A stretch of DNA of 64,000 bases from an uncultured Erysipelotrichaceae bacterium. GTDB lineage: Bacteria > Bacillota_I > Bacilli_A > Erysipelotrichales > Erysipelotrichaceae. The stretch lies in assembly GCA_944326055.1 (NCBI GenBank), contig CALVCT010000021.1, positions 6,087 through 70,086 of the forward strand, given 5' to 3'. The notes below the pieces were generated by a model, which was not told where the DNA came from, searched no databases, and saw nothing but the letters and a program-made list of their open reading frames with translations. The translations under genes were made by a program, and so were the position numbers. Of this stretch, positions 1-64,000 are shown piece by piece (positions within the stretch are counted from its first letter, which is position 1; each line of letters opens with the position of its first letter).

Positions 1-1
1 C

Positions 2-388
2 TATCTAAGACCGAAGTCTAAAGTCGTAGCTGGTCTATTAGGGGCAGGTGATCATATCAAATGTAAGGTCCAAAGACATGAAAAGGACAGTGTCGATGTC
101 ATCGTTGGTGATGATGTACTAGAGTGTCTATCGTTCTGTAAGGGCGATGATGTCGAAGTCTTTTTTAGAGCTGAGGATTGTCATTTCTCTAAAACAGCTG
201 TTGAAAATAGCTTCAAGATCCAAGTCATCATGCCGACCTTTGAGGGTAGTGCCTATCGGATCAAAGCTCGCTCCTTCACAGGTGAAGAGGTCACTTTCTT
301 AAATGATAGTGAGCTCAAGACCGATACTGTCGGTTATCTTCAAGTACCTAAGGATAAACTTTACGCCTATGATGCGCTTAGTGATTAA
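2..388 (+). CDS. 3' end of an ABC-transporter ATPase-like gene (beta-rich C-terminal regulatory/TOBE-like domain); the 5' end is outside the window
   Basis: Frame 2 is open from the window edge to TAA at 386-388 (...FEGSAYRIKARSFTGEEVTFLNDSELKTDTVGYLQVPKDKLYAYDALSD*). It is absent from the ORF track because it has no in-window start. The domain call rests only on resemblance to PotA/MalK-type C-termini. Confidence 0.4.
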   Translation, partial: YLRPKSKVVAGLLGAGDHIKCKVQRHEKDSVDVIVGDDVLECLSFCKGDDVEVFFRAEDCHFSKTAVENSFKIQVIMPTFEGSAYRIKARSFTGEEVTFLNDSELKTDTVGYLQVPKDKLYAYDALSD

Positions 389-1427
389 GGGCGGCTATGG
401 TGAACATGGTAGAAGTTGTTTCATCACTGGATTTGACGATCTCAGGGTGATGTTTGACTGTGGGATATTGGATACTGATCAATACCCGTATCCTACGATC
501 AGCAAAGAAGAAGCCCAGAGCATCGATCTTCTGTTTTTGTCACATGCACATAAAGATCATACAGGCGCTGTCGATCACCTTATAGATCAAGGTTTTAAAG
601 GCCAGATCCTAGCTTCAAAGGAGACCTTGTCCTTCGCTAAGATAGACTACGATAATACGCTCATCTTAAATGGTGAGCCATATCAAAAAGGTGATCTTTT
701 GATCACCTATGGTCCCAGTGGCCATTGTCCTGGTAGTCTTTGGGCCTATCTTAGATATCATGATGCTACTTTCTTCTACTCTGGTGATATGCAGATCGAT
801 CCACTTCTATATGAGATACGCCTACCAAAGATAAAAGCTAAACTGGCGATCATCGATATGGCACATGATGCTGAACTTAGAAGTGCTAAGGAGCTAAGAG
901 CGGATCTGGTGGATCTGATCGCTGAGCACTTAGCTAAAGGTCAAAAGATCATCTTGCCGGTCCAACTTTATGGTCGAGGCAATGAGCTGCTCTATCTTGT
1001 CGCAAGTAGTTTTAAAGGACATAAGATCGCTGTCGATAGACGGATGAAGGAGGCCATGATCTTGATGATGCAAGATCTAAGTTGGCTCAAAGAAGATAAG
1101 AAAGATCATTTCTTAGCTATCTATGATATGGTAAAAGACAATGATCTTTTAAATGCGAACATCATATTTACTGCCGATACTCATCTTGAAAGTAAAGAGA
1201 TACAAGATCTCGTCGCTTCTATAATCGATGATAGGGCGCTTGTGATCGCCACAGGTCGCAAAAAACAAGGTTCATATCTCGCTTCACTACTTGATGAAGA
1301 AAAGGCGATCCATATACCTTACCCCCACCATCAAAGTCGAAGTGACGCCAAGAAGTTCTTTGAGATGAATGAGTTCGATGTGGCCTTGCCTTTTCATGGT
1401 AAGAGAAAAGAAGTCTGGCATCGCTAG
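369..1427 (+). CDS. MBL-fold metallo-hydrolase
   Basis: ORF 303..1427 carries the HxHxDH motif LSHAHKDHTGA and later GHCPGS / YSGDM metal-ligand-like motifs. The likeliest start is ATGATG at 369 (MMRLVIKGGYGEHGR), overlapping the upstream stop. Confidence 0.7.
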   Translation: MMRLVIKGGYGEHGRSCFITGFDDLRVMFDCGILDTDQYPYPTISKEEAQSIDLLFLSHAHKDHTGAVDHLIDQGFKGQILASKETLSFAKIDYDNTLILNGEPYQKGDLLITYGPSGHCPGSLWAYLRYHDATFFYSGDMQIDPLLYEIRLPKIKAKLAIIDMAHDAELRSAKELRADLVDLIAEHLAKGQKIILPVQLYGRGNELLYLVASSFKGHKIAVDRRMKEAMILMMQDLSWLKEDKKDHFLAIYDMVKDNDLLNANIIFTADTHLESKEIQDLVASIIDDRALVIATGRKKQGSYLASLLDEEKAIHIPYPHHQSRSDAKKFFEMNEFDVALPFHGKRKEVWHR

Positions 1428-1472
1428 TCTTCCTATTGATAGATGATCGATCGTCTGTGCTAAAGTAAGGAC

Positions 1473-1748
1473 ATGGATACTTTAAAAGCTATCTTGCCTT
1501 ACTATCTTTTACTTATCGATCTTTTAGCTTTTTGTGTATTAGCCCTAGATAAAAGGGCAGCGATCAAAGGTAAGCCAAGAGCCAGTGAGAAAGGCTTGTT
1601 TATCTTAGCTTGGCTTGGCGGCAGCCTTGGACTACTTTTAGCGATGTATCTATTTCACCATAAGATACGCAAGCCAAAGTTCTATCTAAACATCCCACTT
1701 ATCATCATTATCCAAGCTATCGGCTTATTTTGGTTCTTTAGCGGATGA
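1473..1748 (+). CDS. DUF1294 family small membrane protein
   Basis: 91 aa and hydrophobic. The core KRAAIKGKPRASEKGLFILAWLGGSLGLLLAMYLFHHKIRKPKF is typical of DUF1294. Confidence 0.7.
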   Translation: MDTLKAILPYYLLLIDLLAFCVLALDKRAAIKGKPRASEKGLFILAWLGGSLGLLLAMYLFHHKIRKPKFYLNIPLIIIIQAIGLFWFFSG

Positions 1749-2352
1749 AGTTCGTATAGGCGGTCTTTTCTCTTTCAGGTTTTGGTAGGTCAGCTTGTTT
1801 GAGTGATCTGATAAAGTAGGCCATATTACGGCCAAGGGTACGCATGACCTGCATGCCTTCAAGGTCTTTTCTTACTTCATCGGGCGTATTGCCGAAGATG
1901 ATGTTCCAGTATCTTGAGGTGATGATCGGCATCTGCATCAAAGAAAAGAAACGATCGAGTTCATCACAAGTGAAGGTCGTACCCGCCCGTCGTGCCGAAG
2001 CGATACTGGCCGCGGGCTTAAGATAGAAGATATCACTATCAGCAGCATAGAACACTCGATCCATAAAAGCGATTAGTGAGCCATTGGCGCTACCATAATA
2101 GACAGGGCTACCAAACACGAAGCCATCAGCATCCTTAGCCTTATCGATGAACTCATTGACCTTGTCATCAAAGATGCAACGATGTTCACTGGCGCATCTA
2201 TCACAACCGATGCAGCCTTGCATCGCTCTATTGCCGATCCAGAAGATCTCAGTCTCGATGCCTGCCTCATTCAGAGTCTTACTGACCTCTTGTAAAGCTG
2301 TATCGGTACAACCATGGATATTAGGACTGCCATTGACTAATAATACTTTCAT
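1738..2352 (-). CDS. Flavodoxin-like NAD(P)H-dependent FMN reductase / iron-sulfur flavoprotein family
   Basis: 204 aa with N-terminus MKVLLVNGSP and Cys cluster CIGCDRCASEHRC. A GAGGAGG RBS precedes the ATG on the minus strand. There is an 11-nt convergent overlap with the DUF1294 gene. Confidence 0.7.
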   Translation of the reverse strand: MKVLLVNGSPNIHGCTDTALQEVSKTLNEAGIETEIFWIGNRAMQGCIGCDRCASEHRCIFDDKVNEFIDKAKDADGFVFGSPVYYGSANGSLIAFMDRVFYAADSDIFYLKPAASIASARRAGTTFTCDELDRFFSLMQMPIITSRYWNIIFGNTPDEVRKDLEGMQVMRTLGRNMAYFIRSLKQADLPKPEREKTAYTNFIR

Positions 2353-2400
2353 CTTTTACCTCCTCGTACACTCTCATTATAACGACCCTGTCAACATACC

Positions 2401-3772
2401 TCAGGCTTCATAGACGAAGTTACCATCGACCATTGTGGCGAGGACTTTGGTCTTAAGGATGTCTTTAGGAGCGATGTCAAAGAGATCTTTATCTAGGATG
2501 ACAAGATCAGCGAGATAGCCATCCTTGAGGCGGCCTTTTTTAAGTTCCATGAACTCATCATAAGCACTGCCGATCGTATAGTCGTCGATCGCTTGCGTCA
2601 GCGTTAGAGCTTCCTCTTTATAAAAGCTATCTTGAGGCTCGCCATTTAGGTTCTTTCTGGTGATCGCACAATAGATATTAGCGAAGGGATCAAGGTCTTC
2701 AACAGGTGAGTCGGTGCCTAGAGAGACATGTATGCCTAAGCGATGCATCGAGGCAAAGGCATAGCTGGCGCTCGCAAGTTTTTTTACCGACACGATCTTC
2801 GACGATCGAAGTGTCATAGTGTAAGAAGATCGGTTGGATCTTGGCTAGGATATCTAGGTCAGCCATCCTTTGAAGCAGTGGCTGATCGGTGATCTGGACA
2901 TGGATGATCGCATGCCTTAGGTCATTCAGCTTACCTATGACTTTAGCGTAGCTATCGATGACCATCTCGATACCACCATCACCGATCGCATGAGTTGCGA
3001 CTTGGATCTTATGCGCATCAGCTAACATGACCAGCTCATCGAGCTCATCTTGGGATAGGGTGGCGATACCTGAGGTACTAGGGTCATCATGATAGGGACT
3101 ACGCATCAGGGCCGTCCTTGCCCCCAATGAACCATCGATGAATAGCTTTAAAGGGCCGATCTTATGTAGATCATCACCAACACCGGTATGATATCCTTCT
3201 TTGATGAATTCTTCAAAGGACGCTTTATGCATGAAGTTGCATTGATGATAGACACGAAGGATGGGCAGATCCTTTAAGACCTCTTTATAGTCAGCTAGGG
3301 TCTTTTGCCATGAGCCTTCACGTAGGTCCATGGTCTGAACGCTAGTCAAGCCATGACTTACCGCATGATAGATAGCTTTTCTTAAAGCCAGCTGTCTTTG
3401 CGCTGGGGTCTTTTCTTTGATGATCTTTTTGACCATGGCACAGGCGTTCTCCTTAAGGATGCCCGTAAGCTCGCCAGCTCAATCATGGTCGATCTCACCA
3501 CCTGCGACAGCGATCGTATCCTTAGTGATACCAGCTAAGCTTAGAGCCTTGGAGTTAGCTGTCAGGATATGACCACAGGCCCTTTCCATGATGATGGGGT
3601 ATTCTTTATTGACTTCATCGAGGTCATCTTTGGTGAGTAAGCGACGCTCGTCAGTAAAGTAGTCTTGGTTCCATCCCATACCATGGATGACAGTATCTTT
3701 AGGTAGGTCTTCCTTAGCGATGAAAGCTCTGATCCGCTCTTTGACCTCCTTCTTGCAAAATAAAAGCTGCAT
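2401..3772 (-). pseudogene. Decayed YtcJ-like metal-dependent amidohydrolase (amidohydrolase_3 family), in three pieces and missing its N-terminus
   Basis: ORFs 3479..3772, 2699..3436 and 2401..2817 read as consecutive parts of one amidohydrolase. Pieces 1 and 2 are in frame, separated by TGA at 3479-3481 (GEIDHD*AGELTGILKENACAMVKK). Pieces 2 and 3 change frame at a T7 run at 2779-2785 (A7 on the coding strand). About 90 N-terminal residues, including the HxH metal site, are absent, and TAG lies directly upstream of the first Met. Confidence 0.75.
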
Positions 3773-3804
3773 CTATCGATGCCGCCCATTCAAGATCTAG
3801 GTCA

Positions 3805-3965
3805 CCGATAGCTCCTCTGTCATCAAGACAGGAGTCATAAAGATGTTCTCCTTATGCCCAACTCACTGATGTACCCACCAGTGGTTTCGGCGGTTTGACC
3901 TTTCAGTGTCTTCAACGACTGTCGTCTCCCACACTTACTGATTCGCACCGCGCCTCTATCAACTT
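3805..3965 (-). promoter_or_regulatory. Lysine riboswitch (L-box) aptamer
   Basis: The minus strand reads GATAGAGGCGCGGTGCGAATCAGTAAGTGTGGGAGACGACAGTCGTTGAAGACACTGAAAGGTCAAACCGCCGAAACCACTGGTGGG...CCTGTCTTGATGACAGAGGAGCTATC. The hallmark L-box blocks AGAGGCGC, AGTA, GGGAG, CTGAAAGG, CCGCCGAA and CTGG are present. P1 closes by GATAG/CTATC. Confidence 0.75.
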
Positions 3966-3976
3966 TTACGGGTGCT

Positions 3977-4006
3977 TTTATAGCACGCTAGCTCTATCCT
4001 TGTCTA
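3977..4006 (-). promoter_or_regulatory. Candidate sigma-A promoter for the L-box leader
   Basis: The minus strand has TAGACA, an 18-nt spacer and TATAAA, placing a transcription start a few nt upstream of the aptamer 5' end. Confidence 0.35.
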
Positions 4007-4186
4007 GACCTAAAGAAAAGAAAATGTTTTCATTTAATTGAAAATAAAAGATCTTCACTAATAATCGACACAATAACGAATATATAAAATTTTGAGTTAT
4101 GAAAATATGAAAATATAATTGAAAAATAAATTGTTTTCAGTAAATAGAAACATTTCCAATAAATGTAAAATTTAATGAAATAACTC

Positions 4187-4215
4187 TTGAAATATTTTCT
4201 GTAACTTCTTATAAT
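4187..4215 (+). promoter_or_regulatory. Sigma-A promoter of the peptidase/opp block
   Basis: TTGAAA (4187-4192), a 17-nt spacer and TATAAT (4210-4215), about 29 nt upstream of the M24 start, at the end of a 200-nt AT-rich spacer. Confidence 0.6.
4193..4207. promoter_or_regulatory. CodY-box-like element inside the promoter spacer
   Basis: TATTTTCTGTAACTT matches the CodY consensus AATTTTCWGAAAATT at 12 of 15 positions by hand alignment. Upstream there are further TGAAAAT-type half sites (4100-4140). Confidence 0.3.
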
Positions 4216-4243
4216 GAGCCCATATTTCAAAGGGGGTAGTGTT

Positions 4244-5431
4244 ATGTTCTACAAAGAGAAGCTCAAAGTAGCTAGGGATGCTCTTAAAGCTGAGGGCATC
4301 GATACTTGGATCATCGCCGGTCAAGAATCAGCTACCAACAGTGAACCAGCTCTTACAGTCCTTTGTGATGGTGAGTTCATTGGGCTGACAGCTCTGATCT
4401 TCAATGCGGATGGGACCTCAGCCGCTATCTGCACTCCACTTGATATCAATGGCTATGTCAACTATGGCGTCTTCGATGAAGTCATCGCTTTCCCAGTTTC
4501 CTTTACGGATACGCTGGCGGAATATCTAAAGAAAAAGGCACCTAAGAAGATTGCCTTAGACTACTCTTTAGAGAATCCAAGTGCTGATGGCCTATCAGTC
4601 GGCATGTATGAGACTTTAAAAGAAGCTTTTAAAAAAGCTGATATCGATGCCAAGATCGTCTCAGCGGAAAATGTCGTCACGAAAGTGCGCGGCATCAAGA
4701 CCGAGGTCGAACTTGAAAAGATCGCTATTGCTTGTGCTAAAGCCGAAGAGATCTTCAACGATGCCAAGAGCTTCATCAAAGTCGGTATGAATTGTAAAGA
4801 TGTCTATGCTTTCTTTCAAAAAGAGACGGAAAGAAGAGGCTATGGCTACTCTTGGCCGAAGTCTTGCAATCCTGGTGTCTTCTCCGGTGCTGATTGTCCT
4901 GGTGGTCATATGGGTGCTCCGGACTTCCCTATCTCCTATGGTGATGTCGTGAATATCGACTTCGGTATCATGGTCGATGGCTACAGTTGCGACCTGCAAC
5001 GGATGTATTACATCCTAAGACCAGAAGAGACAAGTGCTCCCGAAGACATCGTTGAAGCCTTCAATGTCGTCCGTGATGGTATAAAGCTTGCCGCAAAAGC
5101 ACTAAAGCCGGGCGTCACAGGACTTGAAGTCGACACTGTCGCCCGTGACTATATCACATCAAAAGGTTTCCCATCTTGGAATGCTGCGCTAGGTCATCAA
5201 CTGGGTAGGGTAGCACATGATGGTGGACCACTACTTGGACCTGCTAAACCACGTTATGATAAAGATGAACTTATCCGGGTACCCTTAGATAAAGACATGG
5301 TCTTCACCTTGGAACCTGGTGTCCCCACGAGAGCTGGACGGATCGGTCTTGAAGAAGATGTCGTCGTCAAAGAAGATGGTGCACACTTCCTCACACCGCC
5401 ACAGATGGAACTTTACCTCATCAGGAGCTAG
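4244..5431 (+). CDS. M24 family metallopeptidase (Xaa-Pro peptidase/creatinase fold), paralog 1
   Basis: ORF 4214..5431, with the start moved to ATG 4244 behind AAGGGGG. Pita-bread ligand pattern: DFGIMVDGYSCDLQR, GHQLGRVAHDG, FTLEPG, GLEEDVVV. Confidence 0.85.
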   Translation: MFYKEKLKVARDALKAEGIDTWIIAGQESATNSEPALTVLCDGEFIGLTALIFNADGTSAAICTPLDINGYVNYGVFDEVIAFPVSFTDTLAEYLKKKAPKKIALDYSLENPSADGLSVGMYETLKEAFKKADIDAKIVSAENVVTKVRGIKTEVELEKIAIACAKAEEIFNDAKSFIKVGMNCKDVYAFFQKETERRGYGYSWPKSCNPGVFSGADCPGGHMGAPDFPISYGDVVNIDFGIMVDGYSCDLQRMYYILRPEETSAPEDIVEAFNVVRDGIKLAAKALKPGVTGLEVDTVARDYITSKGFPSWNAALGHQLGRVAHDGGPLLGPAKPRYDKDELIRVPLDKDMVFTLEPGVPTRAGRIGLEEDVVVKEDGAHFLTPPQMELYLIRS

Positions 5432-5434
5432 CTT

Positions 5435-6358
5435 ATGATCAAGTACATCATTAAAAGATTATTAGTTGGCGCCTTGACGCTCTTCATCCTTATGACTGTG
5501 ACCTTCTTTGCGGTCAGAGCCATCCCAGGTAACCCCTTTGCCCAAGATAGTCGGGGACTATCACCTGAGGCTTACGCCGCTCTTGAACATAAATATGGTC
5601 TAGATAAGCCCGTCACGGAACAGTATGTCATCTTCTTACAGAATGCGATCAAATTGGAGTTTGGTGAATCGATCGCTAAGAAAGGTCAACAGGTCATCGA
5701 CATCATCGCTGATCGGGCGCCCGTCACTTTCAAACTCGGCGTCGTCGCCTTTGTGATCTCGGTCGTCTTTGGTATCGCGCTCGGTGTCATCAGTGCCCTG
5801 ACGAAAAAACGTTGGGTCAACAGTCTGATCACGACCTTTGCGACCTTAGGTGTCTCGATACCGAGCTTCCTATTTGCCATCATCACCATGTATCTCTTTG
5901 GTGTCAAATTCAAACTAGTACCGCTGATGGGCCTTGATTCATGGCAAAACTATATCTTACCAGCCTTCGCTCTAGCTTTGAGCCCGATCTCCATGATCAC
6001 CAGGCTGACCCGCAGTTCCCTCAAAGATGTCATGAACAAGGACTACATCACCCTAGCTCGATCAAAAGGTACCGGTGAGCTCAAAGTCATCTTGAAACAT
6101 GGTCTCAAGAATGCGATGTTGCCGATCGTCACTTACTGTGGGCCGATGTTTGCGGGACTAGTCACTGGATCACTGGTCATCGAAAGGTTATTTACGATAC
6201 CAGGTATCGGTGCCGAGTTCACCAACAGTATAACTAACCGTGATTACACGCTTGTCATGGGGCTTACGATCTTCCTTGGCCTCATCGTCATCATCATGAC
6301 GATCGTCTCGGATATCGTTGCCGCTCTGATCGATCCGCGGATCAAACTTGGAAAGTAG
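5435..6358 (+). CDS. oppB: Oligopeptide/dipeptide ABC transporter permease
   Basis: 307 aa, polytopic, with permease loop LARSKGTGELKVILKHGLKNAMLPIVT. First of five contiguous opp-type genes. Confidence 0.9.
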   Translation: MIKYIIKRLLVGALTLFILMTVTFFAVRAIPGNPFAQDSRGLSPEAYAALEHKYGLDKPVTEQYVIFLQNAIKLEFGESIAKKGQQVIDIIADRAPVTFKLGVVAFVISVVFGIALGVISALTKKRWVNSLITTFATLGVSIPSFLFAIITMYLFGVKFKLVPLMGLDSWQNYILPAFALALSPISMITRLTRSSLKDVMNKDYITLARSKGTGELKVILKHGLKNAMLPIVTYCGPMFAGLVTGSLVIERLFTIPGIGAEFTNSITNRDYTLVMGLTIFLGLIVIIMTIVSDIVAALIDPRIKLGK

Positions 6359-6367
6359 GTGAGACAT

Positions 6368-7291
6368 ATGACTGATAAGAATGTGATATTGACAGACGAT
6401 ATGTTCGAACTCCTCGATGATAGCGAGAAGAATTCCGAGTTCATCGCGATCGAGAGCAAGACTTTCTTTAGAGACACTTGGGACCGCTTCAAGAAGAACA
6501 AGTTAGCTTTATTTGGTCTGATCTTCTTAGTCTTGATGGTCCTTGGTGCGATCTTCGTGCCGATGTTCTCGAAGTATGGCTACACTACCCAGAACATGCA
6601 GCTTCGCAATGCCTTACCTTCCTTAGAACATCCCTTCGGTACGGACGGCTTAGGCCAAGATATCTTGGTCAGAGTCATGTACGGTGCGCGCATCTCCTTG
6701 TCGATCGGTTTTGTCTCTGCCCTGATCAATCTGGTCATCGGTGTCATCTATGGTGGCATCGCTGGCTACCTTGGAGGCAAGGTCGACATGGTCCTGATGC
6801 GGATCATCGACATCATCTATTCGGTCCCAAGTGTCCTATACACTTTGCTGATCCTCATGGTCTTTGGCAACAACATCTTCTCGATGATCGTCGCGATCTC
6901 GATCACCTCTTGGATCCAGATGGCAAGGCAAGTAAGGACACAAGTCATGTCCTTAAAAGAGATGGAGTTTGCGATGGCAGCTAAAGTACTAGGTGCTGGC
7001 CATATGCGGATCTTACTAAAACACTTGGTCGTCAATGCTTTAGGGCCGATCATTGTCTGTTTGACGATGATGGTGCCAAATGCGATCTTTACGGAAGCCT
7101 TCCTATCGATGTTAGGTATCGGCCTTGATCCATTGATCCCAAGTTGGGGCGCCCTCGCTAACGATTGCCGCCAATTGTTGTTTACATATCCGATCCAGAT
7201 CATCTGGCCGATCGCCGCTATCTGTTTAACGATCCTTTCCTTGAATTTCATCGGTGATGGCTTAGGTGAAGCACTTGAAGCTAAAAGGTAG
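6368..7291 (+). CDS. oppC: Oligopeptide/dipeptide ABC transporter permease
   Basis: ORF 6359..7291. ATG 6368 follows an AGGTGA RBS. Loop AAKVLGAGHMRILLKHLVVNALGPIIV. Confidence 0.9.
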   Translation: MTDKNVILTDDMFELLDDSEKNSEFIAIESKTFFRDTWDRFKKNKLALFGLIFLVLMVLGAIFVPMFSKYGYTTQNMQLRNALPSLEHPFGTDGLGQDILVRVMYGARISLSIGFVSALINLVIGVIYGGIAGYLGGKVDMVLMRIIDIIYSVPSVLYTLLILMVFGNNIFSMIVAISITSWIQMARQVRTQVMSLKEMEFAMAAKVLGAGHMRILLKHLVVNALGPIIVCLTMMVPNAIFTEAFLSMLGIGLDPLIPSWGALANDCRQLLFTYPIQIIWPIAAICLTILSLNFIGDGLGEALEAKR

Positions 7292-7300
7292 GTGATAAAG

Positions 7301-8299
7301 ATGTCTCTATTAGAAGTAAAAGATCTAAAAACGACGTTCAAGACCGGACAGGGGATCGTCCAAGCTGTCCGTGATGTCTCTTTTAGCCTCGATGAAGGTG
7401 AGGTATTAGGCATCGTTGGAGAGTCGGGCTCTGGTAAGAGCCAGACGATGTATTCGATCATCGGTCTATTGGCCGAAAATGGTCAGATCGATAGTGGTTC
7501 CATCATCTTTGATGGTGAAGATATCTCAAGATCGTCATTCAAAGATAAGAAGAGCTATGAAGCCAAGATGTCAAAGATCCGAGGCAACACGATGTCGATG
7601 ATCTTCCAAGATCCGATGACCTTCCTCAATCCGGTCTTAAAGATCGAGACCCAACTTATCGAGCCTCTTTTGAACCACACGAAGATGTCCAAAAAGGAAG
7701 CTCGTGCTAAAGCTCTTGACCTGATGCGCCTTGTCGGCATCCCATCGCCCGAAAAGCGTATCAAACAATATCCATTTGAGTTCTCTGGTGGTATGCGTCA
7801 GCGTATAGTCATCGCGATCGCCTTAGCGATGCGTCCAAAACTCATCATCGCCGATGAGCCAACGACAGCCCTCGATGTAACGATCCAAGCCCAAGTCCTC
7901 GAGCTGATCGAAGAGCTCAAGAACACCAGTGATTCCGCGATCATCATGATCACACATGACCTCGGTGTCGTCGCTAAGCTCTGTGATCGGATCGCCATCA
8001 TGTATGGTGGTAAGATCGTCGAGATCGGTACTGATAAAGAGATCTTCTATGAGCCCAAGCATCCTTACACCTTAGGACTTCTAAGTTGTATCGCTAATCC
8101 AGAAGATGATAGTGACAAAGATCTTACGCCAATCCCTGGCTCACCACCGGATCTTTTAGATCCACCAAAGGGCTGTCCCTTTGTCGATCGGTGTGCCAAG
8201 GCGATGAAGGTCTGTAAGAACTATGGACCAGAATTCAAAGATTTCAGTCCGACCCACCGCTGTGCGTGTTGGCTGAACGACGAAAGGGCGGTGAGATGA
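7301..8299 (+). CDS. oppD: Oligopeptide ABC transporter ATP-binding protein
   Basis: Walker A GESGSGKS, signature FSGGMRQR, Walker B LIIADEPTTALD. C-terminal oligopeptide-type extension HPYTLGLL...PKGCPFVDRC. Confidence 0.9.
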   Translation: MSLLEVKDLKTTFKTGQGIVQAVRDVSFSLDEGEVLGIVGESGSGKSQTMYSIIGLLAENGQIDSGSIIFDGEDISRSSFKDKKSYEAKMSKIRGNTMSMIFQDPMTFLNPVLKIETQLIEPLLNHTKMSKKEARAKALDLMRLVGIPSPEKRIKQYPFEFSGGMRQRIVIAIALAMRPKLIIADEPTTALDVTIQAQVLELIEELKNTSDSAIIMITHDLGVVAKLCDRIAIMYGGKIVEIGTDKEIFYEPKHPYTLGLLSCIANPEDDSDKDLTPIPGSPPDLLDPPKGCPFVDRCAKAMKVCKNYGPEFKDFSPTHRCACWLNDERAVR

Positions 8300-9276
8300 T
8301 GAGTACAGAAGCATTACTTAAAGTCAAAGATCTGAAGACCTATTTCGATGTGACTAAAGGCTTATTTTCACCAAAACAGATCGTTAAAGCGGTCGATGGT
8401 GTAAGCTTTGAGGTCAAGGAGAATGAGACGTTTGGTTTAGTAGGTGAGTCCGGTTGTGGTAAATCGACACTTGGCCGAACGATCGTCAAGTTGTATGAGC
8501 CGGAAAGTGGTGAGATCGACTTCAACGGTCAAAGCATCGCCACCATCAAAGGCAAGGCTCTTAAAAACTACCACAAAGAGATGCAGATGATCTTCCAAGA
8601 TCCCTATGCTTCACTAGATCCTAGGATGACAGTTGGTGAGATCATCAAAGAGCCGATGATCATCCACAAGATCTATGATTCAGACAAAGAAAGGGAGGAA
8701 AGGGTCGTCGAACTGCTTAAGATCGTCGGTCTAAAACCTGACCACATCAGACGTTATCCCGCGGAGTTCTCTGGTGGGCAAAGACAGAGGATCGGGATCG
8801 CTAGAGCCTTAGCGGTCGATCCGAAGTTCATCGTTTGCGATGAACCGATCAGTGCCCTCGACGTCTCGATCCAAGCCCAAGTCATCAATTTACTTAAGAA
8901 TATCCAAAAAGAGATGGGGCTCTCTTATATCTTCATCGCTCACGATCTGAGCATGGTCAAACACATCTCCGATAAGATCGGTGTCATGTATCTTGGCTCG
9001 ATGATGGAGATCGGTCCCAGCAACGATGTCTATCATCGTCCCTTGCATCCTTACACTGTCGCTCTCTTGTCGGCTATCCCGATCCCCGATCCCGAAGTCG
9101 CCAAGAAGAAACAAAGGATCATCTTACAAGGTGAGATACCTTCACCTATCAATTCACCAAAGGGCTGTGCCTTCTGCACTCGTTGCCAACAAGCTACCGA
9201 GCGCTGTCGAAGTGAAAGGCCTAAGCCGATCAAAGTCGGTGAACGATATGTGTCGTGTTTCTTATATGAAAAATAA
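8296..9276 (+). CDS. oppF: Oligopeptide ABC transporter ATP-binding protein
   Basis: Motifs [29 protein letters not shown] and HPYTVALL...[13 protein letters not shown] 8296 overlaps the oppD stop (ATGA). Confidence 0.9.
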
Positions 9277-9290
9277 GGAGGAGAAAGAAT

Positions 9291-10952
9291 ATGAAGAAGA
9301 TCATGAAAAAGTTAGCACTCGTCCTCATCTCTGTCCTCATGGCCCTCAGTCTGACGGCCTGTGGTAGTGATGAAGGCACGGGTACGACTGATGGGGAAGT
9401 GACTTATAAAGACACTTTCACCTATGCGATCGGTGGTGAACCAAACTACCTCGATCCAGCTGTTGCGACCGACAGTGTCGCCTCGTATATCCTAAACCAG
9501 ACGTATTATCCATTGTTCTCTTTTGCTGAAGATGGCAGTATCGTCAATGAAGCTTGTACGGAGTACGAACTAGATGATACACAAACAGTCTATACACTTC
9601 ACTTGACAGAAGACAACTACTGGTCTGATGGTCAACAGGTCGTAGCTGGTGACTATGTCTATGGTATGTTACGTTCTTTAGGCCTTGGTAGTGCTGATTC
9701 CCATTACTCATACTTCATCCGTAACTATGTCAAGGGTGCATCCCAGTTCGGTGCTGATGGTAGTACTGCTAAGATCGCTGACATGGAAGGTGTCGTCGGT
9801 ATCGAAGCTCTCGATGACTTCACGATCCAGATCACTCTAGAGAAGCCATGTAGCTTCTTCCTCAGTCTTATGACATCTAGTGTCTTCTACCCACTCAGAT
9901 CCGACTATGCACCAGAGCTCGACTACACATGGGCTGGTGAACTACACCCAACTAATGGTGCTTATACTTATTCTTCGATCGACAATAAGACTGAGATCGA
10001 TATGGTCAAGAACGAATACTTCCCAATGGCTGATCAAGTCACGACACCAAATCTTAGAGCCGTCGTCATGGCTGATCCAGAAGCCCAACTCATGGCCTTC
10101 CAGACTGGTGAGATCGACTTTGCCTCAAACGTTGAGCCATCGACCGTCGTCAATCTCTATGAAGGTCAACCTGAACTTTTGATCTCTAGTTCTGTCATCA
10201 ACTACTACATGCAGATGAATTCTTATCGTGCCAGTGATGCGCTTAAAGATGTCAGAGTCAGAAGAGCTATCCAACTTGGTATCGATCGCAATAACATCAT
10301 CACCGCATTGGATGCAGAAGGCGTCTACTATGAACTGTTAGGTTATGTACCAAAGGGCATGCCAGGTGTCGATGGTGACTTCCGTCAAGAACAGGACGAT
10401 GAAAGACCACTCGTCTATACCGATAAAGATGAAGCTAGAGCCCTGATGGAACAAGCTGGTTACAGTGAGACTAATAGACTGCAACTCACCTACAGCACAA
10501 ACCAAGCGGCGATGCATGATACTGTATCTGCCGTCATCGCGGAAGAGCTCAAAGCTATCTACATCGATGTCTCGATTGAAAACAAGGAGCTTCGTGTCTT
10601 CTTTGATGAACGTGACCAGCAAGGTATCACCGAACTCGCTCGTGGTTCGATGTCCGCTGACTACATGGATCCAACGACCTTCCTTGAGATGGCCAACTCC
10701 AAGAACCAATACGGCAACCAAACTTGGGGCGATGCGACCTATGATGCGATGCTGGCGGAAGCTGATCTGCTGACAGGTACCGAAAGGATGGAGAAGCTCC
10801 ATGAAGCTGAGGACTACCTCGTTGAAGAGATGGCTTACACTTGCCCACTATTCGGTTACAGTAACGTCGCTTTAGGTAAGGCTGGTCTTGAAGGCTACAG
10901 TTGCAACCCACAAGGTAGTTACACTTTCGCCTTCATCAAAGTTCCAGCTTGA
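9291..10952 (+). CDS. oppA: Peptide-binding lipoprotein (family 5 solute-binding protein)
   Basis: 553 aa with an AAGGAGG RBS, a signal peptide and lipobox LSLTAC. Positioned last in the opp cluster. Confidence 0.85.
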   Translation: MKKIMKKLALVLISVLMALSLTACGSDEGTGTTDGEVTYKDTFTYAIGGEPNYLDPAVATDSVASYILNQTYYPLFSFAEDGSIVNEACTEYELDDTQTVYTLHLTEDNYWSDGQQVVAGDYVYGMLRSLGLGSADSHYSYFIRNYVKGASQFGADGSTAKIADMEGVVGIEALDDFTIQITLEKPCSFFLSLMTSSVFYPLRSDYAPELDYTWAGELHPTNGAYTYSSIDNKTEIDMVKNEYFPMADQVTTPNLRAVVMADPEAQLMAFQTGEIDFASNVEPSTVVNLYEGQPELLISSSVINYYMQMNSYRASDALKDVRVRRAIQLGIDRNNIITALDAEGVYYELLGYVPKGMPGVDGDFRQEQDDERPLVYTDKDEARALMEQAGYSETNRLQLTYSTNQAAMHDTVSAVIAEELKAIYIDVSIENKELRVFFDERDQQGITELARGSMSADYMDPTTFLEMANSKNQYGNQTWGDATYDAMLAEADLLTGTERMEKLHEAEDYLVEEMAYTCPLFGYSNVALGKAGLEGYSCNPQGSYTFAFIKVPA

Positions 10953-10969
10953 TCAAAAGATGATCTCAT

Positions 10970-10994
10970 AGAGGGTCTCACTATGAGGCCCTCT
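10970..10994 (+). terminator. Intercistronic hairpin / weak terminator after oppA
   Basis: AGAGGG-13 nt-CCCTCT stem-loop followed by a T-poor tail (TCATTAG). More likely an attenuating or stabilising hairpin than a full stop. Confidence 0.35.
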
Positions 10995-11018
10995 TCATTA
11001 GATAAGGAGTAGCGTAGT

Positions 11019-12212
11019 ATGTATCTAGATCAAGAAAAAATACCGATCATCTATGAGGCGATGCGCCACCATGATGTCGATGCCTGGCTCATCGAAGGTC
11101 GTGAGACCATCATGCGCTCAGAGCCGATCCTACCAGTTTTGGGCGATATGGACTTTATCATTGCCACGACCCTCATCTTCCTTAAGACAGGCAAGTGTAT
11201 CGCGATCGTCTCACCACTTGATATCGAGGGTTATAAGTTGATCGAAGGGATCGATGAAGTCTATGAGTATCCAACGACGATGGAAGCGACGATCCTTGAA
11301 GTCTTGAACAAATTAGAGATCAAAGATCTCGCTTTAGATTATTCAAGAAGCGATGCGGCTTGTGATGGCCTGACTTTAGGCATGTATCTAAAGCTGAAGA
11401 GCGAAGTCTTAGACAAGCTTGAAAAACCTCTACCGATCAAAAGTGCTGCGGCGGTCATCTCTGAAGTCAGAGGCCGTAAGACCTCATCGCAGATCGCTAA
11501 GATCAAAGACTGTGCGATCAAGGCTGATGCTTATCTAAGACGGGTCCCGGAGATCTTAAAGGAAGGTGTGACTTCTTTAGATATCTTCAATTTCTTACAA
11601 GAAGTCGCTGCTAAAGATGGCTATGGGATGTCGTGGGCCAAAAGTCAATGTCCAGGCATCAATTGCGATCCAGATGTCCCAGGTGGTCACATGGGCATCG
11701 TCGAGACCCCGATCAAAAAGGGCTATCTCATCAATATCGACTATGGGGTCAGTAAGGATGGCTATTGTAGTGACCTTCAGCGCATGTATTATGTCCTTAA
11801 AGATGATGAAGATGATGCGCCTGAAGAGGTCAAGCGGGCCTTTGCGGTTGTTAGAGATGCGATAGCTAAAGCCAAAGATTTCATGGTCGCTGGTAAGACA
11901 GGCTTTGAAGTCGATCAGGTCGCTAGGCACTATGTCGTCGACTATGGCTATGAATCATGGAATGCCGCGCTAGGTCATCAAGTTGGCCATGTCACCCATG
12001 ATGGTGGCACGATCTTAGCTAATCGTCGTCCCCGCTATAATGCCCCAGAACTGATCGATACGCCTTTACAGGTCGGCAATGTCTTCACCCTTGAGCCTGG
12101 CGTTGAAATCGCGCAGGGTCGCGTTGGCCTTGAAGAAGACGTCGTCATCACCGAACATGGTACTGAATGGCTCGTGGCCCCACAGACTGAACTGATCCTT
12201 GTGAGGTTGTGA
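11019..12212 (+). CDS. M24 family metallopeptidase, paralog 2 (close relative of 4244..5431)
   Basis: Same length and collinear motifs as paralog 1 (DAWLIEGRE..., DYGVSKDGYCSDLQR, GHQVGHVTHDG, FTLEPG, GLEEDVVI). AAGGAG RBS. Confidence 0.85.
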   Translation: MYLDQEKIPIIYEAMRHHDVDAWLIEGRETIMRSEPILPVLGDMDFIIATTLIFLKTGKCIAIVSPLDIEGYKLIEGIDEVYEYPTTMEATILEVLNKLEIKDLALDYSRSDAACDGLTLGMYLKLKSEVLDKLEKPLPIKSAAAVISEVRGRKTSSQIAKIKDCAIKADAYLRRVPEILKEGVTSLDIFNFLQEVAAKDGYGMSWAKSQCPGINCDPDVPGGHMGIVETPIKKGYLINIDYGVSKDGYCSDLQRMYYVLKDDEDDAPEEVKRAFAVVRDAIAKAKDFMVAGKTGFEVDQVARHYVVDYGYESWNAALGHQVGHVTHDGGTILANRRPRYNAPELIDTPLQVGNVFTLEPGVEIAQGRVGLEEDVVITEHGTEWLVAPQTELILVRL

Positions 12213-12213
12213 C

Positions 12214-14133
12214 ATGGAAAAGATAAGTCTTGATCTATTTTTAGAGTACTCCTTTTTAAGTGATTTGACCGTCTATAAAGACAGCCTCTTATTTCATGAA
12301 TATCGCCAAGACCGTCTATCTAATGATTATGTCGTAAAAGTCCATAAACTAGATCTCAAGACAAAAAAAGATGCAGCCCTGACTAAATGGTCTAAAAGAA
12401 ACAGCTTCTGTGTTCTCGATGCGGGCCTTTACTTTAAAGAATACGACAAAGAACTAAGACAGACAGTCTTTAGAAAGTTTGATGAAGATAGTACCTTTAC
12501 GATCTCACTTCAAGTCTTGAATATCGAAGATCTCGATGACGAGAACTATCTTATCTTGGCCCTCATCGATAAGCGCGATGCGGACTATGATAAGTATGAT
12601 GGCGCAAAGAAAGCTGAAGTAAAAGAAAGAGAAGCTTTAGATAGCGACTATGTCATCTTTGATGAGTATCCCTTCTTCTTTAATGGCGAGGGTATCATCA
12701 ACTATCAAAGACACGCCCTCTTTCTAGTCAAAAAAGGTGACTTTTCTGTCACGCGACTCACTCCAGCGACGATGGATGTCGAAAGCTATGATCATGATGA
12801 TCAGATGGTCGTCTACAGTGGCATCGACTATGATACCTTCAAAGGTAAGTGGTCAAAGGTCTATAAGATTGATCTTAAAGAGAAGACGACTTCGACGATC
12901 TTTGATGGAGTTATGCAGATCGGGCGAGTCTTCTTGGATGATGAAGATATCGTCGTTATCGGCACTTTCGCGAAAGACTATGGGGCCATCGAATCTAATA
13001 AGTTCTATGTCTTAAAGGACGAGCAGATGGAACTTGTCGTCGACAGCGAATATTCTCTCTATCAATCAGTCGGTTCTGATTGTCGCTATGGTCGACTCAG
13101 GAACTTCTATAAGGCCAAAGATGGCGCATATCTCATCACCGCTTGCGAAGGTGATGGTATCGTCCTTAAATATCATAAAAGAACGCTCGATGTCGCGATG
13201 CCTATCGCGGGTACCGCGGATGACCTTGTCGTCATAGATGATAAGCTCTATGTGATCGCGATGAAGGAGCAAAAGCTGCAAGAAGTCTATGATGAGACTC
13301 TTGAGCAGCTCACCTTCATCAATGAAGAGATCTTAAAGGATAAGTATGTCGCTTGTCCCGAAAAACTGATCTTAGAAAAGCCCCAGCCGGTCACGGGTTG
13401 GGTCCTATATCCGAAAGACTATGATCCATCAAAGAAGTATCCCTGTATCTTAGATATCCACGGTGGACCAAAGTGTGCCTATGGTGAGGTCTTCTACCAT
13501 GAGATGCAATACTGGGCCTCGGAAGGTTACTTTGTCATCTATTGTAATCCAAGAGGTTCTGATGGCTATGGCAATGCCTTCGCCGACTTACGACACAACT
13601 ATGGACGGATCGACTATGAAGATCTTATGGATTTCGTCGATCGTGCTATCGCAGACTATCCGATCGATCCTGAAAGGCTGGCGGTGACCGGTGGCTCCTA
13701 TGGTGGCTATATGACCAATTGGATCATTGGTCATACGGACCGCTTCAAAGCAGCTGCTAGCCAGCGCAGTATCTCTAACTGGATCTCGATGGTCTGTGCC
13801 AGTGACTATGGCATCGACTTCCCGATCGAGCAGGAGTTCGACGATCTCTATGATTGCCAAGCTGAGCTTTGGGACATGTCGCCGCTCAAATACGCAAATA
13901 AGGTCAAGACCCCGACGCTCTTTATCCATTCGACGGAAGACTATCGCTGTCCGATCCCTGAGGGCATCCAGATGTATACGGTCCTCAAGTGTCGTGGTGT
14001 GGATACAAGACTAGTGGCCTTTATCGGTGAGAATCATGAACTCTCCCGCAGTGGCAAGCCACTACATCGTCTAAGACGTTTAAAAGAGATCAGTGAATGG
14101 CTCTTTAGTCATTTAAACAAAGGAGGTGCATGA
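12214..14133 (+). CDS. S9 family serine peptidase (prolyl oligopeptidase / acylaminoacyl-peptidase type)
   Basis: 639 aa. N-terminal propeller-like region followed by an alpha/beta hydrolase with HGGP, nucleophile elbow GGSYGGYM, and FIHSTEDYRCP...GENHEL. Confidence 0.85.
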   Translation: MEKISLDLFLEYSFLSDLTVYKDSLLFHEYRQDRLSNDYVVKVHKLDLKTKKDAALTKWSKRNSFCVLDAGLYFKEYDKELRQTVFRKFDEDSTFTISLQVLNIEDLDDENYLILALIDKRDADYDKYDGAKKAEVKEREALDSDYVIFDEYPFFFNGEGIINYQRHALFLVKKGDFSVTRLTPATMDVESYDHDDQMVVYSGIDYDTFKGKWSKVYKIDLKEKTTSTIFDGVMQIGRVFLDDEDIVVIGTFAKDYGAIESNKFYVLKDEQMELVVDSEYSLYQSVGSDCRYGRLRNFYKAKDGAYLITACEGDGIVLKYHKRTLDVAMPIAGTADDLVVIDDKLYVIAMKEQKLQEVYDETLEQLTFINEEILKDKYVACPEKLILEKPQPVTGWVLYPKDYDPSKKYPCILDIHGGPKCAYGEVFYHEMQYWASEGYFVIYCNPRGSDGYGNAFADLRHNYGRIDYEDLMDFVDRAIADYPIDPERLAVTGGSYGGYMTNWIIGHTDRFKAAASQRSISNWISMVCASDYGIDFPIEQEFDDLYDCQAELWDMSPLKYANKVKTPTLFIHSTEDYRCPIPEGIQMYTVLKCRGVDTRLVAFIGENHELSRSGKPLHRLRRLKEISEWLFSHLNKGGA

Positions 14134-15557
14134 TGGAATTCGATCTGACTAAAAGACACTGTTACTACTTCAATGAGATCGCCAAGATCCCCCATGGCTC
14201 CTATAACGAGAAAGCCTTGAGCGATCATCTCGTTGACTTCGCTAAAGATCATGGCCTAGAGCATATTCAAGATCCGATGGGCAATGTCGTGATCTATAAA
14301 GAAGGTACTGGCAAAGACAAAGACCATGAGCCTCTCATCCTACAAGCCCATATGGACATGGTCGCTGAAAAGAATAAGGATAGTGCTCACGATTTCTTAA
14401 GAGATCCTTTAGAGCTCTATGTGGAAGATGGTTTCCTTAAAGCTAAGGGCACGACCCTTGGGGCTGATGATGGGACGGGAGTGGCATACATGTTAGCGAT
14501 CCTTGATGATGATAGCTTAGTCCATCCACCACTTGAGTGCTGCTTCACCGTCCAAGAGGAAGTCGGTCTTCTTGGCTCACAAGTCCTTAAAGCCGAATAC
14601 TTTAAAGGTAAAAGGATGATCTCGCTTGACGGTGGAGGTGAAGTCAAGACCGGCATCAGTGCTGCGGGTGGTTGTATCTTTACTGCCGATCGTCCCTACA
14701 CTAAAGAGCCAGTTGATGGTTCAGGTTATATCCTTAAGATAAGAGGATTATCCGGTGGCCATTCAGGTGGTGAGATCCATAAGGAAAAAGGCAACGCCAA
14801 TACTCTCGCTGTAAGGATGCTAGAGGAGCTAGCTGATAAGACTTTGCGTCTTGTGAGTATCGATGGTGGTCTTAAAGATAATGCCATCCCTAGAGAGTGT
14901 GATGTGGTCTTCACTTCTACTCTTTCTGAAATAGAACTAAAAGGATCTTTAGATAAGAGTGCCAAAGCGATAACGGAGGAACTAGAATACTCCGATCCGG
15001 ACTTCTTCTATGAACTGGAGAAGACAGAGGTCGAGATGACGATGTCCAAGGCTGATACCGAGGCGATCTTAGATTTCATCTATCTTGCGCCTAATGGCTT
15101 TAGACACCGTTCGATGGCGATCGAAGGTCTAACGCTCACATCTTTAAATATGGGCGTCATCAAGACCGATGAGACGAGACTAGAGATAACGATCTCGATC
15201 CGCAGTGCTCTAGAAAGTGGTATCGACAATCTAGTCAATATCTTAAAGAAATTAGCGCTGACCTTTGGCTTGACTTATAGTACCTCAGCGCGCTATCCGG
15301 GTTGGAATTATGTCAAGGAATCGAAGATGCGTGAGATCTTCCGCGAGGTCTTAAAAAAGACGACTGGTCAAGATCTCATCGAAGAAGCGGCCCATGGCGG
15401 TAATGAATGTGGTGTCTTCAATGGCCTTCTCGGTGGTGTCGATATCATCACCATGGGTCCTAAGACCTACGATATCCATACGCCGAAGGAACGTCTTGAT
15501 CTGGCATCCTTCGATCGTGCCTATACTTTACTTACTAAAGTCGTGGAGGAATGTTGA
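14130..15557 (+). CDS. pepD: Aminoacyl-histidine (Xaa-His) dipeptidase, M20 family
   Basis: 475 aa with motifs HMDMV, GADDGTGVAY and QEEVGLLGS. The start overlaps the S9 stop (ATGA). Confidence 0.85.
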   Translation: MMEFDLTKRHCYYFNEIAKIPHGSYNEKALSDHLVDFAKDHGLEHIQDPMGNVVIYKEGTGKDKDHEPLILQAHMDMVAEKNKDSAHDFLRDPLELYVEDGFLKAKGTTLGADDGTGVAYMLAILDDDSLVHPPLECCFTVQEEVGLLGSQVLKAEYFKGKRMISLDGGGEVKTGISAAGGCIFTADRPYTKEPVDGSGYILKIRGLSGGHSGGEIHKEKGNANTLAVRMLEELADKTLRLVSIDGGLKDNAIPRECDVVFTSTLSEIELKGSLDKSAKAITEELEYSDPDFFYELEKTEVEMTMSKADTEAILDFIYLAPNGFRHRSMAIEGLTLTSLNMGVIKTDETRLEITISIRSALESGIDNLVNILKKLALTFGLTYSTSARYPGWNYVKESKMREIFREVLKKTTGQDLIEEAAHGGNECGVFNGLLGGVDIITMGPKTYDIHTPKERLDLASFDRAYTLLTKVVEEC

Positions 15558-16135
15558 TGAAAAAAGGATTAGTCATCATCTTGAGTGGGGCATCCTCAGT
15601 TGGTAAGGGTGCCATCCGAAAGGCCCTGTTAGATGATCCTGAGCTCGATCTTTTCTATTCCGTCTCAATGACGACTAGACCTAAACGGGAAGGAGAAGTC
15701 GATGGTAAAGACTACTACTTCGTCTCCTTTAAAGAGTTTGCCCAGGCCGTCAAAGAACGCAGTCTTTTGGAATACACTGAGTTCAATGGTTACTACTATG
15801 GTACACCTAAGAGCCAAGTCGAGTTCTTATCGAGTGTCGGTAAGAACGTCCTGATCGAAGTCGAGGCTCAAGGTGTCGGACCGATCAAGCTGAATCTGCC
15901 CGATTCGATCGCTTTCTTTGTGATGCCCGAATCGATCGAGCAGTTAGAGAAACAGATCTATGCCATCTATAAGGATGATGAGGCCAGTGCCAAGAACCGT
16001 CTCAATAAAGCCAAGATGGATATGGAGATCGCCCCGCTTTTCAAAAATGTAGTCTACAACACTGACCCTGAAGCTGCTCATCAGCAGATCAAAAAGGTCA
16101 TCTTAGAAGCCATGGCCAATAGAAAGGATGAATGA
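15557..16135 (+). CDS. Guanylate-kinase-like protein (divergent paralog)
   Basis: ORF 15551..16135. ATG 15557 sits 6 nt after GGAGGA and overlaps the pepD stop. The GMP-site block SVSMTTRPKREGEVDGKDYYFVS is retained. The P-loop reads GASSVGKG, and the lid region reads QIYAIYKDDEASAKNRL instead of the R-rich lid of the canonical copy at 38180. Confidence 0.7.
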   Translation: MKKGLVIILSGASSVGKGAIRKALLDDPELDLFYSVSMTTRPKREGEVDGKDYYFVSFKEFAQAVKERSLLEYTEFNGYYYGTPKSQVEFLSSVGKNVLIEVEAQGVGPIKLNLPDSIAFFVMPESIEQLEKQIYAIYKDDEASAKNRLNKAKMDMEIAPLFKNVVYNTDPEAAHQQIKKVILEAMANRKDE

Positions 16136-16136
16136 T

Positions 16137-17489
16137 ATGGATATCTACCGCCAAGATAAAGAAGTCGTCAGTACGGATACTCTCAAAGACAAGATACTGA
16201 CCTATAGACAAAAGGAGCGTGTCTTAGATGGTTGGCTCAGCAAACGTCTCGACACGATCTTACCAAAAGTTATGAAGCGAAGTGGCATCGACACTTGGGT
16301 CGTCGCATGTAATGAATATAATGAGGACCCTGTACTAAAAGCTCTAGTCCCCTGTGCCATGATGACGGCGCGTCGGCTCACGATCCTCGTCTTCCATCTT
16401 GAGGGCGACAAAGTCAAAAGGATGGCCCTTACAAGACCTGGTGTTGGACTTGATGGCTTCTATGAGGCTGTCTGGACCAATCCTAAAGGCTCGAATTGGC
16501 AAGACAAGGATGCTCTTATGCCCTTTGATACGAACACCTATGCTGGATCAGTCCCTGAGACTCAGCTTGAATGTCTGAACCGCATCTTAAAGGAATGCGC
16601 ACCTGAAAAGATCGGACTTGATATGTCAGAGGACTTTGCCTTTGGCGATGGTCTAAGTCATACACTGTACGTAGACATCATGGAAGCTTTAGATGATGAT
16701 CTCAAAGCGAAGATCTGCAGTGCTGAAAAGGTCTGTGTCGGTATCTTGGAGACACGACTCCCTGAAGAGATGGATGCTTACCATGGCATCATGCAAATAG
16801 CGCACACGATGATCGGTGAAGCCTTCTCCAGCAAAGTCATTATCCCCGGTGTCACGACCAATGATGATGTCAAGTACTGGATGTTGCAGAAGGTGATCGA
16901 TCTGGGTCTTGAACCATGGTTTGACTTTGAAGTCTCCGTCAGAAGGGCCCATGTAGGTGAAATAGAAGGTGAGACCGTCATCATGCCAGGTGATGTCTTA
17001 CATTGTGATGTCGGACTTCGCTATCTCAACCTTTGCACTGATACCCAAGAGAACGCCTATGTCTTAAAGGCTGATGAAGAAGATGTACCAGTCGAGCTCA
17101 AAGATGTGATGAAGACGGTCAATCGTCTGCAAGACATCACCCTGTCTTTCTTCAAAGAAGGAAGGACAGGCAATGAGATCTTGCGCCTAGCACGTGAGAA
17201 AGCGATCGAAGAGGGCATCATCCCCTGTATCTATACGCATCCGATCGGCTATCATGGCCATGGTGCGGGACCGACGATCGGCCTTTGGGACAAACAGGAA
17301 GGTGTGCCAGGCAATGGTGACTACCCCCTCTATAATGACACGGCTTATTCTCTCGAACTCAATTGTAAGTGTGATGTGCCAAGTTGGGGCATCGAGCTCA
17401 CCTTTGGTGCGGAGACAGACGTCTTGTTCAGAGATGATAAGACGTACTTCATCTATAAGCGGCAAGACAGCTTCCATCTGATCAAGTAG
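16137..17489 (+). CDS. M24 family metallopeptidase, type 3 (distinct N-terminal domain)
   Basis: ORF 16128..17489; ATG 16137 is better spaced from AAAGGA. C-terminal pita-bread-like blocks HCDVGLRY, HPIGYHGHGAGP and YSLELN. Confidence 0.7.
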   Translation: MDIYRQDKEVVSTDTLKDKILTYRQKERVLDGWLSKRLDTILPKVMKRSGIDTWVVACNEYNEDPVLKALVPCAMMTARRLTILVFHLEGDKVKRMALTRPGVGLDGFYEAVWTNPKGSNWQDKDALMPFDTNTYAGSVPETQLECLNRILKECAPEKIGLDMSEDFAFGDGLSHTLYVDIMEALDDDLKAKICSAEKVCVGILETRLPEEMDAYHGIMQIAHTMIGEAFSSKVIIPGVTTNDDVKYWMLQKVIDLGLEPWFDFEVSVRRAHVGEIEGETVIMPGDVLHCDVGLRYLNLCTDTQENAYVLKADEEDVPVELKDVMKTVNRLQDITLSFFKEGRTGNEILRLAREKAIEEGIIPCIYTHPIGYHGHGAGPTIGLWDKQEGVPGNGDYPLYNDTAYSLELNCKCDVPSWGIELTFGAETDVLFRDDKTYFIYKRQDSFHLIK

Positions 17490-17491
17490 CC

Positions 17492-18688
17492 ATGTCGCTG
17501 CGTTCGATCTCGATCAGCAAGCTCTATATCACGGTCGCTGTCTATTCGCTGGTCGCTAACTTTGCCCATCCGATCACCCCGACTTTCATCCAAGAGCTAG
17601 GCCTCAATGATTACATGTTTGGAGTGGCCTTCGCTTGTATGTCTTTGACGAACTTCTTGTTTTCACCATTCTGGGGCAAGATCTCTCATAACTTTGGGGT
17701 CGTCAAGACGATGGGCTTCTGTTATGTCGGTTATGCGCTCTCGCAATTGGCCTTTGGCCTTTCGACATCAGAGCTTGGCATCATCATCGCTAGGCTCGTT
17801 GGGGGCTTCTTCATCGGCGGTATCACCGTCGATCAGATCCTCTATATCATGGACTACTCATCGTCACAAACGGTAGGCCAAAACCTCGCCAACAACGTTA
17901 CGATCAACGTCATCGTTGCGGCCTTTGGCTATATGGTCGGTGGCTTCTTAGGCAATATCAGTACGATCTTCACCTTCATGGTCCAAGCAATAGGACTCTT
18001 TCTAACTGGGGTCTTGTGCTTTGTCTTGCTTGAAGATGATGAAGCATATCGGACCAAGATGCCGCTAAAGGAAGTCGTCAAGAGTTCCAATCCCTTTAGC
18101 GCCATCATCGCCTCGCGCAAGATCATGAGCGTCATGATCATCTTCTTTTTAGCCGTTTGTATCTTGACGTCCTTTGCCTCGACCTCTTATGAGCAGTGCT
18201 TCAACTACTTCATCAAGGACCAATATGGCTTCCCACCATCCTACAATGGGATCTTGAAGGCTTTAGTGGGGATCATCACGCTAGTCGCCAATATGACGAT
18301 CTGTCGCTACCTCATGAAAAAGACCGATATCACCAAGACCATCATCCCAGTCCTTATCGTCTGCTTTATGATGATGGTCAGTATCGTCATCCTCGAGGAT
18401 GTCGTGCCCTTTATCATCATGAACGTCGTCTTCTTTGGCTTCAACGCGGTCTATCAACCGCTCTTACAGGCGATGATCAGCCTTATGAACAAGTCTGACG
18501 ACGGCATCTTAGTCGGTCTTTATAACAGTATGCGCTCTCTAGGTAATGTCGGCGGTTCTTTGATCGCGGGGTTCATCTACAGCTATGGAGCTAAGATGTC
18601 CTTCGTCTTGAGCGCTATCGCTTTCCTATTAGCGATCTTCTTTGCGACAATGTACTATCTGACGTATAGACGAAAGGCGTCTAGTTAG
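17492..18688 (+). CDS. MFS transporter
   Basis: 398 aa, about 12 hydrophobic segments in a two-times-six organisation. Starts 2 nt after the preceding stop. Confidence 0.75.
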   Translation: MSLRSISISKLYITVAVYSLVANFAHPITPTFIQELGLNDYMFGVAFACMSLTNFLFSPFWGKISHNFGVVKTMGFCYVGYALSQLAFGLSTSELGIIIARLVGGFFIGGITVDQILYIMDYSSSQTVGQNLANNVTINVIVAAFGYMVGGFLGNISTIFTFMVQAIGLFLTGVLCFVLLEDDEAYRTKMPLKEVVKSSNPFSAIIASRKIMSVMIIFFLAVCILTSFASTSYEQCFNYFIKDQYGFPPSYNGILKALVGIITLVANMTICRYLMKKTDITKTIIPVLIVCFMMMVSIVILEDVVPFIIMNVVFFGFNAVYQPLLQAMISLMNKSDDGILVGLYNSMRSLGNVGGSLIAGFIYSYGAKMSFVLSAIAFLLAIFFATMYYLTYRRKASS

Positions 18689-18780
18689 TTAGTTTCATTG
18701 TAATATCTTTCGGCCCTCTAATTTTTGTGGGGGAAATCGATGATTGGCCTCTAAATTATATGGGGGTATAAAAAAGAGAA

Positions 18781-18830
18781 AAGGATAGTCATAAGGTATT
18801 GAAAATACGTAAGACCATTAGACTATCCTT
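18781..18830. terminator. Long stem-loop after the MFS gene (orientation ambiguous)
   Basis: AAGGATAGTC-30 nt-GACTATCCTT. The T-tract is poor on the plus strand (TAATTTAT) and good on the minus strand (TTCTCTTTTTT). Confidence 0.35.
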
Positions 18831-18987
18831 TAATTTATCCGCTATATCTGTCATTACCGTTATATGATCATTTTTTCAAGAAGACTTATTTGATCTGTCT
18901 TTACTTATACTTGCCTCTTAGTCTGCCCTTGACCTTTCTTGATGTTATTAGGTGCTATCAAAGCACCTTTTATTATATAATCTTGCT

Positions 18988-20985
18988 ATGACAGCTCTTG
19001 ATGTACTCAAATTGACAGATAAAAGAAAAGAGATATGTAAGAAGTTAGATCTCAATGATGTCGAAGATATCCTTTCGTATTATCCTATGCGCTATGAGAT
19101 GACAAGACTCAATAAGAAAGAAGAGTTCATCAAGGGTGCTAGAGTCTGTTTCAAAGGCAAGATCATTACTACTACGACATTATATCGTTTTGGCGCTAAA
19201 CGCAGTATGGTACGCTTTAAATGTCTTGATCAATATGGCGATGAGATCAACTGCACGATCTTCAATCGTCCTTGGGCCGCGACACTTAAGCCAGGACAAG
19301 AATTGTACATCGTTGGGACTTTAGAGGCTAAAGACCGGATGAATGTCATCAATTATTACTATCCGAACAAAAAAGATCAGATCTTAGGCATCAAACCAGT
19401 TTACGGTATCAAAGAGGGTGTCAGCCAATATGAGATACGTACACTTATAGCAGCAACACTGAATAAGATGAAAGGCAAGATCATCGATGTCATGCCTGAT
19501 CGCTTTATCAAAGCACATGATCTGATATCACTTGAAGAAGCACTGATCGCTATCCATATGCCTGAGGATATCGATAGCTATAAGCGTGCTCTTGCACGTC
19601 TTAAATACCAAGAATTCTTATATTTCTATCTAGCATTATTTTTAAGACAAGGTGAAATAGTAAAGAAAGTCCCTAAGTCTTTTGATATGGGGGCGATCAA
19701 TAGATTGATCAATTCTTTGAACTTTACTCTCACAAAAGATCAGCTCAGCACGATCAAAGAGATCTTGATCGATCTAAGAAGCGAAAGGACGATGACACGT
19801 CTTGTACAAGGAGATGTCGGTAGTGGTAAGACGATCGTCGCGATCATCGCACTATATGCTAATCATCTAGCTGGTTATCAGGGTGCTTTTATGGCACCGA
19901 CAGAGATCCTAGCTCGCCAGCATTATGAGAATCTTGTTGAATTACTTGAACCTCTTGGTGTGAAGATCGCTCTTTTGACTTCCTCGATCAAAAAAGAAAA
20001 GGAGATCAAAGATAGACTTGCACATAAAGAGATCGACATCGTCGTAGGGACACACGCGCTTTTCTCTGATGATGTCAAGATGTGCGATCTCGGTCTTGTG
20101 ATCACTGACGAACAACAGCGCTTTGGCGTCAATCAAAGAAAGAAACTTCTAGCTAAAGGTGACGATGTCGATTTCCTTTTGATGTCAGCGACACCTATCC
20201 CTAGGACTTTGGCTAGTGCTCTTTATGGAGACATGGCCATCTCTTCGATCTATACGATGCCTGAAGGAAGAAAAGGCTGCGATACAAGAGTCATCTATCA
20301 AAACGATATAAAAGAGATCGTTACTGATCTTATAGCGACTTTAGATAGTGGACGTCAGATCTATATCATCGCCAGTGCCATCGATCATAAAGAAGGTAGT
20401 GAACTTCAAGCAGCTACTGAACTACACGACAAACTACAAAGCATTTTTGCGCCTTATGTCGTCGGCCTTTTACACGGTCGTCTGTCTAATGAGACCAAAG
20501 AAGATGTCATGCGTGATTTTGCTTCAGATCAGATCCAAGTACTCGTTACGACGACTGTCGTTGAAGTCGGAGTCAATGTCCCTAATGCGACATGCATGGT
20601 CGTTTATGATGCTGAACGCTTTGGATTAAGTCAGCTCCATCAGCTTCGTGGTCGCATCCAAAGGTCAGTATATCGTGGTTCATTTTATCTATTGTGCGAT
20701 GAAGATGTAAGTGAAGATGTCAAGAAACGCTTAGAAGTCTTATGCAATACCAATGATGGTTTTAAGATCGCGGAAGAAGATCTCAAACTAAGAGGGCCAG
20801 GTGATATCTTAGGCACAAGACAGAGTGGCCTTCCGTCTTTTATCTTAGGTGATCTCTTCAATGATCGTATCATTATTGACGCAGCACAAAAAGATGCAAG
20901 GGCGATCATTTCCCAAAGTCAGAGGACAGAGTTTCATGATATACTAAAGCAAGTAAAACAAGGCCTGAAAGAGAGTTTGAATTGA
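18988..20985 (+). CDS. recG: ATP-dependent DNA helicase RecG
   Basis: ORF 18952..20985. ATG 18988 gives a typical N-terminus (MTALDVLKL...YYPMRYE). Helicase motifs GDVGSGKT, DEQQRFGV, MSATPIPRT, QLHQLRGRIQR. Confidence 0.9.
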   Translation: MTALDVLKLTDKRKEICKKLDLNDVEDILSYYPMRYEMTRLNKKEEFIKGARVCFKGKIITTTTLYRFGAKRSMVRFKCLDQYGDEINCTIFNRPWAATLKPGQELYIVGTLEAKDRMNVINYYYPNKKDQILGIKPVYGIKEGVSQYEIRTLIAATLNKMKGKIIDVMPDRFIKAHDLISLEEALIAIHMPEDIDSYKRALARLKYQEFLYFYLALFLRQGEIVKKVPKSFDMGAINRLINSLNFTLTKDQLSTIKEILIDLRSERTMTRLVQGDVGSGKTIVAIIALYANHLAGYQGAFMAPTEILARQHYENLVELLEPLGVKIALLTSSIKKEKEIKDRLAHKEIDIVVGTHALFSDDVKMCDLGLVITDEQQRFGVNQRKKLLAKGDDVDFLLMSATPIPRTLASALYGDMAISSIYTMPEGRKGCDTRVIYQNDIKEIVTDLIATLDSGRQIYIIASAIDHKEGSELQAATELHDKLQSIFAPYVVGLLHGRLSNETKEDVMRDFASDQIQVLVTTTVVEVGVNVPNATCMVVYDAERFGLSQLHQLRGRIQRSVYRGSFYLLCDEDVSEDVKKRLEVLCNTNDGFKIAEEDLKLRGPGDILGTRQSGLPSFILGDLFNDRIIIDAAQKDARAIISQSQRTEFHDILKQVKQGLKESLN

Positions 20986-20990
20986 GAGAT

Positions 20991-21668
20991 ATGAATATTT
21001 TTGGATTTTTAGATGAACATCATATCGTCTATCACGATAAGAGATTGATCGAGCAAGCTTTCATCCACTCATCATATGTGAATGAACACCGCTCAGGACT
21101 AAAAGATAATGAACGCTTAGAATTCATGGGCGATGCGGTACTCCAGATCTGGATATCGGTCAAGCTCTTTTCTTTGAAGCCACCATTACCAGAAGGAAAG
21201 ATGACTGTCAAAAGGGCCAATCTTGTTTGTGAGAAGGCGCTTGCCAGCTATGTCAGAGAGTTTGGACTCAATCAATTCCTCAAGCTTGGTCAGGGTGAAG
21301 AGAAGACGGGTGGCAGAAATCGTGACAGCGTCATCGCGGATATGTTTGAAGCTCTAACTGGTGCCATCTTCATCGACACTGATTTTGACAACGTTTCGAA
21401 GTTTCTTGAACTTACGATCGCTAAGCATATCGATGATGGTCATGATGATGAGCTCGACTACAAGACGAAATTACAAGAATACGTACAAGCAGATAGTCGT
21501 AAAGCGATAACCTATGAGACAGAAAGCATCGTCGGCCCAAGCAATGATCCGCTTTTTACAGTAGTCTGTAAGATCGACGGTCTGATCTATGGTAAAGGTC
21601 AGGGCACGAGTAAGAAAGAAGCACAGAAAGAGGCAGCTAAAAGTGCTCTTTCGAAGATGGCAAGGTGA
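20991..21668 (+). CDS. rnc: Ribonuclease III
   Basis: Signature ERLEFMGDAVL and C-terminal dsRBD GQGTSKKEAQKEAAKSAL. Confidence 0.9.
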   Translation: MNIFGFLDEHHIVYHDKRLIEQAFIHSSYVNEHRSGLKDNERLEFMGDAVLQIWISVKLFSLKPPLPEGKMTVKRANLVCEKALASYVREFGLNQFLKLGQGEEKTGGRNRDSVIADMFEALTGAIFIDTDFDNVSKFLELTIAKHIDDGHDDELDYKTKLQEYVQADSRKAITYETESIVGPSNDPLFTVVCKIDGLIYGKGQGTSKKEAQKEAAKSALSKMAR

Positions 21669-24600
21669 ACATGCGGTCTTTGATCGATAGTCTTATCAAA
21701 AGATATGGCTTAGAAGACAAGCGTCCTTTTTTGGAAAATGTCAAGATAGTCTCCTGTGTCTTACATAAAAGTAAAGATGAAGTGATCATTACTTTAGCTA
21801 GTCCTGAGATCTTGTCTTTTACGCTCTACAGTAAGATCAAGGAGTATTTTGAAGAACTGATCGAACACGATGTGTCGCTTTTCATTGAGCCAAATGAGAG
21901 CAATCTTGCGCTGAACGATGTCATATATTATTTAAAAGATTATTCTAAAGATCATGCCTCAGCATTTAGATCGGCTCTACCACTTTTGAAAGATGGCAAT
22001 CTTGATATCCATTATGATCAAAAGAAACACTATGATACAGATAGACCTTATTTTTGTGATCTCATGAGCTATCTACATAAGATAGGCTTTAAGACTGATA
22101 TCACTTTCTCATTTGAAGATGAGAAGAAAGAGAAAGAAGAGACGCTCATCAATGCTGAAGAGATAAAGACGCCAAAGAAAGAAGTCCAGACTATCAAAAA
22201 TTCTTATGTAAGTGAAAGGCCTTATACGAGAAAAAGAAGGACAGATGTGACATATAGAGATGTACGCATCGATGACTTAGTCAATGAAGAGAATGATGTC
22301 GCTTTTGAAGGGGAGATCTTCAAAGTCGATACGATAACGACCAAGAAAGGCAAAGACATCGTGACACTTTATGTGAAAGATGAAGACAATGCCCTGATCG
22401 TCAAAGTCTTTGAGGGCGGTTATTTCAATCAAGAACGTTTGAAGACATATCGTAAAGGTGTCTGGATCAAAGCCAGTGGTAATTATCGCTATGACGATTT
22501 CAGTAAAGATTATACGTTTACTCCTGATGATATCGAGATCATCGAGGCAAAAGATAGATTAGTCGATGATGAGGCAGATAAGCGCGTTGAGCTACATGCA
22601 CACACTAACCGTTCAGAGATGGATGGCGTCTGCAAGGCTGATGAGATCGTTGAAGCTGCTTTTTCGATGGGACACAAAGCTGTAGCTATCACCGATCACT
22701 ATGGAGTCCAAGCTTTCCCGACAGCGCAAAAAGCCGCAAAAGCTTGTCTTAAGAGCGATCCTGAGCGCGAGTTCAAGATCCTTTATGGTGTAGAGATGGC
22801 GATGGTCGATAAGCGTCTTAATATCGTCTATAATAAGACCGATGATGATATCAGTGATGCAAGGTATGTCGTCTTTGATATCGAGACCACAGGCCTTAGT
22901 TCTACTTATGATCATATCATTGAATTTGGTGCAGTCACGATGTATCGAGGCAATATCGAATCACGCATCGATATGTTCATCAAGCCACCAGTCAAGCTCT
23001 CAAGCTTCACGACTCATCTCACGCATATCAAGGATTCTGACCTCGCTAATGCGAGATCTTTTGCAGAGGTCAAAGATGAGATCTTAGATTATGTGAAAGG
23101 AAAAGTCTTGGTCGCTCATAACGCTAGTTTCGACTATGGCTTTATCAACGCAGAACTCAAAAGGATCAAAGCCGATCCTATCGATAATGTCGTCATCGAT
23201 ACATTAGATCTCGCAAGAGCGATGTTTAAGGACCAAAAACGTTTCCGATTAGGCTCTGTCGCTAAACATTTTGGTGTCGAATATGATGAATCAGATGCCC
23301 ACAGAGCCGATTATGATGCTGAAGTATTGGCTCAAGTCTTCAATCTCATGCTCAAACAGATCAAAGAAGATGAGATCAAGACTTTTAGGGAACTTGATGA
23401 CTATCAAGATATAGAGAATGCTTTTAAAAAGAAGAGAGCTTATCATGTCACTGCTCTTGCTAAGAATAAAGATGGTCTCAAAGATCTTTTCAAGATGATC
23501 TCGATCGCTCATACAAAGACTTTACTGGTCACATCGAAGATCTCTGATGATGCAAGCGATGATAGTAAAGAGGTCGCAGCTGAGCCACGAACACTTAGAG
23601 AGACGATCAGAGAGTATCGTAAAGATTTGCTGATCGGCAGCGCTTGTCTTAATGGTGAAGTCTTTGAGATCGCCAGTACGAGAAGTCAAGAAGAATTAGA
23701 AGAAGCTATAGCTTTCTATGACTATATCGAAGTCCAGCCTTTAGAGAATTATCGCCAGCTCTATGAAGTGCGCGATTCTTTGACGAAAGATAAGCTCAAA
23801 CTCATCCTTAAAAACATCATCCAAACAGCCAAGAGATTAGGGAAGATCGTTTGTGCAACTGGTGATCTGCATTATGTGAAGAAAGATGAAAAGATCTTAC
23901 GAGATGTCTATATCACTGCAAAGGGTATCGGCAGTGCACGTCACCCTCTATATATCTATGATAAAGTCAAGCGCTTGACTTCAAAGACTCCTGATCAAAG
24001 ATTTTTGAATACCAAGGAGATGTTAGAAGCATTCAGCTGGTTAGAAGATGAAGATCTGATCAAAGAGATCGTCATCACAAATACGAATAAGATCGCTGAT
24101 ATGTGCGAAGTGATCTATCCTATCCATTCAAAGCTATATACACCAACGATCAAAGATTCGGATAAGCTCCTTACGGATATCGTCTATACGCGAGCTAAAG
24201 AGATCTATGGCGAACCATTAGATAAGACGATCGATGATCGATTGAAGAAAGAATTAGATGCGATCATCGGTAATGGGTATGGGGTGATCTATTATGTATC
24301 GCATCTTTTAGTCAAGCGTTCTAATGAAGATGGCTATCTCGTTGGATCCCGAGGTTCTGTTGGCTCTTCACTTGTTGCGACGATGGCTGGTATCACAGAA
24401 GTCAATCCCTTAGCACCACATTATATCTGTCCACATTGTAAACACTTAGAATGGGTCGATGAGACTGCTCTATCTGGTTATAATCTTGAAAATAAAGTCT
24501 GTCCCGTTTGTGGAGCGACGATGAGAGGCGATGGTCAGGATATACCTTTTGAGACCTTCCTTGGTTTCAATGGTGATAAAGTACCTGATATCGATCTTAA

Positions 24601-26038
24601 TTTCTCGGGTGATTATCAAAAAAGAGCGCATCTTTTCACGCGAGAGGTCTTTGGTGAAGATCATGTCTTCAGAGCAGGGACGATCTCGACAGTCATGGAA
24701 AAGACAGCTTATGGTTATGTCAATAGTTATCTTGATGAATATGATATCTCTAAAGATAGTATCTCCAAGGCTCAAAAAGAGCGTCTTGTTGAAGGGTGTC
24801 TTGATGTCAAGCGGACGACAGGTCAACATGCAGGTGGTATCATCGTCATTCCAAGTGAGATGGATGTCTATGATTTCACACCTATACAATATCCTGCCAA
24901 CGATCCAAATGCGACTTGGTATACTACACACTTCGATTTCCATGAGATCCACGACAATGTCCTCAAATTCGATATCTTAGGTCATGTCGATCCGACTGCT
25001 ATGCGTCTTTTACAGAATATCTCTGGTATCGACCCGAAATCGATACCGATGAACGATAAAAAGACGATCTCGATCTTCTCAAGCGCTGAGGCTCTCAATA
25101 TAATCGACCCAGTTTATGACGAGAAGACAGGAGCCTGTGGTCTTCCGGAATTCGGTACGAGATTCGTTCGTGGTATCTTAGAGATGACAAGGCCTACAGC
25201 TTTCAGTGATCTTGTTCAGATCTCAGGACTTTCACATGGTACCGATGTCTGGAACAATAACGCCAAGGATCTTGTTGAAGAGGGCATCGCTCTTCGTGAT
25301 GTCATTGGATGTCGTGATGATATCATGGTCACGATGCTGCGCTATGGCTTAGAATCAAAGATGGCTTTCGATATCATGGAGAAGGTCAGAAAAGGTAAAG
25401 GCTTATCATCTGAACAAGAAGAAGAGATGCTAAGGCACGATGTGCCGAAATGGTATATCGATTCATGTAAGAAGATCAAATACATGTTCCCAAAAGCTCA
25501 CGCTGTCGCTTATGTTATCATGGCTGTGCGTATCGCATGGTTCAAGGTCTATCATCCAGAATATTATTATGTATCATACTTAAGTCTTAGGTGTGATGCC
25601 TATGATCTAAATGCTATGCTCAAAAGCGCTAGAGAGATCAAGATCTGGCTTGATAGGATAGATGAGAAACGCTTCAGCAGAGATCCAGAAGACAAGGTCT
25701 CAGATAAAGAGAAGAACCTCTATGATACTTTAGAGATATGTTATGAGATGAAGGCGAGAGGTTATGATATCACTAATATCGATATCGAAAGATCACTAGC
25801 GACAGAGTTCTTAGTCGATCCTGATGATGATCATCTTATCATCCCACCTTTCACTGTCATCGATGGTCTAGGTGCCAACGTTGCTGAAAGTATCGTTCAA
25901 GCTAGAGAAGAGCGTCCTTTCAGTGATAAACAAGACTTGACGAAACGTACACTCTTATCAAAGACTTTACTAAAGCGCTTTGAAGAGCTTGGTATCTTAG
26001 ATGGTTTGGATGAATCGGATCAACTATCATTATTCTAG
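21665..26038 (+). CDS. polC: DNA polymerase III alpha subunit, PolC type
   Basis: 1457 aa with an internal 3'-5' exonuclease (VVFDIETTGLS, HNASFDYGF, HRADYDA), Zn module CPHCKH...CPVCG, and PHP plus pol III core. The start is either GTG 21665 or ATG 21671. Confidence 0.95.
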   Translation: MNMRSLIDSLIKRYGLEDKRPFLENVKIVSCVLHKSKDEVIITLASPEILSFTLYSKIKEYFEELIEHDVSLFIEPNESNLALNDVIYYLKDYSKDHASAFRSALPLLKDGNLDIHYDQKKHYDTDRPYFCDLMSYLHKIGFKTDITFSFEDEKKEKEETLINAEEIKTPKKEVQTIKNSYVSERPYTRKRRTDVTYRDVRIDDLVNEENDVAFEGEIFKVDTITTKKGKDIVTLYVKDEDNALIVKVFEGGYFNQERLKTYRKGVWIKASGNYRYDDFSKDYTFTPDDIEIIEAKDRLVDDEADKRVELHAHTNRSEMDGVCKADEIVEAAFSMGHKAVAITDHYGVQAFPTAQKAAKACLKSDPEREFKILYGVEMAMVDKRLNIVYNKTDDDISDARYVVFDIETTGLSSTYDHIIEFGAVTMYRGNIESRIDMFIKPPVKLSSFTTHLTHIKDSDLANARSFAEVKDEILDYVKGKVLVAHNASFDYGFINAELKRIKADPIDNVVIDTLDLARAMFKDQKRFRLGSVAKHFGVEYDESDAHRADYDAEVLAQVFNLMLKQIKEDEIKTFRELDDYQDIENAFKKKRAYHVTALAKNKDGLKDLFKMISIAHTKTLLVTSKISDDASDDSKEVAAEPRTLRETIREYRKDLLIGSACLNGEVFEIASTRSQEELEEAIAFYDYIEVQPLENYRQLYEVRDSLTKDKLKLILKNIIQTAKRLGKIVCATGDLHYVKKDEKILRDVYITAKGIGSARHPLYIYDKVKRLTSKTPDQRFLNTKEMLEAFSWLEDEDLIKEIVITNTNKIADMCEVIYPIHSKLYTPTIKDSDKLLTDIVYTRAKEIYGEPLDKTIDDRLKKELDAIIGNGYGVIYYVSHLLVKRSNEDGYLVGSRGSVGSSLVATMAGITEVNPLAPHYICPHCKHLEWVDETALSGYNLENKVCPVCGATMRGDGQDIPFETFLGFNGDKVPDIDLNFSGDYQKRAHLFTREVFGEDHVFRAGTISTVMEKTAYGYVNSYLDEYDISKDSISKAQKERLVEGCLDVKRTTGQHAGGIIVIPSEMDVYDFTPIQYPANDPNATWYTTHFDFHEIHDNVLKFDILGHVDPTAMRLLQNISGIDPKSIPMNDKKTISIFSSAEALNIIDPVYDEKTGACGLPEFGTRFVRGILEMTRPTAFSDLVQISGLSHGTDVWNNNAKDLVEEGIALRDVIGCRDDIMVTMLRYGLESKMAFDIMEKVRKGKGLSSEQEEEMLRHDVPKWYIDSCKKIKYMFPKAHAVAYVIMAVRIAWFKVYHPEYYYVSYLSLRCDAYDLNAMLKSAREIKIWLDRIDEKRFSRDPEDKVSDKEKNLYDTLEICYEMKARGYDITNIDIERSLATEFLVDPDDDHLIIPPFTVIDGLGANVAESIVQAREERPFSDKQDLTKRTLLSKTLLKRFEELGILDGLDESDQLSLF

Positions 26039-26050
26039 GAGGAAGAGAAG

Positions 26051-26566
26051 ATGAACGAAACGATCAAGACGATCTTAGAAAGAAGATCACAAAGAAAGTT
26101 CACGGAGCAAAAGATCTCAAAAGAAGACTTACTTTTGATCACAGAATGTGCTTTACATGCACCAAGCGCAAGATGTTCAGACAAATGGCATTTTACGATC
26201 ATCAATGATGATGAGCTGATAGATGAGCTGATAAAAGTCATGCAGGAGCTCTTAGATAGAGAAAGTTACGATCTCTATAGACCTAAAGCGATCATCATTC
26301 CTTCAACACCAAGAGATTATAAGTATGGTGTCGATGACAATGCCTGTGCCTTAGAGAATATCTTTCTTGCAGCGACCTCACTTGGTATCGGATCTGTTTG
26401 GATCAACCAATTGCGCGATTTCAATGATGATGTCAAACTCAGGACTTATCTTGATAAGCTTGAGATACCTGAAGATCATGTCGTCTATGGCATCGCTGTT
26501 TTGGGCTATCCTTCAGATGAGCCACTGAAGAAAGAGCGCAAAGGTACATACAAGTATTTTAGCTAG
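26051..26566 (+). CDS. Nitroreductase family protein
   Basis: 171 aa. N-terminus ILERRSQRKF and overall length fit the NADH/flavin nitroreductase fold. GGAGGA RBS. Confidence 0.75.
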   Translation: MNETIKTILERRSQRKFTEQKISKEDLLLITECALHAPSARCSDKWHFTIINDDELIDELIKVMQELLDRESYDLYRPKAIIIPSTPRDYKYGVDDNACALENIFLAATSLGIGSVWINQLRDFNDDVKLRTYLDKLEIPEDHVVYGIAVLGYPSDEPLKKERKGTYKYFS

Positions 26567-26594
26567 AAAAGACCGATCGGTCTTTTCTTTTTTT
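26567..26594 (+). terminator. Rho-independent terminator after the nitroreductase gene
   Basis: AAAAGACCGATCGGTCTTTT followed by CTTTTTTT. Confidence 0.75.
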
Positions 26595-26625
26595 GAGGAT
26601 CTTTTTAAAGATCCTCCTTTTTATA
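26595..26625 (+). promoter_or_regulatory. Perfect 7-8-7 palindrome (second terminator or operator) just upstream of the first WXG100 gene
   Basis: GAGGATC-TTTTTAAA-GATCCTC (26595-26616) followed by CTTTTTATA. It lies 30 nt upstream of ATG 26647. Confidence 0.5.
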
Positions 26626-26646
26626 TGGTGAAAGGAGGATATCATC

Positions 26647-26946
26647 ATGCGAAGGATAGTGGTCGAGACAGCTCGTGTCTTAGAAACGGCTGATCGGATC
26701 GAAGAAGCGAAAGAAGAATATAAGCGTTTATATTTTGAGCTATATGATCGCGTCGATCTTTTAGCTGGTGTTTGGACAGGAGCTGACAATCAAAAGTTTA
26801 CGACGAAGATCAAGTCGTATGAGGATGATTTTAGGCGTATCTCAGTGATCATGATGCAGTATGTGGATTTTCTAAGACACAGCGCAAAAGCATATGCGAG
26901 TACGCAAGAAGAACTCATCAATCAAGCAGAGCATCTGAAGACTTAA
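26647..26946 (+). CDS. WXG100 (ESAT-6/EsxA-like) protein
   Basis: 99 aa, predicted helix-turn-helix, W43-T-G45 at the centre (LLAGVWTGADNQKF). AAGGAGG RBS. Confidence 0.8.
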   Translation: MRRIVVETARVLETADRIEEAKEEYKRLYFELYDRVDLLAGVWTGADNQKFTTKIKSYEDDFRRISVIMMQYVDFLRHSAKAYASTQEELINQAEHLKT

Positions 26947-26958
26947 GGAGGTGAAAAA

Positions 26959-27255
26959 ATGGGTGATATCAAGATCACGATAGCTGATGTCAGAAACACA
27001 GCGAGTGAGCTCAGAAGGCTTAATACGAGCTTAGATAATGTCTTGGAGAAGACAAAAAATGAAATGCGCTCTTTGAGTGCTATATGGAGCTCTGATGGTT
27101 CGGAGATGATCAGGCAGCGTTTTGAACATTTTTCCAAGAAGTTTCTTGAGGAGAAAGAGACGATCGAAGAATATGCTCGGTTTTTAGATCTGACTGCTGA
27201 ATCATATGATTCATTAGAATCGACGATCACAGAGAATGCGTCGACTTTCATCTAG
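26959..27255 (+). CDS. WXG100-like protein with a degenerate turn (W-S-S-D-G)
   Basis: 98 aa. LSAIWSSDGSEMIRQRFEHFSKKF...ESYDSLESTITENASTF is collinear with staphylococcal EsxA (ANWEGQAFSRFEEQF...). AAGGAGG RBS. Confidence 0.7.
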   Translation: MGDIKITIADVRNTASELRRLNTSLDNVLEKTKNEMRSLSAIWSSDGSEMIRQRFEHFSKKFLEEKETIEEYARFLDLTAESYDSLESTITENASTFI

Positions 27256-29185
27256 ATCAAAGATCATCTTTCTTGTCTTGCTTATCATATTGAGTTGCGT
27301 GGGTTGCAAGAGCGAAGATGAAGATATCTATACTAAAAGAGAATGGTCAAGCGACCTTATGGCTGTGACGAATATCGATGATCTGGATGCTTGGAGCATC
27401 AGGATCGAAGGCGAGCTTGATGAGGCACTCTTGTTGGATGATGTTGCAGGGTCATTAGCTCCACTTTTAGACCAAAAAGAGTTGGTAACCATGCCTAAAG
27501 ATATCGAAAGATCGAAAGATCCTTCTGCCCTAGCTTTAGTCATGGCTCATGGGATCATTGATCAAAAAGGTGAGATAGAGCCACAAAAGACGGTCGATCG
27601 CGATGAAGCAAAGATCTATCTTTCACGCCTCAGGGCGATCATCGATCACAAAGAGTTTGAGGATGAGGCTTTTGTCGAATATCAAAGACCGATCACGATC
27701 GACGAAAGTCCTTCGCTTGACTTAGATGTGCATGAAGTTGGTGAGTTCATCTATAGCGAAGCAGATGATAAGTTCTATGAGATCACTCAAGAAAACGGCA
27801 TCAAAGATAAAAGAGAGATCAGTTTTGAGGAAGTCTTTGAGAAGGTCGATATCCAAGGTACGATCGAAGACCTCGACCTATCTAGTGCAGAGATAGAGAT
27901 CGATGGCGAGATCATCGAAGATGATTCGATCTATGCTCAGGATGGTATCGAAAGGATGGCAAACTTTTCACCTAGTGGTGAATTCGAAAAAGGTGGATTC
28001 AAGATCAGTTACGCCATATCTTTAAATAAGATCCATCTGTATGTCTCAAAGAAGACTGATAGAGGGATCAATGTCTATTTTGATGGAGATATCTATGGGA
28101 TCAAACCGTCTTATAAGTGGGACTATGAAGATGGTACGATCAAAGAAGCTTATCTAAATGTTGATTTCAAGACATCTGAAGAAGTCGGGATGTCGATCGG
28201 CAGATATAAGTTCTTATATGGCGATTTTTCGCTATTTGAAGAACCGAAAGATCTCTTCAATAAACTCAAAAATTTCATGAAGCCTAAAGAAGATATCATC
28301 GACACTTCTTTCACCTTGATGAAGATCAAACTACCGATCGCTAACTTTCCTTTGGCTTCTTTTGATATCGAGCTTAAATTGAATATCTATGTGAGTGGAA
28401 AAGTCGAGATCGCTATCGCTACAGATCATACTGTCGGGGCCGAGATCAACAACGGTGCTGTGCGTTTGATCTTAGATCATCAAGAAGATGTCGACTTCAA
28501 TATCGATGCGACAGCTTCCAGTACTCTTTCATTATCGTTTGCACTTAGTCTTTTAAAAGACCTGGTAGATGTGCGCTTTAATGGTGGTATCAAAGCCAAT
28601 GTCGGTACGACATTGCATATGTATGATAGTGAAGGCCATCTGATCAGCACGAGCGCTAAAGCTGACTACGATGTCCTTGAAGCATCAGCTGATAAAGATG
28701 GGGTCTATGTCTGTGCCGATCTTTCGCTATCATGGATCCTCAATATCGAACTCAATTCCGAGAAGACTTTAGCTTCGATGTTTGGCTTGTCAAAGAAGTT
28801 CACGATCTTGGATGAGGACGATCAGGTGCTGGGCAATAAGAGCCATATCGAAAAAGGGCAGTTCGTCGATCACTGTACTTATAAGGATCGAGCATCAAAA
28901 ACAAGTATGCCGACCGTTTCGATCAAAAGCGAAAGGATATCTCTTGGAAGCTACGCAATGGTCATACGCGGACCATCAAAGATCGACATCGTAGCTCTAC
29001 CAAGCGGATATTCTCGATCTGATCTTCGCTATGAAAGTGAAGATGAGGCGATCGTCAGTCTCGATGGGGATGGTTCTATCACCCCTTTGAACAATGGAGT
29101 GACTAAAGTACGCGTCTATACAGCAGATGGCGAACATGAAGCCTATGTCAATATCTTGGTGAGTATCGATGAGAAAGAAGCTTGA
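27236..29185 (+). CDS. Lipoprotein of unknown function with a C-terminal Big_2 (bacterial Ig-like) domain
   Basis: 649 aa. Signal peptide with lipobox (LIILSCVGC), a beta-rich middle region, and C-terminus SEDEAIVSLDGDGSITPLNNGVTKVRVYTADGEHEAYVNILV, which is typical of Big_2. Overlaps both neighbouring genes. Confidence 0.6.
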   Translation: MRRLSSRSKIIFLVLLIILSCVGCKSEDEDIYTKREWSSDLMAVTNIDDLDAWSIRIEGELDEALLLDDVAGSLAPLLDQKELVTMPKDIERSKDPSALALVMAHGIIDQKGEIEPQKTVDRDEAKIYLSRLRAIIDHKEFEDEAFVEYQRPITIDESPSLDLDVHEVGEFIYSEADDKFYEITQENGIKDKREISFEEVFEKVDIQGTIEDLDLSSAEIEIDGEIIEDDSIYAQDGIERMANFSPSGEFEKGGFKISYAISLNKIHLYVSKKTDRGINVYFDGDIYGIKPSYKWDYEDGTIKEAYLNVDFKTSEEVGMSIGRYKFLYGDFSLFEEPKDLFNKLKNFMKPKEDIIDTSFTLMKIKLPIANFPLASFDIELKLNIYVSGKVEIAIATDHTVGAEINNGAVRLILDHQEDVDFNIDATASSTLSLSFALSLLKDLVDVRFNGGIKANVGTTLHMYDSEGHLISTSAKADYDVLEASADKDGVYVCADLSLSWILNIELNSEKTLASMFGLSKKFTILDEDDQVLGNKSHIEKGQFVDHCTYKDRASKTSMPTVSIKSERISLGSYAMVIRGPSKIDIVALPSGYSRSDLRYESEDEAIVSLDGDGSITPLNNGVTKVRVYTADGEHEAYVNILVSIDEKEA

Positions 29186-32100
29186 ATTATACAAAGGTGC
29201 AACTAGGAAGACGCTGATCCTTGATCACAAAAGACAAAGGCAAGTCCATTTTGGTGGTCTTGCCTTCTATTATCGTGATGATCAGTGGTATATCGATCTT
29301 AAAGAGTATAAAAGTGATTCTGATAAAAGCTTTGAGATCTTAAGATCTAAGATATATACTCTAAAAAGAGAAGACCTCTATCATCTTATTTTTTTAGTCG
29401 TTAAGGATGAGATAGAATCCTTTGTAGCGTATAAGATGCAAGATGTCCTTATCAGTTCACTCAAGACAAGCGAGATGGTCACTAAGACAAAAGAGCTCGC
29501 TTTTGCCCATATCTTTATCAAAGATGCCAAGATCATAAGCGATTTCGAATACATCTATCTCAATGATCATCGCTATGATGGAAGTAGACTAGAAGATCAC
29601 GATCGCATCGACATCTTGGGATTGACCCTGATCTATACGAAAGACTATCTTTTTTCTAATAACTTTGGCGTAGAAGTCGATCTTGAAGAAGTAAAGATCA
29701 CGACTTCTGTCGTAAAAGAGCCTTCTTTTATCATTGAACGCCACTATCGTCAAAAAGCGATCTTACCTAGATTAGAGTATAGTCTGAGGTTACAAAATAA
29801 AGAAAACGCCGAAGAAGCGCCATTCATCATTACTTTTGGCCAGGGACTATTCATGAGTTTAGGTATGTTAGGAGTATCGATCGTCAGTGCTTATCTGAGT
29901 TATATGAGTGGTCGATCGCTTATTGAGATCATAATGATCGTCGCCATGCCGCTTTTGATGGCTATCTCAGCGATCTTATTCCCGCTTTTACAAAAACGAT
30001 ACCGAAGCAGGTCAAGAAAGAAAAGAGATAGTCTTAAGGATAGCCATGATAAAGAAGCTGTGGATACTCTGATACAGAAGATCGAAAGTGATATCACGAT
30101 CATCAAGGAATATCATGAAAGCTATGGCTTCACTTCTAGCGATCTTCATCGCTTATTTGCCGATAAGGAGCTCTTTTATAGAGAGAAAGAAGATGAAGAT
30201 GCTCTATATATCACTTTAGCTAGAGGAAAAAAGAAGCTCGACCTCAAGATCAAAGATGAAGGAAATAACGGTGATAAAGTGATCGCTGAGCTAAAAGAGC
30301 GCTACAGTTATTTAAGTGATGTCCCAATCATCATCGATCTTAAAAGCTATGACTTCCTTACTATCAGAGCTTTACGAAAACGCAACGAAGTCTTTTTGTA
30401 TATCTTGCTAGAGTTGGCGCTTACTGTCTCTTATAAGGATATCAAGATCGCACTTTGTATCGATAGAGCGTTTTATGAGCGTTATGGTGATATCGTCGAT
30501 ATTCCACATCTCTATGATGCAGATCGAAGATTGATCTTCATCGACGAAAGTGCCAAAGTGCCGCCCGGAACTATCATCTTGAGCCTATATAATCTCAATG
30601 AGGAAATAAAAGAAGAAAGCTCGATCATCTATTTCAGTGATGGTGATATCCCTAAGAGGACAAAACTCATTATCGATATCGATAAAGATTTAGTTACGAT
30701 CACTGATGGATGCGATTGTGATATCTATCGTTTAACAGTCTTTGCGTATGACATAAGGATCTTTGATAGATTAAGATCATATAGATCCTATGACAAAGAC
30801 GATGCGATCAGGATGCCTGTGCTAACTGATATCTATGATCATGATATCGATCTTGCGAAGATCTATCAAAACGATGAAGGCATCATCGCAACTCTAGGGA
30901 TCGATGAAGATCGCCAACGGCTAGTCTTTGATCTTTCTCAAGAAGGTATAGGGCCTCACGCGATGCTTTCGGGGTGCACAGGAGCTGGAAAATCAGAATT
31001 TTTACTATCACTTATCTTATCGTTGGCTCTTAGATCAGATGCTAAACATCTGAATTTCGCTCTCATCGATTATAAAGGTACAGGCCTTTTAGAAGCATTG
31101 TCATATAAAGGAGAAACTTTACCACATATCGTATTGGCACTTAATAATCTTGACGAAGTCGCTCTAGATCGTTCACTAGCATATTTTCGACTTGAATGCC
31201 AAAGAAGAGAAGAAGCTTTTAGAAAATTGGCGGCGATCACACGGACCAGTATCATGGATCTTAAAGACTATCATCGTCTTGATCCTGAGAGCTATGGCAT
31301 GCCTTATATAGCAGATGAGTTCATCATCATCGATGAATTTGCTGAGCTGAAACTTGCGAGGCGTGATTTCATCAAAGATATCATATCGATCGCCCGTATC
31401 GGTCGAAGCCTTGGGATAATGTTGCTGTTGAGCACGCAAAAGCCTAGTGCTGTCGTCGATCAGGAAGTATGGGCCAATACTTCTTATCGTATATCTCTTA
31501 AGGTCCAAGATGAGAGCGATTCAAAAGAGATGATAGGGACTGGTAAAGCCAAGATGATCAAAAGACCAGGCGAATTCTATCTGAGGACTAAAGATCGACT
31601 ATATCATGGCTATGGCACATATACGCGTTCTTTTAAGGATAGACGTAATGAAGAAGTCGTAGAGTTGATCGATCACAAAAAAGAGACGATAAGATCGCTG
31701 AGATACGAAGCTTTTGATAAGGAGCGCGAATCTGCTTTCTTCATCAAAAAGATCATTGAATATCACAAAATACATAAGATCCATCGTGAGACGATCTATC
31801 GACCAAAGCTTGAAGAAACAAGTTTTTATGAGCTGTATAAGAGGTATGACCTTGATCTGAGGAATGGCAAGATCTTGCTTGGAGAATACGATAATTTTAT
31901 GATAATGGATCAGGGAGCTCTGATCCACGATCTCAATAAAGATCCATTTCTCATCTTCAGTTATGAAGACAAAAAGAAACGTGACCTCTTTTTTAGAACA
32001 TGTTTGATGTCTTTGGCTTTTGAAGCTGATAAATACCATATTTTCTATATCGGCGACAAAAAGAGCGAACTCTTTGAATTTGAGAATTGGGTGGAAAGGA

Positions 32101-32849
32101 TCGATGTCGATGATGTTTCTGATATCGATTATCTATTTTATCGCCTAAAACGTAACGATCTTAAAAAGAAAGCCATCGTCTTTATCGAAGATCATCTGCG
32201 TTTCTTACAAGATCCGATGATCAAGGAGATGTTTGAAGGATCGATGCCACTATTAGACCGAGAACGCATAGGAATTATAAGTGCTTCTTTAAAGAAAGTT
32301 TCTTTGTCTTATAAATTAGAAGCTCTCTTTGTGCGTTATGTTTTAGACAATAAGGAAAAAGATACGCTCTTATATGCCTTTTCAAAAGTCGATGCCGTAT
32401 CAGAGATCGATGTAACTTCAATAGGTAAAAGGCTCGTTGGTTTCAAGCTTGCTTCGATAGCTAAAAATAGTTTCGCGATCAAAAGAGATGAGACGATCAT
32501 CAAAAAGATACCTGATGTGATAAAAAGCGAGCCTGATCTTTTGGGCTATGATCTAAAGACAAGAGAGAAGCTATACTTAAGAAGAGACGGTGTGCTGTTC
32601 TGTGCATATTATCAAGAAATGTTAGAAAGGTTCAAAAGGGGCTTCAACACTAGGTATAGGCATGATTATTCATTGTTATCGGATGTCGATAGAGATAAGT
32701 ATCATGACACGATAGTTTGGATAGGCCCAGGAATCATCAATCAATATCTCTTCATCCCCAAGATCAAAAAGGACCTACATAGAGACGAAGCATACATAGA
32801 AATAAGTGGCGAAGCTAAGGTGATAAGATATGTCGAAAATACGTTTTAG
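29169..32849 (+). CDS. essC: Type VII secretion FtsK/SpoIIIE-family ATPase EssC (shortened form)
   Basis: 1226 aa. Soluble N-terminal region, two TM helices (about aa 215-285), then an ATPase domain closely collinear with S. aureus EssC D1: GPHAMLSGCTGAGKSEF...LIDYKGTG, FIIIDEFAELK, ARIGRSLGIMLLLSTQKPSAVVDQEVWANTSYRISLKVQDESDSKE. Confidence 0.9.
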   Translation: MRKKLELYKGATRKTLILDHKRQRQVHFGGLAFYYRDDQWYIDLKEYKSDSDKSFEILRSKIYTLKREDLYHLIFLVVKDEIESFVAYKMQDVLISSLKTSEMVTKTKELAFAHIFIKDAKIISDFEYIYLNDHRYDGSRLEDHDRIDILGLTLIYTKDYLFSNNFGVEVDLEEVKITTSVVKEPSFIIERHYRQKAILPRLEYSLRLQNKENAEEAPFIITFGQGLFMSLGMLGVSIVSAYLSYMSGRSLIEIIMIVAMPLLMAISAILFPLLQKRYRSRSRKKRDSLKDSHDKEAVDTLIQKIESDITIIKEYHESYGFTSSDLHRLFADKELFYREKEDEDALYITLARGKKKLDLKIKDEGNNGDKVIAELKERYSYLSDVPIIIDLKSYDFLTIRALRKRNEVFLYILLELALTVSYKDIKIALCIDRAFYERYGDIVDIPHLYDADRRLIFIDESAKVPPGTIILSLYNLNEEIKEESSIIYFSDGDIPKRTKLIIDIDKDLVTITDGCDCDIYRLTVFAYDIRIFDRLRSYRSYDKDDAIRMPVLTDIYDHDIDLAKIYQNDEGIIATLGIDEDRQRLVFDLSQEGIGPHAMLSGCTGAGKSEFLLSLILSLALRSDAKHLNFALIDYKGTGLLEALSYKGETLPHIVLALNNLDEVALDRSLAYFRLECQRREEAFRKLAAITRTSIMDLKDYHRLDPESYGMPYIADEFIIIDEFAELKLARRDFIKDIISIARIGRSLGIMLLLSTQKPSAVVDQEVWANTSYRISLKVQDESDSKEMIGTGKAKMIKRPGEFYLRTKDRLYHGYGTYTRSFKDRRNEEVVELIDHKKETIRSLRYEAFDKERESAFFIKKIIEYHKIHKIHRETIYRPKLEETSFYELYKRYDLDLRNGKILLGEYDNFMIMDQGALIHDLNKDPFLIFSYEDKKKRDLFFRTCLMSLAFEADKYHIFYIGDKKSELFEFENWVERIDVDDVSDIDYLFYRLKRNDLKKKAIVFIEDHLRFLQDPMIKEMFEGSMPLLDRERIGIISASLKKVSLSYKLEALFVRYVLDNKEKDTLLYAFSKVDAVSEIDVTSIGKRLVGFKLASIAKNSFAIKRDETIIKKIPDVIKSEPDLLGYDLKTREKLYLRRDGVLFCAYYQEMLERFKRGFNTRYRHDYSLLSDVDRDKYHDTIVWIGPGIINQYLFIPKIKKDLHRDEAYIEISGEAKVIRYVENTF

Positions 32850-33075
32850 GATCAATATACCATCACTTGAAAAGAAGATCGAAGTGATCATGTCTAAAGA
32901 ACTGACATTAAAAGAGAATATGGAACTGGTCTTTGAGATGTTAGGGTATCGTATAGAAACTTACATCTTGATGCCTAGGCACAAAGCTATTGCCTTGGAT
33001 CTTGATATAGCCATCAAGGACATAGGGCTTTTAGATGGAGCTAGCTTATATCTCTATGATTTCACAAATCTATGA
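32830..33075 (+). CDS. YukD/EsaB-like ubiquitin-fold T7SS protein
   Basis: 81 aa, overlaps the essC stop. Alternating beta pattern IRFRINIP...IEVIMSKELTLKEN and C-terminal DIGLLDGASLYLY resemble YukD/EsaB. Confidence 0.55.
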   Translation: MSKIRFRINIPSLEKKIEVIMSKELTLKENMELVFEMLGYRIETYILMPRHKAIALDLDIAIKDIGLLDGASLYLYDFTNL

Positions 33076-33095
33076 AGATGTATTAAAATAACGGC

Positions 33096-35858
33096 ATGTC
33101 TAAAAGATGGATAGTATTTTTCCTTCTGTTTATATCTTGGAGCTTCTTTAAGATCGATGCAGAAGAGGGATATGCGCTTTATGATTCAAAAGCTGATAGC
33201 TATAAGAAGATAGCGGAAGCTTCGTCATTGAATGAAGCTAGAAACTTATATCGTGAGTTGAGTGATGACTACGACAACCTCGTCTTGCAAGATGGTGATC
33301 GCGTCATCATGATGGAATATGGTATCGTTGAGTTTAGAGTAGATGATGCTTGCGAGCTTATTTTGAACTACGAAGATCAAGAAGGTGATATCAAAGGGAT
33401 AAATGGCTGTTATGGAATAGATGCAGCATATCTTTCAACTAGTGATGACATGAGCGAAGTCGAGTTCATGATCAGCGGTGATATTGGTATGATCTCTGTT
33501 GACGATGTCATCTTGCATCCCTACGAGACTTTAGATGTCAGTATATCTTATTATACGAGGCGTGGTGATGATATCTATCACGATATCAAAGCGCAACTTG
33601 AAGAAGATTATGTCTATTCTAGTTTAGCTTTTGGACCTTCACCTAGTTATCTTAATAGTGATATGCGCTACTATAGCTATGATGGCCACTATTTTTATGA
33701 GTCTTTCTACGATCTTATCGATGATCTGCGCTTAGGAGCGCATGATAGAGCCATCAATAATAGCGAGCCATACTACAACTATTATATGTATCTGCCGCAC
33801 CGGACGCTGACGAGATATACGTTTAATGAGATCGATCACTATTTTAATGAGACGCTCGTTTTTAATAAGCATCTCGATACTTATATCGACTTCAATTATG
33901 ACTACGCTAATGATGATGTCAATAGGTCACAATATGTCGATAATATCGATGCGTTCTTTGAGAATGAATATCGCTATGGCGCAAATGCGATGATGATGTT
34001 GAGCCTTAGTATCTATGAGAGTTCGTATGGCAAGTCTTATAATGCTTATACGCAAAACAATCTCTTTGGTCATGCAGCTTATGATACGGCTGAAGAGATC
34101 GCTAATGGTCGTTATGATTCGATAGCTCGCTCGGTATATTCTCATGCGCGCTATTACATCTCTTCGCGCTTTGCTGATCACAACAGTTCGGTCTATAGTG
34201 GCTCCTTCTTCGGTGATAAAGCTTCTGGGATGAACGTCAACTATTCTTTAGATCCATATTGGGGCGAGAATCTGGCTAGCGATTATTATAGTTTGGATCG
34301 TTCATTAGGTTTCAAAGACTATAACGCCTATGCTTTAGGTATCAGCGATGATGATGAAGTCATATATATCTATCGTGACGCTGGCCTTGATGATATCGTA
34401 TATACTTTTGAAGATATCGCACCCTATTCTTTTGTCTTACTAGAAGAGGGCGATGATTACTATAAGGTGCAAGTCGATATGAGTGCTGATCAAGACATGC
34501 ACTTTTATGATTATGAGACAGATATCGGCTATATCGCAAAAGATACTGTCGATCATATCTTGAATCCTTCAAAGATCAAAGAGTTTACTTATCATACAGT
34601 GACTTTTGATCTTGATAATGGAGAGACCATCAGCTATAAGATCGCTGATGGTAAGATGCCGATGATCTCAGATCCTTATAAAGAGGGGTATGAATTCATT
34701 GGACTAGATAAAGATCTCTTAGCTAATTATGATGACACGGAGTATAAAGCGATATATCGCGAGATCGTCAGGATCGAAGTGATAGGCGATATCAAAAAGG
34801 AAGTAGCGCTTCACGGCCTGATCTCACTTGAAGGGGCGAGTTTAAGAGTCACTTATCGCGATCTGGATAGCGAAAGTGGGACATATGTCGAGACCCAAGA
34901 GATCATAGAGTTGACGACCGACATGATCTCAAATTATGATCTTGAAACCGAAGGTAAGCAAACGGTCATCGTTGATTATTGTGGTGTCATAACTTCATTT
35001 GAGATCGAAGTAAAGTCTGAACTATATGAAGATATCTTATATCTTGATAAAACGATCCCTGAGATCATTGAAAAGCTCACAAACAATGAAGAAGTCTCGA
35101 TCGAAGAAGTCATCAAAGTAAAAGAGATGGTCTTAGATACTGATTATGTCTTAGATAATACAGCGATCGTTCTCTTAGACCAGGTCTTACTTAAGGAGTA
35201 TCGACAATATATGTTGTTCAATATAAATGGGACAAGAGAATTGGCGATATCGGGTATGGCTTTGGCTTTAGATGTCGAAGATAGTTATAAGGATATACTT
35301 TGGCCAGATACTTATCACTTGAGCTCATCGATCGCATCTTTGAAAGATGAGAGTTATCTAACTAAGATCAGTAAGGGTTATGGTTTTGAAGAGATCACAT
35401 CTTTTTCGATCAACTTTAAAAAGAACGAGATACCGATCAGATCAGAAGGTCCTTTTATCATTGAGATCAGGGCAGCCGATCTTGATACACATAAGGTATA
35501 TACTGTCTACTATGTCGATGATGATGGAGATGTGATCAAGTGTCGCACGACACAAAGTAAAGATGCGATACAGTTTACGACGATGAGTGATGGCAACTTC
35601 ATGGTCTTAGCTTTAGATAGTTCTAATGATTATACATTGGAGAATCCTCAGATCTTCAATCTGACTGTCGATAATGATGATCTTGATCTCAATGCTACTC
35701 TCTATGTTGCTTTCTGGGGCGTATTTTTCATCTTGAGTATAACGATCGCATTTGTATATTATAAAGTTAAGAAAGAAAAGACGAGGTGGATATGGAACGT
35801 TTACAGAAAGTCTTGGCGGATGCCGGCGTCGCCTCAAGGCGCAAAGCGGAAGAACTGA
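33096..35858 (+). CDS. Membrane-anchored cell-wall hydrolase with a GH73 (N-acetylglucosaminidase) domain and Ig-like repeats
   Basis: 920 aa with an N-terminal signal peptide. GH73 block GANAMMMLSLSIYESSYGKSYNAYTQNNLFGHAAYD...DPYWGENLA. Ig-like segment (EGKQTVIVDYCGVITSFEIEV). C-terminal TM helix LYVAFWGVFFILSITIAFVYY and a basic tail. Confidence 0.7.
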   Translation: MSKRWIVFFLLFISWSFFKIDAEEGYALYDSKADSYKKIAEASSLNEARNLYRELSDDYDNLVLQDGDRVIMMEYGIVEFRVDDACELILNYEDQEGDIKGINGCYGIDAAYLSTSDDMSEVEFMISGDIGMISVDDVILHPYETLDVSISYYTRRGDDIYHDIKAQLEEDYVYSSLAFGPSPSYLNSDMRYYSYDGHYFYESFYDLIDDLRLGAHDRAINNSEPYYNYYMYLPHRTLTRYTFNEIDHYFNETLVFNKHLDTYIDFNYDYANDDVNRSQYVDNIDAFFENEYRYGANAMMMLSLSIYESSYGKSYNAYTQNNLFGHAAYDTAEEIANGRYDSIARSVYSHARYYISSRFADHNSSVYSGSFFGDKASGMNVNYSLDPYWGENLASDYYSLDRSLGFKDYNAYALGISDDDEVIYIYRDAGLDDIVYTFEDIAPYSFVLLEEGDDYYKVQVDMSADQDMHFYDYETDIGYIAKDTVDHILNPSKIKEFTYHTVTFDLDNGETISYKIADGKMPMISDPYKEGYEFIGLDKDLLANYDDTEYKAIYREIVRIEVIGDIKKEVALHGLISLEGASLRVTYRDLDSESGTYVETQEIIELTTDMISNYDLETEGKQTVIVDYCGVITSFEIEVKSELYEDILYLDKTIPEIIEKLTNNEEVSIEEVIKVKEMVLDTDYVLDNTAIVLLDQVLLKEYRQYMLFNINGTRELAISGMALALDVEDSYKDILWPDTYHLSSSIASLKDESYLTKISKGYGFEEITSFSINFKKNEIPIRSEGPFIIEIRAADLDTHKVYTVYYVDDDGDVIKCRTTQSKDAIQFTTMSDGNFMVLALDSSNDYTLENPQIFNLTVDNDDLDLNATLYVAFWGVFFILSITIAFVYYKVKKEKTRWIWNVYRKSWRMPASPQGAKRKN

Positions 35859-36520
35859 TCAAAAATGGCGATGTGAAAGTCGATGGTGAGATCATCACGA
35901 CTTTAGGATATAAGGTGACAGGTGAAGAAGATATCGAAGCCAAAGGACAAAAGATCAAAAAAGAAGAAAAAGTCGTCTTTATCCTCAATAAACCAAAGAA
36001 TGTCATCAGTACGGTCAAAGATGATAAAGGACGCTTATGCGTGGGTGATCTGATCGAGACCGATTACAGACTATTTCCTGTCGGTAGACTAGATTATGAA
36101 AGCAGTGGACTTTTGATCATGACAAATGATGGAGCTCTGACTAATAAGATCATCCACCCAAAATTTAGGATACCGAAGGTCTATGAAGTGACAGTCAAGG
36201 GCGATATCACGATCAAAGAGATCTCAAAGCTTAAAAAAGGCGTCGTCTTAGATGATGGTTTTAAGACTGGTAAATGTGAGATCTATCATGTCGATTCTAA
36301 TCCTAATAAAAAGACCCACCGTTACATCGTCACGATCTATGAGGGACATAATCGTGAGATACGCAAGATGTTCAAAACGGTAGGCGCAGAAGTCATAAGA
36401 TTACACAGAACAAAAGAAGCTTGCATTGAAATTGGCGATCTTAGGTCTGGTGAGTATCGTCGTCTCAAGATCCATGAAGTGAAGATGTTGAAGCGTTACC
36501 TAGATGGATCTGATCTCTAA
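35792..36520 (+). CDS. rluB: Pseudouridine synthase, RsuA/RluB family (S4 domain plus catalytic domain)
   Basis: MERLQKVLADAGVASRRKAEELI (S4 domain) and catalytic GRLDYESSGLLIMTNDG. GAGGTGG RBS. The start lies 67 nt inside the 3' end of the GH73 gene. Confidence 0.85.
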   Translation: MERLQKVLADAGVASRRKAEELIKNGDVKVDGEIITTLGYKVTGEEDIEAKGQKIKKEEKVVFILNKPKNVISTVKDDKGRLCVGDLIETDYRLFPVGRLDYESSGLLIMTNDGALTNKIIHPKFRIPKVYEVTVKGDITIKEISKLKKGVVLDDGFKTGKCEIYHVDSNPNKKTHRYIVTIYEGHNREIRKMFKTVGAEVIRLHRTKEACIEIGDLRSGEYRRLKIHEVKMLKRYLDGSDL

Positions 36521-38134
36521 TGTTGGCTCTTCAGGATCGATGAAGATGGTCTTATAATTAGCGATAGAGACAAGACCAGCTTTTGAACCCTTTATCTTTT
36601 TGACATTACGGGCAAGGCAATAGTCGACAGGCACTGATGATGAATAGCGGCCTTTTGAGAAATAAGCGGCGATATTCGCACAGAGACGTAAAGTCTCTTC
36701 ATCAGGGGCATCTGTATCGACACACAGATGTGCACCATGGAAGTTTTGAGCGTGGAACCATGTATAGTTTGGACGAGCATATTTGAAAGTCAAGACTTCA
36801 TTTTGGACATGATTCTTACCGAAAGTTATATGATGACCTTTAAATTCGATCTGGTATAAGTGATAAGTTTCTTTCTTTTTCTTCTTTTGGCCTTTTTTAT
36901 GGTCAGCCTTAAGATAACCGTAGTGAATGAGTTCTTCTTTGATCATTTGAGCATCGTTGAAGTTAGCGATCTCTAATTGTTCGGAAAGTGAATCGAAATA
37001 CTCTAGCTCATCATGAACGATAGCGATCTGCTCATCAAGATAGCGCAAGGAGCGCTTTTTCTTTTGATAGTTGTTGTAGTAGCGGTTCGCATTTTCTTTG
37101 ATGGAAAGTTTAGGATCAAGAGCGATCTTGAGCTTTTCTCCATCATAGCCAAACACCTCTATTTGATCATTTCCTTTGCGCTCTAGATCACCTGACATAT
37201 AAAGGAGGTCACCAAACATCTTAAGATCATCCGCGTTTTTAGCAGTTTCAAGCGTCTCTTCTAGCTTTGACTTCTTTTGTGTGAAATGTTTGATCTGACG
37301 TTTGATGAACTTGAAGAGGTCACCAGTTATCTCTTTGATGCGCGTCTTCTCTTCAAGCGCATAATACAGATGATCAAAGCCATCATCAAGATCATAAGCT
37401 TTATATGGCTTGTTTAAATGTTTCAAAGGTATTAAATGATATTGGTAATTATCTTTGACCTCGCTGATATATAGCTGATCACTTTCTTTTATCTCTTTGA
37501 TGATATCATGATACTTCTCGCCATTATCAATACGGTAATAGACTTCTTTTTGAAGAAGAGGCGAGAAACCCGAAAGCTCTTCGACAAGAGACTTTGAAGT
37601 GTCGATATCTTCGATGCTGAAAGGATCCTTCTTTTTTTGGTCTTCAGGAGCGATAAAGGAAGATCCAGGCCAGATCGTGCGTTTGTTGTTTTCAAAGGGC
37701 GGGATACGCTTAAGGGCATCGATGATCTTATCGTTTTCGTCGACTAAGATGATATTAGCGTATTTGCCCATGAGCTCGATATGTAAGCGCCAGTGTCTTA
37801 CATCGTATAGATCATCTAAAGCTCTGATATAAAAGATGAGATAGCGATCGTAATTCACTTGTTCGATCTTTTCGATGATACCACCGATCAGATGCTTCCT
37901 CAGCAACATGACAAAAGCCCCTGGTTCACCACTTGATGTATAATCCATCTTAGTAAAATGGATACGGTTATAGAGACTGTGAGTCGAGATAATGAGATCT
38001 CTTCTTTTGTTTTGAGCGTGGACATTGATCAAGATATCGTCACTCGATATCTGTGTTATACGATTTATTCTAAAAGGCAGAGCTGCCTCTAAAGATTCTC
38101 TTTCTCTATTTAAGATCATTCCGTCGATTGCCAT
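36500..38134 (-). CDS. rqcH: NFACT-family ribosome quality control protein RqcH (FbpA/DUF814)
   Basis: 544 aa. N-terminus MAIDGMIL...INRITQ, a central coiled coil, and C-terminal DUF814-like WFHAQNFHGAHLCV. Confidence 0.85.
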   Translation of the reverse strand: MAIDGMILNRERESLEAALPFRINRITQISSDDILINVHAQNKRRDLIISTHSLYNRIHFTKMDYTSSGEPGAFVMLLRKHLIGGIIEKIEQVNYDRYLIFYIRALDDLYDVRHWRLHIELMGKYANIILVDENDKIIDALKRIPPFENNKRTIWPGSSFIAPEDQKKKDPFSIEDIDTSKSLVEELSGFSPLLQKEVYYRIDNGEKYHDIIKEIKESDQLYISEVKDNYQYHLIPLKHLNKPYKAYDLDDGFDHLYYALEEKTRIKEITGDLFKFIKRQIKHFTQKKSKLEETLETAKNADDLKMFGDLLYMSGDLERKGNDQIEVFGYDGEKLKIALDPKLSIKENANRYYNNYQKKKRSLRYLDEQIAIVHDELEYFDSLSEQLEIANFNDAQMIKEELIHYGYLKADHKKGQKKKKKETYHLYQIEFKGHHITFGKNHVQNEVLTFKYARPNYTWFHAQNFHGAHLCVDTDAPDEETLRLCANIAAYFSKGRYSSSVPVDYCLARNVKKIKGSKAGLVSIANYKTIFIDPEEPTLEIRSI

Positions 38135-38179
38135 GTAAAAATTATATCATTTTCAGAAAATCTATAGTATGATATTTAC

Positions 38180-38755
38180 ATGAAAAGGGGATTGTTGATA
38201 GTATTTTCGGGACCTAGTGGTGTCGGCAAGGGCACGGTCTTAAGTAAGCTCATGCAGATGAGCGATCTTGATCTTGTCTATTCCGTTTCGATGACCACAA
38301 GAGCACCAAGACAAGGAGAGAAGGATGGCATAAATTATTTCTTTGTAAGTGAAGAACGCTTTAAAGAAGCTATCTATGATAATGAACTCTTGGAACATGC
38401 TTATTTCGTCGATCATTATTATGGTACACCAAAGGCTTATGTAGAAAAGATGCGTAATGAAGGACATAATGTCGTCTTAGAGATCGAAACGGTCGGGTCA
38501 AAGCAGATCATGAATGCTTATAAATATGATGATCGTTGTATCTCGATCTTCCTTACACCGCCTGATATGAAAGAACTTGAAGCACGTATACGCAAGAGAT
38601 CGACTGAAAGTGAGAAGACGATCGAAAAGCGTGTACTTAAAGCGACACAAGAATTGCGCGAGACTTTCCGTTATAAATACGTCGTCTGCAATGAAGATGT
38701 CGATGACGCTGTGGAGAAGATCGCCGATATCATCAAAGAGAATATCGCTAAATAG
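38180..38755 (+). CDS. gmk: Guanylate kinase (canonical copy)
   Basis: GPSGVGKGT P-loop, SVSMTTRAPRQGEKDGINYFFVS, and R-rich lid LEARIRKRSTESEKTIEKR. Confidence 0.9.
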   Translation: MKRGLLIVFSGPSGVGKGTVLSKLMQMSDLDLVYSVSMTTRAPRQGEKDGINYFFVSEERFKEAIYDNELLEHAYFVDHYYGTPKAYVEKMRNEGHNVVLEIETVGSKQIMNAYKYDDRCISIFLTPPDMKELEARIRKRSTESEKTIEKRVLKATQELRETFRYKYVVCNEDVDDAVEKIADIIKENIAK

Positions 38756-38756
38756 A

Positions 38757-38785
38757 AGAGCAGCTGATCAGCTGCTCTTGTTTTG
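38757..38785 (+). terminator. Terminator after gmk
   Basis: AGAGCAGCTGATCAGCTGCTCT followed by TGTTTTG. Confidence 0.7.
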
Positions 38786-38854
38786 TGTCTAGCTATATCG
38801 TACTTTATCAAGATCGATAAAGTTATGATCTTGGATCAAAGATCATGGTCTTTC

Positions 38855-38882
38855 ATAAAAAAGCGGTCGACCTGACCGCTTT
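38855..38882 (-). terminator. Terminator after rpsD
   Basis: Minus strand: AAGCGGTC-AGGTC-GACCGCTT followed by TTTTTAT. Confidence 0.7.
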
Positions 38883-38888
38883 GACTCA

Positions 38889-39494
38889 TTATCTGTTGTA
38901 GTATTCGATGACGAGTAATTCGTTGACTTCTGGATTGAGTTCCTTTCTCTCTGGTAGACGGACATAAGTACCTTTCTTATTTTCCTTATCGACAGAGACG
39001 AAGTCTTTAGTTGAGATCTGTGCTTCTAGCGCATCGTTGATGATCTGTAAGTTACGTGATCTTTCTCTTACTTCAACTACTTGACCTGGCATTACTCTGA
39101 ATGATGGGATATCGACTTTCTTACCATCAACTAAGAAGTGGCCGTGGTTGACAAGCTGTCTAGCTGCACGTCTAGTTGGAGCAAAACCCATACGATAGAC
39201 GATGTTGTCTAATCTTGATTCAAGTAAGATGAGTAAGTTTGTGCCTTTGACACCGCTCATCCTTGATGCACGGTTGAAAGTGTTGAAGAACTGTTTCTCG
39301 CTTAAGCCATACATATGGCGGATCTTCTGTTTCTCAGCTTTCTGAAGACCGTAGTTCGATAATTTTACTTTCTTGGTCGCTGAACCATGTTGACCTGGAA
39401 TATAGCGTCTTTTTGTTAGTTCTTCGCCAGTCTCTAAGATCGAGAAGTTGAGACGACGAGAGATGCGCCATACTGGTCCCGTATTTCTTGACAT
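38889..39494 (-). CDS. rpsD: 30S ribosomal protein S4
   Basis: 201 aa, [15 protein letters not shown]...; S4 domain [29 protein letters not shown]. Confidence 0.95.
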
Positions 39495-39655
39495 TCTTTT
39501 TTCCTCCCTTTGTCTTTATCGCTAAAGTAAGGTGTGAATCATATTCAGGAGTGTCGATATTGAGCTTTCATCAAGTGCAGCTGACTACTTACTACCTAAG
39601 GCGGTATCGACGCTTTGCTGACTACTTCACATGCTGCATTACTAAGCGCCTTAGA
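39495..39655 (-). promoter_or_regulatory. Long structured rpsD 5' leader (possible S4 autoregulatory element)
   Basis: About 160 nt between a TTGTAT-17-TAATAT promoter-like element (39656-39684, minus strand) and the GGGAGG RBS. It contains the 8-bp pairing CTAAGGCG/CGCCTTAG, the repeat AGTAGTCAGC twice, and TGCAGC/GCTGCA pseudoknot potential. The predicted transcription start would clip the 5' arm, so the promoter call and the structure call conflict. Confidence 0.3.
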
Positions 39656-39791
39656 ATATTAGCATATTTAAAGTTGATATACAAGGAAAACCGCTAAAAG
39701 ACATCAACAGTAAATACTCGATGACGCATTCGTATCATAGCTTTTATTTTGTGCTGATACGTTCTTGAAAAATGCTCTTTAGCTGGCTAAA

Positions 39792-41306
39792 ATGAGCGTC
39801 GTGATAAAAGAAAGTAAAGAAAGACTGGATGTAAGACTATTAGTGTCTGGTATCATCATCGGTCTTACAAGCGGTCTTGTCGTCGTCGTATATCGTTATC
39901 TTTTAGCGAAGATCGAAGAGCTCATCGCTTTTATAGCCGATCTTGTCCATAAAGATCTGATGGTCCTTTTACTATATGCTTTGGTGCTTTTGATCGTTGG
40001 GCTAATTCTTCATTACTTCATCAAAAAAGAAAAGCTCATATCAGGCAGCGGTATACCACAAGTGGAAGCCGAGATCTCAGGGCTCATAACTAGCGATCAT
40101 CCTAAAGTCTTAGTATATAAGTTCTTTGGTGGCATACTCAGCGCATTAGCTGGTCTCTCTTTGGGACGAGAAGGGCCTAGTATCCAGATCGGTGCGATGG
40201 TCTCAGGTACTATAGGCAAGAAGTTCAAGATATTAGATAAAGATCTATTGCTTACATCAGGTGCTGCATCAGGTCTAGCAGCTGCTTTCAGCGCACCTTT
40301 ATCAGCAGTCCTCTTCTCACTAGAAGAGCTACATCGTAATTTCAATACTAAGGTACTGATCGTGGTCATGGCTAGTGCAGTCAGTGCTGATTTTATCGCT
40401 TCATATATCTTTGGTATGCAAGCGACATTTGATTTTATGATCTCAGGTACTATCGCCCTAAAGTATTATCCCTATGTCTTGATCTTGGGCATCATCACTG
40501 GTCTTATTGGTGTCTTCTATAATAATGTGACACTCTTAACACAAAGACTCTTTTTAAGGCTCCCATCATATCTGCGTCTTGGGATACCGCTATGTCTAGC
40601 GATAGTCTTATTATATGGAGCACCGATGTTACTTGGAGGAGGACACCATCTTTTAGCTTATATCACGATCGATTCATCTATATGGTTATTGATAGTATTA
40701 TTGGCTATGAAATTGATCTTCTCGTTTGTAAGTTTTGCAAGTGGAGCACCTGGTGGTATCTTTTTTCCACTTTTAGTGAATGGAGCTTTAGTGGGAGCGA
40801 TCTTTGCCTTAATTTTGATCGAACTTGGTCTTATCGATACATCGACTTTTTATCATTTCGTTACTTTAGCGATGGCTGCTTATTTTACAGCGATCGTTAG
40901 AGCACCTATCACTGGCATCATCCTCATCTTTGAGATGACCGGCAACATCACTAACCTCTTGCCTTTGATCTTATGTTCGATCATTGCTTATCTTGTGGCT
41001 GATCTTTTAAGATGCAAGCCGATCTATGAGAGCTTACTTGAAAGATATGAGGTAAAAGAGGGGACAGAAGCTTATGAAGTAAAGACGATCACGCTTTGTG
41101 TCGAGTATGGAAGTAAAGCTATCGGTAAGGCGATCAAAGATATCAAATGGCCAAAAGGTGCTCAGATCGTCAAAGTCGAAAGACATGGAAAAGAGATCAT
41201 CGCTTCAGGTGATCTGATCTTGGCATCTTCCGATATGCTCGATATCAATGTGGATATCGCTCTAGAAGCTAAGATACGCGAAGAGCTCGACTCTATCTTG
41301 CGTTAA
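39792..41306 (+). CDS. ClC-family chloride channel/antiporter with a C-terminal TrkA-C (RCK_C) domain
   Basis: 504 aa with ClC signatures GSGIPQVE, GREGPSIQIG and GGIFFP. The C-terminal roughly 85 aa are soluble and RCK_C-like. Confidence 0.85.
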   Translation: MSVVIKESKERLDVRLLVSGIIIGLTSGLVVVVYRYLLAKIEELIAFIADLVHKDLMVLLLYALVLLIVGLILHYFIKKEKLISGSGIPQVEAEISGLITSDHPKVLVYKFFGGILSALAGLSLGREGPSIQIGAMVSGTIGKKFKILDKDLLLTSGAASGLAAAFSAPLSAVLFSLEELHRNFNTKVLIVVMASAVSADFIASYIFGMQATFDFMISGTIALKYYPYVLILGIITGLIGVFYNNVTLLTQRLFLRLPSYLRLGIPLCLAIVLLYGAPMLLGGGHHLLAYITIDSSIWLLIVLLAMKLIFSFVSFASGAPGGIFFPLLVNGALVGAIFALILIELGLIDTSTFYHFVTLAMAAYFTAIVRAPITGIILIFEMTGNITNLLPLILCSIIAYLVADLLRCKPIYESLLERYEVKEGTEAYEVKTITLCVEYGSKAIGKAIKDIKWPKGAQIVKVERHGKEIIASGDLILASSDMLDINVDIALEAKIREELDSILR

Positions 41307-41367
41307 GTACCTTTATTATACACATAGATTGTGCTAAAATGACAAAGTAAACAAGGGAGGTAGGATC

Positions 41368-43071
41368 ATGCCACTTGAAGCATATATCGCCATATTATTA
41401 GTTCTTGGCTTGATAATATTATTCATCATCATCTTCAAAGTGAGAAGAGGCTCGATCAAGAGTGATGTCCGTGATCTAGAAGTTAGATTCAATGCGATCA
41501 AAACTGTACCTCTGGCTTTTAAGCTCAATAAAGCTACATATATCGCCAAGATCAATGATGAACTAGCTAAACAAGTCGAAGATCATCGTCCACGTTTTGA
41601 AAAGGCACAGAATGACATCGATGCGATCCAAAAGATGATGGAAGAGCTAGATGATCTGATGGACGCCAAAAAATATAAAGCCGCTAAGGCGAAAGTCGAA
41701 GATATCGAATATAAGATGAAGGAAGCCGAGAAAGAAGTCGAAGAAGTCGAGAACTTCCTTGATTCGATCACGCAAAAAGAACAGATCCAACGCGAGCACG
41801 CCAATGAACTCAAAGAACAATACCGTGAGATCAAACAATCTGTCGCTAATAGTGCTGGTGAGATGACGATAGCACTTGAAGGCGTTGAGGCAAAACTTAA
41901 AGAATGTGAGACGCTCTTCTCTTCTTTTGAAGAGCAGATCTACGCTAATGAATTCATCAATGCATCTGAAGACTTAGAACGCATCAACGACAATCTCGAT
42001 ATGATCAAAAGAGCGATAGGTGATATACCTGCATTGGTCCAAATGGCTAAGGGTACTTTACCAACGCTCATAGAAGAAGTTGAAAACTATTATCTCAAGA
42101 CGAAGGCCAAGGGCATCTGTACCAATCATATCAGTGTCGAACTAAAGCTCAAAGAGATCGCTGATAACGTCAACCGTTGTATCAAAGAGATAACTAGTGC
42201 CAATACTGAAGGTATGAAAGAGAATCTAGATGATTATCGCACACAACTTGAGACGATCTTAGATGCTTTAACAAAAGAGAACCTTGCCTATGATGATCTT
42301 AAACGAGTCTCGATCAAGATCGATCAAGATCTAAGAGATATCGAGAAGACTTATTATTATATCAACCAAGTATATGCAAAAGACTATGAGCGTTATGATC
42401 TCAAAGGATTGAGTGAAGTGATCACTGATACACCGATGACGCTTGATAAGTATCGTAAAGCTTTTGAAGATATCGGTACCTCACTGAAAAAAGGCATAAC
42501 TCCATGTTCAGTAATACTAGAGAAAGCAAAAGGACTAGCTGATGAAGTGGCTAAGACTTTAAGTGGACTCTTGGATCATAAACATGCGATCGACAAGACA
42601 TCTAATGATGAAGCTCGTGCTAACAACCAGATCGTCAAATTACAGATCGTTTTAAATGAGATCGAAGTCAAGACGGCTGAATATCGCTTACAGTCGATAT
42701 CCGATACCTATAAAGCCGATCTTAAAAAGAGCCACGATTATATCAAGGAGATCAAGCGTCTACTCAAAGAGATACCGCTCGATATCAAAAAGCTCAACAC
42801 GACTCTTGATGAAGCGATCGATTTCATCTATAAGCTATATAACTCTGTCAATAATGTTGTTGGAGCAGCTGTGCTCGTCGAAAGTGCTATCATCAATGGC
42901 AACAAGTATCGTTCGACATATCGTGAAGTCGATACTGAACTATCGAAGGCAGAATTCAGTTATATGAACGGTGAATACACACAAGCCTTAAGGACAGCCT
43001 TTGCGTGTATCGACAAGCTCTTCCCAAAAGATAGTGACAAGAAGATCGCTGAATATGCAAAAGGCATCTAA
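41368..43071 (+). CDS. ezrA: Septation ring formation regulator EzrA
   Basis: 567 aa with a single N-terminal TM helix followed by a long coiled-coil-rich body. Conserved Bacillota position next to cysteine desulfurase-thiI. Confidence 0.8.
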   Translation: MPLEAYIAILLVLGLIILFIIIFKVRRGSIKSDVRDLEVRFNAIKTVPLAFKLNKATYIAKINDELAKQVEDHRPRFEKAQNDIDAIQKMMEELDDLMDAKKYKAAKAKVEDIEYKMKEAEKEVEEVENFLDSITQKEQIQREHANELKEQYREIKQSVANSAGEMTIALEGVEAKLKECETLFSSFEEQIYANEFINASEDLERINDNLDMIKRAIGDIPALVQMAKGTLPTLIEEVENYYLKTKAKGICTNHISVELKLKEIADNVNRCIKEITSANTEGMKENLDDYRTQLETILDALTKENLAYDDLKRVSIKIDQDLRDIEKTYYYINQVYAKDYERYDLKGLSEVITDTPMTLDKYRKAFEDIGTSLKKGITPCSVILEKAKGLADEVAKTLSGLLDHKHAIDKTSNDEARANNQIVKLQIVLNEIEVKTAEYRLQSISDTYKADLKKSHDYIKEIKRLLKEIPLDIKKLNTTLDEAIDFIYKLYNSVNNVVGAAVLVESAIINGNKYRSTYREVDTELSKAEFSYMNGEYTQALRTAFACIDKLFPKDSDKKIAEYAKGI

Positions 43072-44176
43072 GATCTATCTCGATCATGTATCGACTAGTG
43101 CTATCGATGAAGAGGTACTAGCTACTTATACAAGACTACTCAAAGACTACTACAACAGTGACGCTCTATACGAAGATGGCGTCACTGTCTATCGTAATCA
43201 AGAAAAGAGCCGTACTTTGATCGCTGAAATGTTAGGTGTGAAGTATGAAGAGATCATCTTTACAAGCGGTGCTTCAGAAGCGAACAATCTAGTGATAAAA
43301 GGACTTAGTCTACTACATCAAGGTGGGCACATCATCTCTTCTAGCTATGAACATTCAAGCGTTGATGAAGCTTTGAAACAAGTCGCGAAGTATCTTGGAA
43401 TCAAAGTCACTTATCTTAATCCTAAAAAAGATGGGAGCATCGATCCTTTAGATGTCAAGAATGCTTTAAGAGATGACACTTTCTTAGTGACGATCATGAT
43501 GGTCAATAACGAGATCGGAGCGATAAACGATATAAGTGCTATCCATAAAGTCATAAAAGATAACGCCAAAGCTCTCTTTCATAGTGATATGACGCAAGCA
43601 TTAGGCAAGTGTGAGATATGCCTCAAAGATGTGGATATGGCCTCTTTTAGTGCTCATAAGATCCATGGTGTCAAAGGTAGTGGTTTCTTGTATAAAAGAA
43701 AACATATCGAAATTGCACCCTTGATCAGTGCTGGCCAACAAGAATTCCATCTTCGAGGAGGCACATCTAATAGCCCAGCTAATATCGTCTTAGCGAAGAC
43801 TATTAGAAAGGCTTTAAAGGAAAGGGAGACATATGGCTCTTATATGCAGGATCTGCATAGCTACGCACTTGAACAGTTAGCCAAGATACCTGATGTCACG
43901 ATCAATAGTCCAAAGGACGGTGTATTTGGACTCATCAATATCAGTACACCAGTCAAGACAGAAGTTATGATCAATGCGCTCGATCTCCATGGTATCATGG
44001 TCTCAGGCAAGTCGACTTGTGGATCAAGAGAAGATGAGCCATCACATACCTTAAAGGCGATGCACATCGATAGTGAATATGCACTAAGGATATCTTTTGA
44101 TCATACGATGACAAAAGAGAAGATCGACATTTTTATCAAATACTTAAAGGAGACGATAGATAGATATGCAAGATAA
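43055..44176 (+). CDS. Cysteine desulfurase (class V aminotransferase, NifS/IscS-like, ThiI partner)
   Basis: ORF 43001..44176, with the start moved to ATG 43055 (MQKASKIYLDHVSTS). Motifs FTSGASEANN, SAHKIHGVKGSG (PLP lysine) and GKSTCGS. Confidence 0.85.
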   Translation: MQKASKIYLDHVSTSAIDEEVLATYTRLLKDYYNSDALYEDGVTVYRNQEKSRTLIAEMLGVKYEEIIFTSGASEANNLVIKGLSLLHQGGHIISSSYEHSSVDEALKQVAKYLGIKVTYLNPKKDGSIDPLDVKNALRDDTFLVTIMMVNNEIGAINDISAIHKVIKDNAKALFHSDMTQALGKCEICLKDVDMASFSAHKIHGVKGSGFLYKRKHIEIAPLISAGQQEFHLRGGTSNSPANIVLAKTIRKALKERETYGSYMQDLHSYALEQLAKIPDVTINSPKDGVFGLINISTPVKTEVMINALDLHGIMVSGKSTCGSREDEPSHTLKAMHIDSEYALRISFDHTMTKEKIDIFIKYLKETIDRYAR

Positions 44177-45365
44177 TACATATGACTATATTCTATGCCG
44201 CTTTGGCGAACTTACGACTAAAGGTAAGAATCGTAAAGATTTTATCAACAGATTGCTTATAAATATAAAAGAGCGTTTGAAGACTTTTTCTGGACTGACA
44301 TATGAGAAGACGCACGATGCGATCTATATCCACCTCAATGGCGAAGACTATGAGAAAGTTTGTGCAAGATTACACACTGTATATGGTCTTAGCAACTACA
44401 GCGGGGCGATCAGATGTTCAAGAGACATCGAAGAAGTAAAAAAGAAGGCTCTACTTCTTGCAAGTAAGCGTGACTATCAAACATTCAAGGTGAATGCCAG
44501 AAGATCTGACAAGAACTACCCTTTGGATTCTGATACGATCAATCGAACTGTAGCAGCTCATATCTTGAAAAACAGCTCACTCAAAGTCGATGTCCATAGA
44601 CCGGATCTTATGATCTACATCATCGTCAAAGAAGATCGTATCTATCTTCTAGATGAGAAGGTCGTGGCGATAGGTGGTTATCCTGTCGGCATCAATGGCA
44701 AAGCCCTCATCATGATGTCAGGTGGTATCGATTCACCTGTAGCTGCCAGTATGATGATGAAAAGAGGTCTTAAGATCGAGTGCTTGCACTTCGCTTCGAT
44801 GCCTTATACTTCAAAACAAGCCCTCGATAAAGTCTTGACATTAATCAAAAAGCTCACGGCTTATCAAAGCGAGATCAAGATCCATGTCGTACCATTTACT
44901 GATCTGCAATTAGCGATCTATGATCATACAGATGAATCGTATGCGATCACGATATTAAGAAGGATGATGTATCGTATCGCTGATATCATCTGTAATAGAA
45001 GACATATCATGACGATCGCAAATGGCGAAAGTATCGGTCAGGTCGCATCACAGACGCCAGAGTCATTGACTGTTATTGGCTCTTGTGCGAAGCATCTCAT
45101 CATTAGGCCACTCGCATGTCTTGACAAGATCGAGATCATCGATATGGCTAAAGAACTTGATACTTATGAGACATCGATCTTACCTTACGAGGACTGTTGT
45201 ACGATATTCTCACCTAAGAACCCTGTGACTAAACCACATGAAGACAAATGTCTATATTATGAATCGAAGTTTGACTATGCAGCACTTATCGAAGATTGTG
45301 TCGCTAATATTGAGACGATCACGATATCAAGTGATGATATAGATGAAGAAGATGATCTATTCTAA
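44166..45365 (+). CDS. thiI: tRNA 4-thiouridine synthase ThiI
   Basis: 399 aa with N-terminal RFGELTTKGKNR (THUMP region) and PP-loop MMSGGIDSPVA. Confidence 0.9.
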   Translation: MQDNTYDYILCRFGELTTKGKNRKDFINRLLINIKERLKTFSGLTYEKTHDAIYIHLNGEDYEKVCARLHTVYGLSNYSGAIRCSRDIEEVKKKALLLASKRDYQTFKVNARRSDKNYPLDSDTINRTVAAHILKNSSLKVDVHRPDLMIYIIVKEDRIYLLDEKVVAIGGYPVGINGKALIMMSGGIDSPVAASMMMKRGLKIECLHFASMPYTSKQALDKVLTLIKKLTAYQSEIKIHVVPFTDLQLAIYDHTDESYAITILRRMMYRIADIICNRRHIMTIANGESIGQVASQTPESLTVIGSCAKHLIIRPLACLDKIEIIDMAKELDTYETSILPYEDCCTIFSPKNPVTKPHEDKCLYYESKFDYAALIEDCVANIETITISSDDIDEEDDLF

Positions 45366-45377
45366 GGAGGAAAAATC

Positions 45378-46613
45378 ATGGATCACAAAAGAAGACGTGA
45401 AAGACTGTGTGAAGTCCTTAAAGATGGCGAAGTCATCCTGATCTTTTCAGGAAAGAGCCCAATGTGCTCAGAAGATGAAGCTTATCCTTTCTCTGTCGAT
45501 CGCAATTTCTATTATCTGACAGGCATCGATCGCGAAGCGATGGTGCTCTGCCTCTATAAGACGAATGGTCAAGTGCGCGAGACGATGTTTATCGAGCCAT
45601 ATGATGAACTGATGGCTAAGTGGGTCGGACCAAAACTGAAAAGCGATGAAGTCAAGGAGATCAGCGGTGTCCAAAACGTCATGTATCTTGATGAGCTCAA
45701 GCCTTTCATCAACCGTATCAATACCTATGATCAATCATACTCACATATGAGCGTCTACCTTGATCTGTGGCGTTATGAATTTGATCAGCAGGCAAGTGAA
45801 GCTGAGAAGTTTGCTGATCATCTCAAAGCGACTTATCGCGATGTAGAGATCAAAGATATCCGTGGCACTATCGCTAAGATGCGTATGATCAAGGATGCCG
45901 ATGAGATAGAAGAGATCAAGAAAGCGATCGCTATAACGAAAGATGGCGTCGAAGCCATGATGCGTTTCATGCGTCCGGGTATCAATGAGATGGTCATCGA
46001 TAAAGTCTTTGATCTGACATTAGCGACAAGAGGTTGCCAAAAGGTAGCTTTCAAGACGATAGCTGCTGGTGGTCAAAGAGCGACGACTCTCCACTATAGT
46101 GATAATGATCAAGTTCTTGAAGATGGAACGCTCTTCTTGTGTGATCTTGGAGCGACATCAAAACTCTATTGCGCTGATATATCTCGCACTTTCCCTGTAA
46201 ATGGCAAGTTCACAGCTCGTCAAAAAGAGATCTATGATGCTGTTTTGAGCGCTCAAAAACTAGTCACATCTTTAGCGAGACCAGGCGTGACGATACGCGA
46301 ACTCAACGACGCCGTCAAAGAGCATTATCGTAAGTTACTACCAGAACTTCATCTTACTGGCGAAGTCGAAGACTATTATTTCCATGGGATCGGTCACCAT
46401 CTAGGACTCGATACACACGACATAACGAATGTTGAACTATCGAAACTTGAGCCAGGTATGGTCATCACTAATGAGCCAGGTCTCTATATAGCTGAGGAGG
46501 GCATCGGTATCAGGATCGAAGATGATCTATTGATCACAGAAGATGGCTGTATCGATCTAGCTTGCGACCTTCCACATACGACAGAAGAGATCGAAGCTCT
46601 TATGAAGCGCTAG
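45378..46613 (+). CDS. Xaa-Pro aminopeptidase (M24B, PepP/YqhT-like)
   Basis: 411 aa. Motifs FLCDLGATSKLYCADISRTF, HGIGHHLGLDTHD, VITNEPGLY and IRIEDDLLIT. GGAGGA RBS. Confidence 0.85.
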   Translation: MDHKRRRERLCEVLKDGEVILIFSGKSPMCSEDEAYPFSVDRNFYYLTGIDREAMVLCLYKTNGQVRETMFIEPYDELMAKWVGPKLKSDEVKEISGVQNVMYLDELKPFINRINTYDQSYSHMSVYLDLWRYEFDQQASEAEKFADHLKATYRDVEIKDIRGTIAKMRMIKDADEIEEIKKAIAITKDGVEAMMRFMRPGINEMVIDKVFDLTLATRGCQKVAFKTIAAGGQRATTLHYSDNDQVLEDGTLFLCDLGATSKLYCADISRTFPVNGKFTARQKEIYDAVLSAQKLVTSLARPGVTIRELNDAVKEHYRKLLPELHLTGEVEDYYFHGIGHHLGLDTHDITNVELSKLEPGMVITNEPGLYIAEEGIGIRIEDDLLITEDGCIDLACDLPHTTEEIEALMKR

Positions 46614-47445
46614 ATCTTAATTTATAGACGACGATCTCACTATCACTTAAGAAGCGGGCATCGAAATATGTGGTGCCAACACCATTAGTGACATGTAAGA
46701 GAGAGTCGTCTTTTTTGTATGTCCCTTTGAAATATTTCTTAGCACCATTTGGGCGATAGAAGTCATTTATGATAGGTAGATAGATTTGACCACCATGCGA
46801 ATGCCCCGCAAACATCAGGTCTGTAGTCACTTCATCGAAGACATCGGGTGTATGACATAGGGTGATCGTAAAATCTGAACTATCGATGGCACTGTAAGCT
46901 TTTTTTACATCAGGTGATCCTAAGATCATCGATGCGACACCAACGATATTGATATAACTACCATCTTTATAGACCAAAGACGAGCTGTTGTCTAATACCT
47001 CAAAGCCAGAGCTCTCTAAGATATCGACAGCGTTGTCATGCATGGCTTTGGAGCCTAGATCATGATTTCCAAGTACAGCAAACTTTCCAAAACGCGCCTT
47101 TATCGAATTAAGATCTTCGATGATCTTCGCTCTTTCATCGCTTGCAAATTCATAATTATCACTGTCATCGAAAAGATCCCCTCCAAACAAGACGATATCC
47201 GGATCAAAACTAGTGATAGTATCTGCTAGCTTTTCTAACTCAGCTTCTTTTATCGCAGTCCCGTAATGTAAGTCGCTGAAGAAGACGATAGTCATACCAT
47301 CAAGTGCAGTATCTACTTTATCTGATGTATAAGTATTCTCGGATACTGTCAGGACTTTGATGTTGACATAGAAGACGTTGTAGGCGATAAGAAGTATAAG
47401 TATTAAGATACATAATAGTATCATGACGATCTTTTTTGTACTCAT
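46600..47445 (-). CDS. Membrane-anchored metallophosphoesterase (calcineurin-like, YkuE-type)
   Basis: 281 aa with an N-terminal TM helix and motifs FSDLHYG, GGDLFD, VLGNHD and AGHSHGGQ. Confidence 0.8.
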   Translation of the reverse strand: MSTKKIVMILLCILILILLIAYNVFYVNIKVLTVSENTYTSDKVDTALDGMTIVFFSDLHYGTAIKEAELEKLADTITSFDPDIVLFGGDLFDDSDNYEFASDERAKIIEDLNSIKARFGKFAVLGNHDLGSKAMHDNAVDILESSGFEVLDNSSSLVYKDGSYINIVGVASMILGSPDVKKAYSAIDSSDFTITLCHTPDVFDEVTTDLMFAGHSHGGQIYLPIINDFYRPNGAKKYFKGTYKKDDSLLHVTNGVGTTYFDARFLSDSEIVVYKLRSSAS

Positions 47446-47483
47446 GGGTATATCGTACCATAGTTATCAAGTTCAGCAATCAC

Positions 47484-47648
47484 ATTATTTTACATATTTA
47501 CACGAAACTTAGAATATAAGTCCTGAGTATGATATAGACGTAAGGTCGATATAGCCTTACAAGTACAGACCCCCTTAGTACGAATATTCTATCCCCCAAA
47601 TATATCAAGGAAACATAGGCTCCACATAATTAGGAGCCTTTCTTATCG
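47484..47648 (+). ncRNA. Candidate C-rich small RNA, unit A of a tandem pair
   Basis: Hairpin GTAAGG-9 nt-CCTTAC (47540-47560). Unpaired CCCCC runs at 47570-47574 and 47593-47597. Terminal hairpin AGGCTCC-9 nt-GGAGCCT (47617-47639) followed by TTCTT. The 5' boundary is uncertain. Confidence 0.3.
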
Positions 47649-47659
47649 TATATGGAGCT

Positions 47660-47831
47660 GTTCACATAACTTCACATATTTGTCTAATATTTTGACTACA
47701 AGCCTAAGTTATCATATGCATGCAAGGTAGATAAAGACCTTGTGAAAAACTAAAGCATATTCTATCCCCCTTAAAAACTATTTACCCCAAAAACAATGGC
47801 TCCGCGATAATGGAGCCTCTTTTATTTTTTT
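47660..47831 (+). ncRNA. Candidate C-rich small RNA, unit B of a tandem pair
   Basis: Collinear with unit A. Hairpin CAAGGT-8 nt-ACCTTG (47723-47742), CCCCC at 47766-47770, CCCC at 47785-47788, and a strong terminator. Possible promoter TTCACA-18-TAATAT (47661-47690). Confidence 0.35.
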
Positions 47832-48344
47832 ATAGAAGTAAACGATAGGTTCGACGATATCGGTGTAAGTCAGATATCTTTCGATCAGCTGATAGGGACT
47901 ATGGTCAAGATATCTGATAGTCTTCACATATTCATCAAGACCGCCTTTATGGCCACGATAGAAGATGATCGAGACGATAGCTCCATCATTTAAAAGTGGA
48001 AAGAGCTTTTTTAAAGACTCGATCGTCGATGCTGCTTGGGTGATAACAGTACTGGCACTGTTTGGTAGATAACCAAGATTGAACATAGCGACATCGATCT
48101 TTTCTTCGATATAGCTATCGATAGTAGCGTGATCATCATTTATGAAGGTGATATTTGAGAAGTCTTTTGTGCGCTCTCTTGCAATATCGATAGCTTCTTT
48201 TTGGATATCGAAACTGTAGACTTTTTTAAGATAGCGTGCTAAGAAAGCTGTGTCATTTCCTTTACCACAAGTCATATCGACACCCACCTTGTCTTTTGAT
48301 AGTAAAGGCTTTAGATACTTATGGCAATAAGTCAGCGCTTTCAT
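47778..48344 (-). CDS. ytqB: Class I SAM-dependent methyltransferase, YtqB/MnmM-like (tRNA mnm5s2U pathway)
   Basis: 188 aa, collinear with B. subtilis YtqB: VDMTCGKGNDTAFLA, FDIQKEAI, FNLGYLPNSASTVIT, YRGHKGG. Lies downstream of a ytqA-type radical SAM gene. Confidence 0.75.
   Translation of the reverse strand: MKALTYCHKYLKPLLSKDKVGVDMTCGKGNDTAFLARYLKKVYSFDIQKEAIDIARERTKDFSNITFINDDHATIDSYIEEKIDVAMFNLGYLPNSASTVITQAASTIESLKKLFPLLNDGAIVSIIFYRGHKGGLDEYVKTIRYLDHSPYQLIERYLTYTDIVEPIVYFYKKIKEAPLSRSHCFWGK
47798..47831. terminator. Bidirectional rho-independent terminator (unit B on plus, ytqB on minus)
   Basis: GGCTCC-GCGATAAT-GGAGCC followed by TCTTTTATTTTTTT on the plus strand and by TTGTTTTTGGGG on the minus strand. 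It overlaps the last codons of the minus-strand methyltransferase ORF. Confidence 0.7.
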
Positions 48345-49293
48345 GATATTTTCCCTGCCAAAGATCTTTTTTGACCATCAGCTTATCGATGTCATTGAGT
48401 ATCGTCGTCTTATTGAGCAGCCACATCGGAGCGATAAGATCGTTTTTGATGGGGTCGGCTGTGAGTCTTTCGACGATGATATCTTCTTTGATAAGTGCTA
48501 GTTGTTTTGTGACGATGTCGATATATGCATCGCGACTTAAGATCGAAAAAGGATCTTTTTCATATATCTCAGCAAGTCTAGTACCTTTTAAGATCTCTAA
48601 CATATGGATCTTGATCGCATCGTAGTCAAAGTTGTTCAAGTCTTCGATCGTCTTGAGCATATCATCATACGTCTCATAAGGCAGACCGTCGATGATATGG
48701 ATGCAAGTCTTGATCTTAGTCTTGTTCAATCTTTCCATCGTCTTTTTGAATTCAGCGAAAGTATGACAGCGATTGATAAATGCTGCTGTCTTATCGTTAG
48801 AAGTTTGAAGGCCAAGTTCAAGCCAGATAGGCTTTATATCACACATCTCATCGAGATATCTTATGACTTCATCATCTAGACAATCAGCACGTGTCGCTAT
48901 AGATAGCTCGACGACTTCATCACGATAGATGAGACTTTCGACATACTTCTTGATCTTGGATAAAGGACCGTAAGTATTAGAGAAAGATTGAAAATAAGGG
49001 ATAGTCAGGGCAGCTGGCCACTTTGCATGCATGACTTCAAGATTCTTTTCATATTGTCTGACGATATCGCCATCAAAGATCGCACTCGTATCACCACTAC
49101 CTCTAGCACTGCAATATATACAACCGCCAAAGCCCTTAGAACCATCACGATTAGGACAAGTGAAATCAAGATCTAAGATGACTTTAGCGACTTTCTTTTG
49201 ATAGAGAGTCTTGAGATAATAGTTGAATGTCTGATATCTCTTATTGTCAAGAGTGTATCTGTAAGGATTCTGCATAGACATATCATATAACAT
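48319..49293 (-). CDS. ytqA: TIGR01212-type radical SAM protein (YtqA-like)
   Basis: ORF 48319..49383. A family-typical N-terminus begins near M31-M37 (start at 49293, 49281 or 49275). Motif DLDFTCPNRDGSKGFGGCIYCS. Confidence 0.8.
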   Translation of the reverse strand: MLYDMSMQNPYRYTLDNKRYQTFNYYLKTLYQKKVAKVILDLDFTCPNRDGSKGFGGCIYCSARGSGDTSAIFDGDIVRQYEKNLEVMHAKWPAALTIPYFQSFSNTYGPLSKIKKYVESLIYRDEVVELSIATRADCLDDEVIRYLDEMCDIKPIWLELGLQTSNDKTAAFINRCHTFAEFKKTMERLNKTKIKTCIHIIDGLPYETYDDMLKTIEDLNNFDYDAIKIHMLEILKGTRLAEIYEKDPFSILSRDAYIDIVTKQLALIKEDIIVERLTADPIKNDLIAPMWLLNKTTILNDIDKLMVKKDLWQGKYHESADLLP

Positions 49294-49350
49294 CGCGCAC
49301 TTTAAAAAAATACTATCCACATAAAAAGATCTATGGGTTATCATAGGAGC

Positions 49351-49896
49351 ATGCTGGTGGGGAAAAGAGTGATACTTAGACACTTTAAAGATAGCGATAT
49401 CAAAGCCCTTTATGAATTACTCAGTGATGAAAAGGTCAACACATATCTACCTTGGTACCCTCTAAAGACGATCGAAGAAGCTAGATCTTTTTATGAAGAA
49501 CGTCTGAAGGATAGGAAGTATGCCTTTGCGATATGTCTTAAAGATCAAGACTATCCGATAGGTTATGTCTGCATCAGTGAAGATGACAGCCATGATATGG
49601 GCTATGCGATAGCTTTGAAGTATCAAAGGCAGGGTCTAGTCTTTGAGGCTTGTACAGAGGTCATTGCTTATTTGAAAAACGAAGGGGTGGCATATATCAC
49701 GGCAACACATGATGAGAAAAATGAAGCAAGTGGCAAGGTCATGCGCAAGCTTGGTATGCGTTATCTCTATTCTTATAAAGAAAGATGGATGCCTAAGGAC
49801 ATCGATGTCATCTTTCGCCTCTATGAACTTGACATCGATACGATAGAGCGCACATACATTGGATATTGGCTCATGTATCAAGAACACTATATCTGA
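49351..49896 (+). CDS. GNAT family N-acetyltransferase (RimJ/RimL-like)
   Basis: ORF 49333..49896. AGGAG at 49345-49349 favours ATG 49351 or GTG 49357. KRVILRHFKDSDIKALYELLSD and YQRQGLVFEA (acetyl-CoA loop). Confidence 0.7.
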   Translation: MLVGKRVILRHFKDSDIKALYELLSDEKVNTYLPWYPLKTIEEARSFYEERLKDRKYAFAICLKDQDYPIGYVCISEDDSHDMGYAIALKYQRQGLVFEACTEVIAYLKNEGVAYITATHDEKNEASGKVMRKLGMRYLYSYKERWMPKDIDVIFRLYELDIDTIERTYIGYWLMYQEHYI

Positions 49897-50044
49897 AAAG
49901 ATCGCTTCATCTATCATTAAGATCCTCAAGCTTTATGATACAAGTAGATCTCTACCTTGATGCAATAACTAAGATGAGATCTAAAAAGAATAAGTGAAGA
50001 CATTTTCATTGATTTTATAGGGTAAAATCAGTATCATGATGAAG

Positions 50045-50246
50045 TGATCGTCAAAAGTAGTAGATAGTCAAAGCTTATAGAGAGCTCTTGTTTGGTGTAA
50101 AAGAGCAGTGTCATCTATCGAACTCGTTTGACATATAGATCGACCGCTGATCAGCGATAACGATGAAGAGTGCACATATGTCAATTCATATGTGAATTAA
50201 GGTGGTAACGCGTTTCTGACGTCCTTAAGTAGGGCGTTTTTATTTT
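50045..50246 (+). promoter_or_regulatory. T-box leader with a Leu (CUC) specifier, controlling leuS
   Basis: Stem I base GTCAAA/TTTGAC, AGTA box, AGAGA bulge and distal loop GGTGTAA. Specifier loop GAA-CTC-G (CTC at 50123-50125). T-box sequence AATTAAGGTGGTAACGCG (50196-50212). Terminator ACGTCCT-TAAGT-AGGGCGT plus TTTTTATTTT (50219-50246). Confidence 0.8.
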
Positions 50247-50259
50247 AAGGAGGAGAGTT

Positions 50260-52662
50260 ATGGCTTATACACACGATAAGACAGAAGCTAAATGGCGTAA
50301 GATCTGGGATGATGATGATCCTTGGTATACTGATACGCATGATTTCAGTAGACCCAAATATTATGTCTTAGATATGTTCCCTTATCCATCAGGAGTAGGG
50401 CTTCATGCAGGACATCCAGAAGGATATACTGCTACAGATGTCGTTGCACGTATGAAGAGGATGCAGGGATATAATGTCTTGCATCCGATGGGTTTTGATT
50501 CATTTGGTCTGCCTGCTGAACAATATGCGATACAGACTGGTAATCATCCTGAAGGTTTCACCAAGAAGAATATCGAGACTTTCAAAGATCAACTCAAGAT
50601 GTTAGGTTTCTCATATGATTGGACTAAGGAAGTTGCGACATCAGATCCAAGTTATTATAAGTGGACTCAGTGGATCTTCGAGCGTCTTTTTGAAGATGGC
50701 TATGCTAAGTATGTCGAGATGCCGGTCAACTGGTGTGAAGAACTTGGCACTGTCTTAGCTAACGATGAAGTCATCGACGGCAAATCAGAAAGAGGTGGTT
50801 ATCCTGTCGTACGTCGCAATATGCGTCAATGGATCATGGATATCCCAGCTTTCGCTGAAAGACTCTTAGAGAATCTTGATGAGCTCGATTGGCCTGAATC
50901 GACAAAAGAGATGCAGCGAAATTGGATAGGTAAGTCAACAGGTGCGGAAGTCAAGTTCACTGTCGCTGATTCAGATGAGAGCTTCATCGTCTTTACGACA
51001 CGGCCTGATACGCTTTTTGGTGCGACATATTGTGTCTTATCGCCAGAACATCCACTAGTCGATAAGATCACAAGTATTGATAAAAAAGAGGAAGTCGAGA
51101 GTTATCGTAAGAATTGTGCTAGTAAATCAGAGCTTGAGCGTACACAGCTGAATAAAGATAAGACTGGCGTCTTTATCGGTGCTTATGCGATCGATCCTGT
51201 CAATGACAAGCATATCCCTATCTATATCTCAGACTATGTCCTTATGAGTTATGGTACAGGCGCGATAATGGCTGTTCCGGCTCATGATGAAAGGGACTAT
51301 GAATTCGCTAAAAAGTTTGGTATCGAGATCATCGAAGTACTGAAAGGTGGCGATATCACAAAAGAGGCCTACACAGAAGATGGCACCCATGTGAACTCTG
51401 GATTTCTTGATGGTTTAGATAAAAAAGAAGCTATCGATAAGATCATCGCTTGGCTTGAAGAGCGTCATCTTGGCAAGCGTAAGATAAACTATCGTATCCG
51501 TGAGTGGATCTTCTCTCGTCAACGTTATTGGGGCGAACCTATTCCTGTCATCCACTATGAAGATGGCACGATAGGCATCATCGATGATGAAGATCTGCCA
51601 CTTGTCTTGCCAGAACTTGATGATTATAGCCCTTCAAAGAGTTGTGCTTCACCGCTTGAAAGAGCGACTGATTGGGTCAATGTCACATATAAAGGCAAAA
51701 AAGGCAAAAGAGAGACTAATACGATGCCAGGATCAGCTGGATCTTCATGGTATTTCTTACGTTATATCGATCCTAATAACGATAAACAGTTCGCTGATTA
51801 TGAACTTTTGAAACATTGGATGCCTGTCGATCTCTATATCGGCGGTCCAGAACATGCGGTAGGACACTTGCTTTATTCGCGCATGTGGAACAATTATCTC
51901 TATGACAAAGGTCTCGTACCATATAAGGAACCTTTCAAGAAGCTCGTCCATCAGGGCATGATCTTAGGTGAGAATGGTATCAAGATGGGCAAACGCTATC
52001 CTGAATATGCAGTAAATCCTAATGATATAGTAAGAGATTATGGTGCAGATACATTGAGACTCTATGAGATGTTTATGGGGCCACTTGGTGCTGATAAACC
52101 ATGGAGTACACAAGGTGTCATTGGTGCTCGCAAGTGGTTAGATCGTGTTTGGAGACTCATGATCGAGATGCCAGAGAAGATCTCTGAAGAGAATGATCAT
52201 ACTTTAGACTATTCATATAACTTTTTAGTCAAAAAGGTCACAAGTGACTTTGGATCTTTGGATATCAATACAGCTATCTCACAGATGATGATCTTCATCA
52301 ATGATGCCTATAAAGCTGATAAGCTCTATAAGGAGTATGCGATAAACTTCGTACAGATGCTTTCGTGTATCACGCCATTCATCGGTTATGAGATGTATGA
52401 GCGTCTTACTGGTAAAGATGATCTTACATATCGTCCTTGGCCAACATATGATGAGTCAAAACTCGTCAAAGATGAGATCGAGTATGTCGTTCAAGTCAAT
52501 GGCAAGGTCAGAGCTAAGTTCAGTGAGCGCACTGGCTTATCTAATGAAGAGATCTTAGATCTAGCCTTAACGCAAGAAAACATCAATAAGTTCGTGCCTG
52601 ATAGAGAAGCGATCAAAAAGTATTTCGTCATCAAGGGCAAGATGATCAACATCGTCGTCTAA
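50260..52662 (+). CDS. leuS: Leucyl-tRNA synthetase
   Basis: 800 aa with a class I HIGH-type motif ([14 protein letters not shown]), a KMSKS-equivalent (GIKMGKR) and a CP1 editing domain. GGAGGAG RBS. Confidence 0.95.
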
Positions 52663-52670
52663 TATCATTA

Positions 52671-52712
52671 AAAAAGGTCCTGTCATCAAGGAAATGATCA
52701 GGACCTTTTGTT
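52671..52712. terminator. Bidirectional terminator between leuS and rpiB
   Basis: AAAAA-GGTCCTG-16 nt-CAGGACC-TTTTG; A/T tracts on both sides. Confidence 0.7.
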
Positions 52713-52771
52713 ATATGATGCGATAAGAGTCTAATAAGTCACAAGACATGATATCTAAGTAGATGTTTCAT

Positions 52772-53212
52772 TTATTCTTCTTCTATCGCTTTGATGAGAT
52801 CGACTCTTCTTTGGTGTCGATCACCAAGGAAGCTAGCAGCTATAAATTCGTCGACGATCATCTTAGCGAGCTCTTCGCCAACGACTCTGGCACCAAAACA
52901 CAAGATATTGGCATCGTTGTGTTCACGAGCGAGCTTGGCGCTATAAGGCTCTGAGACACAAGCGGCTCTGATACCTTTTACTTTATTGGCGCTTATCGAG
53001 ACACCGATACCCGTGCCACAGATGATGATCCCAAGGTCAGCTTCTTTATTTCTTACTTTCAAAGCCACTTCTTTGGCGATGATGGGGTAATCGATCTTCT
53101 CACCTTCTTTGACACCAAGGTCTGATACTTCATGACCCTTACTTTGAAGATGTTCTTTGATGACTTCTTTGAGCTTTGGACCGGCGTGGTCATTTCCTAT
53201 AACGATATGCAT
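52772..53212 (-). CDS. rpiB: Ribose-5-phosphate isomerase B (RpiB/LacAB family)
   Basis: 146 aa with motifs IGNDHAGPKLK and ICGTGIGVSISANKVKGIRAA. Confidence 0.85.
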   Translation of the reverse strand: MHIVIGNDHAGPKLKEVIKEHLQSKGHEVSDLGVKEGEKIDYPIIAKEVALKVRNKEADLGIIICGTGIGVSISANKVKGIRAACVSEPYSAKLAREHNDANILCFGARVVGEELAKMIVDEFIAASFLGDRHQRRVDLIKAIEEE

Positions 53213-53281
53213 ATGTTCACCTCGAACTTATTTTATGAAAGATAGAGCTATATCGCAAGGAAAGTTTGCTATAATTGTCAC

Positions 53282-54010
53282 ATGGCATTTGTGGCAAGTT
53301 ATGAGACTTTTGAAGGTCCACTCGATCTGATGTTGCATCTCATCAAAGAAAACAAGCTCGATATCTTCGATCTAGATATGAGTGTGTTGTGTGATGAATA
53401 TTTAGCCTATCTTGATAAGATGGATGAACTCCATCTAGAAGTCGAAAGCGAATACCTTGTAGAGTTATCGACGCTTATCGAATATAAATCAAAGAAGCTC
53501 TTGCCTAAAAGAGAAGCCGAGCTAATAGATGATTATCAAGAAGATCCAAAAGATGCTTTAGTCAGAAGATTGCTTGAATATCAAAGATTCAAAGAAGTAA
53601 CACAAGAACTAGTCGTTCCATATATGGAACGTTCAAGACAATTATCTAAAGCGATGAGCGACACCAAAGAGCTAGAGAGAGATGATGAAGATGAGATCTT
53701 TTATGATGGCAACGTATCTGATCTCTATAAAGCTATGAATCGTGTCTTAAGACGTCTTAAATTAGCGATGCCGATCGAGACTAGATATACGCAAAAAGAA
53801 GTCTCGATCGATGATCGTCTTTTGGTGATAAGAGCACGGCTCAAAGACTTGGATGACATCTTCTCTTTAGAAGTCTTGGCAGATGATTGTAAGACTATCG
53901 AAGAAGCTGTCGTAACGTTTTTAGCTGTCTTAGACCTCATTAAGGATGGTGTCTTAGATCTAGCGATAAAAGATGAAGATAAGATATATCTAAAAAGGAG
54001 GGAAAGATGA
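53282..54010 (+). CDS. scpA: Segregation and condensation protein A
   Basis: 242 aa. FEGPLDLMLHLIKENKLDIFDLDMS is the family N-terminus. Followed by scpB. Confidence 0.85.
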   Translation: MAFVASYETFEGPLDLMLHLIKENKLDIFDLDMSVLCDEYLAYLDKMDELHLEVESEYLVELSTLIEYKSKKLLPKREAELIDDYQEDPKDALVRRLLEYQRFKEVTQELVVPYMERSRQLSKAMSDTKELERDDEDEIFYDGNVSDLYKAMNRVLRRLKLAMPIETRYTQKEVSIDDRLLVIRARLKDLDDIFSLEVLADDCKTIEEAVVTFLAVLDLIKDGVLDLAIKDEDKIYLKRRER

Positions 54011-54663
54011 TCGAAGAATATGCATTAGGTCATGAGATGGATGCGAAAGAGCGCTATCTTTTTGAGAATACACCAAGCAAAGTCAAAAAGGTGCCAAAGA
54101 TCACAGGTAGCAAACCCCCAAAAGACCAAGAAGCGATCATCGAAGGTCTTCTCTATATCGTTGGTGAAGATGGCCTTAGGATCGAACAATTAGCCATGGC
54201 TCTAGACATAAGTTATGAGGAAGCAAAAAAGAGCTTAGAGAGACTAGCTATGCGCTATGCTAAGGGAGATCATGGTATCGAACTTGTTGATTATGGTGGA
54301 CATTATAAATTCCTTACTAAGATCGATATCCATCCCTATGCACAAAGGCTTTTAGATATAGCTAAGACGAGCACGCTATCACAAAGTGCTCTAGAGACAC
54401 TAGCGATCATCGCTTATAAACAACCTATCACTCGTGTCGAGATCGAAGATCTTAGAGGCGTCGGTTCTGATATGATGCTTAGGAAACTGCAAGCTAGAAA
54501 CCTCATACGTGAGGCTGGACGCTCAGAAGCACCTGGTCGTCCTATCCTTTATGAGGTAACAGAAGAGTTTATGGACAGCTTCAAGCTCGCGTCCTTAAGT
54601 GATCTACCAGAACTTCCAGAATATAGCAGTGATGAAGAAAGTGAGGACTTGTTTCAAAGATGA
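54007..54663 (+). CDS. scpB: Segregation and condensation protein B
   Basis: 218 aa with motifs EGLLYIVGEDGL, LSQSALETLAIIAYKQPITRVEIEDLRGV and GRPILYEVT. Confidence 0.85.
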   Translation: MIEEYALGHEMDAKERYLFENTPSKVKKVPKITGSKPPKDQEAIIEGLLYIVGEDGLRIEQLAMALDISYEEAKKSLERLAMRYAKGDHGIELVDYGGHYKFLTKIDIHPYAQRLLDIAKTSTLSQSALETLAIIAYKQPITRVEIEDLRGVGSDMMLRKLQARNLIREAGRSEAPGRPILYEVTEEFMDSFKLASLSDLPELPEYSSDEESEDLFQR

Positions 54664-55958
54664 TCGATAGATATACCAGCAAGACGTTCAAAGTGCTCTG
54701 GTCAGATGAGCAACGTTTCAAGAAGTATTTAGATGTCGAGATAGCTTCTCTTGTCGCTTTAAGTGAACTCGGGATAGTTCCTAAAAGTGACGTCGCTAAG
54801 ATCAAAGAGAAGGCAACTATCGATGTCGCTAGGATAGCAGAGATCGAAAAAGAGACTAAACATGATGTCATTGCCTTTACAAGAGCTGTCGATGAGAAGC
54901 TTGAAGAAGAGAAGAAATGGTTACACTATGGTCTGACTTCGACCGATGTCGTCGATACGGCTTATGGCCTTCTTTATAAAGAGGCTGACAGATACATCCT
55001 TGAAGATCTGATAAGATTCAAAGAGATATTGAAAAGAAGCGCTCTTAAGTATAAAGATACGCCATGTATCGGTAGGACACATGGCATCCATGCGGAGATC
55101 ACATCTTTTGGTCTAAAGTTCGCACTTTATTATGATGAGCTAGAAAGAGATATCGAGAGGTTCATCCACGCCGCCAAAAACATTGAAGTCGGAAAGATCT
55201 CTGGTGCTGTTGGGACCTTCGCTAATGTACCCGCTGAAGTACAAGATCGTGTGTGCGAACTTTTAGGTCTTACAAGCGCTAAGATCTCGACACAAGTCTT
55301 ACAAAGAGACAGACATATCGAATACTACAATACACTAGCTCTCATCGCTTCAAGTTTAGAGAAGATCGCTCTTGAGATACGTAACCTGCAGCGCACCGAG
55401 GTCTCAGAAGTAAATGAATATTTTAGCCAAGGTCAAAAAGGCTCTAGTGCGATGCCACATAAGAAGAATCCTATCGGTTCTGAAAATATCTGTGGCTTAG
55501 CACGTGTGATCAAAGGCTATGCAGCAATGGCTCTTGATGACAATGCCCTGTGGCATGAAAGAGATATCTCGCATTCTAGTGTTGAAAGGATCATTGCACC
55601 TGATGCGACGACTCTTATCGACTATATGCTCAGACGACTTGGCGATATCATCGATAATCTCATCGTCCATGAGGATAAGATGTATGAAGATATCTTCATG
55701 ACGCATGGTGTTATCTTCTCAGGGCGCTTTGTGAATAGACTTGTTGAAAAGGGATCGAGCCGTGAAGAAGCTTATGATCTCATCCAGCCATTAGCTCTAA
55801 GAGCCTATAATGAAAAAAAGGCTTTCAAAGATCTCATCTTAGCTAGTGAAGTGATGAAGTATCTGAGTCTTGATGATGTGGATGATTGTTTTGATGTCAT
55901 GTATCATCTCAGAAATGTCGATCTGATCTTTAGAAGAGTTGGTCTATTGGATCAATAG
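54660..55958 (+). CDS. purB: Adenylosuccinate lyase
   Basis: 432 aa with fumarate-lyase signature GSSAMPHKKNP and N-terminus RYTSKTF..LWSDE. Confidence 0.9.
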   Translation: MIDRYTSKTFKVLWSDEQRFKKYLDVEIASLVALSELGIVPKSDVAKIKEKATIDVARIAEIEKETKHDVIAFTRAVDEKLEEEKKWLHYGLTSTDVVDTAYGLLYKEADRYILEDLIRFKEILKRSALKYKDTPCIGRTHGIHAEITSFGLKFALYYDELERDIERFIHAAKNIEVGKISGAVGTFANVPAEVQDRVCELLGLTSAKISTQVLQRDRHIEYYNTLALIASSLEKIALEIRNLQRTEVSEVNEYFSQGQKGSSAMPHKKNPIGSENICGLARVIKGYAAMALDDNALWHERDISHSSVERIIAPDATTLIDYMLRRLGDIIDNLIVHEDKMYEDIFMTHGVIFSGRFVNRLVEKGSSREEAYDLIQPLALRAYNEKKAFKDLILASEVMKYLSLDDVDDCFDVMYHLRNVDLIFRRVGLLDQ

Positions 55959-55982
55959 GATCTATCGTGTTAATATAGTGGT

Positions 55983-56441
55983 ATGAAGAAGTATCTTAGA
56001 AAACCTATCATCTTCATATCACTATTTCTTTTGATCGTCTTGATGATCACGTGTCTTGTAGTGAGACATCTAATGAAAGAATCAAGGCGCATCGAAGATC
56101 TCGATGAAGTATGGACCTTTTTAAGATGTGATCCGGATACTTTTGATATCACGACACTTGGCGAGTATGAAGTGTCGATCAAAAGAGATACTAAGCGAGA
56201 TGAAGTAGCTCAAAACTATTATGTGACAGCTAGTGACGATCGTGCGTATATCGATGGCCAAAAGATAGAGCTTATCGCTACGATCGGAAGAAGCGATGAC
56301 TACTATATCGAGTTTGGCCGGCTTTTCTCTTATGTCTATATCAAAGAAAAGGAGACTGGTATCGCATATGTTGGATATAGTCCATTACTTCCACAATATG
56401 ATAATCGGACACCCGAAAGCTTATTTTTGAGCGGTGAATAA
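55983..56441 (+). CDS. Hypothetical membrane-anchored protein
   Basis: 152 aa with one N-terminal TM helix. I recognise no motif. Coding status is supported only by ORF length and intergenic fit. Confidence 0.4.
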   Translation: MKKYLRKPIIFISLFLLIVLMITCLVVRHLMKESRRIEDLDEVWTFLRCDPDTFDITTLGEYEVSIKRDTKRDEVAQNYYVTASDDRAYIDGQKIELIATIGRSDDYYIEFGRLFSYVYIKEKETGIAYVGYSPLLPQYDNRTPESLFLSGE

Positions 56442-56461
56442 AAAAAGACCTGCATAGCAGG

Positions 56462-56463
<2 letters not shown>
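56440..56463 (-). terminator. Terminator after purA
   Basis: Minus strand: GACCTGC-TAT-GCAGGTC followed by TTTTTTTATT. The stem includes the purA stop codon. Confidence 0.65.
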
Positions 56464-57751
<1,288 letters not shown>

Positions 57752-57875
57752 TTATCTACCGCGTATATCTAATGATACACTTTCCTTTCTTTTTCCTCAC
57801 ACATTATATACTAAGCATCAAAGCTTTTAAAACACTAAACTTGTGCTATCATATCTAGGTCAAAGGAGAGTAAAC

Positions 57876-58682
57876 ATGGCAGAATGTAATCATAACTGCA
57901 GCTCATGTAGTCAGAGTTGCGATGAAAGAGTAGAGAAGGGGCCACTACCTTCAACGAGGATCAAAAAGATCATCGGTGTCTTATCTGGTAAAGGCGGCGT
58001 TGGTAAATCGATGATCTCTGGACTATTAGCTGTGACATTAGCTAAGATGGGATATCAGGTCGGTATCATGGATGCTGATGTTACTGGGCCAAGTATTCCA
58101 AAGATCTTTGGTATCCATGGTGATACTGTCGGTGATGGTATCGGTATCTATCCAAGTCTTACTGAGAGATATCAGATCAAAGTCGCTAGTATCAATACGA
58201 TGTTGGAGAGTGAAGAGACACCAGTTATCTGGAAAGGACCACTGCTCAGTTCGATGGTCAAACAATTCTATACTGATGTCTATTGGGAAGAGCTAGATTA
58301 TCTCATTATCGATATGCCTCCTGGCACATCCGATATCGCTCTAACAGTCTTACAAGATCTTCCTATCGATGGGCTCGTGATGGTCACGGGCGCTTCAAAA
58401 CTCATTGGGATGGTCGTTGCAAAGACGATCAATCTAGCTAAAGCGACAAACACGAAGATCTTGGGCATCGTTGAGAATATGGCTTATGTTAAGTGCCCAG
58501 ATTGTAAGAAAAAGATCATGATCTATCCAGAAGATGCCTCAGAAGCTTATGCCTCAAAGTATGGTCTTGAGATCTTGGCAAAATTGCCTTTAGATCCAAC
58601 ATTAGCCAGCCTAGCTGATGAAGGTCGTATCGAAGAATATGATGGAGACGATCTGATCCGTGTTACAGAAGCCTTGAAATGA
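57876..58682 (+). CDS. Mrp/ApbC/NBP35-family Fe-S cluster carrier ATPase
   Basis: ORF 57843..58682. ATG 57876 follows AAAGGAGAG. N-terminal Cys-rich CNHNCSSCSQSC, deviant Walker A SGKGGVGKS, and CPDC motif. Confidence 0.8.
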   Translation: MAECNHNCSSCSQSCDERVEKGPLPSTRIKKIIGVLSGKGGVGKSMISGLLAVTLAKMGYQVGIMDADVTGPSIPKIFGIHGDTVGDGIGIYPSLTERYQIKVASINTMLESEETPVIWKGPLLSSMVKQFYTDVYWEELDYLIIDMPPGTSDIALTVLQDLPIDGLVMVTGASKLIGMVVAKTINLAKATNTKILGIVENMAYVKCPDCKKKIMIYPEDASEAYASKYGLEILAKLPLDPTLASLADEGRIEEYDGDDLIRVTEALK

Positions 58683-58696
58683 TGTAGAATATAGTT

Positions 58697-59371
58697 ATGG
58701 CTATCAAGATACTTATCGCTGACGATGAAGAAAAGATCCGCAAGCTCGTACGCAAGTATGCTGAGCATGAAGGGTATGAAGTCATCGAAGCAGAGAATGG
58801 CGAAGAAGCATACGAGCTAGCGACTAAAGAAGATGTCAAACTGTTGATCTTAGATGTCATGATGCCGAAGCTTGATGGTTTCGCTGCCTATCAAAGGATC
58901 AGGCAAGTCAAAGATGTACCTTGCATCTTTTTGACTGCTCTTAATGAAGAATATAACCGCATCTATGGTTTTGATGTCGGAGCTGATGACTATGTCTCAA
59001 AGCCTTTTTCAACTAATGAATTGATGAAGCGGGTCAATGTCGTGCTCAAGCGAATCGGTCAAGCTGCTCCATCAAATGTCATCCAGGTCGAAGGTCTTGT
59101 GATCGACGAGAGCGCTCATACTGTGACTGTCGATGGTGAACAACGGACACTATCACTCAAGGAGTATGATCTATTGCTGACACTGATCAAAAATCGCGGT
59201 ACAGCGATGACGCGTGAGAACTTGCTTGAGAAGATCTGGGGCTATGGATATTTCAAAGATGATAGGACACTAGATACACATATCAAATTATTGCGGAAGT
59301 CGATAGGACCTTATGCTAAGTACATAACGACGATCCGTGGTGTAGGATACCGTTTTGAGAAGACTGTTTAG
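58697..59371 (+). CDS. OmpR/PhoB-family response regulator
   Basis: Receiver domain (ILIADDE, LILDVMMPKLDG) plus winged-helix output (TIRGVGYRF). Confidence 0.9.
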   Translation: MAIKILIADDEEKIRKLVRKYAEHEGYEVIEAENGEEAYELATKEDVKLLILDVMMPKLDGFAAYQRIRQVKDVPCIFLTALNEEYNRIYGFDVGADDYVSKPFSTNELMKRVNVVLKRIGQAAPSNVIQVEGLVIDESAHTVTVDGEQRTLSLKEYDLLLTLIKNRGTAMTRENLLEKIWGYGYFKDDRTLDTHIKLLRKSIGPYAKYITTIRGVGYRFEKTV

Positions 59372-60860
59372 AAAGCACAAGATCAAGATGACGGCATGCC
59401 TTGTCGGCATTCTCGTCGTCTTTTTGGTCACTATGTTATATACGATGTATACCTTCCAGATCAATATGCTGGAAGACTTTTATACGTCCAGTGTCTTTCA
59501 GAACTTAGATCGCGTGGCAAAAGAAGCATCGCAAAGGCTAGAAGATGTAACGCTTGATAATATCGATTATTACGACTATCAAGCGATCGTCGATCCATAT
59601 TATTCTCAAGAGAATGGTGAAGTCTGCGTCTTGATCGAACCGAGCGATACGATCGTCGATACTTATGGTACAGAAGAATTCTATACCAGTATGCAATATC
59701 AAGAAGGAAATAGTGCGACGACGCATTGTTCATTGGACCTTACTTCAGATAGTCAAAGACAAGAGATATACGAAGAGACGAAGGCTAATGGGGGAGAAGC
59801 ATATTATGAGATCTTTCGCCTTTTAGCGATGAATCAAGAGACTGATAATCTTGTTGCTGTATCGCATATCGTTGAAAGGCCAGAAGGAGAGTATCTCGTC
59901 ATGGCTTCATATACGATCAAAGACCTAGCCAACGTCCAAGATACGATTAGCGCACAGTTCATCTTCCTCATCGTCTTTGTCATCATCTTTACGATCGTTC
60001 TAGCAATGATCTTTTCGATCTTCTTTGTCAAACCATTAAAGAAGATCAACGAAGAAGCCAAGAGCTTACCTCAAGGGGTCTATGATGGCGATGAGATCCA
60101 TACTAATATCCAGGAGATGGTCGATATAAATGAGACGCTAAAAGAGTCTTGTATCTCCATCAAACAAGCTGATGTCGCTAGAAAAGAGCTGCTCTCTAAT
60201 GTCTCACATGACTTAAGGACGCCACTGACGATGATCGTTGGCTATGGCGAGATGATGATCGATTTTGATGATGAGAAGACCAATGACAATATCAAACTCG
60301 TCGTTGATGAAGCTAAGCGACTTTCAAATCTTGTCAATGATCTATTGGATCTTTCTAAAGCTGAGCTTGGCAAACTTGATCTTAATAAAGAAATGGTCGA
60401 TCTTAATGATTTTTTGACATCAGTGTACAATCAATATCGTATCTATCTTGAAAACCAGAATATCAAGTTCGATCTTGAACTAGATGAAGATATCGAATGT
60501 GAACTAGATGATCCAAGGATGCGTCAAGTGTTATACAACTTCATCAATAACGCAATGAACTACAATGATAAAGAAGATCCATATATCCGCCTGTCGACGA
60601 AAAAAGATGGCGATACGGTGACGATATCTGTCTATGATAATGGTAAGGGCATCTCTCCTGAAGATGTCGATAAGATCTGGGATCGTTACTATAAAGTCGA
60701 TAAAGAACATAAGCGTCAACTGATAGGAAGTGGTATAGGTCTATCACTGGCGAAGATGATCTTAGAAGCACACGGCTTAGAATATGGTGTAGAATCATCT
60801 TTAGGCGAATATAGTCGCTTCTATTTCAAGATAAGAGCACATAAAGAAGTCCAAGCATGA
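59355..60860 (+). CDS. Sensor histidine kinase
   Basis: Two TM helices flank an extracytoplasmic domain of about 150 aa. H-box SHDLRTPLT, N box NFINNAMNY, G boxes YDNGKGI and GSGIGLSLA. The start is TTG 59355 or ATG 59388. Confidence 0.9.
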   Translation: MRRLFRKHKIKMTACLVGILVVFLVTMLYTMYTFQINMLEDFYTSSVFQNLDRVAKEASQRLEDVTLDNIDYYDYQAIVDPYYSQENGEVCVLIEPSDTIVDTYGTEEFYTSMQYQEGNSATTHCSLDLTSDSQRQEIYEETKANGGEAYYEIFRLLAMNQETDNLVAVSHIVERPEGEYLVMASYTIKDLANVQDTISAQFIFLIVFVIIFTIVLAMIFSIFFVKPLKKINEEAKSLPQGVYDGDEIHTNIQEMVDINETLKESCISIKQADVARKELLSNVSHDLRTPLTMIVGYGEMMIDFDDEKTNDNIKLVVDEAKRLSNLVNDLLDLSKAELGKLDLNKEMVDLNDFLTSVYNQYRIYLENQNIKFDLELDEDIECELDDPRMRQVLYNFINNAMNYNDKEDPYIRLSTKKDGDTVTISVYDNGKGISPEDVDKIWDRYYKVDKEHKRQLIGSGIGLSLAKMILEAHGLEYGVESSLGEYSRFYFKIRAHKEVQA

Positions 60861-61296
60861 TGAAAGGGCCAAAGGGAACGATGGCCCTTTTCTTTATCGT
60901 TAAGTAGATCATAGCAAAAGCCGAAGCGATCGTAAGCAGTCTTATAAGGTCGTATAGCGACATGGATAATGAGCAGATGATGAGGATATAGACATCACCA
61001 TCACCGATCAACTTATGATATAGAGCATAGAAAAGACTAAAAGCTATCAAGATATCGCTAAGATCGAATAAGAACCCTCGATATGAAAATAGAATGATGG
61101 AAAGGTAGATGATATCGATACTATTTATCGTCATATCTTCGAGATCTGTTTTGATTATTGATAAGAAAAGATAAGTGATGGCACAAAGAAAGGGATCGAT
61201 CAGTACTACAGCAAAGATCACGAAGATAGCGAACCTTTGAGCTTTGAGATGTTTGTATGCTAGAATAAGCGTCGTGATGATCGAGATATCGGCCAT
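60826..61296 (-). CDS. A24-family (prepilin peptidase-like) membrane aspartyl protease, short form
   Basis: ORF 60826..61314, ATG at 61296. Polytopic, with candidate catalytic Asp contexts IIKTDLEDMTI and IGDGDVYIL, and a C-terminal VPFGPFI motif. 35-nt convergent overlap with the kinase gene. Confidence 0.5.
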   Translation of the reverse strand: MADISIITTLILAYKHLKAQRFAIFVIFAVVLIDPFLCAITYLFLSIIKTDLEDMTINSIDIIYLSIILFSYRGFLFDLSDILIAFSLFYALYHKLIGDGDVYILIICSLSMSLYDLIRLLTIASAFAMIYLTIKKRAIVPFGPFIMLGLLYVLLS

Positions 61297-61347
61297 ATAT
61301 CTAGATAAGCCCAAAAAATCTCTCGACCCTAAAAATGAGGTAAGGAA

Positions 61348-62178
61348 ATGAAAGAATATCTTAAAGGTATCTTATGTGGTATAGGAGGTGTCATACCAGG
61401 TCTCTCTGGTAGTGTCTTACTTGTCATCTTCGGTCTTTATGAGAAAACGATAGCCGCGATCGGCACGCTTTTTAAAGACTTCAAACGCAACATCCTTTTC
61501 TTGATACCGTTGTTATTGGGATTTGCGACAGGTATCGTCGCCTTTTCAAAAGTCATCGATCTTGCGCTTGAGAATTTTGAAGTCGTGACGCGTTTTATCT
61601 TTTTTGGTCTCATCTTAGGGACATTACCAACCTTCCTAAAGGAAGTTAAGAAATACGGTTTTAAAAAGCGCTATTATATCAATACGCTCATTGCTATCTT
61701 AGTCGGTATATTCCTATTCTATGTCAATGCCGATCTATTTCCTAAAGTAGCAAGACCAGATCTCATCTCATCTTTTATGATCGGTTGTATCGTCGCTTTA
61801 GCGAGTATCGTTCCCGGTCTCGATAGCGCATCGACACTTTCTGCTTTAGGACTTTATGAAGCATATGTCAAAGCCTTGGCTTCGCTTGACTTTTCGGTCC
61901 TCATATCGGCAGCTATAGGCCTTGGTCTTTCGGCTCTAGTACTCTCTTATCTTATGCACAAACTATTAGAGAAGCACTATACAGCGACATTTGCGACGAT
62001 CTTCGGTCTTTTCTTATGTATGGCACCAAAAGTCTTGACTGCTCAGTGTATAGGAGCCTTAAGCTTTGACGTTTCGTTTGTTGGTTATCTTTTATGCATC
62101 GTCATCGGCTTTATCATCTCGACTTATTTTGGTGATATGGAAAAATACAATAAGCGTTTATTCAAAAGAGATAGATGA
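61348..62178 (+). CDS. DUF368 family membrane protein (PopT-type polyprenyl-phosphate transporter family)
   Basis: 276 aa, polytopic. GVIPGLSGSVLLVIFGLYE and a second IVPGLDSAST repeat are characteristic of DUF368. Confidence 0.75.
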   Translation: MKEYLKGILCGIGGVIPGLSGSVLLVIFGLYEKTIAAIGTLFKDFKRNILFLIPLLLGFATGIVAFSKVIDLALENFEVVTRFIFFGLILGTLPTFLKEVKKYGFKKRYYINTLIAILVGIFLFYVNADLFPKVARPDLISSFMIGCIVALASIVPGLDSASTLSALGLYEAYVKALASLDFSVLISAAIGLGLSALVLSYLMHKLLEKHYTATFATIFGLFLCMAPKVLTAQCIGALSFDVSFVGYLLCIVIGFIISTYFGDMEKYNKRLFKRDR

Positions 62179-62209
62179 TATAATCTAAATAAGGAAAAGG
62201 AGAATCATT

Positions 62210-62752
62210 ATGAAAGATCTAAAAGGAACGAAAACAGAGAAGAATCTCATGGAAGCATTCTCAGGTGAATCACAAGCAAGAAACAAGTATACTTTCTACG
62301 CATCAAAAGCTAAGAAGGAAGGCTATGAGCAGATCGCTCAATTCTTCTTAGATACAGCTGCTAATGAAAAAGAGCATGCAGAACTATGGTTCAAAGCACT
62401 ACACGGAGGCGCTGTACCAACGACAGTCACCAATCTTAAAGATGCTGCTGCTGGTGAGAACTATGAGTGGACAGATATGTATGATCGCATGGCAAAAGAA
62501 GCTCGCGAAGAAGGCTTTGATGAGATCGCTGATCAGATGGAAGGCGTAGGTGCGATCGAGAAGACACATGAAGAGAGATATCTAGCGTTACTAGCTAATA
62601 TCGAAAGCGGTCGTGTTTTTGAGCGTGATGAAGAAGTGACATGGGTCTGCCGCAACTGTGGTCATGTCCATGTCGGTAAGAGCGCACCAGAAGTATGCCC
62701 TGTATGTAAACACGCTAGAGCTTACTTCGAACTTGAAAAGAAGAACTATTGA
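62210..62752 (+). CDS. Rubrerythrin
   Basis: Ferritin-like di-iron N-domain ([26 protein letters not shown]) plus C-terminal rubredoxin CRNCG...CPVC. Confidence 0.9.
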
Positions 62753-63192
62753 TGGTCCATATCAAGAACCTATCACAAGATAAAAGTTTGAAGTCCTATT
62801 ATCCTGATATCCGTCGCTACTTCAAAAAGACATTTGAAGTCTTGGGTATCGCTGAATGTCCTGAAGTCAGTCTCATCATCGTCGATGAAGAAAAGATCCA
62901 TGAACTGAATCGTGATTATCGACATGTCGATAGACCAACAGATGTCATCACTTTTGCAGAGATCGATTCAGACGATGATCTGGCAGATGATGAATTCTAT
63001 CTTGGTGACATCTTCATAAGTGCTAAAGCGATCTTTGAACAAGCTCAGGCTTATGGACATAGCGCAAAAAGAGAGTTTTGTTTTCTTTTCGTGCATGGAC
63101 TTCTACACACTTTAGGATATGATCATATGACCAAGGAAGATGAAGAAGTGATGTTCAAATATCAAAAGGAGATCTTAGAAGATCTAAGATGA
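62752..63192 (+). CDS. ybeY: rRNA maturation endoribonuclease YbeY
   Basis: Motif HGLLHTLGYDH. Operon context ybeY-dgkA-cdd-era. Confidence 0.9.
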   Translation: MVHIKNLSQDKSLKSYYPDIRRYFKKTFEVLGIAECPEVSLIIVDEEKIHELNRDYRHVDRPTDVITFAEIDSDDDLADDEFYLGDIFISAKAIFEQAQAYGHSAKREFCFLFVHGLLHTLGYDHMTKEDEEVMFKYQKEILEDLR

Positions 63193-63521
63193 AGAAGTTC
63201 ATCCCGGCATTTAAAGGTCTTATAAGTGCTTTTAAAGATAAGAGCATCCGCATCCAGATAGTCATCGCGATCATCACGGTGATCTTGGGACATATCATCA
63301 AGCTCACATATCTTGAATGGATAGCTGTGATCATCTGTATCGGCATGGTCATAACTCTTGAGATGGTCAATACTTGTATCGAGAGAGTCTGTGATCTGAT
63401 AAAAACTCAAAAAGATGACAAGATCGCTTACATCAAAGATCTGAGCGCTGCTTCTGTTTTGATCGCAGCTTTCATATCTTTATGTGTAGCAGTAATCATC
63501 ATGACAGGGAGGATCCAATGA
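63189..63521 (+). CDS. dgkA: Diacylglycerol/undecaprenol kinase (DgkA family)
   Basis: 110 aa, three TM helices, with EMVNTCIERVCD and IKDLSAASVL motifs. ATGA overlap with ybeY. Confidence 0.85.
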   Translation: MKKFIPAFKGLISAFKDKSIRIQIVIAIITVILGHIIKLTYLEWIAVIICIGMVITLEMVNTCIERVCDLIKTQKDDKIAYIKDLSAASVLIAAFISLCVAVIIMTGRIQ

Positions 63522-63928
63522 AGTATCAAGCATTAGTAGATGAAGCATTCGAAGCGATGAAGAATGCTTATACACCATATAGTCACTATAATGTCGGAGC
63601 TTGTGTCTTATGTAAAGATGGCAAGACTTTCAAAGGCTGCAATATCGAGAACGCATCTTATGGAGCGACAAATTGTGGCGAGCGTACGGCGATCTTTGCG
63701 ACTTACGCTAATGGGTATCGTAAAGAAGACATCGAGGCGATCGCTATCGTTTCAGATGGGCATCGTCTAGCTGGACCTTGTGGTATCTGCCGACAAGTCT
63801 TAGCTGAACTTTTAGAGTTAGATACGCCGATCATCTTATCTAATGGCAAAGAGACAAAAGAGACGAACATCAGAGAACTCTTACCGATGATCTTTGATTA
63901 TTCTGATCTTGAGGACAGGATCAAGTGA
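63518..63928 (+). CDS. cdd: Cytidine deaminase
   Basis: ORF 63482..63928. ATG 63518 follows GGGAGGA. Zinc motifs CGERTAIF and PCGICRQVL. Confidence 0.9.
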   Translation: MKYQALVDEAFEAMKNAYTPYSHYNVGACVLCKDGKTFKGCNIENASYGATNCGERTAIFATYANGYRKEDIEAIAIVSDGHRLAGPCGICRQVLAELLELDTPIILSNGKETKETNIRELLPMIFDYSDLEDRIK

Positions 63929-64000
63929 GAAGTGGTTTCGTCACTTTGATCGGACAGCCGAACGTCGGTAAATCGTCACTTCTCAATAGACTCGTCAAAG
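63925..64000 (+). CDS. era: GTPase Era, 5' end (continues beyond the window)
   Basis: GTG 63925 overlaps the cdd stop. (M)RSGFVTLIGQPNVGKSSLLNRLVK contains the G1 P-loop. Confidence 0.8.
   Translation, partial: MRSGFVTLIGQPNVGKSSLLNRLVK

Follow-up and report, generated by a model that had tools for sequence, protein, structure and literature searches.

An orphaned lysine riboswitch, very probably a decaying relic of a lost permease–amidohydrolase operon, in an uncultured Erysipelotrichaceae bacterium

Results

A complete lysine riboswitch precedes a broken amidohydrolase gene

We analyzed a 64,000-nucleotide stretch of the genome of an uncultured Erysipelotrichaceae bacterium (here named the window), whose minus strand carries a promoter-like site, a lysine riboswitch, an intrinsic terminator and the remnant of an amidohydrolase gene (Table 1). 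A previous reading of the sequence alone had recognized conserved L-box blocks and a P1 pairing at 3805-3965 on the minus strand and had proposed the Rfam covariance model as a check. This model (RF00168) confirmed the assignment and placed the aptamer at 3801-3966, with 84.0 bits, far over the gathering score of 30, and an E-value of 1.6e-20. The alignment is complete (model positions 1-182 of 182), corresponding to the full five-helix architecture closed by P1, in which UUGAUAG is paired with CUAUCGG. The score is close to that of the orthologous leader found before the intact operon of a congener, G008 (82.6 bits), and is higher than that of the only other lysine riboswitch of the genome, which has live cargo (72.1 bits). 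Judged by its sequence, the window holds a genuine, structurally complete lysine riboswitch, as a riboswitch a member of the RF00168 family.

The plausible promoter noticed upstream was also borne out, as a promoter-like site with a -35 element TAGACA (4006-4001), an 18-nt spacer and an extended -10 element TGcTATAAA (3985-3977), matching by alignment the equivalent position before the intact operon of G008. A simple scan overlooked this site because its -10 hexamer ends in A.

The only reading frame downstream of the aptamer is the amidohydrolase remnant, detected by PF07969 with 8.3e-86 and 289.8 bits (cut-off 29.7), covering only profile positions 43-472 of 472. The truncated amidohydrolase described by the sequence-only reading as sole downstream gene, lacking about 90 residues and starting about 30 nt after the aptamer, is therefore real: in the alignment with the 531-aa G008 orthologue the first 85 residues are missing, and the nominal ATG (3772) lies 29 nt past the aptamer. 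The frame is interrupted by an in-frame TGA (3481-3479) and by a +1 frameshift in an A7 run (2785-2779), and no uninterrupted frame with a usable start exists in this genome. The remnant has no N-terminal HxH metal ligands, as the equivalents of G008 H63 and H65 fall in the deleted first 85 codons. The remaining ligand motifs are kept (GPLKLFIDGSLG, THAIGD, IIHVQ and GTDSP) and correspond by alignment to the invariant K284, H336, H366 and D429. In this genome, the riboswitch controls no live gene of lysine biosynthesis, uptake or salvage, its cargo being deleted or broken.

Table 1. Features of the riboswitch locus, in window coordinates.
Feature	Position	Strand	Basis
Promoter-like site of the leader	3977..4006	-	read from sequence; aligned with G008
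Lysine riboswitch aptamer (L-box), full length	3801..3966	-	RF00168, 84.0 bits
AGGTCAAA 8-nt direct repeat, first copy	3894..3901	-	L058/L059 alignment; second copy at 3747-3740
Antiterminator (predicted)	3773..3811	-	minimum-free-energy fold of 3816-3756
Intrinsic terminator	3757..3787	-	fold energy; terminator scan; conserved in G008
Deletion junction, GGAGGTC	3743..3749	-	alignment with G008
Amidohydro_3 (YtcJ-like) pseudogene	2401..3742	-	PF07969; equals codons 86-531

The expression platform is retained

Downstream of the aptamer, the transcript can form an intrinsic terminator (GGGC-G-GCAUC, a GAUA loop and GAUGC-A-GCUU, followed by UUUUAUUUU) with a 9-pair stem and one internal mismatch. 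Folding gave an energy of -11.2 kcal/mol (z = -3.6), the same hairpin was independently picked up by a terminator scan, and its counterpart in G008 has a stem of 8 perfect pairs. If P1 does not engage its 3' strand, then in the minimum-free-energy fold CUAUCGGUG (3811-3803), which is this 3' strand plus 3 nt, pairs with CAUCGAUAG (3781-3773), which comprises the 5' arm of the terminator, its loop and the first base of its 3' arm. This pairing, an antiterminator of -14.9 kcal/mol (-19.5 kcal/mol for its equivalent in G008), is mutually exclusive with both P1 and the terminator. The sequence-only reading had drawn one T-run hairpin after the aptamer, AGCTATCG with CGATAG, and had considered it atypical; it is actually the antiterminator, in a classical arrangement.

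As promoter, terminator and antiterminator are all present, the expression platform was not deleted, and from its pairing potential we infer a textbook lysC-type OFF arrangement acting by transcription termination. With lysine bound, P1 would hold CUAUCGG and the terminator would form; without lysine, the CUAUCGG strand would pair into the terminator and transcription would read through. This corresponds to the mechanism of the Bacillus subtilis lysC leader, a transcription-terminating OFF L-box (PMC3082890), which likewise has an RF00168 aptamer and a P1 3' strand common to P1 and to an antiterminator competing with an intrinsic terminator, whereas the cargo in the window is non-biosynthetic and dead, and the function of its switch is predicted. 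The ATG at 3772-3770, nominal start of the downstream frame, sits within the 3' arm of the terminator, and the same letters in G008 also read MQLLF, indicating that it is not a real start.

Intact relatives point to a deletion of the permease and of the amidohydrolase 5' end

An alignment with related genomes, which the sequence-only reading had advised, provided the intact version of the locus and its ancestral downstream genes. We searched 40 relatives for a riboswitch and an amidohydrolase on one contig and found three genomes in which they are about 1.4 kb apart: G008, of the same genus (63-65% protein identity), G019, of the same family, and G025, of the same order, each with a live operon. 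All three share the same order, with the RF00168 riboswitch followed by a PF13520 permease (441-503 aa) and then by a PF07969 amidohydrolase (529-533 aa); permease and amidohydrolase genes either overlap by 20 nt or have a 10-nt gap between them. The permease belongs to the LAT type: among NCBIfam models, those for the L-type amino-acid transporter and FrlA match it best, though with scores far under the respective cut-offs, and among solved structures it is closest to SLC7 light chains and BasC. Before the loss, the riboswitch very probably controlled a LAT-type amino-acid permease gene and, translationally coupled behind it, a gene for a YtcJ-like metal amidohydrolase.

Aligned with G008, the window is colinear over promoter, aptamer and terminator, up to and including the ribosome-binding site of the permease (GGGAGGTC in G008, AGGAGGTC in the window), and then jumps to amidohydrolase codon 86 (EVKERI). 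Gauged on G008, about 1.64 kb are missing, namely the entire permease gene and amidohydrolase codons 1-85, and no copy of the permease or of the amidohydrolase 5' part was found elsewhere in the 98.5%-complete genome. The proposal that a deletion had removed the expression platform and the 5' coding region, or a former first gene, is thus supported for the genes, as a former first gene (the APC/LAT permease) and the amidohydrolase 5' coding region were lost, and not supported for the platform, whose terminator and antiterminator are present and kept in G008.

The junction, GGAGGTC, matches both the G008 permease ribosome-binding site and amidohydrolase codons 86-87 (GAA GTA in G008). GAGGTC flanks the missing stretch on both sides, which makes a deletion by microhomology likely, with this motif as its probable mediator. 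A single deletion of about 1.64 kb in the lineage of the species would have taken the permease gene together with codons 1-85, including those of the HxH ligands. The exact breakpoints and the single event are what we infer, as the closest intact comparator is 63-65% identical and has a different upstream neighbor. An exact-protein look-up of the M24 neighbor gave no closer intact relative, nor did a first metagenome scan, while a second one gave none above 58% identity, so that G008 stays the best comparator. A FastTree phylogeny places the pseudogene next to the G008 gene, as its sister, within the clade of riboswitch-linked amidohydrolases described below.

As for the upstream neighbors, a long-arm tRNA gene with its terminator is found in G008 immediately upstream of the riboswitch promoter (locus L051, 962-1051), and a divergent M24 peptidase/opp operon is found in the window. 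The two congeners thus have the cassette in different genomic surroundings.

The locus is decaying across strains of the species

An exact-protein look-up of the flavodoxin-like neighbor led us to eight further assemblies of this species, which come from several projects and show about 98% identity. The permease was absent in all seven sequences covering the site (this genome and six assemblies). The junction is letter-for-letter identical in this genome and in L054-L057, and L058 and L059 show a derived form, in which 154 nt were lost between the 8-nt direct repeats AGGTCAAA, so that the aptamer lacks its 3' half and the terminator is gone. The genome is a draft fragmented into 81 contigs, and one might suspect that assembly or binning had joined the leader to an unrelated gene fragment; four further assemblies, independent and originating from different samples and projects, have the identical junction, and two more have its derived form, which effectively refutes this artefact.

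The lesions of the remnant vary from strain to strain. Only this genome has the TGA and the A7 run; CGA and A6 stand in their place in all eight other assemblies. Translation of the TGA as tryptophan (code 4) was ruled out by the CGA found at that codon in the eight other strains and also because TGA is the commonest stop of the long frames of the window (22 of 56). Other strains carry one-base deletions at 3599, 3418, 3306 and 3125 or a 10-base deletion at 2721, and the nine sequences together contain no fewer than six different indel alleles, besides five nonsense alleles. Pseudogene alleles differ by 23 synonymous, 48 nonsynonymous and 5 nonsense changes (pN/pS 0.65), and the neighboring gene by 9 synonymous and 0 nonsynonymous changes (23:53 versus 9:0 with nonsense included, p = 7e-5). 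Consistent with this, 3.3% of the pseudogene sites are segregating among four strains, against 0.65% for the neighboring gene (p = 2e-4).

We considered whether a functional, lysine-regulated short amidohydrolase might still be encoded by a 456-aa frame, the lesions of this assembly being sequencing errors. Such a frame is indeed uninterrupted in L054, two strains have frames of 425 aa, and both lesions are found in this assembly only, one of them in an A7 homopolymer and hence in an error-prone context. However, the ATG would lie inside the 3' arm of the terminator, the only Shine-Dalgarno-like sequence comes after it, and the HxH metal ligands, whose exchange for alanine leaves another PF07969 enzyme inactive (bioRxiv 10.64898/2026.04.05.716592), are missing. 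Together with the number of indel and nonsense alleles and with the pN/pS value, these features make a short enzyme extremely improbable.

Among the same-species strains, the aptamer shows only two polymorphisms, U3841C in P4 and C3906U in P2, which both exchange G-U and G-C pairs, so that pairing is kept. Its fraction of segregating sites (1.2%) is lower than in the pseudogene (3.3%) and in the promoter spacer (4.9%), with differences that are not significant (p = 0.23 and 0.056). Some residual constraint on the switch is therefore possible, the aptamer being the least polymorphic part and both changes keeping the pairing. In two strains (loci L055 and L056), G4004A moved the -35 element TAGACA further from consensus, and in one strain the U-tract of the terminator is short by one U (window 3765, in minus-strand sense); both changes may represent further decay of the leader.

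These data also bear on whether the switch has been re-used and maintained, either sensing lysine and attenuating read-through, started at its own promoter, into the flavodoxin-like gene (1738-2352) or in some other role of the leader RNA. Three other strains share with this genome an intact promoter, aptamer and terminator, and no terminator-like site was detected by the terminator scan between the pseudogene and the flavodoxin-like gene; the base pairs preserved by both aptamer polymorphisms, in the least polymorphic of the non-coding parts, would also agree with re-use. On the other hand, the lower polymorphism is not significant, two strains have lost the aptamer 3' half and the terminator, two others have the -35 change away from consensus and one has the shortened U-tract. 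In addition, the flavoprotein gene, which has no known link with lysine, adjoins the amidohydrolase in only 1 of 80 related loci. We therefore regard re-use as unlikely.

The same count led us to reject the flavodoxin-like neighbor as an ancestral member of the operon. The single case is the Oscillospiraceae locus L140, where a flavodoxin-like gene (2013-2549), 43% identical to that of the window, is found just after the amidohydrolase; this adjacency is probably a coincidence.

The shared junction and the diversity of the lesions imply that the gene is dead species-wide, that the damage is no assembly error and that the switch is dispensable, and the later damage that each strain has acquired on its own is what makes the locus a decaying relic. 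We conclude that the riboswitch was very probably orphaned by a deletion that removed its cargo. The switch would have been left controlling only a dead gene, and remnant and switch would now be decaying independently across strains.

Lysine riboswitches accompany a whole clade of amidohydrolases

We scanned species-representative genomes for the closest relatives of the G008 amidohydrolase and retained, besides G008 itself, the 80 closest loci (45-54% identity to G008), including loci of Oscillospiraceae, Lachnospiraceae, Erysipelotrichales, Sutterella and Aphodousia. The order riboswitch, permease, amidohydrolase was detected by nhmmer in 45 loci and by Infernal only in 8 further loci; in 14 loci a riboswitch is found directly before the amidohydrolase, in 4 no riboswitch was detected, and 9 loci are cut by a contig end. 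A lysine riboswitch is thus found upstream in 67 of the 71 assessable species-representative loci of the clade, which spans Bacillota and Sutterella. Our home-made L-box profile (nhmmer) under-called proteobacterial leaders, and Infernal recovered 8 of 12 and 16 of 19 loci that nhmmer had scored negative; for this reason, the tallies use Infernal wherever it was run. At least 52 further riboswitch-linked loci, many of the same species, were found in a metagenome set.

In several of the 14 loci of the direct type, a permease gene located separately carries a second riboswitch. In L104, L113, L122 and L131, one lysine riboswitch belongs to the amidohydrolase and another to the permease, the two being divergently arranged in L131, which suggests that both genes are lysine-regulated individually. 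No third cassette gene is conserved, as the downstream genes vary between loci. The riboswitch-linked amidohydrolase genes form one clade in the FastTree phylogeny. More distant amidohydrolase homologues of the same order (35-41% identity) have neither riboswitch nor permease and for this reason were not counted as the same system.

The sequence-only reading had also raised the idea of a lysine-responsive amidohydrolase family, such as an acyl-lysine deacylase. At the level of regulation this idea is supported by the 67 loci; the deacylase chemistry is not, the identity to a characterized epsilon-lysine acylase being 25%. A lysine-regulated family is compatible with the relic and is no competitor to it.

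The betaproteobacterial Sutterellaceae carry the cassette as well (L112, L123, L117, L127 and many loci labeled 'Sutterella' or 'Aphodousia', cultured strains included), and the cultured carriers include Sutterella wadsworthensis DSM 14016, Sutterella seckii ASD393 and Anaerofilum hominis BX8. The Sutterellaceae amidohydrolase has about 50% protein identity to the Bacillota versions and is closer to them than the riboswitch-less paralogues of Erysipelotrichales are. This closeness suggests that the cassette, together with its riboswitch, may have moved between Bacillota and Sutterellaceae by horizontal transfer.

Discussion

Surveys of lysine riboswitch regulons list biosynthetic genes and the transporters lysP/gabP (COG0833), yvsH (COG0531), lysW/nhaC (COG1757) and lysXY (COG0834) (PMC5584792). 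The ancestral first gene of our locus is a permease of the APC superfamily (PF13520), and in this respect the intact operon fits the known rule that L-boxes control uptake genes. The second L-box of the genome is likewise on a transporter. The intact operon differs from the known cases in that its permease is of LAT type and constantly coupled to an amidohydrolase that is not listed in that survey. No hydrolase is mentioned for the lysine riboswitch regulon in PMC3766115, and in the literature searched we found no paper linking a lysine riboswitch to a YtcJ-like or COG1574 enzyme. Among published systems, the one that comes nearest is an operon of Clostridioides difficile, in which a lysine riboswitch precedes yfcC and a gene for an M20D amidohydrolase (PMC11477304). 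Both operons combine such a riboswitch with a transporter and an amide hydrolase, but the protein families differ, being YfcC and M20D in C. difficile and APC/LAT and Amidohydro_3 (YtcJ-like) here.

Concerning the substrate, the Streptomyces epsilon-lysine acylases SmELA and SgELA (EC 3.5.1.17) have been classed as YtcJ-like amidohydrolases (PMC10699109). With the intact G008 orthologue they share both superfamily and length, and over 510 colinear residues the HxH, His, His and Asp ligands are aligned; the identity, however, is 25% (G008 versus SgELA, E 1e-35), which is a superfamily-level relationship only. As the G008 enzyme is no closer to SgELA than the riboswitch-less paralogues are, this gives no evidence of a shared substrate, and we treat epsilon-lysine acylase only as a lead. 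The closest solved structures by sequence are two Pyrococcus 'uncharacterized metal-dependent hydrolases' (PDB 3IGH and 3ICJ, E 1e-59 and 2e-54), which are functionally uncharacterized and hence uninformative on the substrate.

The host appears to depend on external lysine. Neither lysA (TIGR01048) nor dapA (TIGR00674) had a match in the 98.5%-complete genome of 1.38 Mb, so the organism is probably a lysine auxotroph, which probably obtains lysine from peptides and by a riboswitch-controlled ABC importer. Indeed, the other lysine riboswitch (contig C65 of the same genome, G000, 57991-58155, minus strand; locus L002) heads genes for an ABC amino-acid binding protein and a permease. Orthologous leaders of this riboswitch precede the same binding protein in the congeners G001, G003, G009 and G010. 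The window also contains a T-box leader (RF00230, 102 bits; 50044-50229, plus strand), ordinary-looking and located directly before an 800-aa leucyl-tRNA synthetase-like gene (50260-52662).

Genes under an OFF riboswitch are expressed when lysine is short. The coupling of a permease to an amide hydrolase suggests the uptake of a lysine conjugate and the release of lysine inside the cell. We incline slightly towards the view that the intact cassette is an undescribed lysine-salvage system of gut bacteria, which under lysine shortage would import and hydrolyze a small lysine amide conjugate (N-acyl-lysine, an isopeptide or similar), which would have moved between Bacillota and Sutterellaceae, and whose death in a lysine-auxotrophic, genome-reduced, peptide-living lineage would be captured in the window.

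The relic offers a dated, population-level snapshot of the death of a riboswitch, in which the order of loss can be followed: the cargo by one deletion, then the remnant by many independent frameshifts, and finally the aptamer by slippage between 8-nt repeats. Orphan riboswitches such as this one can mislead automated regulon inference. The main value of the locus is this snapshot of riboswitch loss, together with a pointer to an uncharacterized lysine-regulated permease–amidohydrolase cassette. One clade of uncharacterized YtcJ-like amidohydrolases is marked as lysine-regulated in nearly all genomes examined, including cultured strains, and this link with lysine gives a route to assigning the substrate of a large orphan enzyme family and to the source of the lysine that gut bacteria scavenge.

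Follow-up and report, generated by a model that had tools for sequence, protein, structure and literature searches.

Type VII secretion loci of the T7SSb subtype have the gene order esxA-esaA-essA-esaB-essB-essC in S. aureus and yukE-yukD-yukC-yukB-yueB-yueC in B. subtilis. The locus considered here carries an EssC-class ATPase gene and two WXG100 genes, together with a lipoprotein gene and a GH73 hydrolase gene, and the initial annotation recognised no EsaA, EssA or EssB in it. This raises the question of which genes constitute the system, and whether it is a secretion machinery of a different composition or a decaying one. The locus is probably a compact, selectively maintained type VII secretion variant, in which the lipoprotein may be the extracytoplasmic part and the GH73 protein is a housekeeping neighbour.

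Gene layout and protein families of the locus

As listed in Table 1, six plus-strand ORFs follow one another in the window, which denotes the whole 64-kb stretch of DNA analysed, with spacings of 20 nt or less (in order, a 12-nt gap, overlaps of 20, 17 and 20 nt, and a 20-nt gap). The gene rluB begins inside the last of them, with an overlap of 67–73 nt in the ORF coordinates. These features and the double hairpin preceding the locus are exactly as initially annotated, and the domain identities proposed for the six ORFs hold in the Pfam and NCBIfam profiles, with varying strength.

Table 1. Positions of the features of the locus and its borders in the window.
Feature	Position	Strand	Remark
Terminator-like hairpin 1	26565–26588	+	10-bp stem + T-run, directly after nitroreductase stop codon
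Terminator-like hairpin 2	26595–26616	+	9-bp stem + T-run
WXG100 protein 1 (WXG100-1)	26647–26946	+	99 aa
WXG100 protein 2 (WXG100-2)	26959–27255	+	98 aa
Signature lipoprotein	27236–29185	+	649 aa
EssC-class membrane ATPase	29169–32849	+	1226 aa
Small protein, probably YukD/EsaB-type	32830–33075	+	81 aa
GH73 envelope protein	33096–35858	+	920 aa; adjacent, not a dedicated component
rluB	35786–36520		possible ATG at 35792

The locus lies among housekeeping genes, with recG, rnc, polC and a nitroreductase gene upstream and rluB, rqcH, gmk, rpsD and ezrA downstream. The GC content of its 1-kb bins (0.368–0.426) overlaps that of the neighbouring sequence at 19–64 kb (0.39–0.43), and its minimum of 0.368 at 32–33 kb is barely under the 0.374 at 47–48 kb; the earlier claim of an unusually low GC content therefore fails, as there is no island-like anomaly. 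The profile searches gave no LXG match, in agreement with the reported absence of an LXG effector, and no toxin or immunity genes were seen adjoining the cassette. Hairpin 1 is identical in a 98%-related genome (L047). Hairpin 2 lies only ~30 nt before the start codon of WXG100-1, and its 3' arm, GATCCTCC, shows complementarity to the ribosome-binding site GGAGGAT that follows. More distant loci have one hairpin (L004) or none (L001, L022), so the double hairpin is not conserved there and does not define the system.

WXG100-1 matches the Pfam WXG100 model (23.3 bits, E 8e-5) and TIGR03930 (E 2.6e-9), reaches an hhalign probability of 89% against T7SSb EsxA, and shows a conserved W-x-G-K-D-N motif in the family alignment. 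WXG100-2 matches Pfam WXG100 with 31.7 bits and NF035934 with 113 bits, exceeding the cutoff of 100, and its hhalign probabilities are 96% against WXG100-1 and 82% against EsxA. Judged from its sequence, it is a paralogue of WXG100-1. In its family alignment the W is conserved, the WXG motif is relaxed, and a C-terminal motif of the YxxxE type, Y-D-S-L-E-S-T...N-A-S-x-F, is invariant.

The EssC-like protein matches FtsK_SpoIIIE (E 6e-18) and aligns end to end with T7SSb EssC (hhalign probability 100, E 4e-105), and its best match in the PDB is B. subtilis YukB (9qks, E 5e-105). Its match to TIGR03928 (E 6e-79) scores 266 bits, which is far under the 778-bit cutoff. An FHA-like region at the N-terminus is followed by two TM helices (~220–244 and ~254–272) and by a linker/D0. 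The D1 domain looks active and is alone in keeping the ATPase motifs (Walker A GCTGAGKSE at ~601–609 and Walker B DEFAEL at 722–727), and its catalytic motifs are invariant across the family. D2 lacks a Walker A motif. D3 is a vestige that has lost ~115 residues internally; this reduction is common to the whole family and is therefore ancient and stable.

A small protein of ~77 aa (74–105 aa as called) follows the EssC-like gene wherever the sequence continues. In the window it aligns with positions 3–76 of the 76-position Pfam YukD model at E 0.0092 and 17.2 bits, under the gathering score of 27, and a YukD match is obtained for only 1 of 26 family members. The comparison of the family with Listeria/Oceanobacillus EsaB gives an hhalign P of 0.0027 and a probability of 11% over 59 colinear columns. 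The protein is probably a ubiquitin-like partner of the YukD/EsaB type, weakly so at the sequence level. The assignment of the locus to type VII secretion stands, given its EssC-class ATPase, its two WXG100 proteins and a protein that is probably YukD-like.

The conserved cassette and its lipoprotein

The conserved unit consists of five genes that are translationally coupled, namely those for WXG100-1, WXG100-2, the lipoprotein, the EssC-type ATPase and the small protein. This cassette was found in the same order in ~35 further loci from 34 species-representative genomes, nearly all of them uncultured Erysipelotrichaceae (MAGs) from gut and rumen. The dN/dS values of the pair L033/L034 are 0.03 for both WXG100 proteins, 0.09 for the lipoprotein and 0.11 for the EssC-like and small proteins, and L021/L028 is similar. 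In L047, whose genome is 98% identical (dS ~0.05), no ORF is disrupted or differs in length; WXG100-1 shows zero nonsynonymous changes, and dN/dS is 0.10 for EssC and 0.06 for the small protein.

The lipoprotein begins with a signal peptide (4–22) and a lipobox cysteine, Cys24, which at least 90% of 122 family sequences retain; C493 and C547 are invariant. The AF2 model computed from the alignment of these 122 sequences (pLDDT 90.3, pTM 0.78) consists of an SLH-like helical domain (~30–140), a small beta-sandwich (~144–222), a large beta-rich domain (~247–545) with strands of up to 23 residues, and a C-terminal Big_2 Ig-like domain (~570–645). The Big_2 domain is matched in Pfam at E 0.023 in the window and is present in 33 of 51 family members. 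The SLH-like domain is supported by Foldseek matches of a first lipoprotein model to 6bt4 and 3pyw (probability 1.0), and Pfam SLH was detected in 8 of 51 relatives. Foldseek searches of the PDB and BFVD gave confident matches to the Ig-like domain only, and no known structural or Pfam match was obtained for the beta-rich domain in these databases and Pfam.

An exhaustive HMMER search gave 616 lipoprotein matches at E <= 1e-30, with ~135 near-full-length representatives among the best 150. In loci with flanking sequence, the lipoprotein gene is preceded by the WXG pair, except in L036 alone, and followed by an EssC-like gene; this complete linkage is partly built in, because most loci were retrieved through the lipoprotein, and only L041 and L046, which show the same five-gene order, were found independently through the GH73 gene. 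With overlaps of 17–20 nt, the lipoprotein gene runs into the genes on either side, and its position is maintained at identities of 24–54%. The lipoprotein is an invariable member of the cassette, translationally coupled to the others, and may reasonably be proposed as the extracytoplasmic partner.

The canonical partners were searched for in several ways. No Pfam or NCBIfam match to EsaA, EssA or EssB/YukC was found in the locus or the 64-kb window, and none appeared in the PDB profile search. A phmmer search with the Listeria and Oceanobacillus partners against six-frame ORFs of the window and ~45 related loci gave nothing at E < 1, the hhalign probabilities for EsaA, EssA and EssB were 0.2% or less, and Foldseek gave no signal of them. 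The reported lack of these proteins is thus confirmed by profile and structure searches for the cassette, the window and ~45 related loci, which were inspected at ~20 kb per genome.

Alternative readings of the locus

The initial annotation considered that the locus may be eroding, i.e., a non-functional T7SSb remnant, as the small gene set, the degenerate D2 and the truncated D3 might suggest. Two loci would fit this reading, L036, with no WXG pair and a lipoprotein missing its N-terminal half, and L035, where the lipoprotein is split into two ORFs. However, ~35 loci, down to ~25% identity, retain the five ORFs undamaged and in an unchanged order, the dN/dS values range from 0.03 to 0.11, the ORF lengths are identical in the strain at dS ~0.05, and the invariant D1 motifs and family-wide D3 reduction point the same way. 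The cassette is under purifying selection and not eroding, and a remnant is highly improbable. The same annotation counted the GH73 gene as a sixth member, with the lipoprotein and the hydrolase both dedicated and replacing EsaA/EssA/EssB. In such a system the hydrolase would open the peptidoglycan for the apparatus. The wall hydrolase EssH aids the T7SSb of S. aureus in this manner. The window and ~15 loci have the GH73 gene immediately after the small gene, and the adjacency persists in four contexts (window, L001, L041, L046) with four different upstream neighbours (polC with nitroreductase, a PMT glycosyltransferase, Tex and a class A PBP), which leaves room for functional cooperation. The protein, which has an N-terminal signal peptide, a glucosaminidase domain at 286–396 (Pfam Glucosaminidase, E 5e-10), repeat/Ig-like regions and a C-terminal TM helix at 869–887, also shares the topology of TsdI, TseI and TsjI (PMC11217815). 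Against its membership, the gene is the first of a conserved GH73-rluB-rqcH-gmk backbone, which occurs without the cassette in 3 of 5 sampled contexts (L039, L040, L045), where full-length GH73 homologues of 36–39% identity have no T7SS genes within 10 kb. Conversely, in L011, L012 and L041 a YgiQ-like radical SAM gene and two genes for small membrane proteins, all three unrelated, lie between the cassette and GH73. The L010 contig continues past the Ubl gene into the first of these three and ends within it, and ~11 loci have the cassette with no GH73 gene in the available flank. The gene overlaps rluB, not the cassette. A word-indexed search gave >120 full-length GH73 clusters against 12 lipoprotein clusters, a weak contrast because the 12 are an undercount according to the exhaustive lipoprotein search. 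The GH73 hydrolase is a housekeeping neighbour and not a dedicated part, so that of the two envelope proteins proposed to replace the partners only the lipoprotein is retained, as a candidate; a six-gene system is unlikely.

The locus may instead encode an ordinary T7SSb whose EssB, EsaA and EssA genes lie elsewhere; the lipoprotein would then not be structural but would act at the cell surface in an accessory role, or serve the WXG pair as a receptor or immunity-type factor. Lipoprotein immunity factors for T7SS toxins exist, such as TipC. Homology of the EssC-like protein to T7SSb EssC extends from the FHA region through to the C-terminus, and the inspected sequence covers only ~20 kb per genome. 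The lipoprotein has an elevated dN/dS of 0.53 against the closest strain, from small counts (20 nonsynonymous and 10 synonymous changes), which would also fit a surface-exposed protein outside the machine; its deeper comparisons, however, give 0.09–0.10, equal to EssC. YukD of B. subtilis links YukB with the pseudokinase YukC (PMC12637312), so that the YukD-like gene kept here might point to a partner resembling YukC. On the other hand, all partners are contiguous with essC in the canonical loci L042 and L043, whereas none was found in the window or the ~45 related loci. The low EssC score, the degenerate D2 and D3, and the overlaps of the lipoprotein gene with both neighbours, together with its constant position, are also difficult to reconcile with an ordinary T7SSb, which we consider quite unlikely.

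Relation to known systems and proposed mechanism

The cassette resembles T7SSb in its Bacillota host, in an ATPase homologous end to end, including the FHA-like region, two TM helices, D0 and D1, in WXG100 proteins related to EsxA, and in a small gene beside essC with weak YukD similarity. It differs in that EssB/YukC, EsaA/YueB and EssA/YueC are locally absent; what the cassette has instead is a lipoprotein that combines SLH-like and Big_2 domains with an uncharacterised beta-rich one. Two paralogous WXG100 proteins take the place of one homodimeric EsxA, the ATPase is ~260 residues shorter, with the D2 and D3 changes described above and a score far under the T7SSb EssC equivalog cutoff, and LXG toxin/immunity genes are not adjacent, unlike in L043.

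With T7SSa/ESX, especially the small ESX-4 type, the cassette shares a heterodimer-type paralogous WXG100 pair with WXG and a C-terminal YxxxD/E-type motif, a combination that reportedly forms the ESX signal. EccB, EccD, EccE and MycP are absent from the cassette, the ATPase groups with EssC (YukB, E 5e-105) over EccC (E 8e-34) in the PDB profile matches, and the host is a monoderm Bacillota, whereas ESX belongs to Actinomycetota.

The composition of the cassette matches none of the published subtypes T7SSa–j (Garrett, Higginson & Palmer 2024, PMC11217815), which have no lipoprotein or SLH component; Erysipelotrichaceae are not mentioned in that paper or its supplements. T7SSg, which occurs in Acetivibrio and Paenibacillus, is similar in its small set of two non-identical WXG100 proteins, a ubiquitin-like protein, an ATPase and one extra protein (PMC11217815). 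However, its extra protein TsgL is a DUF5050 beta-propeller, TsgC has no FHA domains, and its genes adjoin Tad pilus genes (PMC11217815), whereas the cassette ATPase has an FHA-like region, the cassette lies among housekeeping genes, and the lipoprotein shows a long-strand beta architecture with no DUF5050 match. T7SSe shares the WXG100 pair, the ubiquitin-like protein and an FHA-bearing ATPase (PMC11217815). T7SSd, T7SSe and T7SSj have the envelope protein TsxI together with kinase and phosphatase modules (PMC11217815); TsxI, with its signal peptide, C-terminal TM helix and Ig-like domains, has the topology of the GH73 protein, which is not cassette-specific, and no TsxD Ser/Thr kinase, TsxF PPM phosphatase, TsxJ DUF6382-FHA, TsxH or TsxK was found in or near the cassette. 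The label of a stripped-down T7SSb is correct as to type VII but understates the WXG paralogues, the degenerate D2, the vestigial D3 and the new lipoprotein, and the cassette is better seen as a further type VII subtype.

The following mechanism, from secretion and complex assembly to the function of the lipoprotein, is an inference. By homology to EssC/EccC, the EssC-like protein would be the membrane channel and motor, and export would be powered by D1 as the single intact ATPase domain, because D2 has lost Walker A and D3 is vestigial. The small protein may bind EssC as YukD binds YukB in B. subtilis. The WXG100 proteins would form a heterodimer whose bipartite signal is shared between the partners, with W-x-G in one and YxxxE in the second, and would be the main, possibly the only, locally encoded substrate. 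The D3-equivalent domain binds the substrate signal in T7SSa, and its loss here counts against this mechanism. The lipoprotein would be exported by Sec, anchored by a lipid at Cys24 and bound to the wall through the SLH-like domain, and may supply the extracytoplasmic part of the apparatus, the role of EsaA/EssA/EssB in T7SSb. The constant place of the cassette in the core genome, a WXG pair that evolves very slowly and the lack of neighbouring toxin/immunity genes make it probable that the system has a conserved role at the envelope or host interface and does not deliver polymorphic toxins.

Organisation of the locus and its surroundings

In an ORF check, six plus-strand ORFs were found exactly where the initial annotation had placed them. 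Between the first two lie 12 nt, the next three junctions are overlaps of 20, 17 and 20 nt, and 20 nt separate the last two. The first five, encoding WXG100-1, WXG100-2, a 649-aa lipoprotein, a 1226-aa EssC-like ATPase and an 81-aa small protein, are referred to as the cassette. The sixth encodes a 920-aa envelope protein with a GH73 domain, and the start of rluB lies 67–73 nt inside it. The cassette is situated between polC/nitroreductase and the GH73-rluB-rqcH-gmk-rpsD-ezrA block.

Two terminator-like hairpins are present 3' of the nitroreductase gene. The WXG100-1 ribosome-binding site, GGAGGAT, has its complement in the 3' arm of the second, GATCCTCC. The ~30 nt between the hairpins and the WXG100-1 start codon leave no room for a sigma-70-like promoter, so that expression of the cassette may need read-through or alternative pairing. 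The hairpin arrangement is identical in L047, a closely related locus (GCA_949291685.1), and is not kept in distant loci. The double hairpin was rejected as a conserved regulatory element, because it is kept only in the closest clade and has no Rfam match.

The locus had been described as the lowest in GC content within the window. This claim was not borne out, as the bins over the locus range from 0.37 to 0.43, much as in the surrounding 19–64 kb. A GC island or horizontal transfer was also rejected, because the composition matches that of the neighbours and because different species have the locus at a syntenic chromosomal position.

In the window's clade, the gene directly 5' of the cassette is of the nitroreductase family (69% identity), and such a gene also adjoins the cassette, at 21–31% identity, in many distant loci without adjacent GH73. 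The adjacency, seen in L021, L022, L028, L029, L030, L033, L034 and L036, suggests old synteny or a functional link. The T-box leader upstream of leuS and the lysine riboswitch are the only Rfam matches at gathering level in the window, which also contains two guanylate-kinase-family genes.

Coordinates of features in the window and in related loci, with residue ranges of the lipoprotein domains
Feature	Sequence	Coordinates	Strand	Remark
Lysine riboswitch	window	3801-3966	-	84 bits
Guanylate-kinase-family gene	window	15551-16135		Pfam E 7e-39; embedded among peptidase genes (S9, M20, M24)
Nitroreductase-family gene	window	26051-26566
Hairpin 1, terminator-like	window	26565-26588
Hairpin 2, terminator-like	window	26595-26616
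Hairpin 2 and WXG100-1 ribosome-binding site	window	26595-26640
Lipoprotein gene	window	27236-29185	+	649 aa
GH73 gene	window	33096-35858	+	920 aa
GH73 gene and rluB	window	33096-36520
Guanylate-kinase-family gene	window	38180-38755		Pfam E 5e-45
T-box leader	window	50044-50229	+	102 bits
leuS	window	50260-52662
Lipoprotein gene	L047	8068-10017
Start of lipoprotein gene in public gene calls	L047	8191
Nitroreductase gene and lipoprotein fragment	L036	9410-11035
EssC-like gene and following small gene	L044	6771-11665
Helical domain, predicted	lipoprotein	residues ~30-140		AF2
Small beta-sandwich, predicted	lipoprotein	between helical and central domains		AF2
Large beta-rich central domain, predicted	lipoprotein	residues ~247-545		AF2; strands up to 23 residues
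Ig-like domain, Big_2	lipoprotein	C-terminal		AF2 and Foldseek

Conservation of the cassette and the position of the GH73 gene

The lipoprotein was used as the signature for retrieving loci from metagenome contigs and from 34 species-representative genomes, nearly all of which are labelled uncultured Erysipelotrichaceae of rumen and gut. The EssC-like protein alone gave no match as a query against genome contigs, and the lipoprotein alignment was needed to retrieve the loci. In the retrieved loci, WXG100-1, WXG100-2, the lipoprotein, the EssC-like ATPase and a protein of ~77 aa follow in the same order, which holds down to ~25% EssC identity. All loci whose sequence extends 5' of the ATPase have the WXG100 pair there, with the exception of L036. 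The same five genes are carried by L041 and L046, which were fetched independently via GH73; their homologues of the lipoprotein share 40% (L041) and 34% (L046) identity with that of the window.

The dN/dS values were determined using the Nei-Gojobori method. Between the loci L033 and L034, the values were 0.03 for WXG100-1, 0.03 for WXG100-2, 0.09 for the lipoprotein, 0.11 for EssC and 0.11 for the small protein; between L021 and L028, they were 0.04 for WXG100-2, 0.10 for the lipoprotein and 0.11 for EssC. In the L033/L034 pair, the WXG proteins are 97–98% identical, whereas the machinery is 69–78% identical. Between the window and L047, where dS is ~0.05 and all cassette ORF lengths are identical, the values were 0 for WXG100-1, 0.13 for WXG100-2, 0.10 for EssC and 0.06 for the small protein, and the genes neighbouring the lipoprotein gene lie at 0–0.15. 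The lipoprotein value of 0.53 against the 98%-related L047 comes from few differences (20 nonsynonymous and 10 synonymous), which fall in residues 44–355 and 553–619, with none in 356–552; it may reflect diversifying pressure on exposed domains, but the counts are small. The initial annotation had considered that the locus might be eroding. This alternative is rejected on the conservation and the purifying dN/dS of the intact ORFs: the locus is real, conserved and under selection.

Several loci deviate in structure or in label. In L036, a 344-aa fragment of the lipoprotein, devoid of signal peptide and SLH part, comes directly after the nitroreductase gene; the WXG pair is absent and the EssC-like gene is intact, and the arrangement is due either to a true deletion or to a misassembly. 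The lipoprotein of L035 is split into two ORFs. The 'cleanbin' MAGs among L016–L020 and L023 carry an Erysipelotrichaceae-type cassette and flanks under other labels (Acutalibacteraceae, Agathobacter, Methanomethylophilaceae archaeon, Oscillospiraceae, Paratractidigestivibacter and Clostridium sp. CAG:217), most likely as mis-binned contigs or mislabelled bins.

The GH73 protein had been counted as a sixth component of the system. Its Glucosaminidase domain was found at E 5e-10, and a word-indexed search gave more than 120 full-length clusters. Five homologues on long contigs were inspected (L039, L040, L041, L045 and L046). In three of the five (L039 of Anaerorhabdus, L040 and L045), the GH73-rluB-rqcH(NFACT) block occurs with no T7SS genes within 10 kb, followed in L039 also by gmk. 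The cassette directly adjoins GH73 in L046, and is separated from it in L041 by three unrelated genes, an insertion that is the same in L011 and L012. In ~11 loci (L021, L022, L024, L025, L028, L029, L033, L034, L036, L037 and L038), the five-gene cassette has no GH73 in the available flank. Through its overlap with rluB and its conserved basic C-terminal tail, the GH73 gene is tied to the downstream housekeeping block. Because the block exists without the cassette and the cassette exists without adjacent GH73, the GH73 protein is a neighbour and not a dedicated component. In S. aureus, the wall hydrolase EssH cooperates with the T7SS. The adjacency of cassette and GH73 survives four different upstream contexts, which leaves room for a cooperation of this kind, although it is unlikely that the GH73 protein would act in the manner of EssH.

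A GH73 protein of ~900 aa, encoded directly before rluB, is widespread and conserved in Erysipelotrichaceae, as in the window, L039, L040 and L045, often followed by rqcH(NFACT), gmk, rpsD and ezrA. It consists of a signal peptide, the GH73 domain, a repeat/Ig-like region, a C-terminal TM helix and a basic tail (KPKN/KPKS), overlaps rluB by ~50–73 nt in the window's clade, and is probably a housekeeping autolysin. The insertion genes, confined to one sub-clade, encode a YgiQ-like radical SAM protein of ~600 aa, a signal-peptide protein of ~143 aa and a membrane protein of ~166 aa; in L010, the first of them lies 3' of the small-protein gene, before the contig ends.

Components of the cassette and the missing T7SSb partners

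Two features of T7SSs in general are encoded in the cassette, namely a membrane-bound FtsK/SpoIIIE-family ATPase of the EccC/EssC class and, together with it, WXG100-family proteins, of which T7SSs have one or two. The FtsK_SpoIIIE domain was found by profile search in the EssC-like ATPase, and TM segments are predicted at residues ~220–244 and 254–272. The family of 27 ATPases matches eight T7SSb EssC proteins in hhalign with a probability of 100 and E 4e-105, and it aligns with them end to end under permissive settings. In the PDB profile search, the best solved relative was B. subtilis YukB (9qks, E 5e-105), and EccC5 was found at E 8e-34. The EssC equivalog model TIGR03928 gave E 6e-79 and 266 bits, far under its cutoff of 778.4 bits.

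In D1 of the ATPase, Walker A (G602, T604, G605, G607 and K608) and Walker B (D722 and E723) are invariant. In D2, SYEDKKKRDL stands opposite the Listeria Walker A sequence SPGFGKST, and the Walker A motif is therefore lost. D3 has an internal deletion of ~115 residues, with its N- and C-terminal strands still aligning. The second FHA-like module can be aligned through its N...L..D signature, in which N132, L141 and D145 are nearly invariant; the first FHA module aligns under permissive settings only. The ATPase thus lacks the combination of two FHA modules, D1–D3 and a passing TIGR03928 score by which a T7SSb EssC is recognised.

Another locus, L044, encodes a 1546-aa EssC-like protein followed by an 84-aa protein with a YukD-like sequence pattern, and the gene calls within ~7–10 kb include neither WXG100 nor any other T7SS gene. 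The contig comes from a spore-former, since it also carries Coat_F and SpoIID genes, and the locus may be another minimal arrangement.

The WXG100 domain was found in both small proteins in searches with Pfam WXG100, TIGR03930 and NF035934. WXG100-2 passes NF035934 of NCBIfam (113 bits against a cutoff of 100), where the name 'pore-forming ESAT-6 family' is a label and not evidence of function. The two are paralogues, with an hhalign probability of 96%, and match T7SSb EsxA at 89% (WXG100-1) and 82% (WXG100-2). In ESX substrates, WXG on one partner and YxxxD/E on the other form a bipartite secretion signal. Over ~30 loci, WXG100-1 retains W-x-G-K-D-N, and the C-terminal Y-D-S-L-E-S-T...N-A-S-x-F of WXG100-2 is invariant. 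The window contains no further WXG-like ORFs. Neither LXG nor DUF4176 genes are annotated next to the cassette in L001, L004, L041, L046 and L047, whereas the canonical Oceanobacillus locus (L043) has such genes.

The 81-aa protein is a putative YukD-like partner, judged by its sequence and by a position and size that are conserved across loci. Its Pfam YukD match is weak (E 0.0092, below the gathering score) and recurs in 1 of 26 family members; hhalign gave a weak colinear similarity to EsaB (P 0.0027, probability 11%), and the PDB profile search gave no significant match.

The initial annotation correctly took the 649-aa protein for a lipoprotein. A hydrophobic segment at its N-terminus precedes Cys24, which is present in at least 90% of 122 sequences. 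Public gene calls place the start 41 codons downstream, giving a 608-aa protein without the signal peptide and lipobox, so that the protein collection does not contain the 649-aa form; in favour of the long start, the signal peptide and Cys24 are conserved in the 122 homologues. An exhaustive HMMER search with the lipoprotein profile gave 616 representatives at E <= 1e-30, and ~135 of the top 150 matches are near full length (590–730 aa). The family is therefore large in metagenomes, and the 12 clusters of the word-indexed search, which had made it appear tiny, are a sensitivity artefact.

The AF2 model of the lipoprotein built from 122 sequences has a pLDDT of 90.3 and a pTM of 0.78, and supersedes a first model from 13 sequences (pLDDT 69.7). 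The N-terminal domain of the first model matches the SLH structures 6bt4 and 3pyw with a probability of 1.0 in Foldseek (rmsd 2.8–3.0 over ~136 columns). Of 51 relatives, 8 have a Pfam SLH match (best E 4e-6); the window protein has none at E <= 0.1. In Foldseek searches of PDB and BFVD, a confident match was obtained for the Big_2 Ig-like domain only; Pfam Big_2 is weak in the window protein and present in 33 of the 51 relatives. The central domain gave no confident match in two Foldseek searches of PDB and one of BFVD, and no Pfam model covers it in the 51 relatives. Its matches to BamA and porins (probability < 0.1) were disregarded. Within it, G388, G401, R410, C493 and C547 are family-invariant, and E403, N507, H537 and E539 nearly so.

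The initial annotation holds for the missing canonical partners, as far as the window and the related loci go, and neither the 649-aa nor the 920-aa protein matches an EssB, EsaA or EssA profile. Among the cassette proteins, no match was found to EssB/YukC (PF10140 or TIGR models; Pfam and NCBIfam), to EsaA/YueB (Pfam or NCBIfam) or to EssA/YueC (PF10661). The lipoprotein has no Foldseek or PDB-profile match to EsaA/YueB, and its hhalign probabilities are 0.2% for EssB, 0.2% for EsaA and 0.1% for EssA. The PDB profile search of the locus proteins gave no canonical partner. With the EsaA, EssA, EsaB and EssB proteins of Listeria ivanovii (L042) and Oceanobacillus (L043) as phmmer queries, EsaA, EssA and EssB had no match at E < 1 among ORFs from all six frames of the window and of every locus. 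The YukD protein of B. subtilis links YukB with the pseudokinase YukC (PMC12637312); here, a putative YukD-like gene persists, whereas YukC is found neither in the window nor in the related loci.

Relation to published subtypes and proposed function

The subtypes T7SSa-j were defined by Garrett, Higginson & Palmer 2024 (PMC11217815). An ATPase and a WXG100 protein occur in all of them, except that a clear tsxA was not identified in T7SSi, and a ubiquitin-like protein occurs in most (PMC11217815). Their accessories include kinases, phosphatases, vWA, EspG-like, DUF6382-FHA, TsxI Ig-like and TsgL beta-propeller proteins; a lipoprotein or SLH component is found in none (PMC11217815). The text and supplements of that paper contain no mention of Erysipelotrichaceae genera, and among the papers searched there was neither a later extension of the list nor a published description of the cassette arrangement.

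In simplicity, T7SSg is closest to the cassette. However, T7SSg has a DUF5050 propeller (TsgL), an FHA-less ATPase and Tad neighbours, whereas the cassette has an FHA-like region and housekeeping neighbours. DUF5050 has no match in any cassette protein or in the 51 lipoprotein relatives, nor was a propeller match found; the lipoprotein model is of long-strand beta type, with no confident match outside the Ig-like domain. Membership in T7SSg or T7SSe was rejected on accessory components. The accessory domains sought for T7SSc, d, e, f, h, i and j (Ser/Thr kinase, PPM phosphatase, vWA, EspG-like chaperone, DUF6382-FHA, AAA+ TsfV and LytR-like TsiN) were found neither in the six proteins or their flanks (window 12–52 kb) nor in the precomputed Pfam annotation of L001, L004, L041, L046 and L047. 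The cassette is set apart from these seven subtypes on accessory domains.

The most far-reaching reading, which is possible but tentative, is that the cassette may represent a so far undescribed eleventh subtype of T7SS, confined to Erysipelotrichaceae and leaner than any known in Bacillota. The lipoprotein, membrane-anchored, with SLH-like wall binding and a beta domain of new fold, would be the only extracytoplasmic component and would replace EsaA, EssA and EssB; the ATPase would have one active nucleotide-binding domain and almost no D3; and a slowly evolving WXG100 heterodimer would be exported for a core physiological role, not as toxins. In the mechanism proposed for this T7SS variant, whether or not it is a separate subtype, the EssC-like hexamer, stabilised by the small protein, would export the heterodimer using D1. 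The lipoprotein, exported by Sec, would be held at the membrane and probably also at the wall, and would supply the extracytoplasmic part. The core-genome position and the slow WXG evolution argue for a conserved physiological or host-interface role over polymorphic toxin delivery, and the slowness of the pair relative to the machinery speaks for a target or function that is conserved, and against arms-race toxins.

How substrates pass the Gram-positive membrane and wall, and which accessory proteins are truly required, are still unsettled. Annotation by gene adjacency alone would wrongly include the GH73 hydrolase in the system. The central domain of the lipoprotein, ~300 residues that are confidently modelled and have no structural or Pfam match, is a target for structural work. 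The cassette, which is in the core genome of many uncultured gut and rumen Erysipelotrichaceae, could define a minimal functional T7SS, in which an ATPase that has a single intact nucleotide-binding domain and a D3 reduced to a vestige is joined by a small partner, a lipoprotein and a WXG heterodimer; if this is true, the EssB/EsaA/EssA module is replaceable.

Follow-up and report, generated by a model that had tools for sequence, protein, structure and literature searches.

Sibling small RNAs (sRNAs) with C-rich anti-Shine-Dalgarno (anti-SD) sequences are well known in Bacillota, and the RNAs described here are therefore ordinary in kind. RoxS/RsaE of the Bacillales is a single-copy, trans-acting sRNA of ~100 nt that pairs with SD sequences through several unpaired C-rich regions; its hallmark is a 10-nt duplication, CCCCUUUGUU (CRR1/CRR3), and its conserved response-regulator site of 8 nt lies far upstream, at approximately −65 (PMC4409812). 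In Listeria monocytogenes, LhrC1-5 are multicopy, partly tandem, G-poor sibling sRNAs of ~110 nt, in which three redundant C-rich (UCCC-type) sites are located in loop A, a stretch that is single-stranded and the loop of the terminator; they are driven by LisR of the envelope-stress two-component system LisRK, with an induction element upstream of −53, and block translation at the SD (PMC4132741). The streptococcal csRNAs (ccnA-E), driven by CiaR, are present in 2-6 sibling copies per genome and possess an unpaired region between two stem-loops that complements the SD and the start codon; their promoters, devoid of a −35 element, have a direct repeat of hexamers as the site of an OmpR-family regulator, the CiaR box TTTAAG-N5-TTTAAG, at 10 nt from the −10 (PMC3091779). 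A full-text literature search for C-rich small RNAs of the Erysipelotrichaceae found no regulatory small RNA described for this family.

In the genome of an uncultured Erysipelotrichaceae bacterium (G000; 1.38-Mb assembly, 98.5% complete), we analyzed a stretch of DNA of 64 kb, referred to below as the window, in which two C-rich units, A and B, resemble each of these systems in part. With RoxS/RsaE, the predicted RNAs share the size of ~100 nt and the unpaired C-rich regions (two C runs per RNA in both A and B, unpaired in the folds, as the original prediction had stated), as well as a putative, though different-looking, regulator box far upstream, at −61 to −42; they differ in being multicopy, in their hairpin layout and in belonging to Erysipelotrichaceae instead of Bacillales. 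With LhrC, they have in common a length of ~110 nt, several siblings per genome (two in G000), a partly tandem arrangement, a G-poor composition and, in part, the redundant C-rich sites, which fall in a loop and the linker in unit A and twice in the linker in unit B. A C-rich terminator loop is found in several relatives (L019, L046, L047, L059, L062 and L064), while the terminator loops of units A and B in the window are not C-rich. The differences from LhrC are the absence of sequence or covariance-model similarity, the conserved core (AUUCUAUCCCCUUA) and the box, which is TCACAT-N4-TCACAT here, no LisR consensus having been defined. The likeness to the csRNAs extends to the copy number, the promoters without a −35 element, the hexamer direct repeat and, in unit B, an unpaired region between two stem-loops with a CAU-N7-CCCCC arrangement; the box, in contrast, is TCACAT-N4-TYACAT at 32 nt from the −10, with a near-CiaR geometry only at htrA and at a second sRNA type, the anti-SD sequence is CCCC and not CCUCC, and an anti-start CAU located 4-10 nt 5′ of the C run occurs in only 14 of 48 units family-wide.

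Searches with Rfam 15, including RsaE (RF01820), LhrC and csRNA, revealed no match in positions 47350-47950 at E ≤ 10, nor was there an Rfam match in the loci of 10 relatives (E ≤ 1 for RF01820). Moreover, the CCCCUUUGUU duplication is absent from both units, in which the C runs are followed by UUAGUAC, AAAUAU, UUAAAAA and AAAAAC. Thus, the RsaE/RoxS style attributed to the units by the original prediction does not amount to membership. Since no model matches and both the core motif and the box differ, membership of LhrC, the csRNAs and RsaE/RoxS fails, and the RNAs are a new family of a known kind. Our reading of the locus, to which we assign a probability of about 65%, is that it harbors two sibling plus-strand sRNA genes, each with its own promoter and terminator, which would act by an anti-SD mechanism under the control of a stress-type activator.

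Anatomy and conservation of the two units

Units A and B are collinear, lie on the plus strand and occupy the 332-nt spacer (47446-47777) between a phosphoesterase gene and a ytqB-like gene, with unit B running into the ytqB-like ORF (Table 1). They align with 73% mean column identity and share an identical C-rich stretch, the 14-mer ATATTCTATCCCCC, which has exactly two occurrences in the 64 kb (47584 and 47757); the chance expectation, even at ≤2 mismatches, is 0.41 matches. The collinearity and the identical stretch had been recognized in the original prediction. The core AUAUUCUAUCCCCC is invariant in both sRNAs. The length of ~165-170 nt that had been proposed for each unit does not hold for the RNA: a unit appears to be composed of ~55 nt of promoter followed by ~107 nt of RNA. 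At the end of each unit, the GC hairpin and its T tail were found as described, and an intrinsic terminator scan revealed two terminator-like sites versus 0.2 expected.

The 3′ end of the ytqB-like gene overlaps the sRNA B terminator. This terminator had also been thought to serve the convergent ytqB gene; the ORF, however, does not stop ahead of it but continues through the hairpin, with its stop codon at 47778-80. The terminator hairpin of sRNA B and the sequence flanking it encode the last ~17 codons of the ORF (EAPLSRSHCFWGK, 47778-47831). As the methylase domain stops before this tail, it may be an accidental extension. The only Rfam 15 families detected in the window at the gathering score are a T-box leader (50044-50229, plus strand, 102 bits) and a lysine riboswitch (3801-3966, minus strand, 84 bits), both ordinary.

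Table 1 Coordinates of the annotated and predicted features (window positions unless a contig is given)
Feature	Position	Strand	Remarks
Membrane-anchored calcineurin-like phosphoesterase gene	46600..47445	−	Divergent from sRNA A; Pfam PF00149
Putative regulator box of sRNA A	47480..47499	+	TCACATTATT-TTACATATTT; direct repeat, 10-bp period, ~−61 to −42
Predicted −10 box of sRNA A	47528..47533	+	TATGAT; aligned TAnnnT
Predicted sRNA A	47540..47646	+	~107 nt; fold z −2.9
sRNA A hairpin 1	47540-47560	+	7 bp; GTAAGG/CCTTAC
sRNA A hairpin 2	47563-47581	+	4 bp, GUAC/GUAC; 11-nt loop holding CCCCC (47570-74)
sRNA A single-stranded core	47584-47597	+	AUAUUCUAUCCCCC; C run 47593-97
sRNA A terminator	47617-47639, tail to 47646	+	Intrinsic; followed by TTCTTAT
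Putative regulator box of sRNA B	47662..47681	+	TCACATAACT-TCACATATTT; kept in B-type units of the genus
Predicted −10 box of sRNA B	47710..47715	+	TATCAT; aligned TAnnnT
Predicted sRNA B	47722..47831	+	~105-110 nt; folded from predicted 5′ end
sRNA B hairpin 1	47722-47743	+	GCAAGGT/ACCTTGT
sRNA B unpaired stretch (54 nt)	Core 47757-47770	+	GCAUAUUCUAUCCCCC; C runs 47766-70 and CCCC 47785-88
sRNA B terminator	47798-47817, U tail to 47831	+	From intrinsic terminator scan
ytqB-like putative rRNA methylase gene	47778..48344	−	Convergent with sRNA B; Pfam PF06962
htrA promoter of G000	C53:1544-1600 (L085)	−	TTTCACttacaTTTCACA 7-8 nt upstream of TATAAT
Candidate of second sRNA type	G000:C12:11374-11495 = L115:1506-1627	+	TCACAT-N5-TCACAT-N10-CATAAT

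An important question is whether selection acts on the RNA structure, as had been argued from a single compensatory U:A to C:G swap in hairpin 1. When 51 units (49 distinct) were aligned under guidance of the model, helix 1 proved to be 97% paired, with compensatory changes at four of six pairs, with variants that include GUAAGG/CCUUAC, GCAAGG/CCUUGC, ACAAGG/CCUUGU, GUAAGC/GCUUAC and GCAAGA/UCUUGC. The swap between units A and B is real and is the commonest compensatory change across the family (UA in 24 and CG in 21 of 49 sequences). Helix 2 is more variable (63% paired in the alignment), with double changes at all five of its pairs. None of 500 shuffles reached the covariation score, and pairing decreased from 82% to 32-43% when the helix partners were slid as a control, which bears out the claim of selection on structure. 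For 43 complete RNAs, the unpaired probability amounts to 0.89 in the conserved core versus 0.48 over the entire RNA; runs of C ≥ 4 number 1.67 per RNA and are 95% unpaired, and runs of G ≥ 4 number 0.07 per RNA. The G-U pairs do not discriminate the strand (21 G-U cells versus 17 A-C cells), and the probable plus-strand orientation is drawn from the promoter and T-tail orientation only, concordant in 43-51 of the 51 units; a strict hairpin with a same-strand T tail is present in 43 of them. In the congener G010, the B-type unit (L016:620-931, minus strand) is ~180 nt long and contains three additional C runs: past the core follow an additional hairpin that carries CCCCC in its loop, a further CCCCC and a terminator whose loop contains CCC.

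The search in relatives recommended by the original prediction proved positive. Homologues were identified in 8 of 10 congeners, mostly as an A-type and a B-type unit in tandem and in the same order, indicating that the duplication is older than the genus and that both copies have been retained. With R1, a covariance model of promoter plus RNA, full-length matches were obtained in 115 of 151 family genomes, representing 73 of 83 genera, at one to four or more copies per genome and often in tandem arrays; a search with an exact anti-seed 12-mer found further sRNA copies that R1 had missed. In a sample of the order, R1 matched 41 of 60 genomes of its own family and, weakly, 8 of 59 of a sister family. 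The weak matches in this sister family (f3; G166, G182, G187 and others) reach 42-46 bit over ~90 nt in two genera and may represent a branch of the sRNA family that has diverged. The order phosphoesterase-sRNA-ytqB is kept only in the genus of this genome and a few nearby genera. Outside the genus, the neighbors differ, and in more cases the gene downstream is convergent than co-oriented; such varied contexts point to free-standing genes and not to leaders.

In the congener G005 (L013, L023; contig C5:20239-26442), the two units lie ~6 kb apart instead of ~60 nt, the pair being split by an insertion. In G000 itself, BLAST revealed no extra copies; a probable decayed third copy is located at a contig end (G000:C58:48560-48710, minus strand), where a TCACAT-N4-TTACAC box is followed, at exactly 38 nt from the second repeat, by a TATAAA −10 and by only ~30 nt of RNA (UUUUACCCCUCAUUUUUUU) without the 5′ hairpin.

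Promoter architecture and predicted 5′ ends

The sRNA promoters follow a common plan, in which a TCACAT-N4-TYACAT direct repeat is followed by a fixed 32-nt gap, a TAnnnT −10, 6 nt and hairpin 1. In the 49 distinct family units, the box columns T4, C5, A6, C7, A8, T9, A16, C17 and A18 are conserved at 84-100%, and the second repeat varies as T(T/C)ACA(T/C) across the aligned units. In a genome-wide matrix scan, the box of sRNA B was the top two-half-site match of the genome (score 26.7), and that of sRNA A was among the best-scoring sites. TAnnnT is found at the same aligned position in all 51 units (38 sources), with 6 nt to hairpin 1 in nearly all of them; a pyrimidine precedes the hairpin, which itself begins with G or A. 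An upstream-repeat alignment of 19 units extends over ~60 nt without indels, though much of the stretch is poorly conserved, a combination that indicates promoter geometry and not RNA.

The 5′ ends are predicted from promoter geometry only: because the arrangement of box, −10 and hairpin is conserved across the units, +1 was set at G47540 for sRNA A and at G47722 for sRNA B. With these starts, two elements of the original description fall in the promoter. ACATATTT, taken to be the start of each unit, is actually the second half of the conserved promoter box; the block AAG(T/C)CCT(G/A)AGT does exist, but it is inexact in unit B (AAGCCTAAGT), occupies the promoter spacer and is not conserved in relatives. 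Likewise, the promoter suggested for unit B, TTCACA-18-TAATAT, has to be replaced, as TTCACA constitutes one half of the regulator box, and the −10 conserved among the units corresponds to TATCAT. We also considered a −10 at 17 nt past the second repeat, with the box as a −35 substitute; it was rejected because the B-type units have no −10-like hexamer there and the invariant TAnnnT lies 32 nt downstream.

No −35 hexamer was found in the sRNA promoters. Column statistics revealed two weaker phased (C/G)ATA elements between the box and the −10; when the 3′ CATA of the strong half-sites is counted, four such elements begin at alignment columns 7, 17, 28 and 39, and the last ends ~10 nt upstream of the −10. 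Given the missing −35 hexamer, we propose that transcription would need an activator bound to the phased TCACAT repeats at −61 to −42, which may also contact the two weaker (C/G)ATA sites reaching the −35 region. The phased layout of these putative half-sites is as expected for cooperative binding by an activator of the OmpR/PhoB type, and a response regulator of this type is the most likely candidate.

Predicted mode of action and alternative explanations

The C-rich core is complementary to a G-rich SD followed by an A/U-rich spacer, and it would pair with G-rich SD regions in the mRNAs that it targets. Unit B, like every B-type unit of the genus, has a CAU 7 nt 5′ of the C run, so that GCAUAUUCUAUCCCCC is the antisense of GGGGG-N7-AUG; for this reason, the core of sRNA B would additionally pair with the start codon. 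Unit A is anti-SD only. Such pairing would be expected to prevent the initiation of translation, in the manner of LhrC, the csRNAs and RsaE/RoxS. Since the target searches gave no conserved target, we infer this block of ribosome-binding sites from the anatomy of the RNAs and from the characterized analogues (PMC4132741, PMC3091779, PMC4409812).

Target prediction at SD regions, which the original prediction had called for, did only modestly better than shuffled seeds. When duplexes were ranked against ~1,065 start regions of G000, many sites comprising an SD plus AUG ranked at the top, but the excess was modest, with a top-20 mean of −18.4 kcal/mol versus −14.0 to −16.9 kcal/mol for the shuffled seeds. 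No theme unites the best-ranked candidates, which include an ABC ATPase, a DASS-type transporter and a small flavodoxin-like protein. Across 151 family genomes, the exact anti-seed 12-mer AAGGGGATAGAA yielded ~167 matches versus ~30 for the control, yet no conserved target; 20 matches sampled off the R1 sites were opposite-strand sRNA-like copies, sites within genes or of unclear nature, and two unrelated ribosome-binding sites.

Do these features necessarily define a distinct family of pairing RNAs? The similar size, the several unpaired C runs, a CCCCUU-type motif and a conserved upstream element at approximately −60, near −65 in RoxS (PMC4409812), would also be expected if the units were orthologues of RsaE/RoxS, the conserved C-rich Bacillales sRNA under the control of ResD/SrrA and Rex. 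We regard such orthology as very improbable: apart from the missing RF01820 match and CCCCUUUGUU duplication, the 5′ hairpin here has no C-rich loop, and a multicopy tandem family stands against the single-copy RsaE. A role of genuine RNAs mainly as decoys (sponges) for proteins or other RNAs, and not as direct blockers of ribosome-binding sites, is unlikely in view of the extended complementarity of the core to the SD and spacer (and to AUG in the B-type), which fits direct pairing, and of the closest characterized analogues, which act via pairing (PMC4132741, PMC3091779). No known global regulator that binds C runs is implicated either, even though the C-rich sites are redundant within the RNA and across siblings, some relatives (e.g., G010) have more C runs, and the predicted targets are weak and diffuse, all of which speaks for a sponge.

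Two further explanations dispense with a functional free-standing RNA. The original prediction had itself named a minus-strand 5′ UTR of the phosphoesterase gene as the alternative; in a broader form, the units would be a cis element on that strand, serving the phosphoesterase gene as its 5′ leader or as an antisense element, or else ytqB as a 3′ element. The G-U counts are compatible with it, no recognizable phosphoesterase promoter is present in the 35 nt before the box, and the gene order is retained in this and a few nearby genera. Nevertheless, it is quite unlikely, as the units sit in other gene contexts in most genera, the −10, regulator box and T tails are plus-oriented in 43-51 of 51 units, and the minus strand would give G-rich hairpins after A runs, without a promoter. 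That adjoining units with 73% identity arose by chance, as a neutral local duplication or as the remnant of a mobile repeat without function, is effectively refuted by conservation and covariation: the A-type and B-type are separately kept across the genus, the family spans 73 of 83 genera, and compensatory changes are frequent. Moreover, terminal inverted repeats are lacking, and the genome contains only two full copies and one decayed copy. Two paralogous, independently terminated, plus-strand C-rich sRNAs of the anti-SD kind, as originally predicted, are the best reading of the locus.

The TCACAT box at htrA and a candidate second sRNA type

TCAYNT-N5-TCACAT-like boxes also precede htrA in many family genomes; in G000, the htrA promoter reads TTTCACttacaTTTCACAttaacagtTATAAT. 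The htrA box was first found via direct inspection and a regular-expression scan. Its enrichment was assessed with a half-site matrix derived from the sRNA boxes only, by comparing the 180 nt upstream of htrA with ~41 control windows of the same locus: the htrA window outscored all controls in 11 of 28 family genomes and was in the top 5% in 15 of 28. With a 22-nt matrix of fixed 10-bp spacing, only the two sRNA promoters scored high in G000, and a second sRNA type became visible to the matrix scan once 11-bp spacing was allowed.

The candidate of this second type, an RNA of ~82 nt with an unpaired CUCUCC, a strong terminator and a fold z of −3.3, looks unrelated to the A/B family; its box, geometry and body are kept in the congener G005 (L116:1503-1625). 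The 3′ 60 nt of the candidate, including the terminator, are repeated 2 kb downstream with 98% identity (C12:13402-13461, plus strand), which resembles a duplication of the target-site type on either side of an inserted segment.

At both htrA and the second sRNA, the half-sites form TCAYNT-N5-TCACAT just upstream of the −10. Because the half-site is common to htrA and the second sRNA, the sRNAs would probably form the RNA arm of a regulon for envelope or secretion stress. The promoter classes differ in that the sRNAs A and B have N4 and 32 nt to the −10, while htrA and the second sRNA have N5 and 7-10 nt; one regulator for all TCACAT-box promoters is likely, though not certain given these differences. 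All eight OmpR-type regulators of G000 score below every NCBIfam equivalog cut-off, and no regulator adjoins the sRNA locus in five complete genomes. In Bacillus subtilis, TTTTCACA octamers make up the CssR sites of htrA and htrB, and CiaR in Streptococcus and LisR in Listeria also control htrA. The proposal that the promoters of the sRNAs, of the second, CUCUCC-type sRNA and of htrA constitute a single response-regulator regulon in Erysipelotrichaceae is tentative, and we rate it somewhat below even odds.

The Erysipelotrichaceae are abundant gut and rumen bacteria, in which this family represents a near-universal multicopy sRNA with a recognizable regulator box. In practice, its model can be used to annotate hundreds of genomes, its promoter motif can guide the search for the proposed stress regulon and the regulator behind it, and it offers a testable parallel to the CiaRH-csRNA and LisRK-LhrC circuits. 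If the single regulon is real, an HtrA-controlling two-component system for envelope or secretion stress would be coupled to multicopy sRNAs directed against ribosome-binding sites here too, the same coupling as in CiaRH-htrA-csRNA of Streptococcus and LisRK-htrA-LhrC of Listeria, and the circuit would represent a design principle of Bacillota that is either ancient or has evolved repeatedly.
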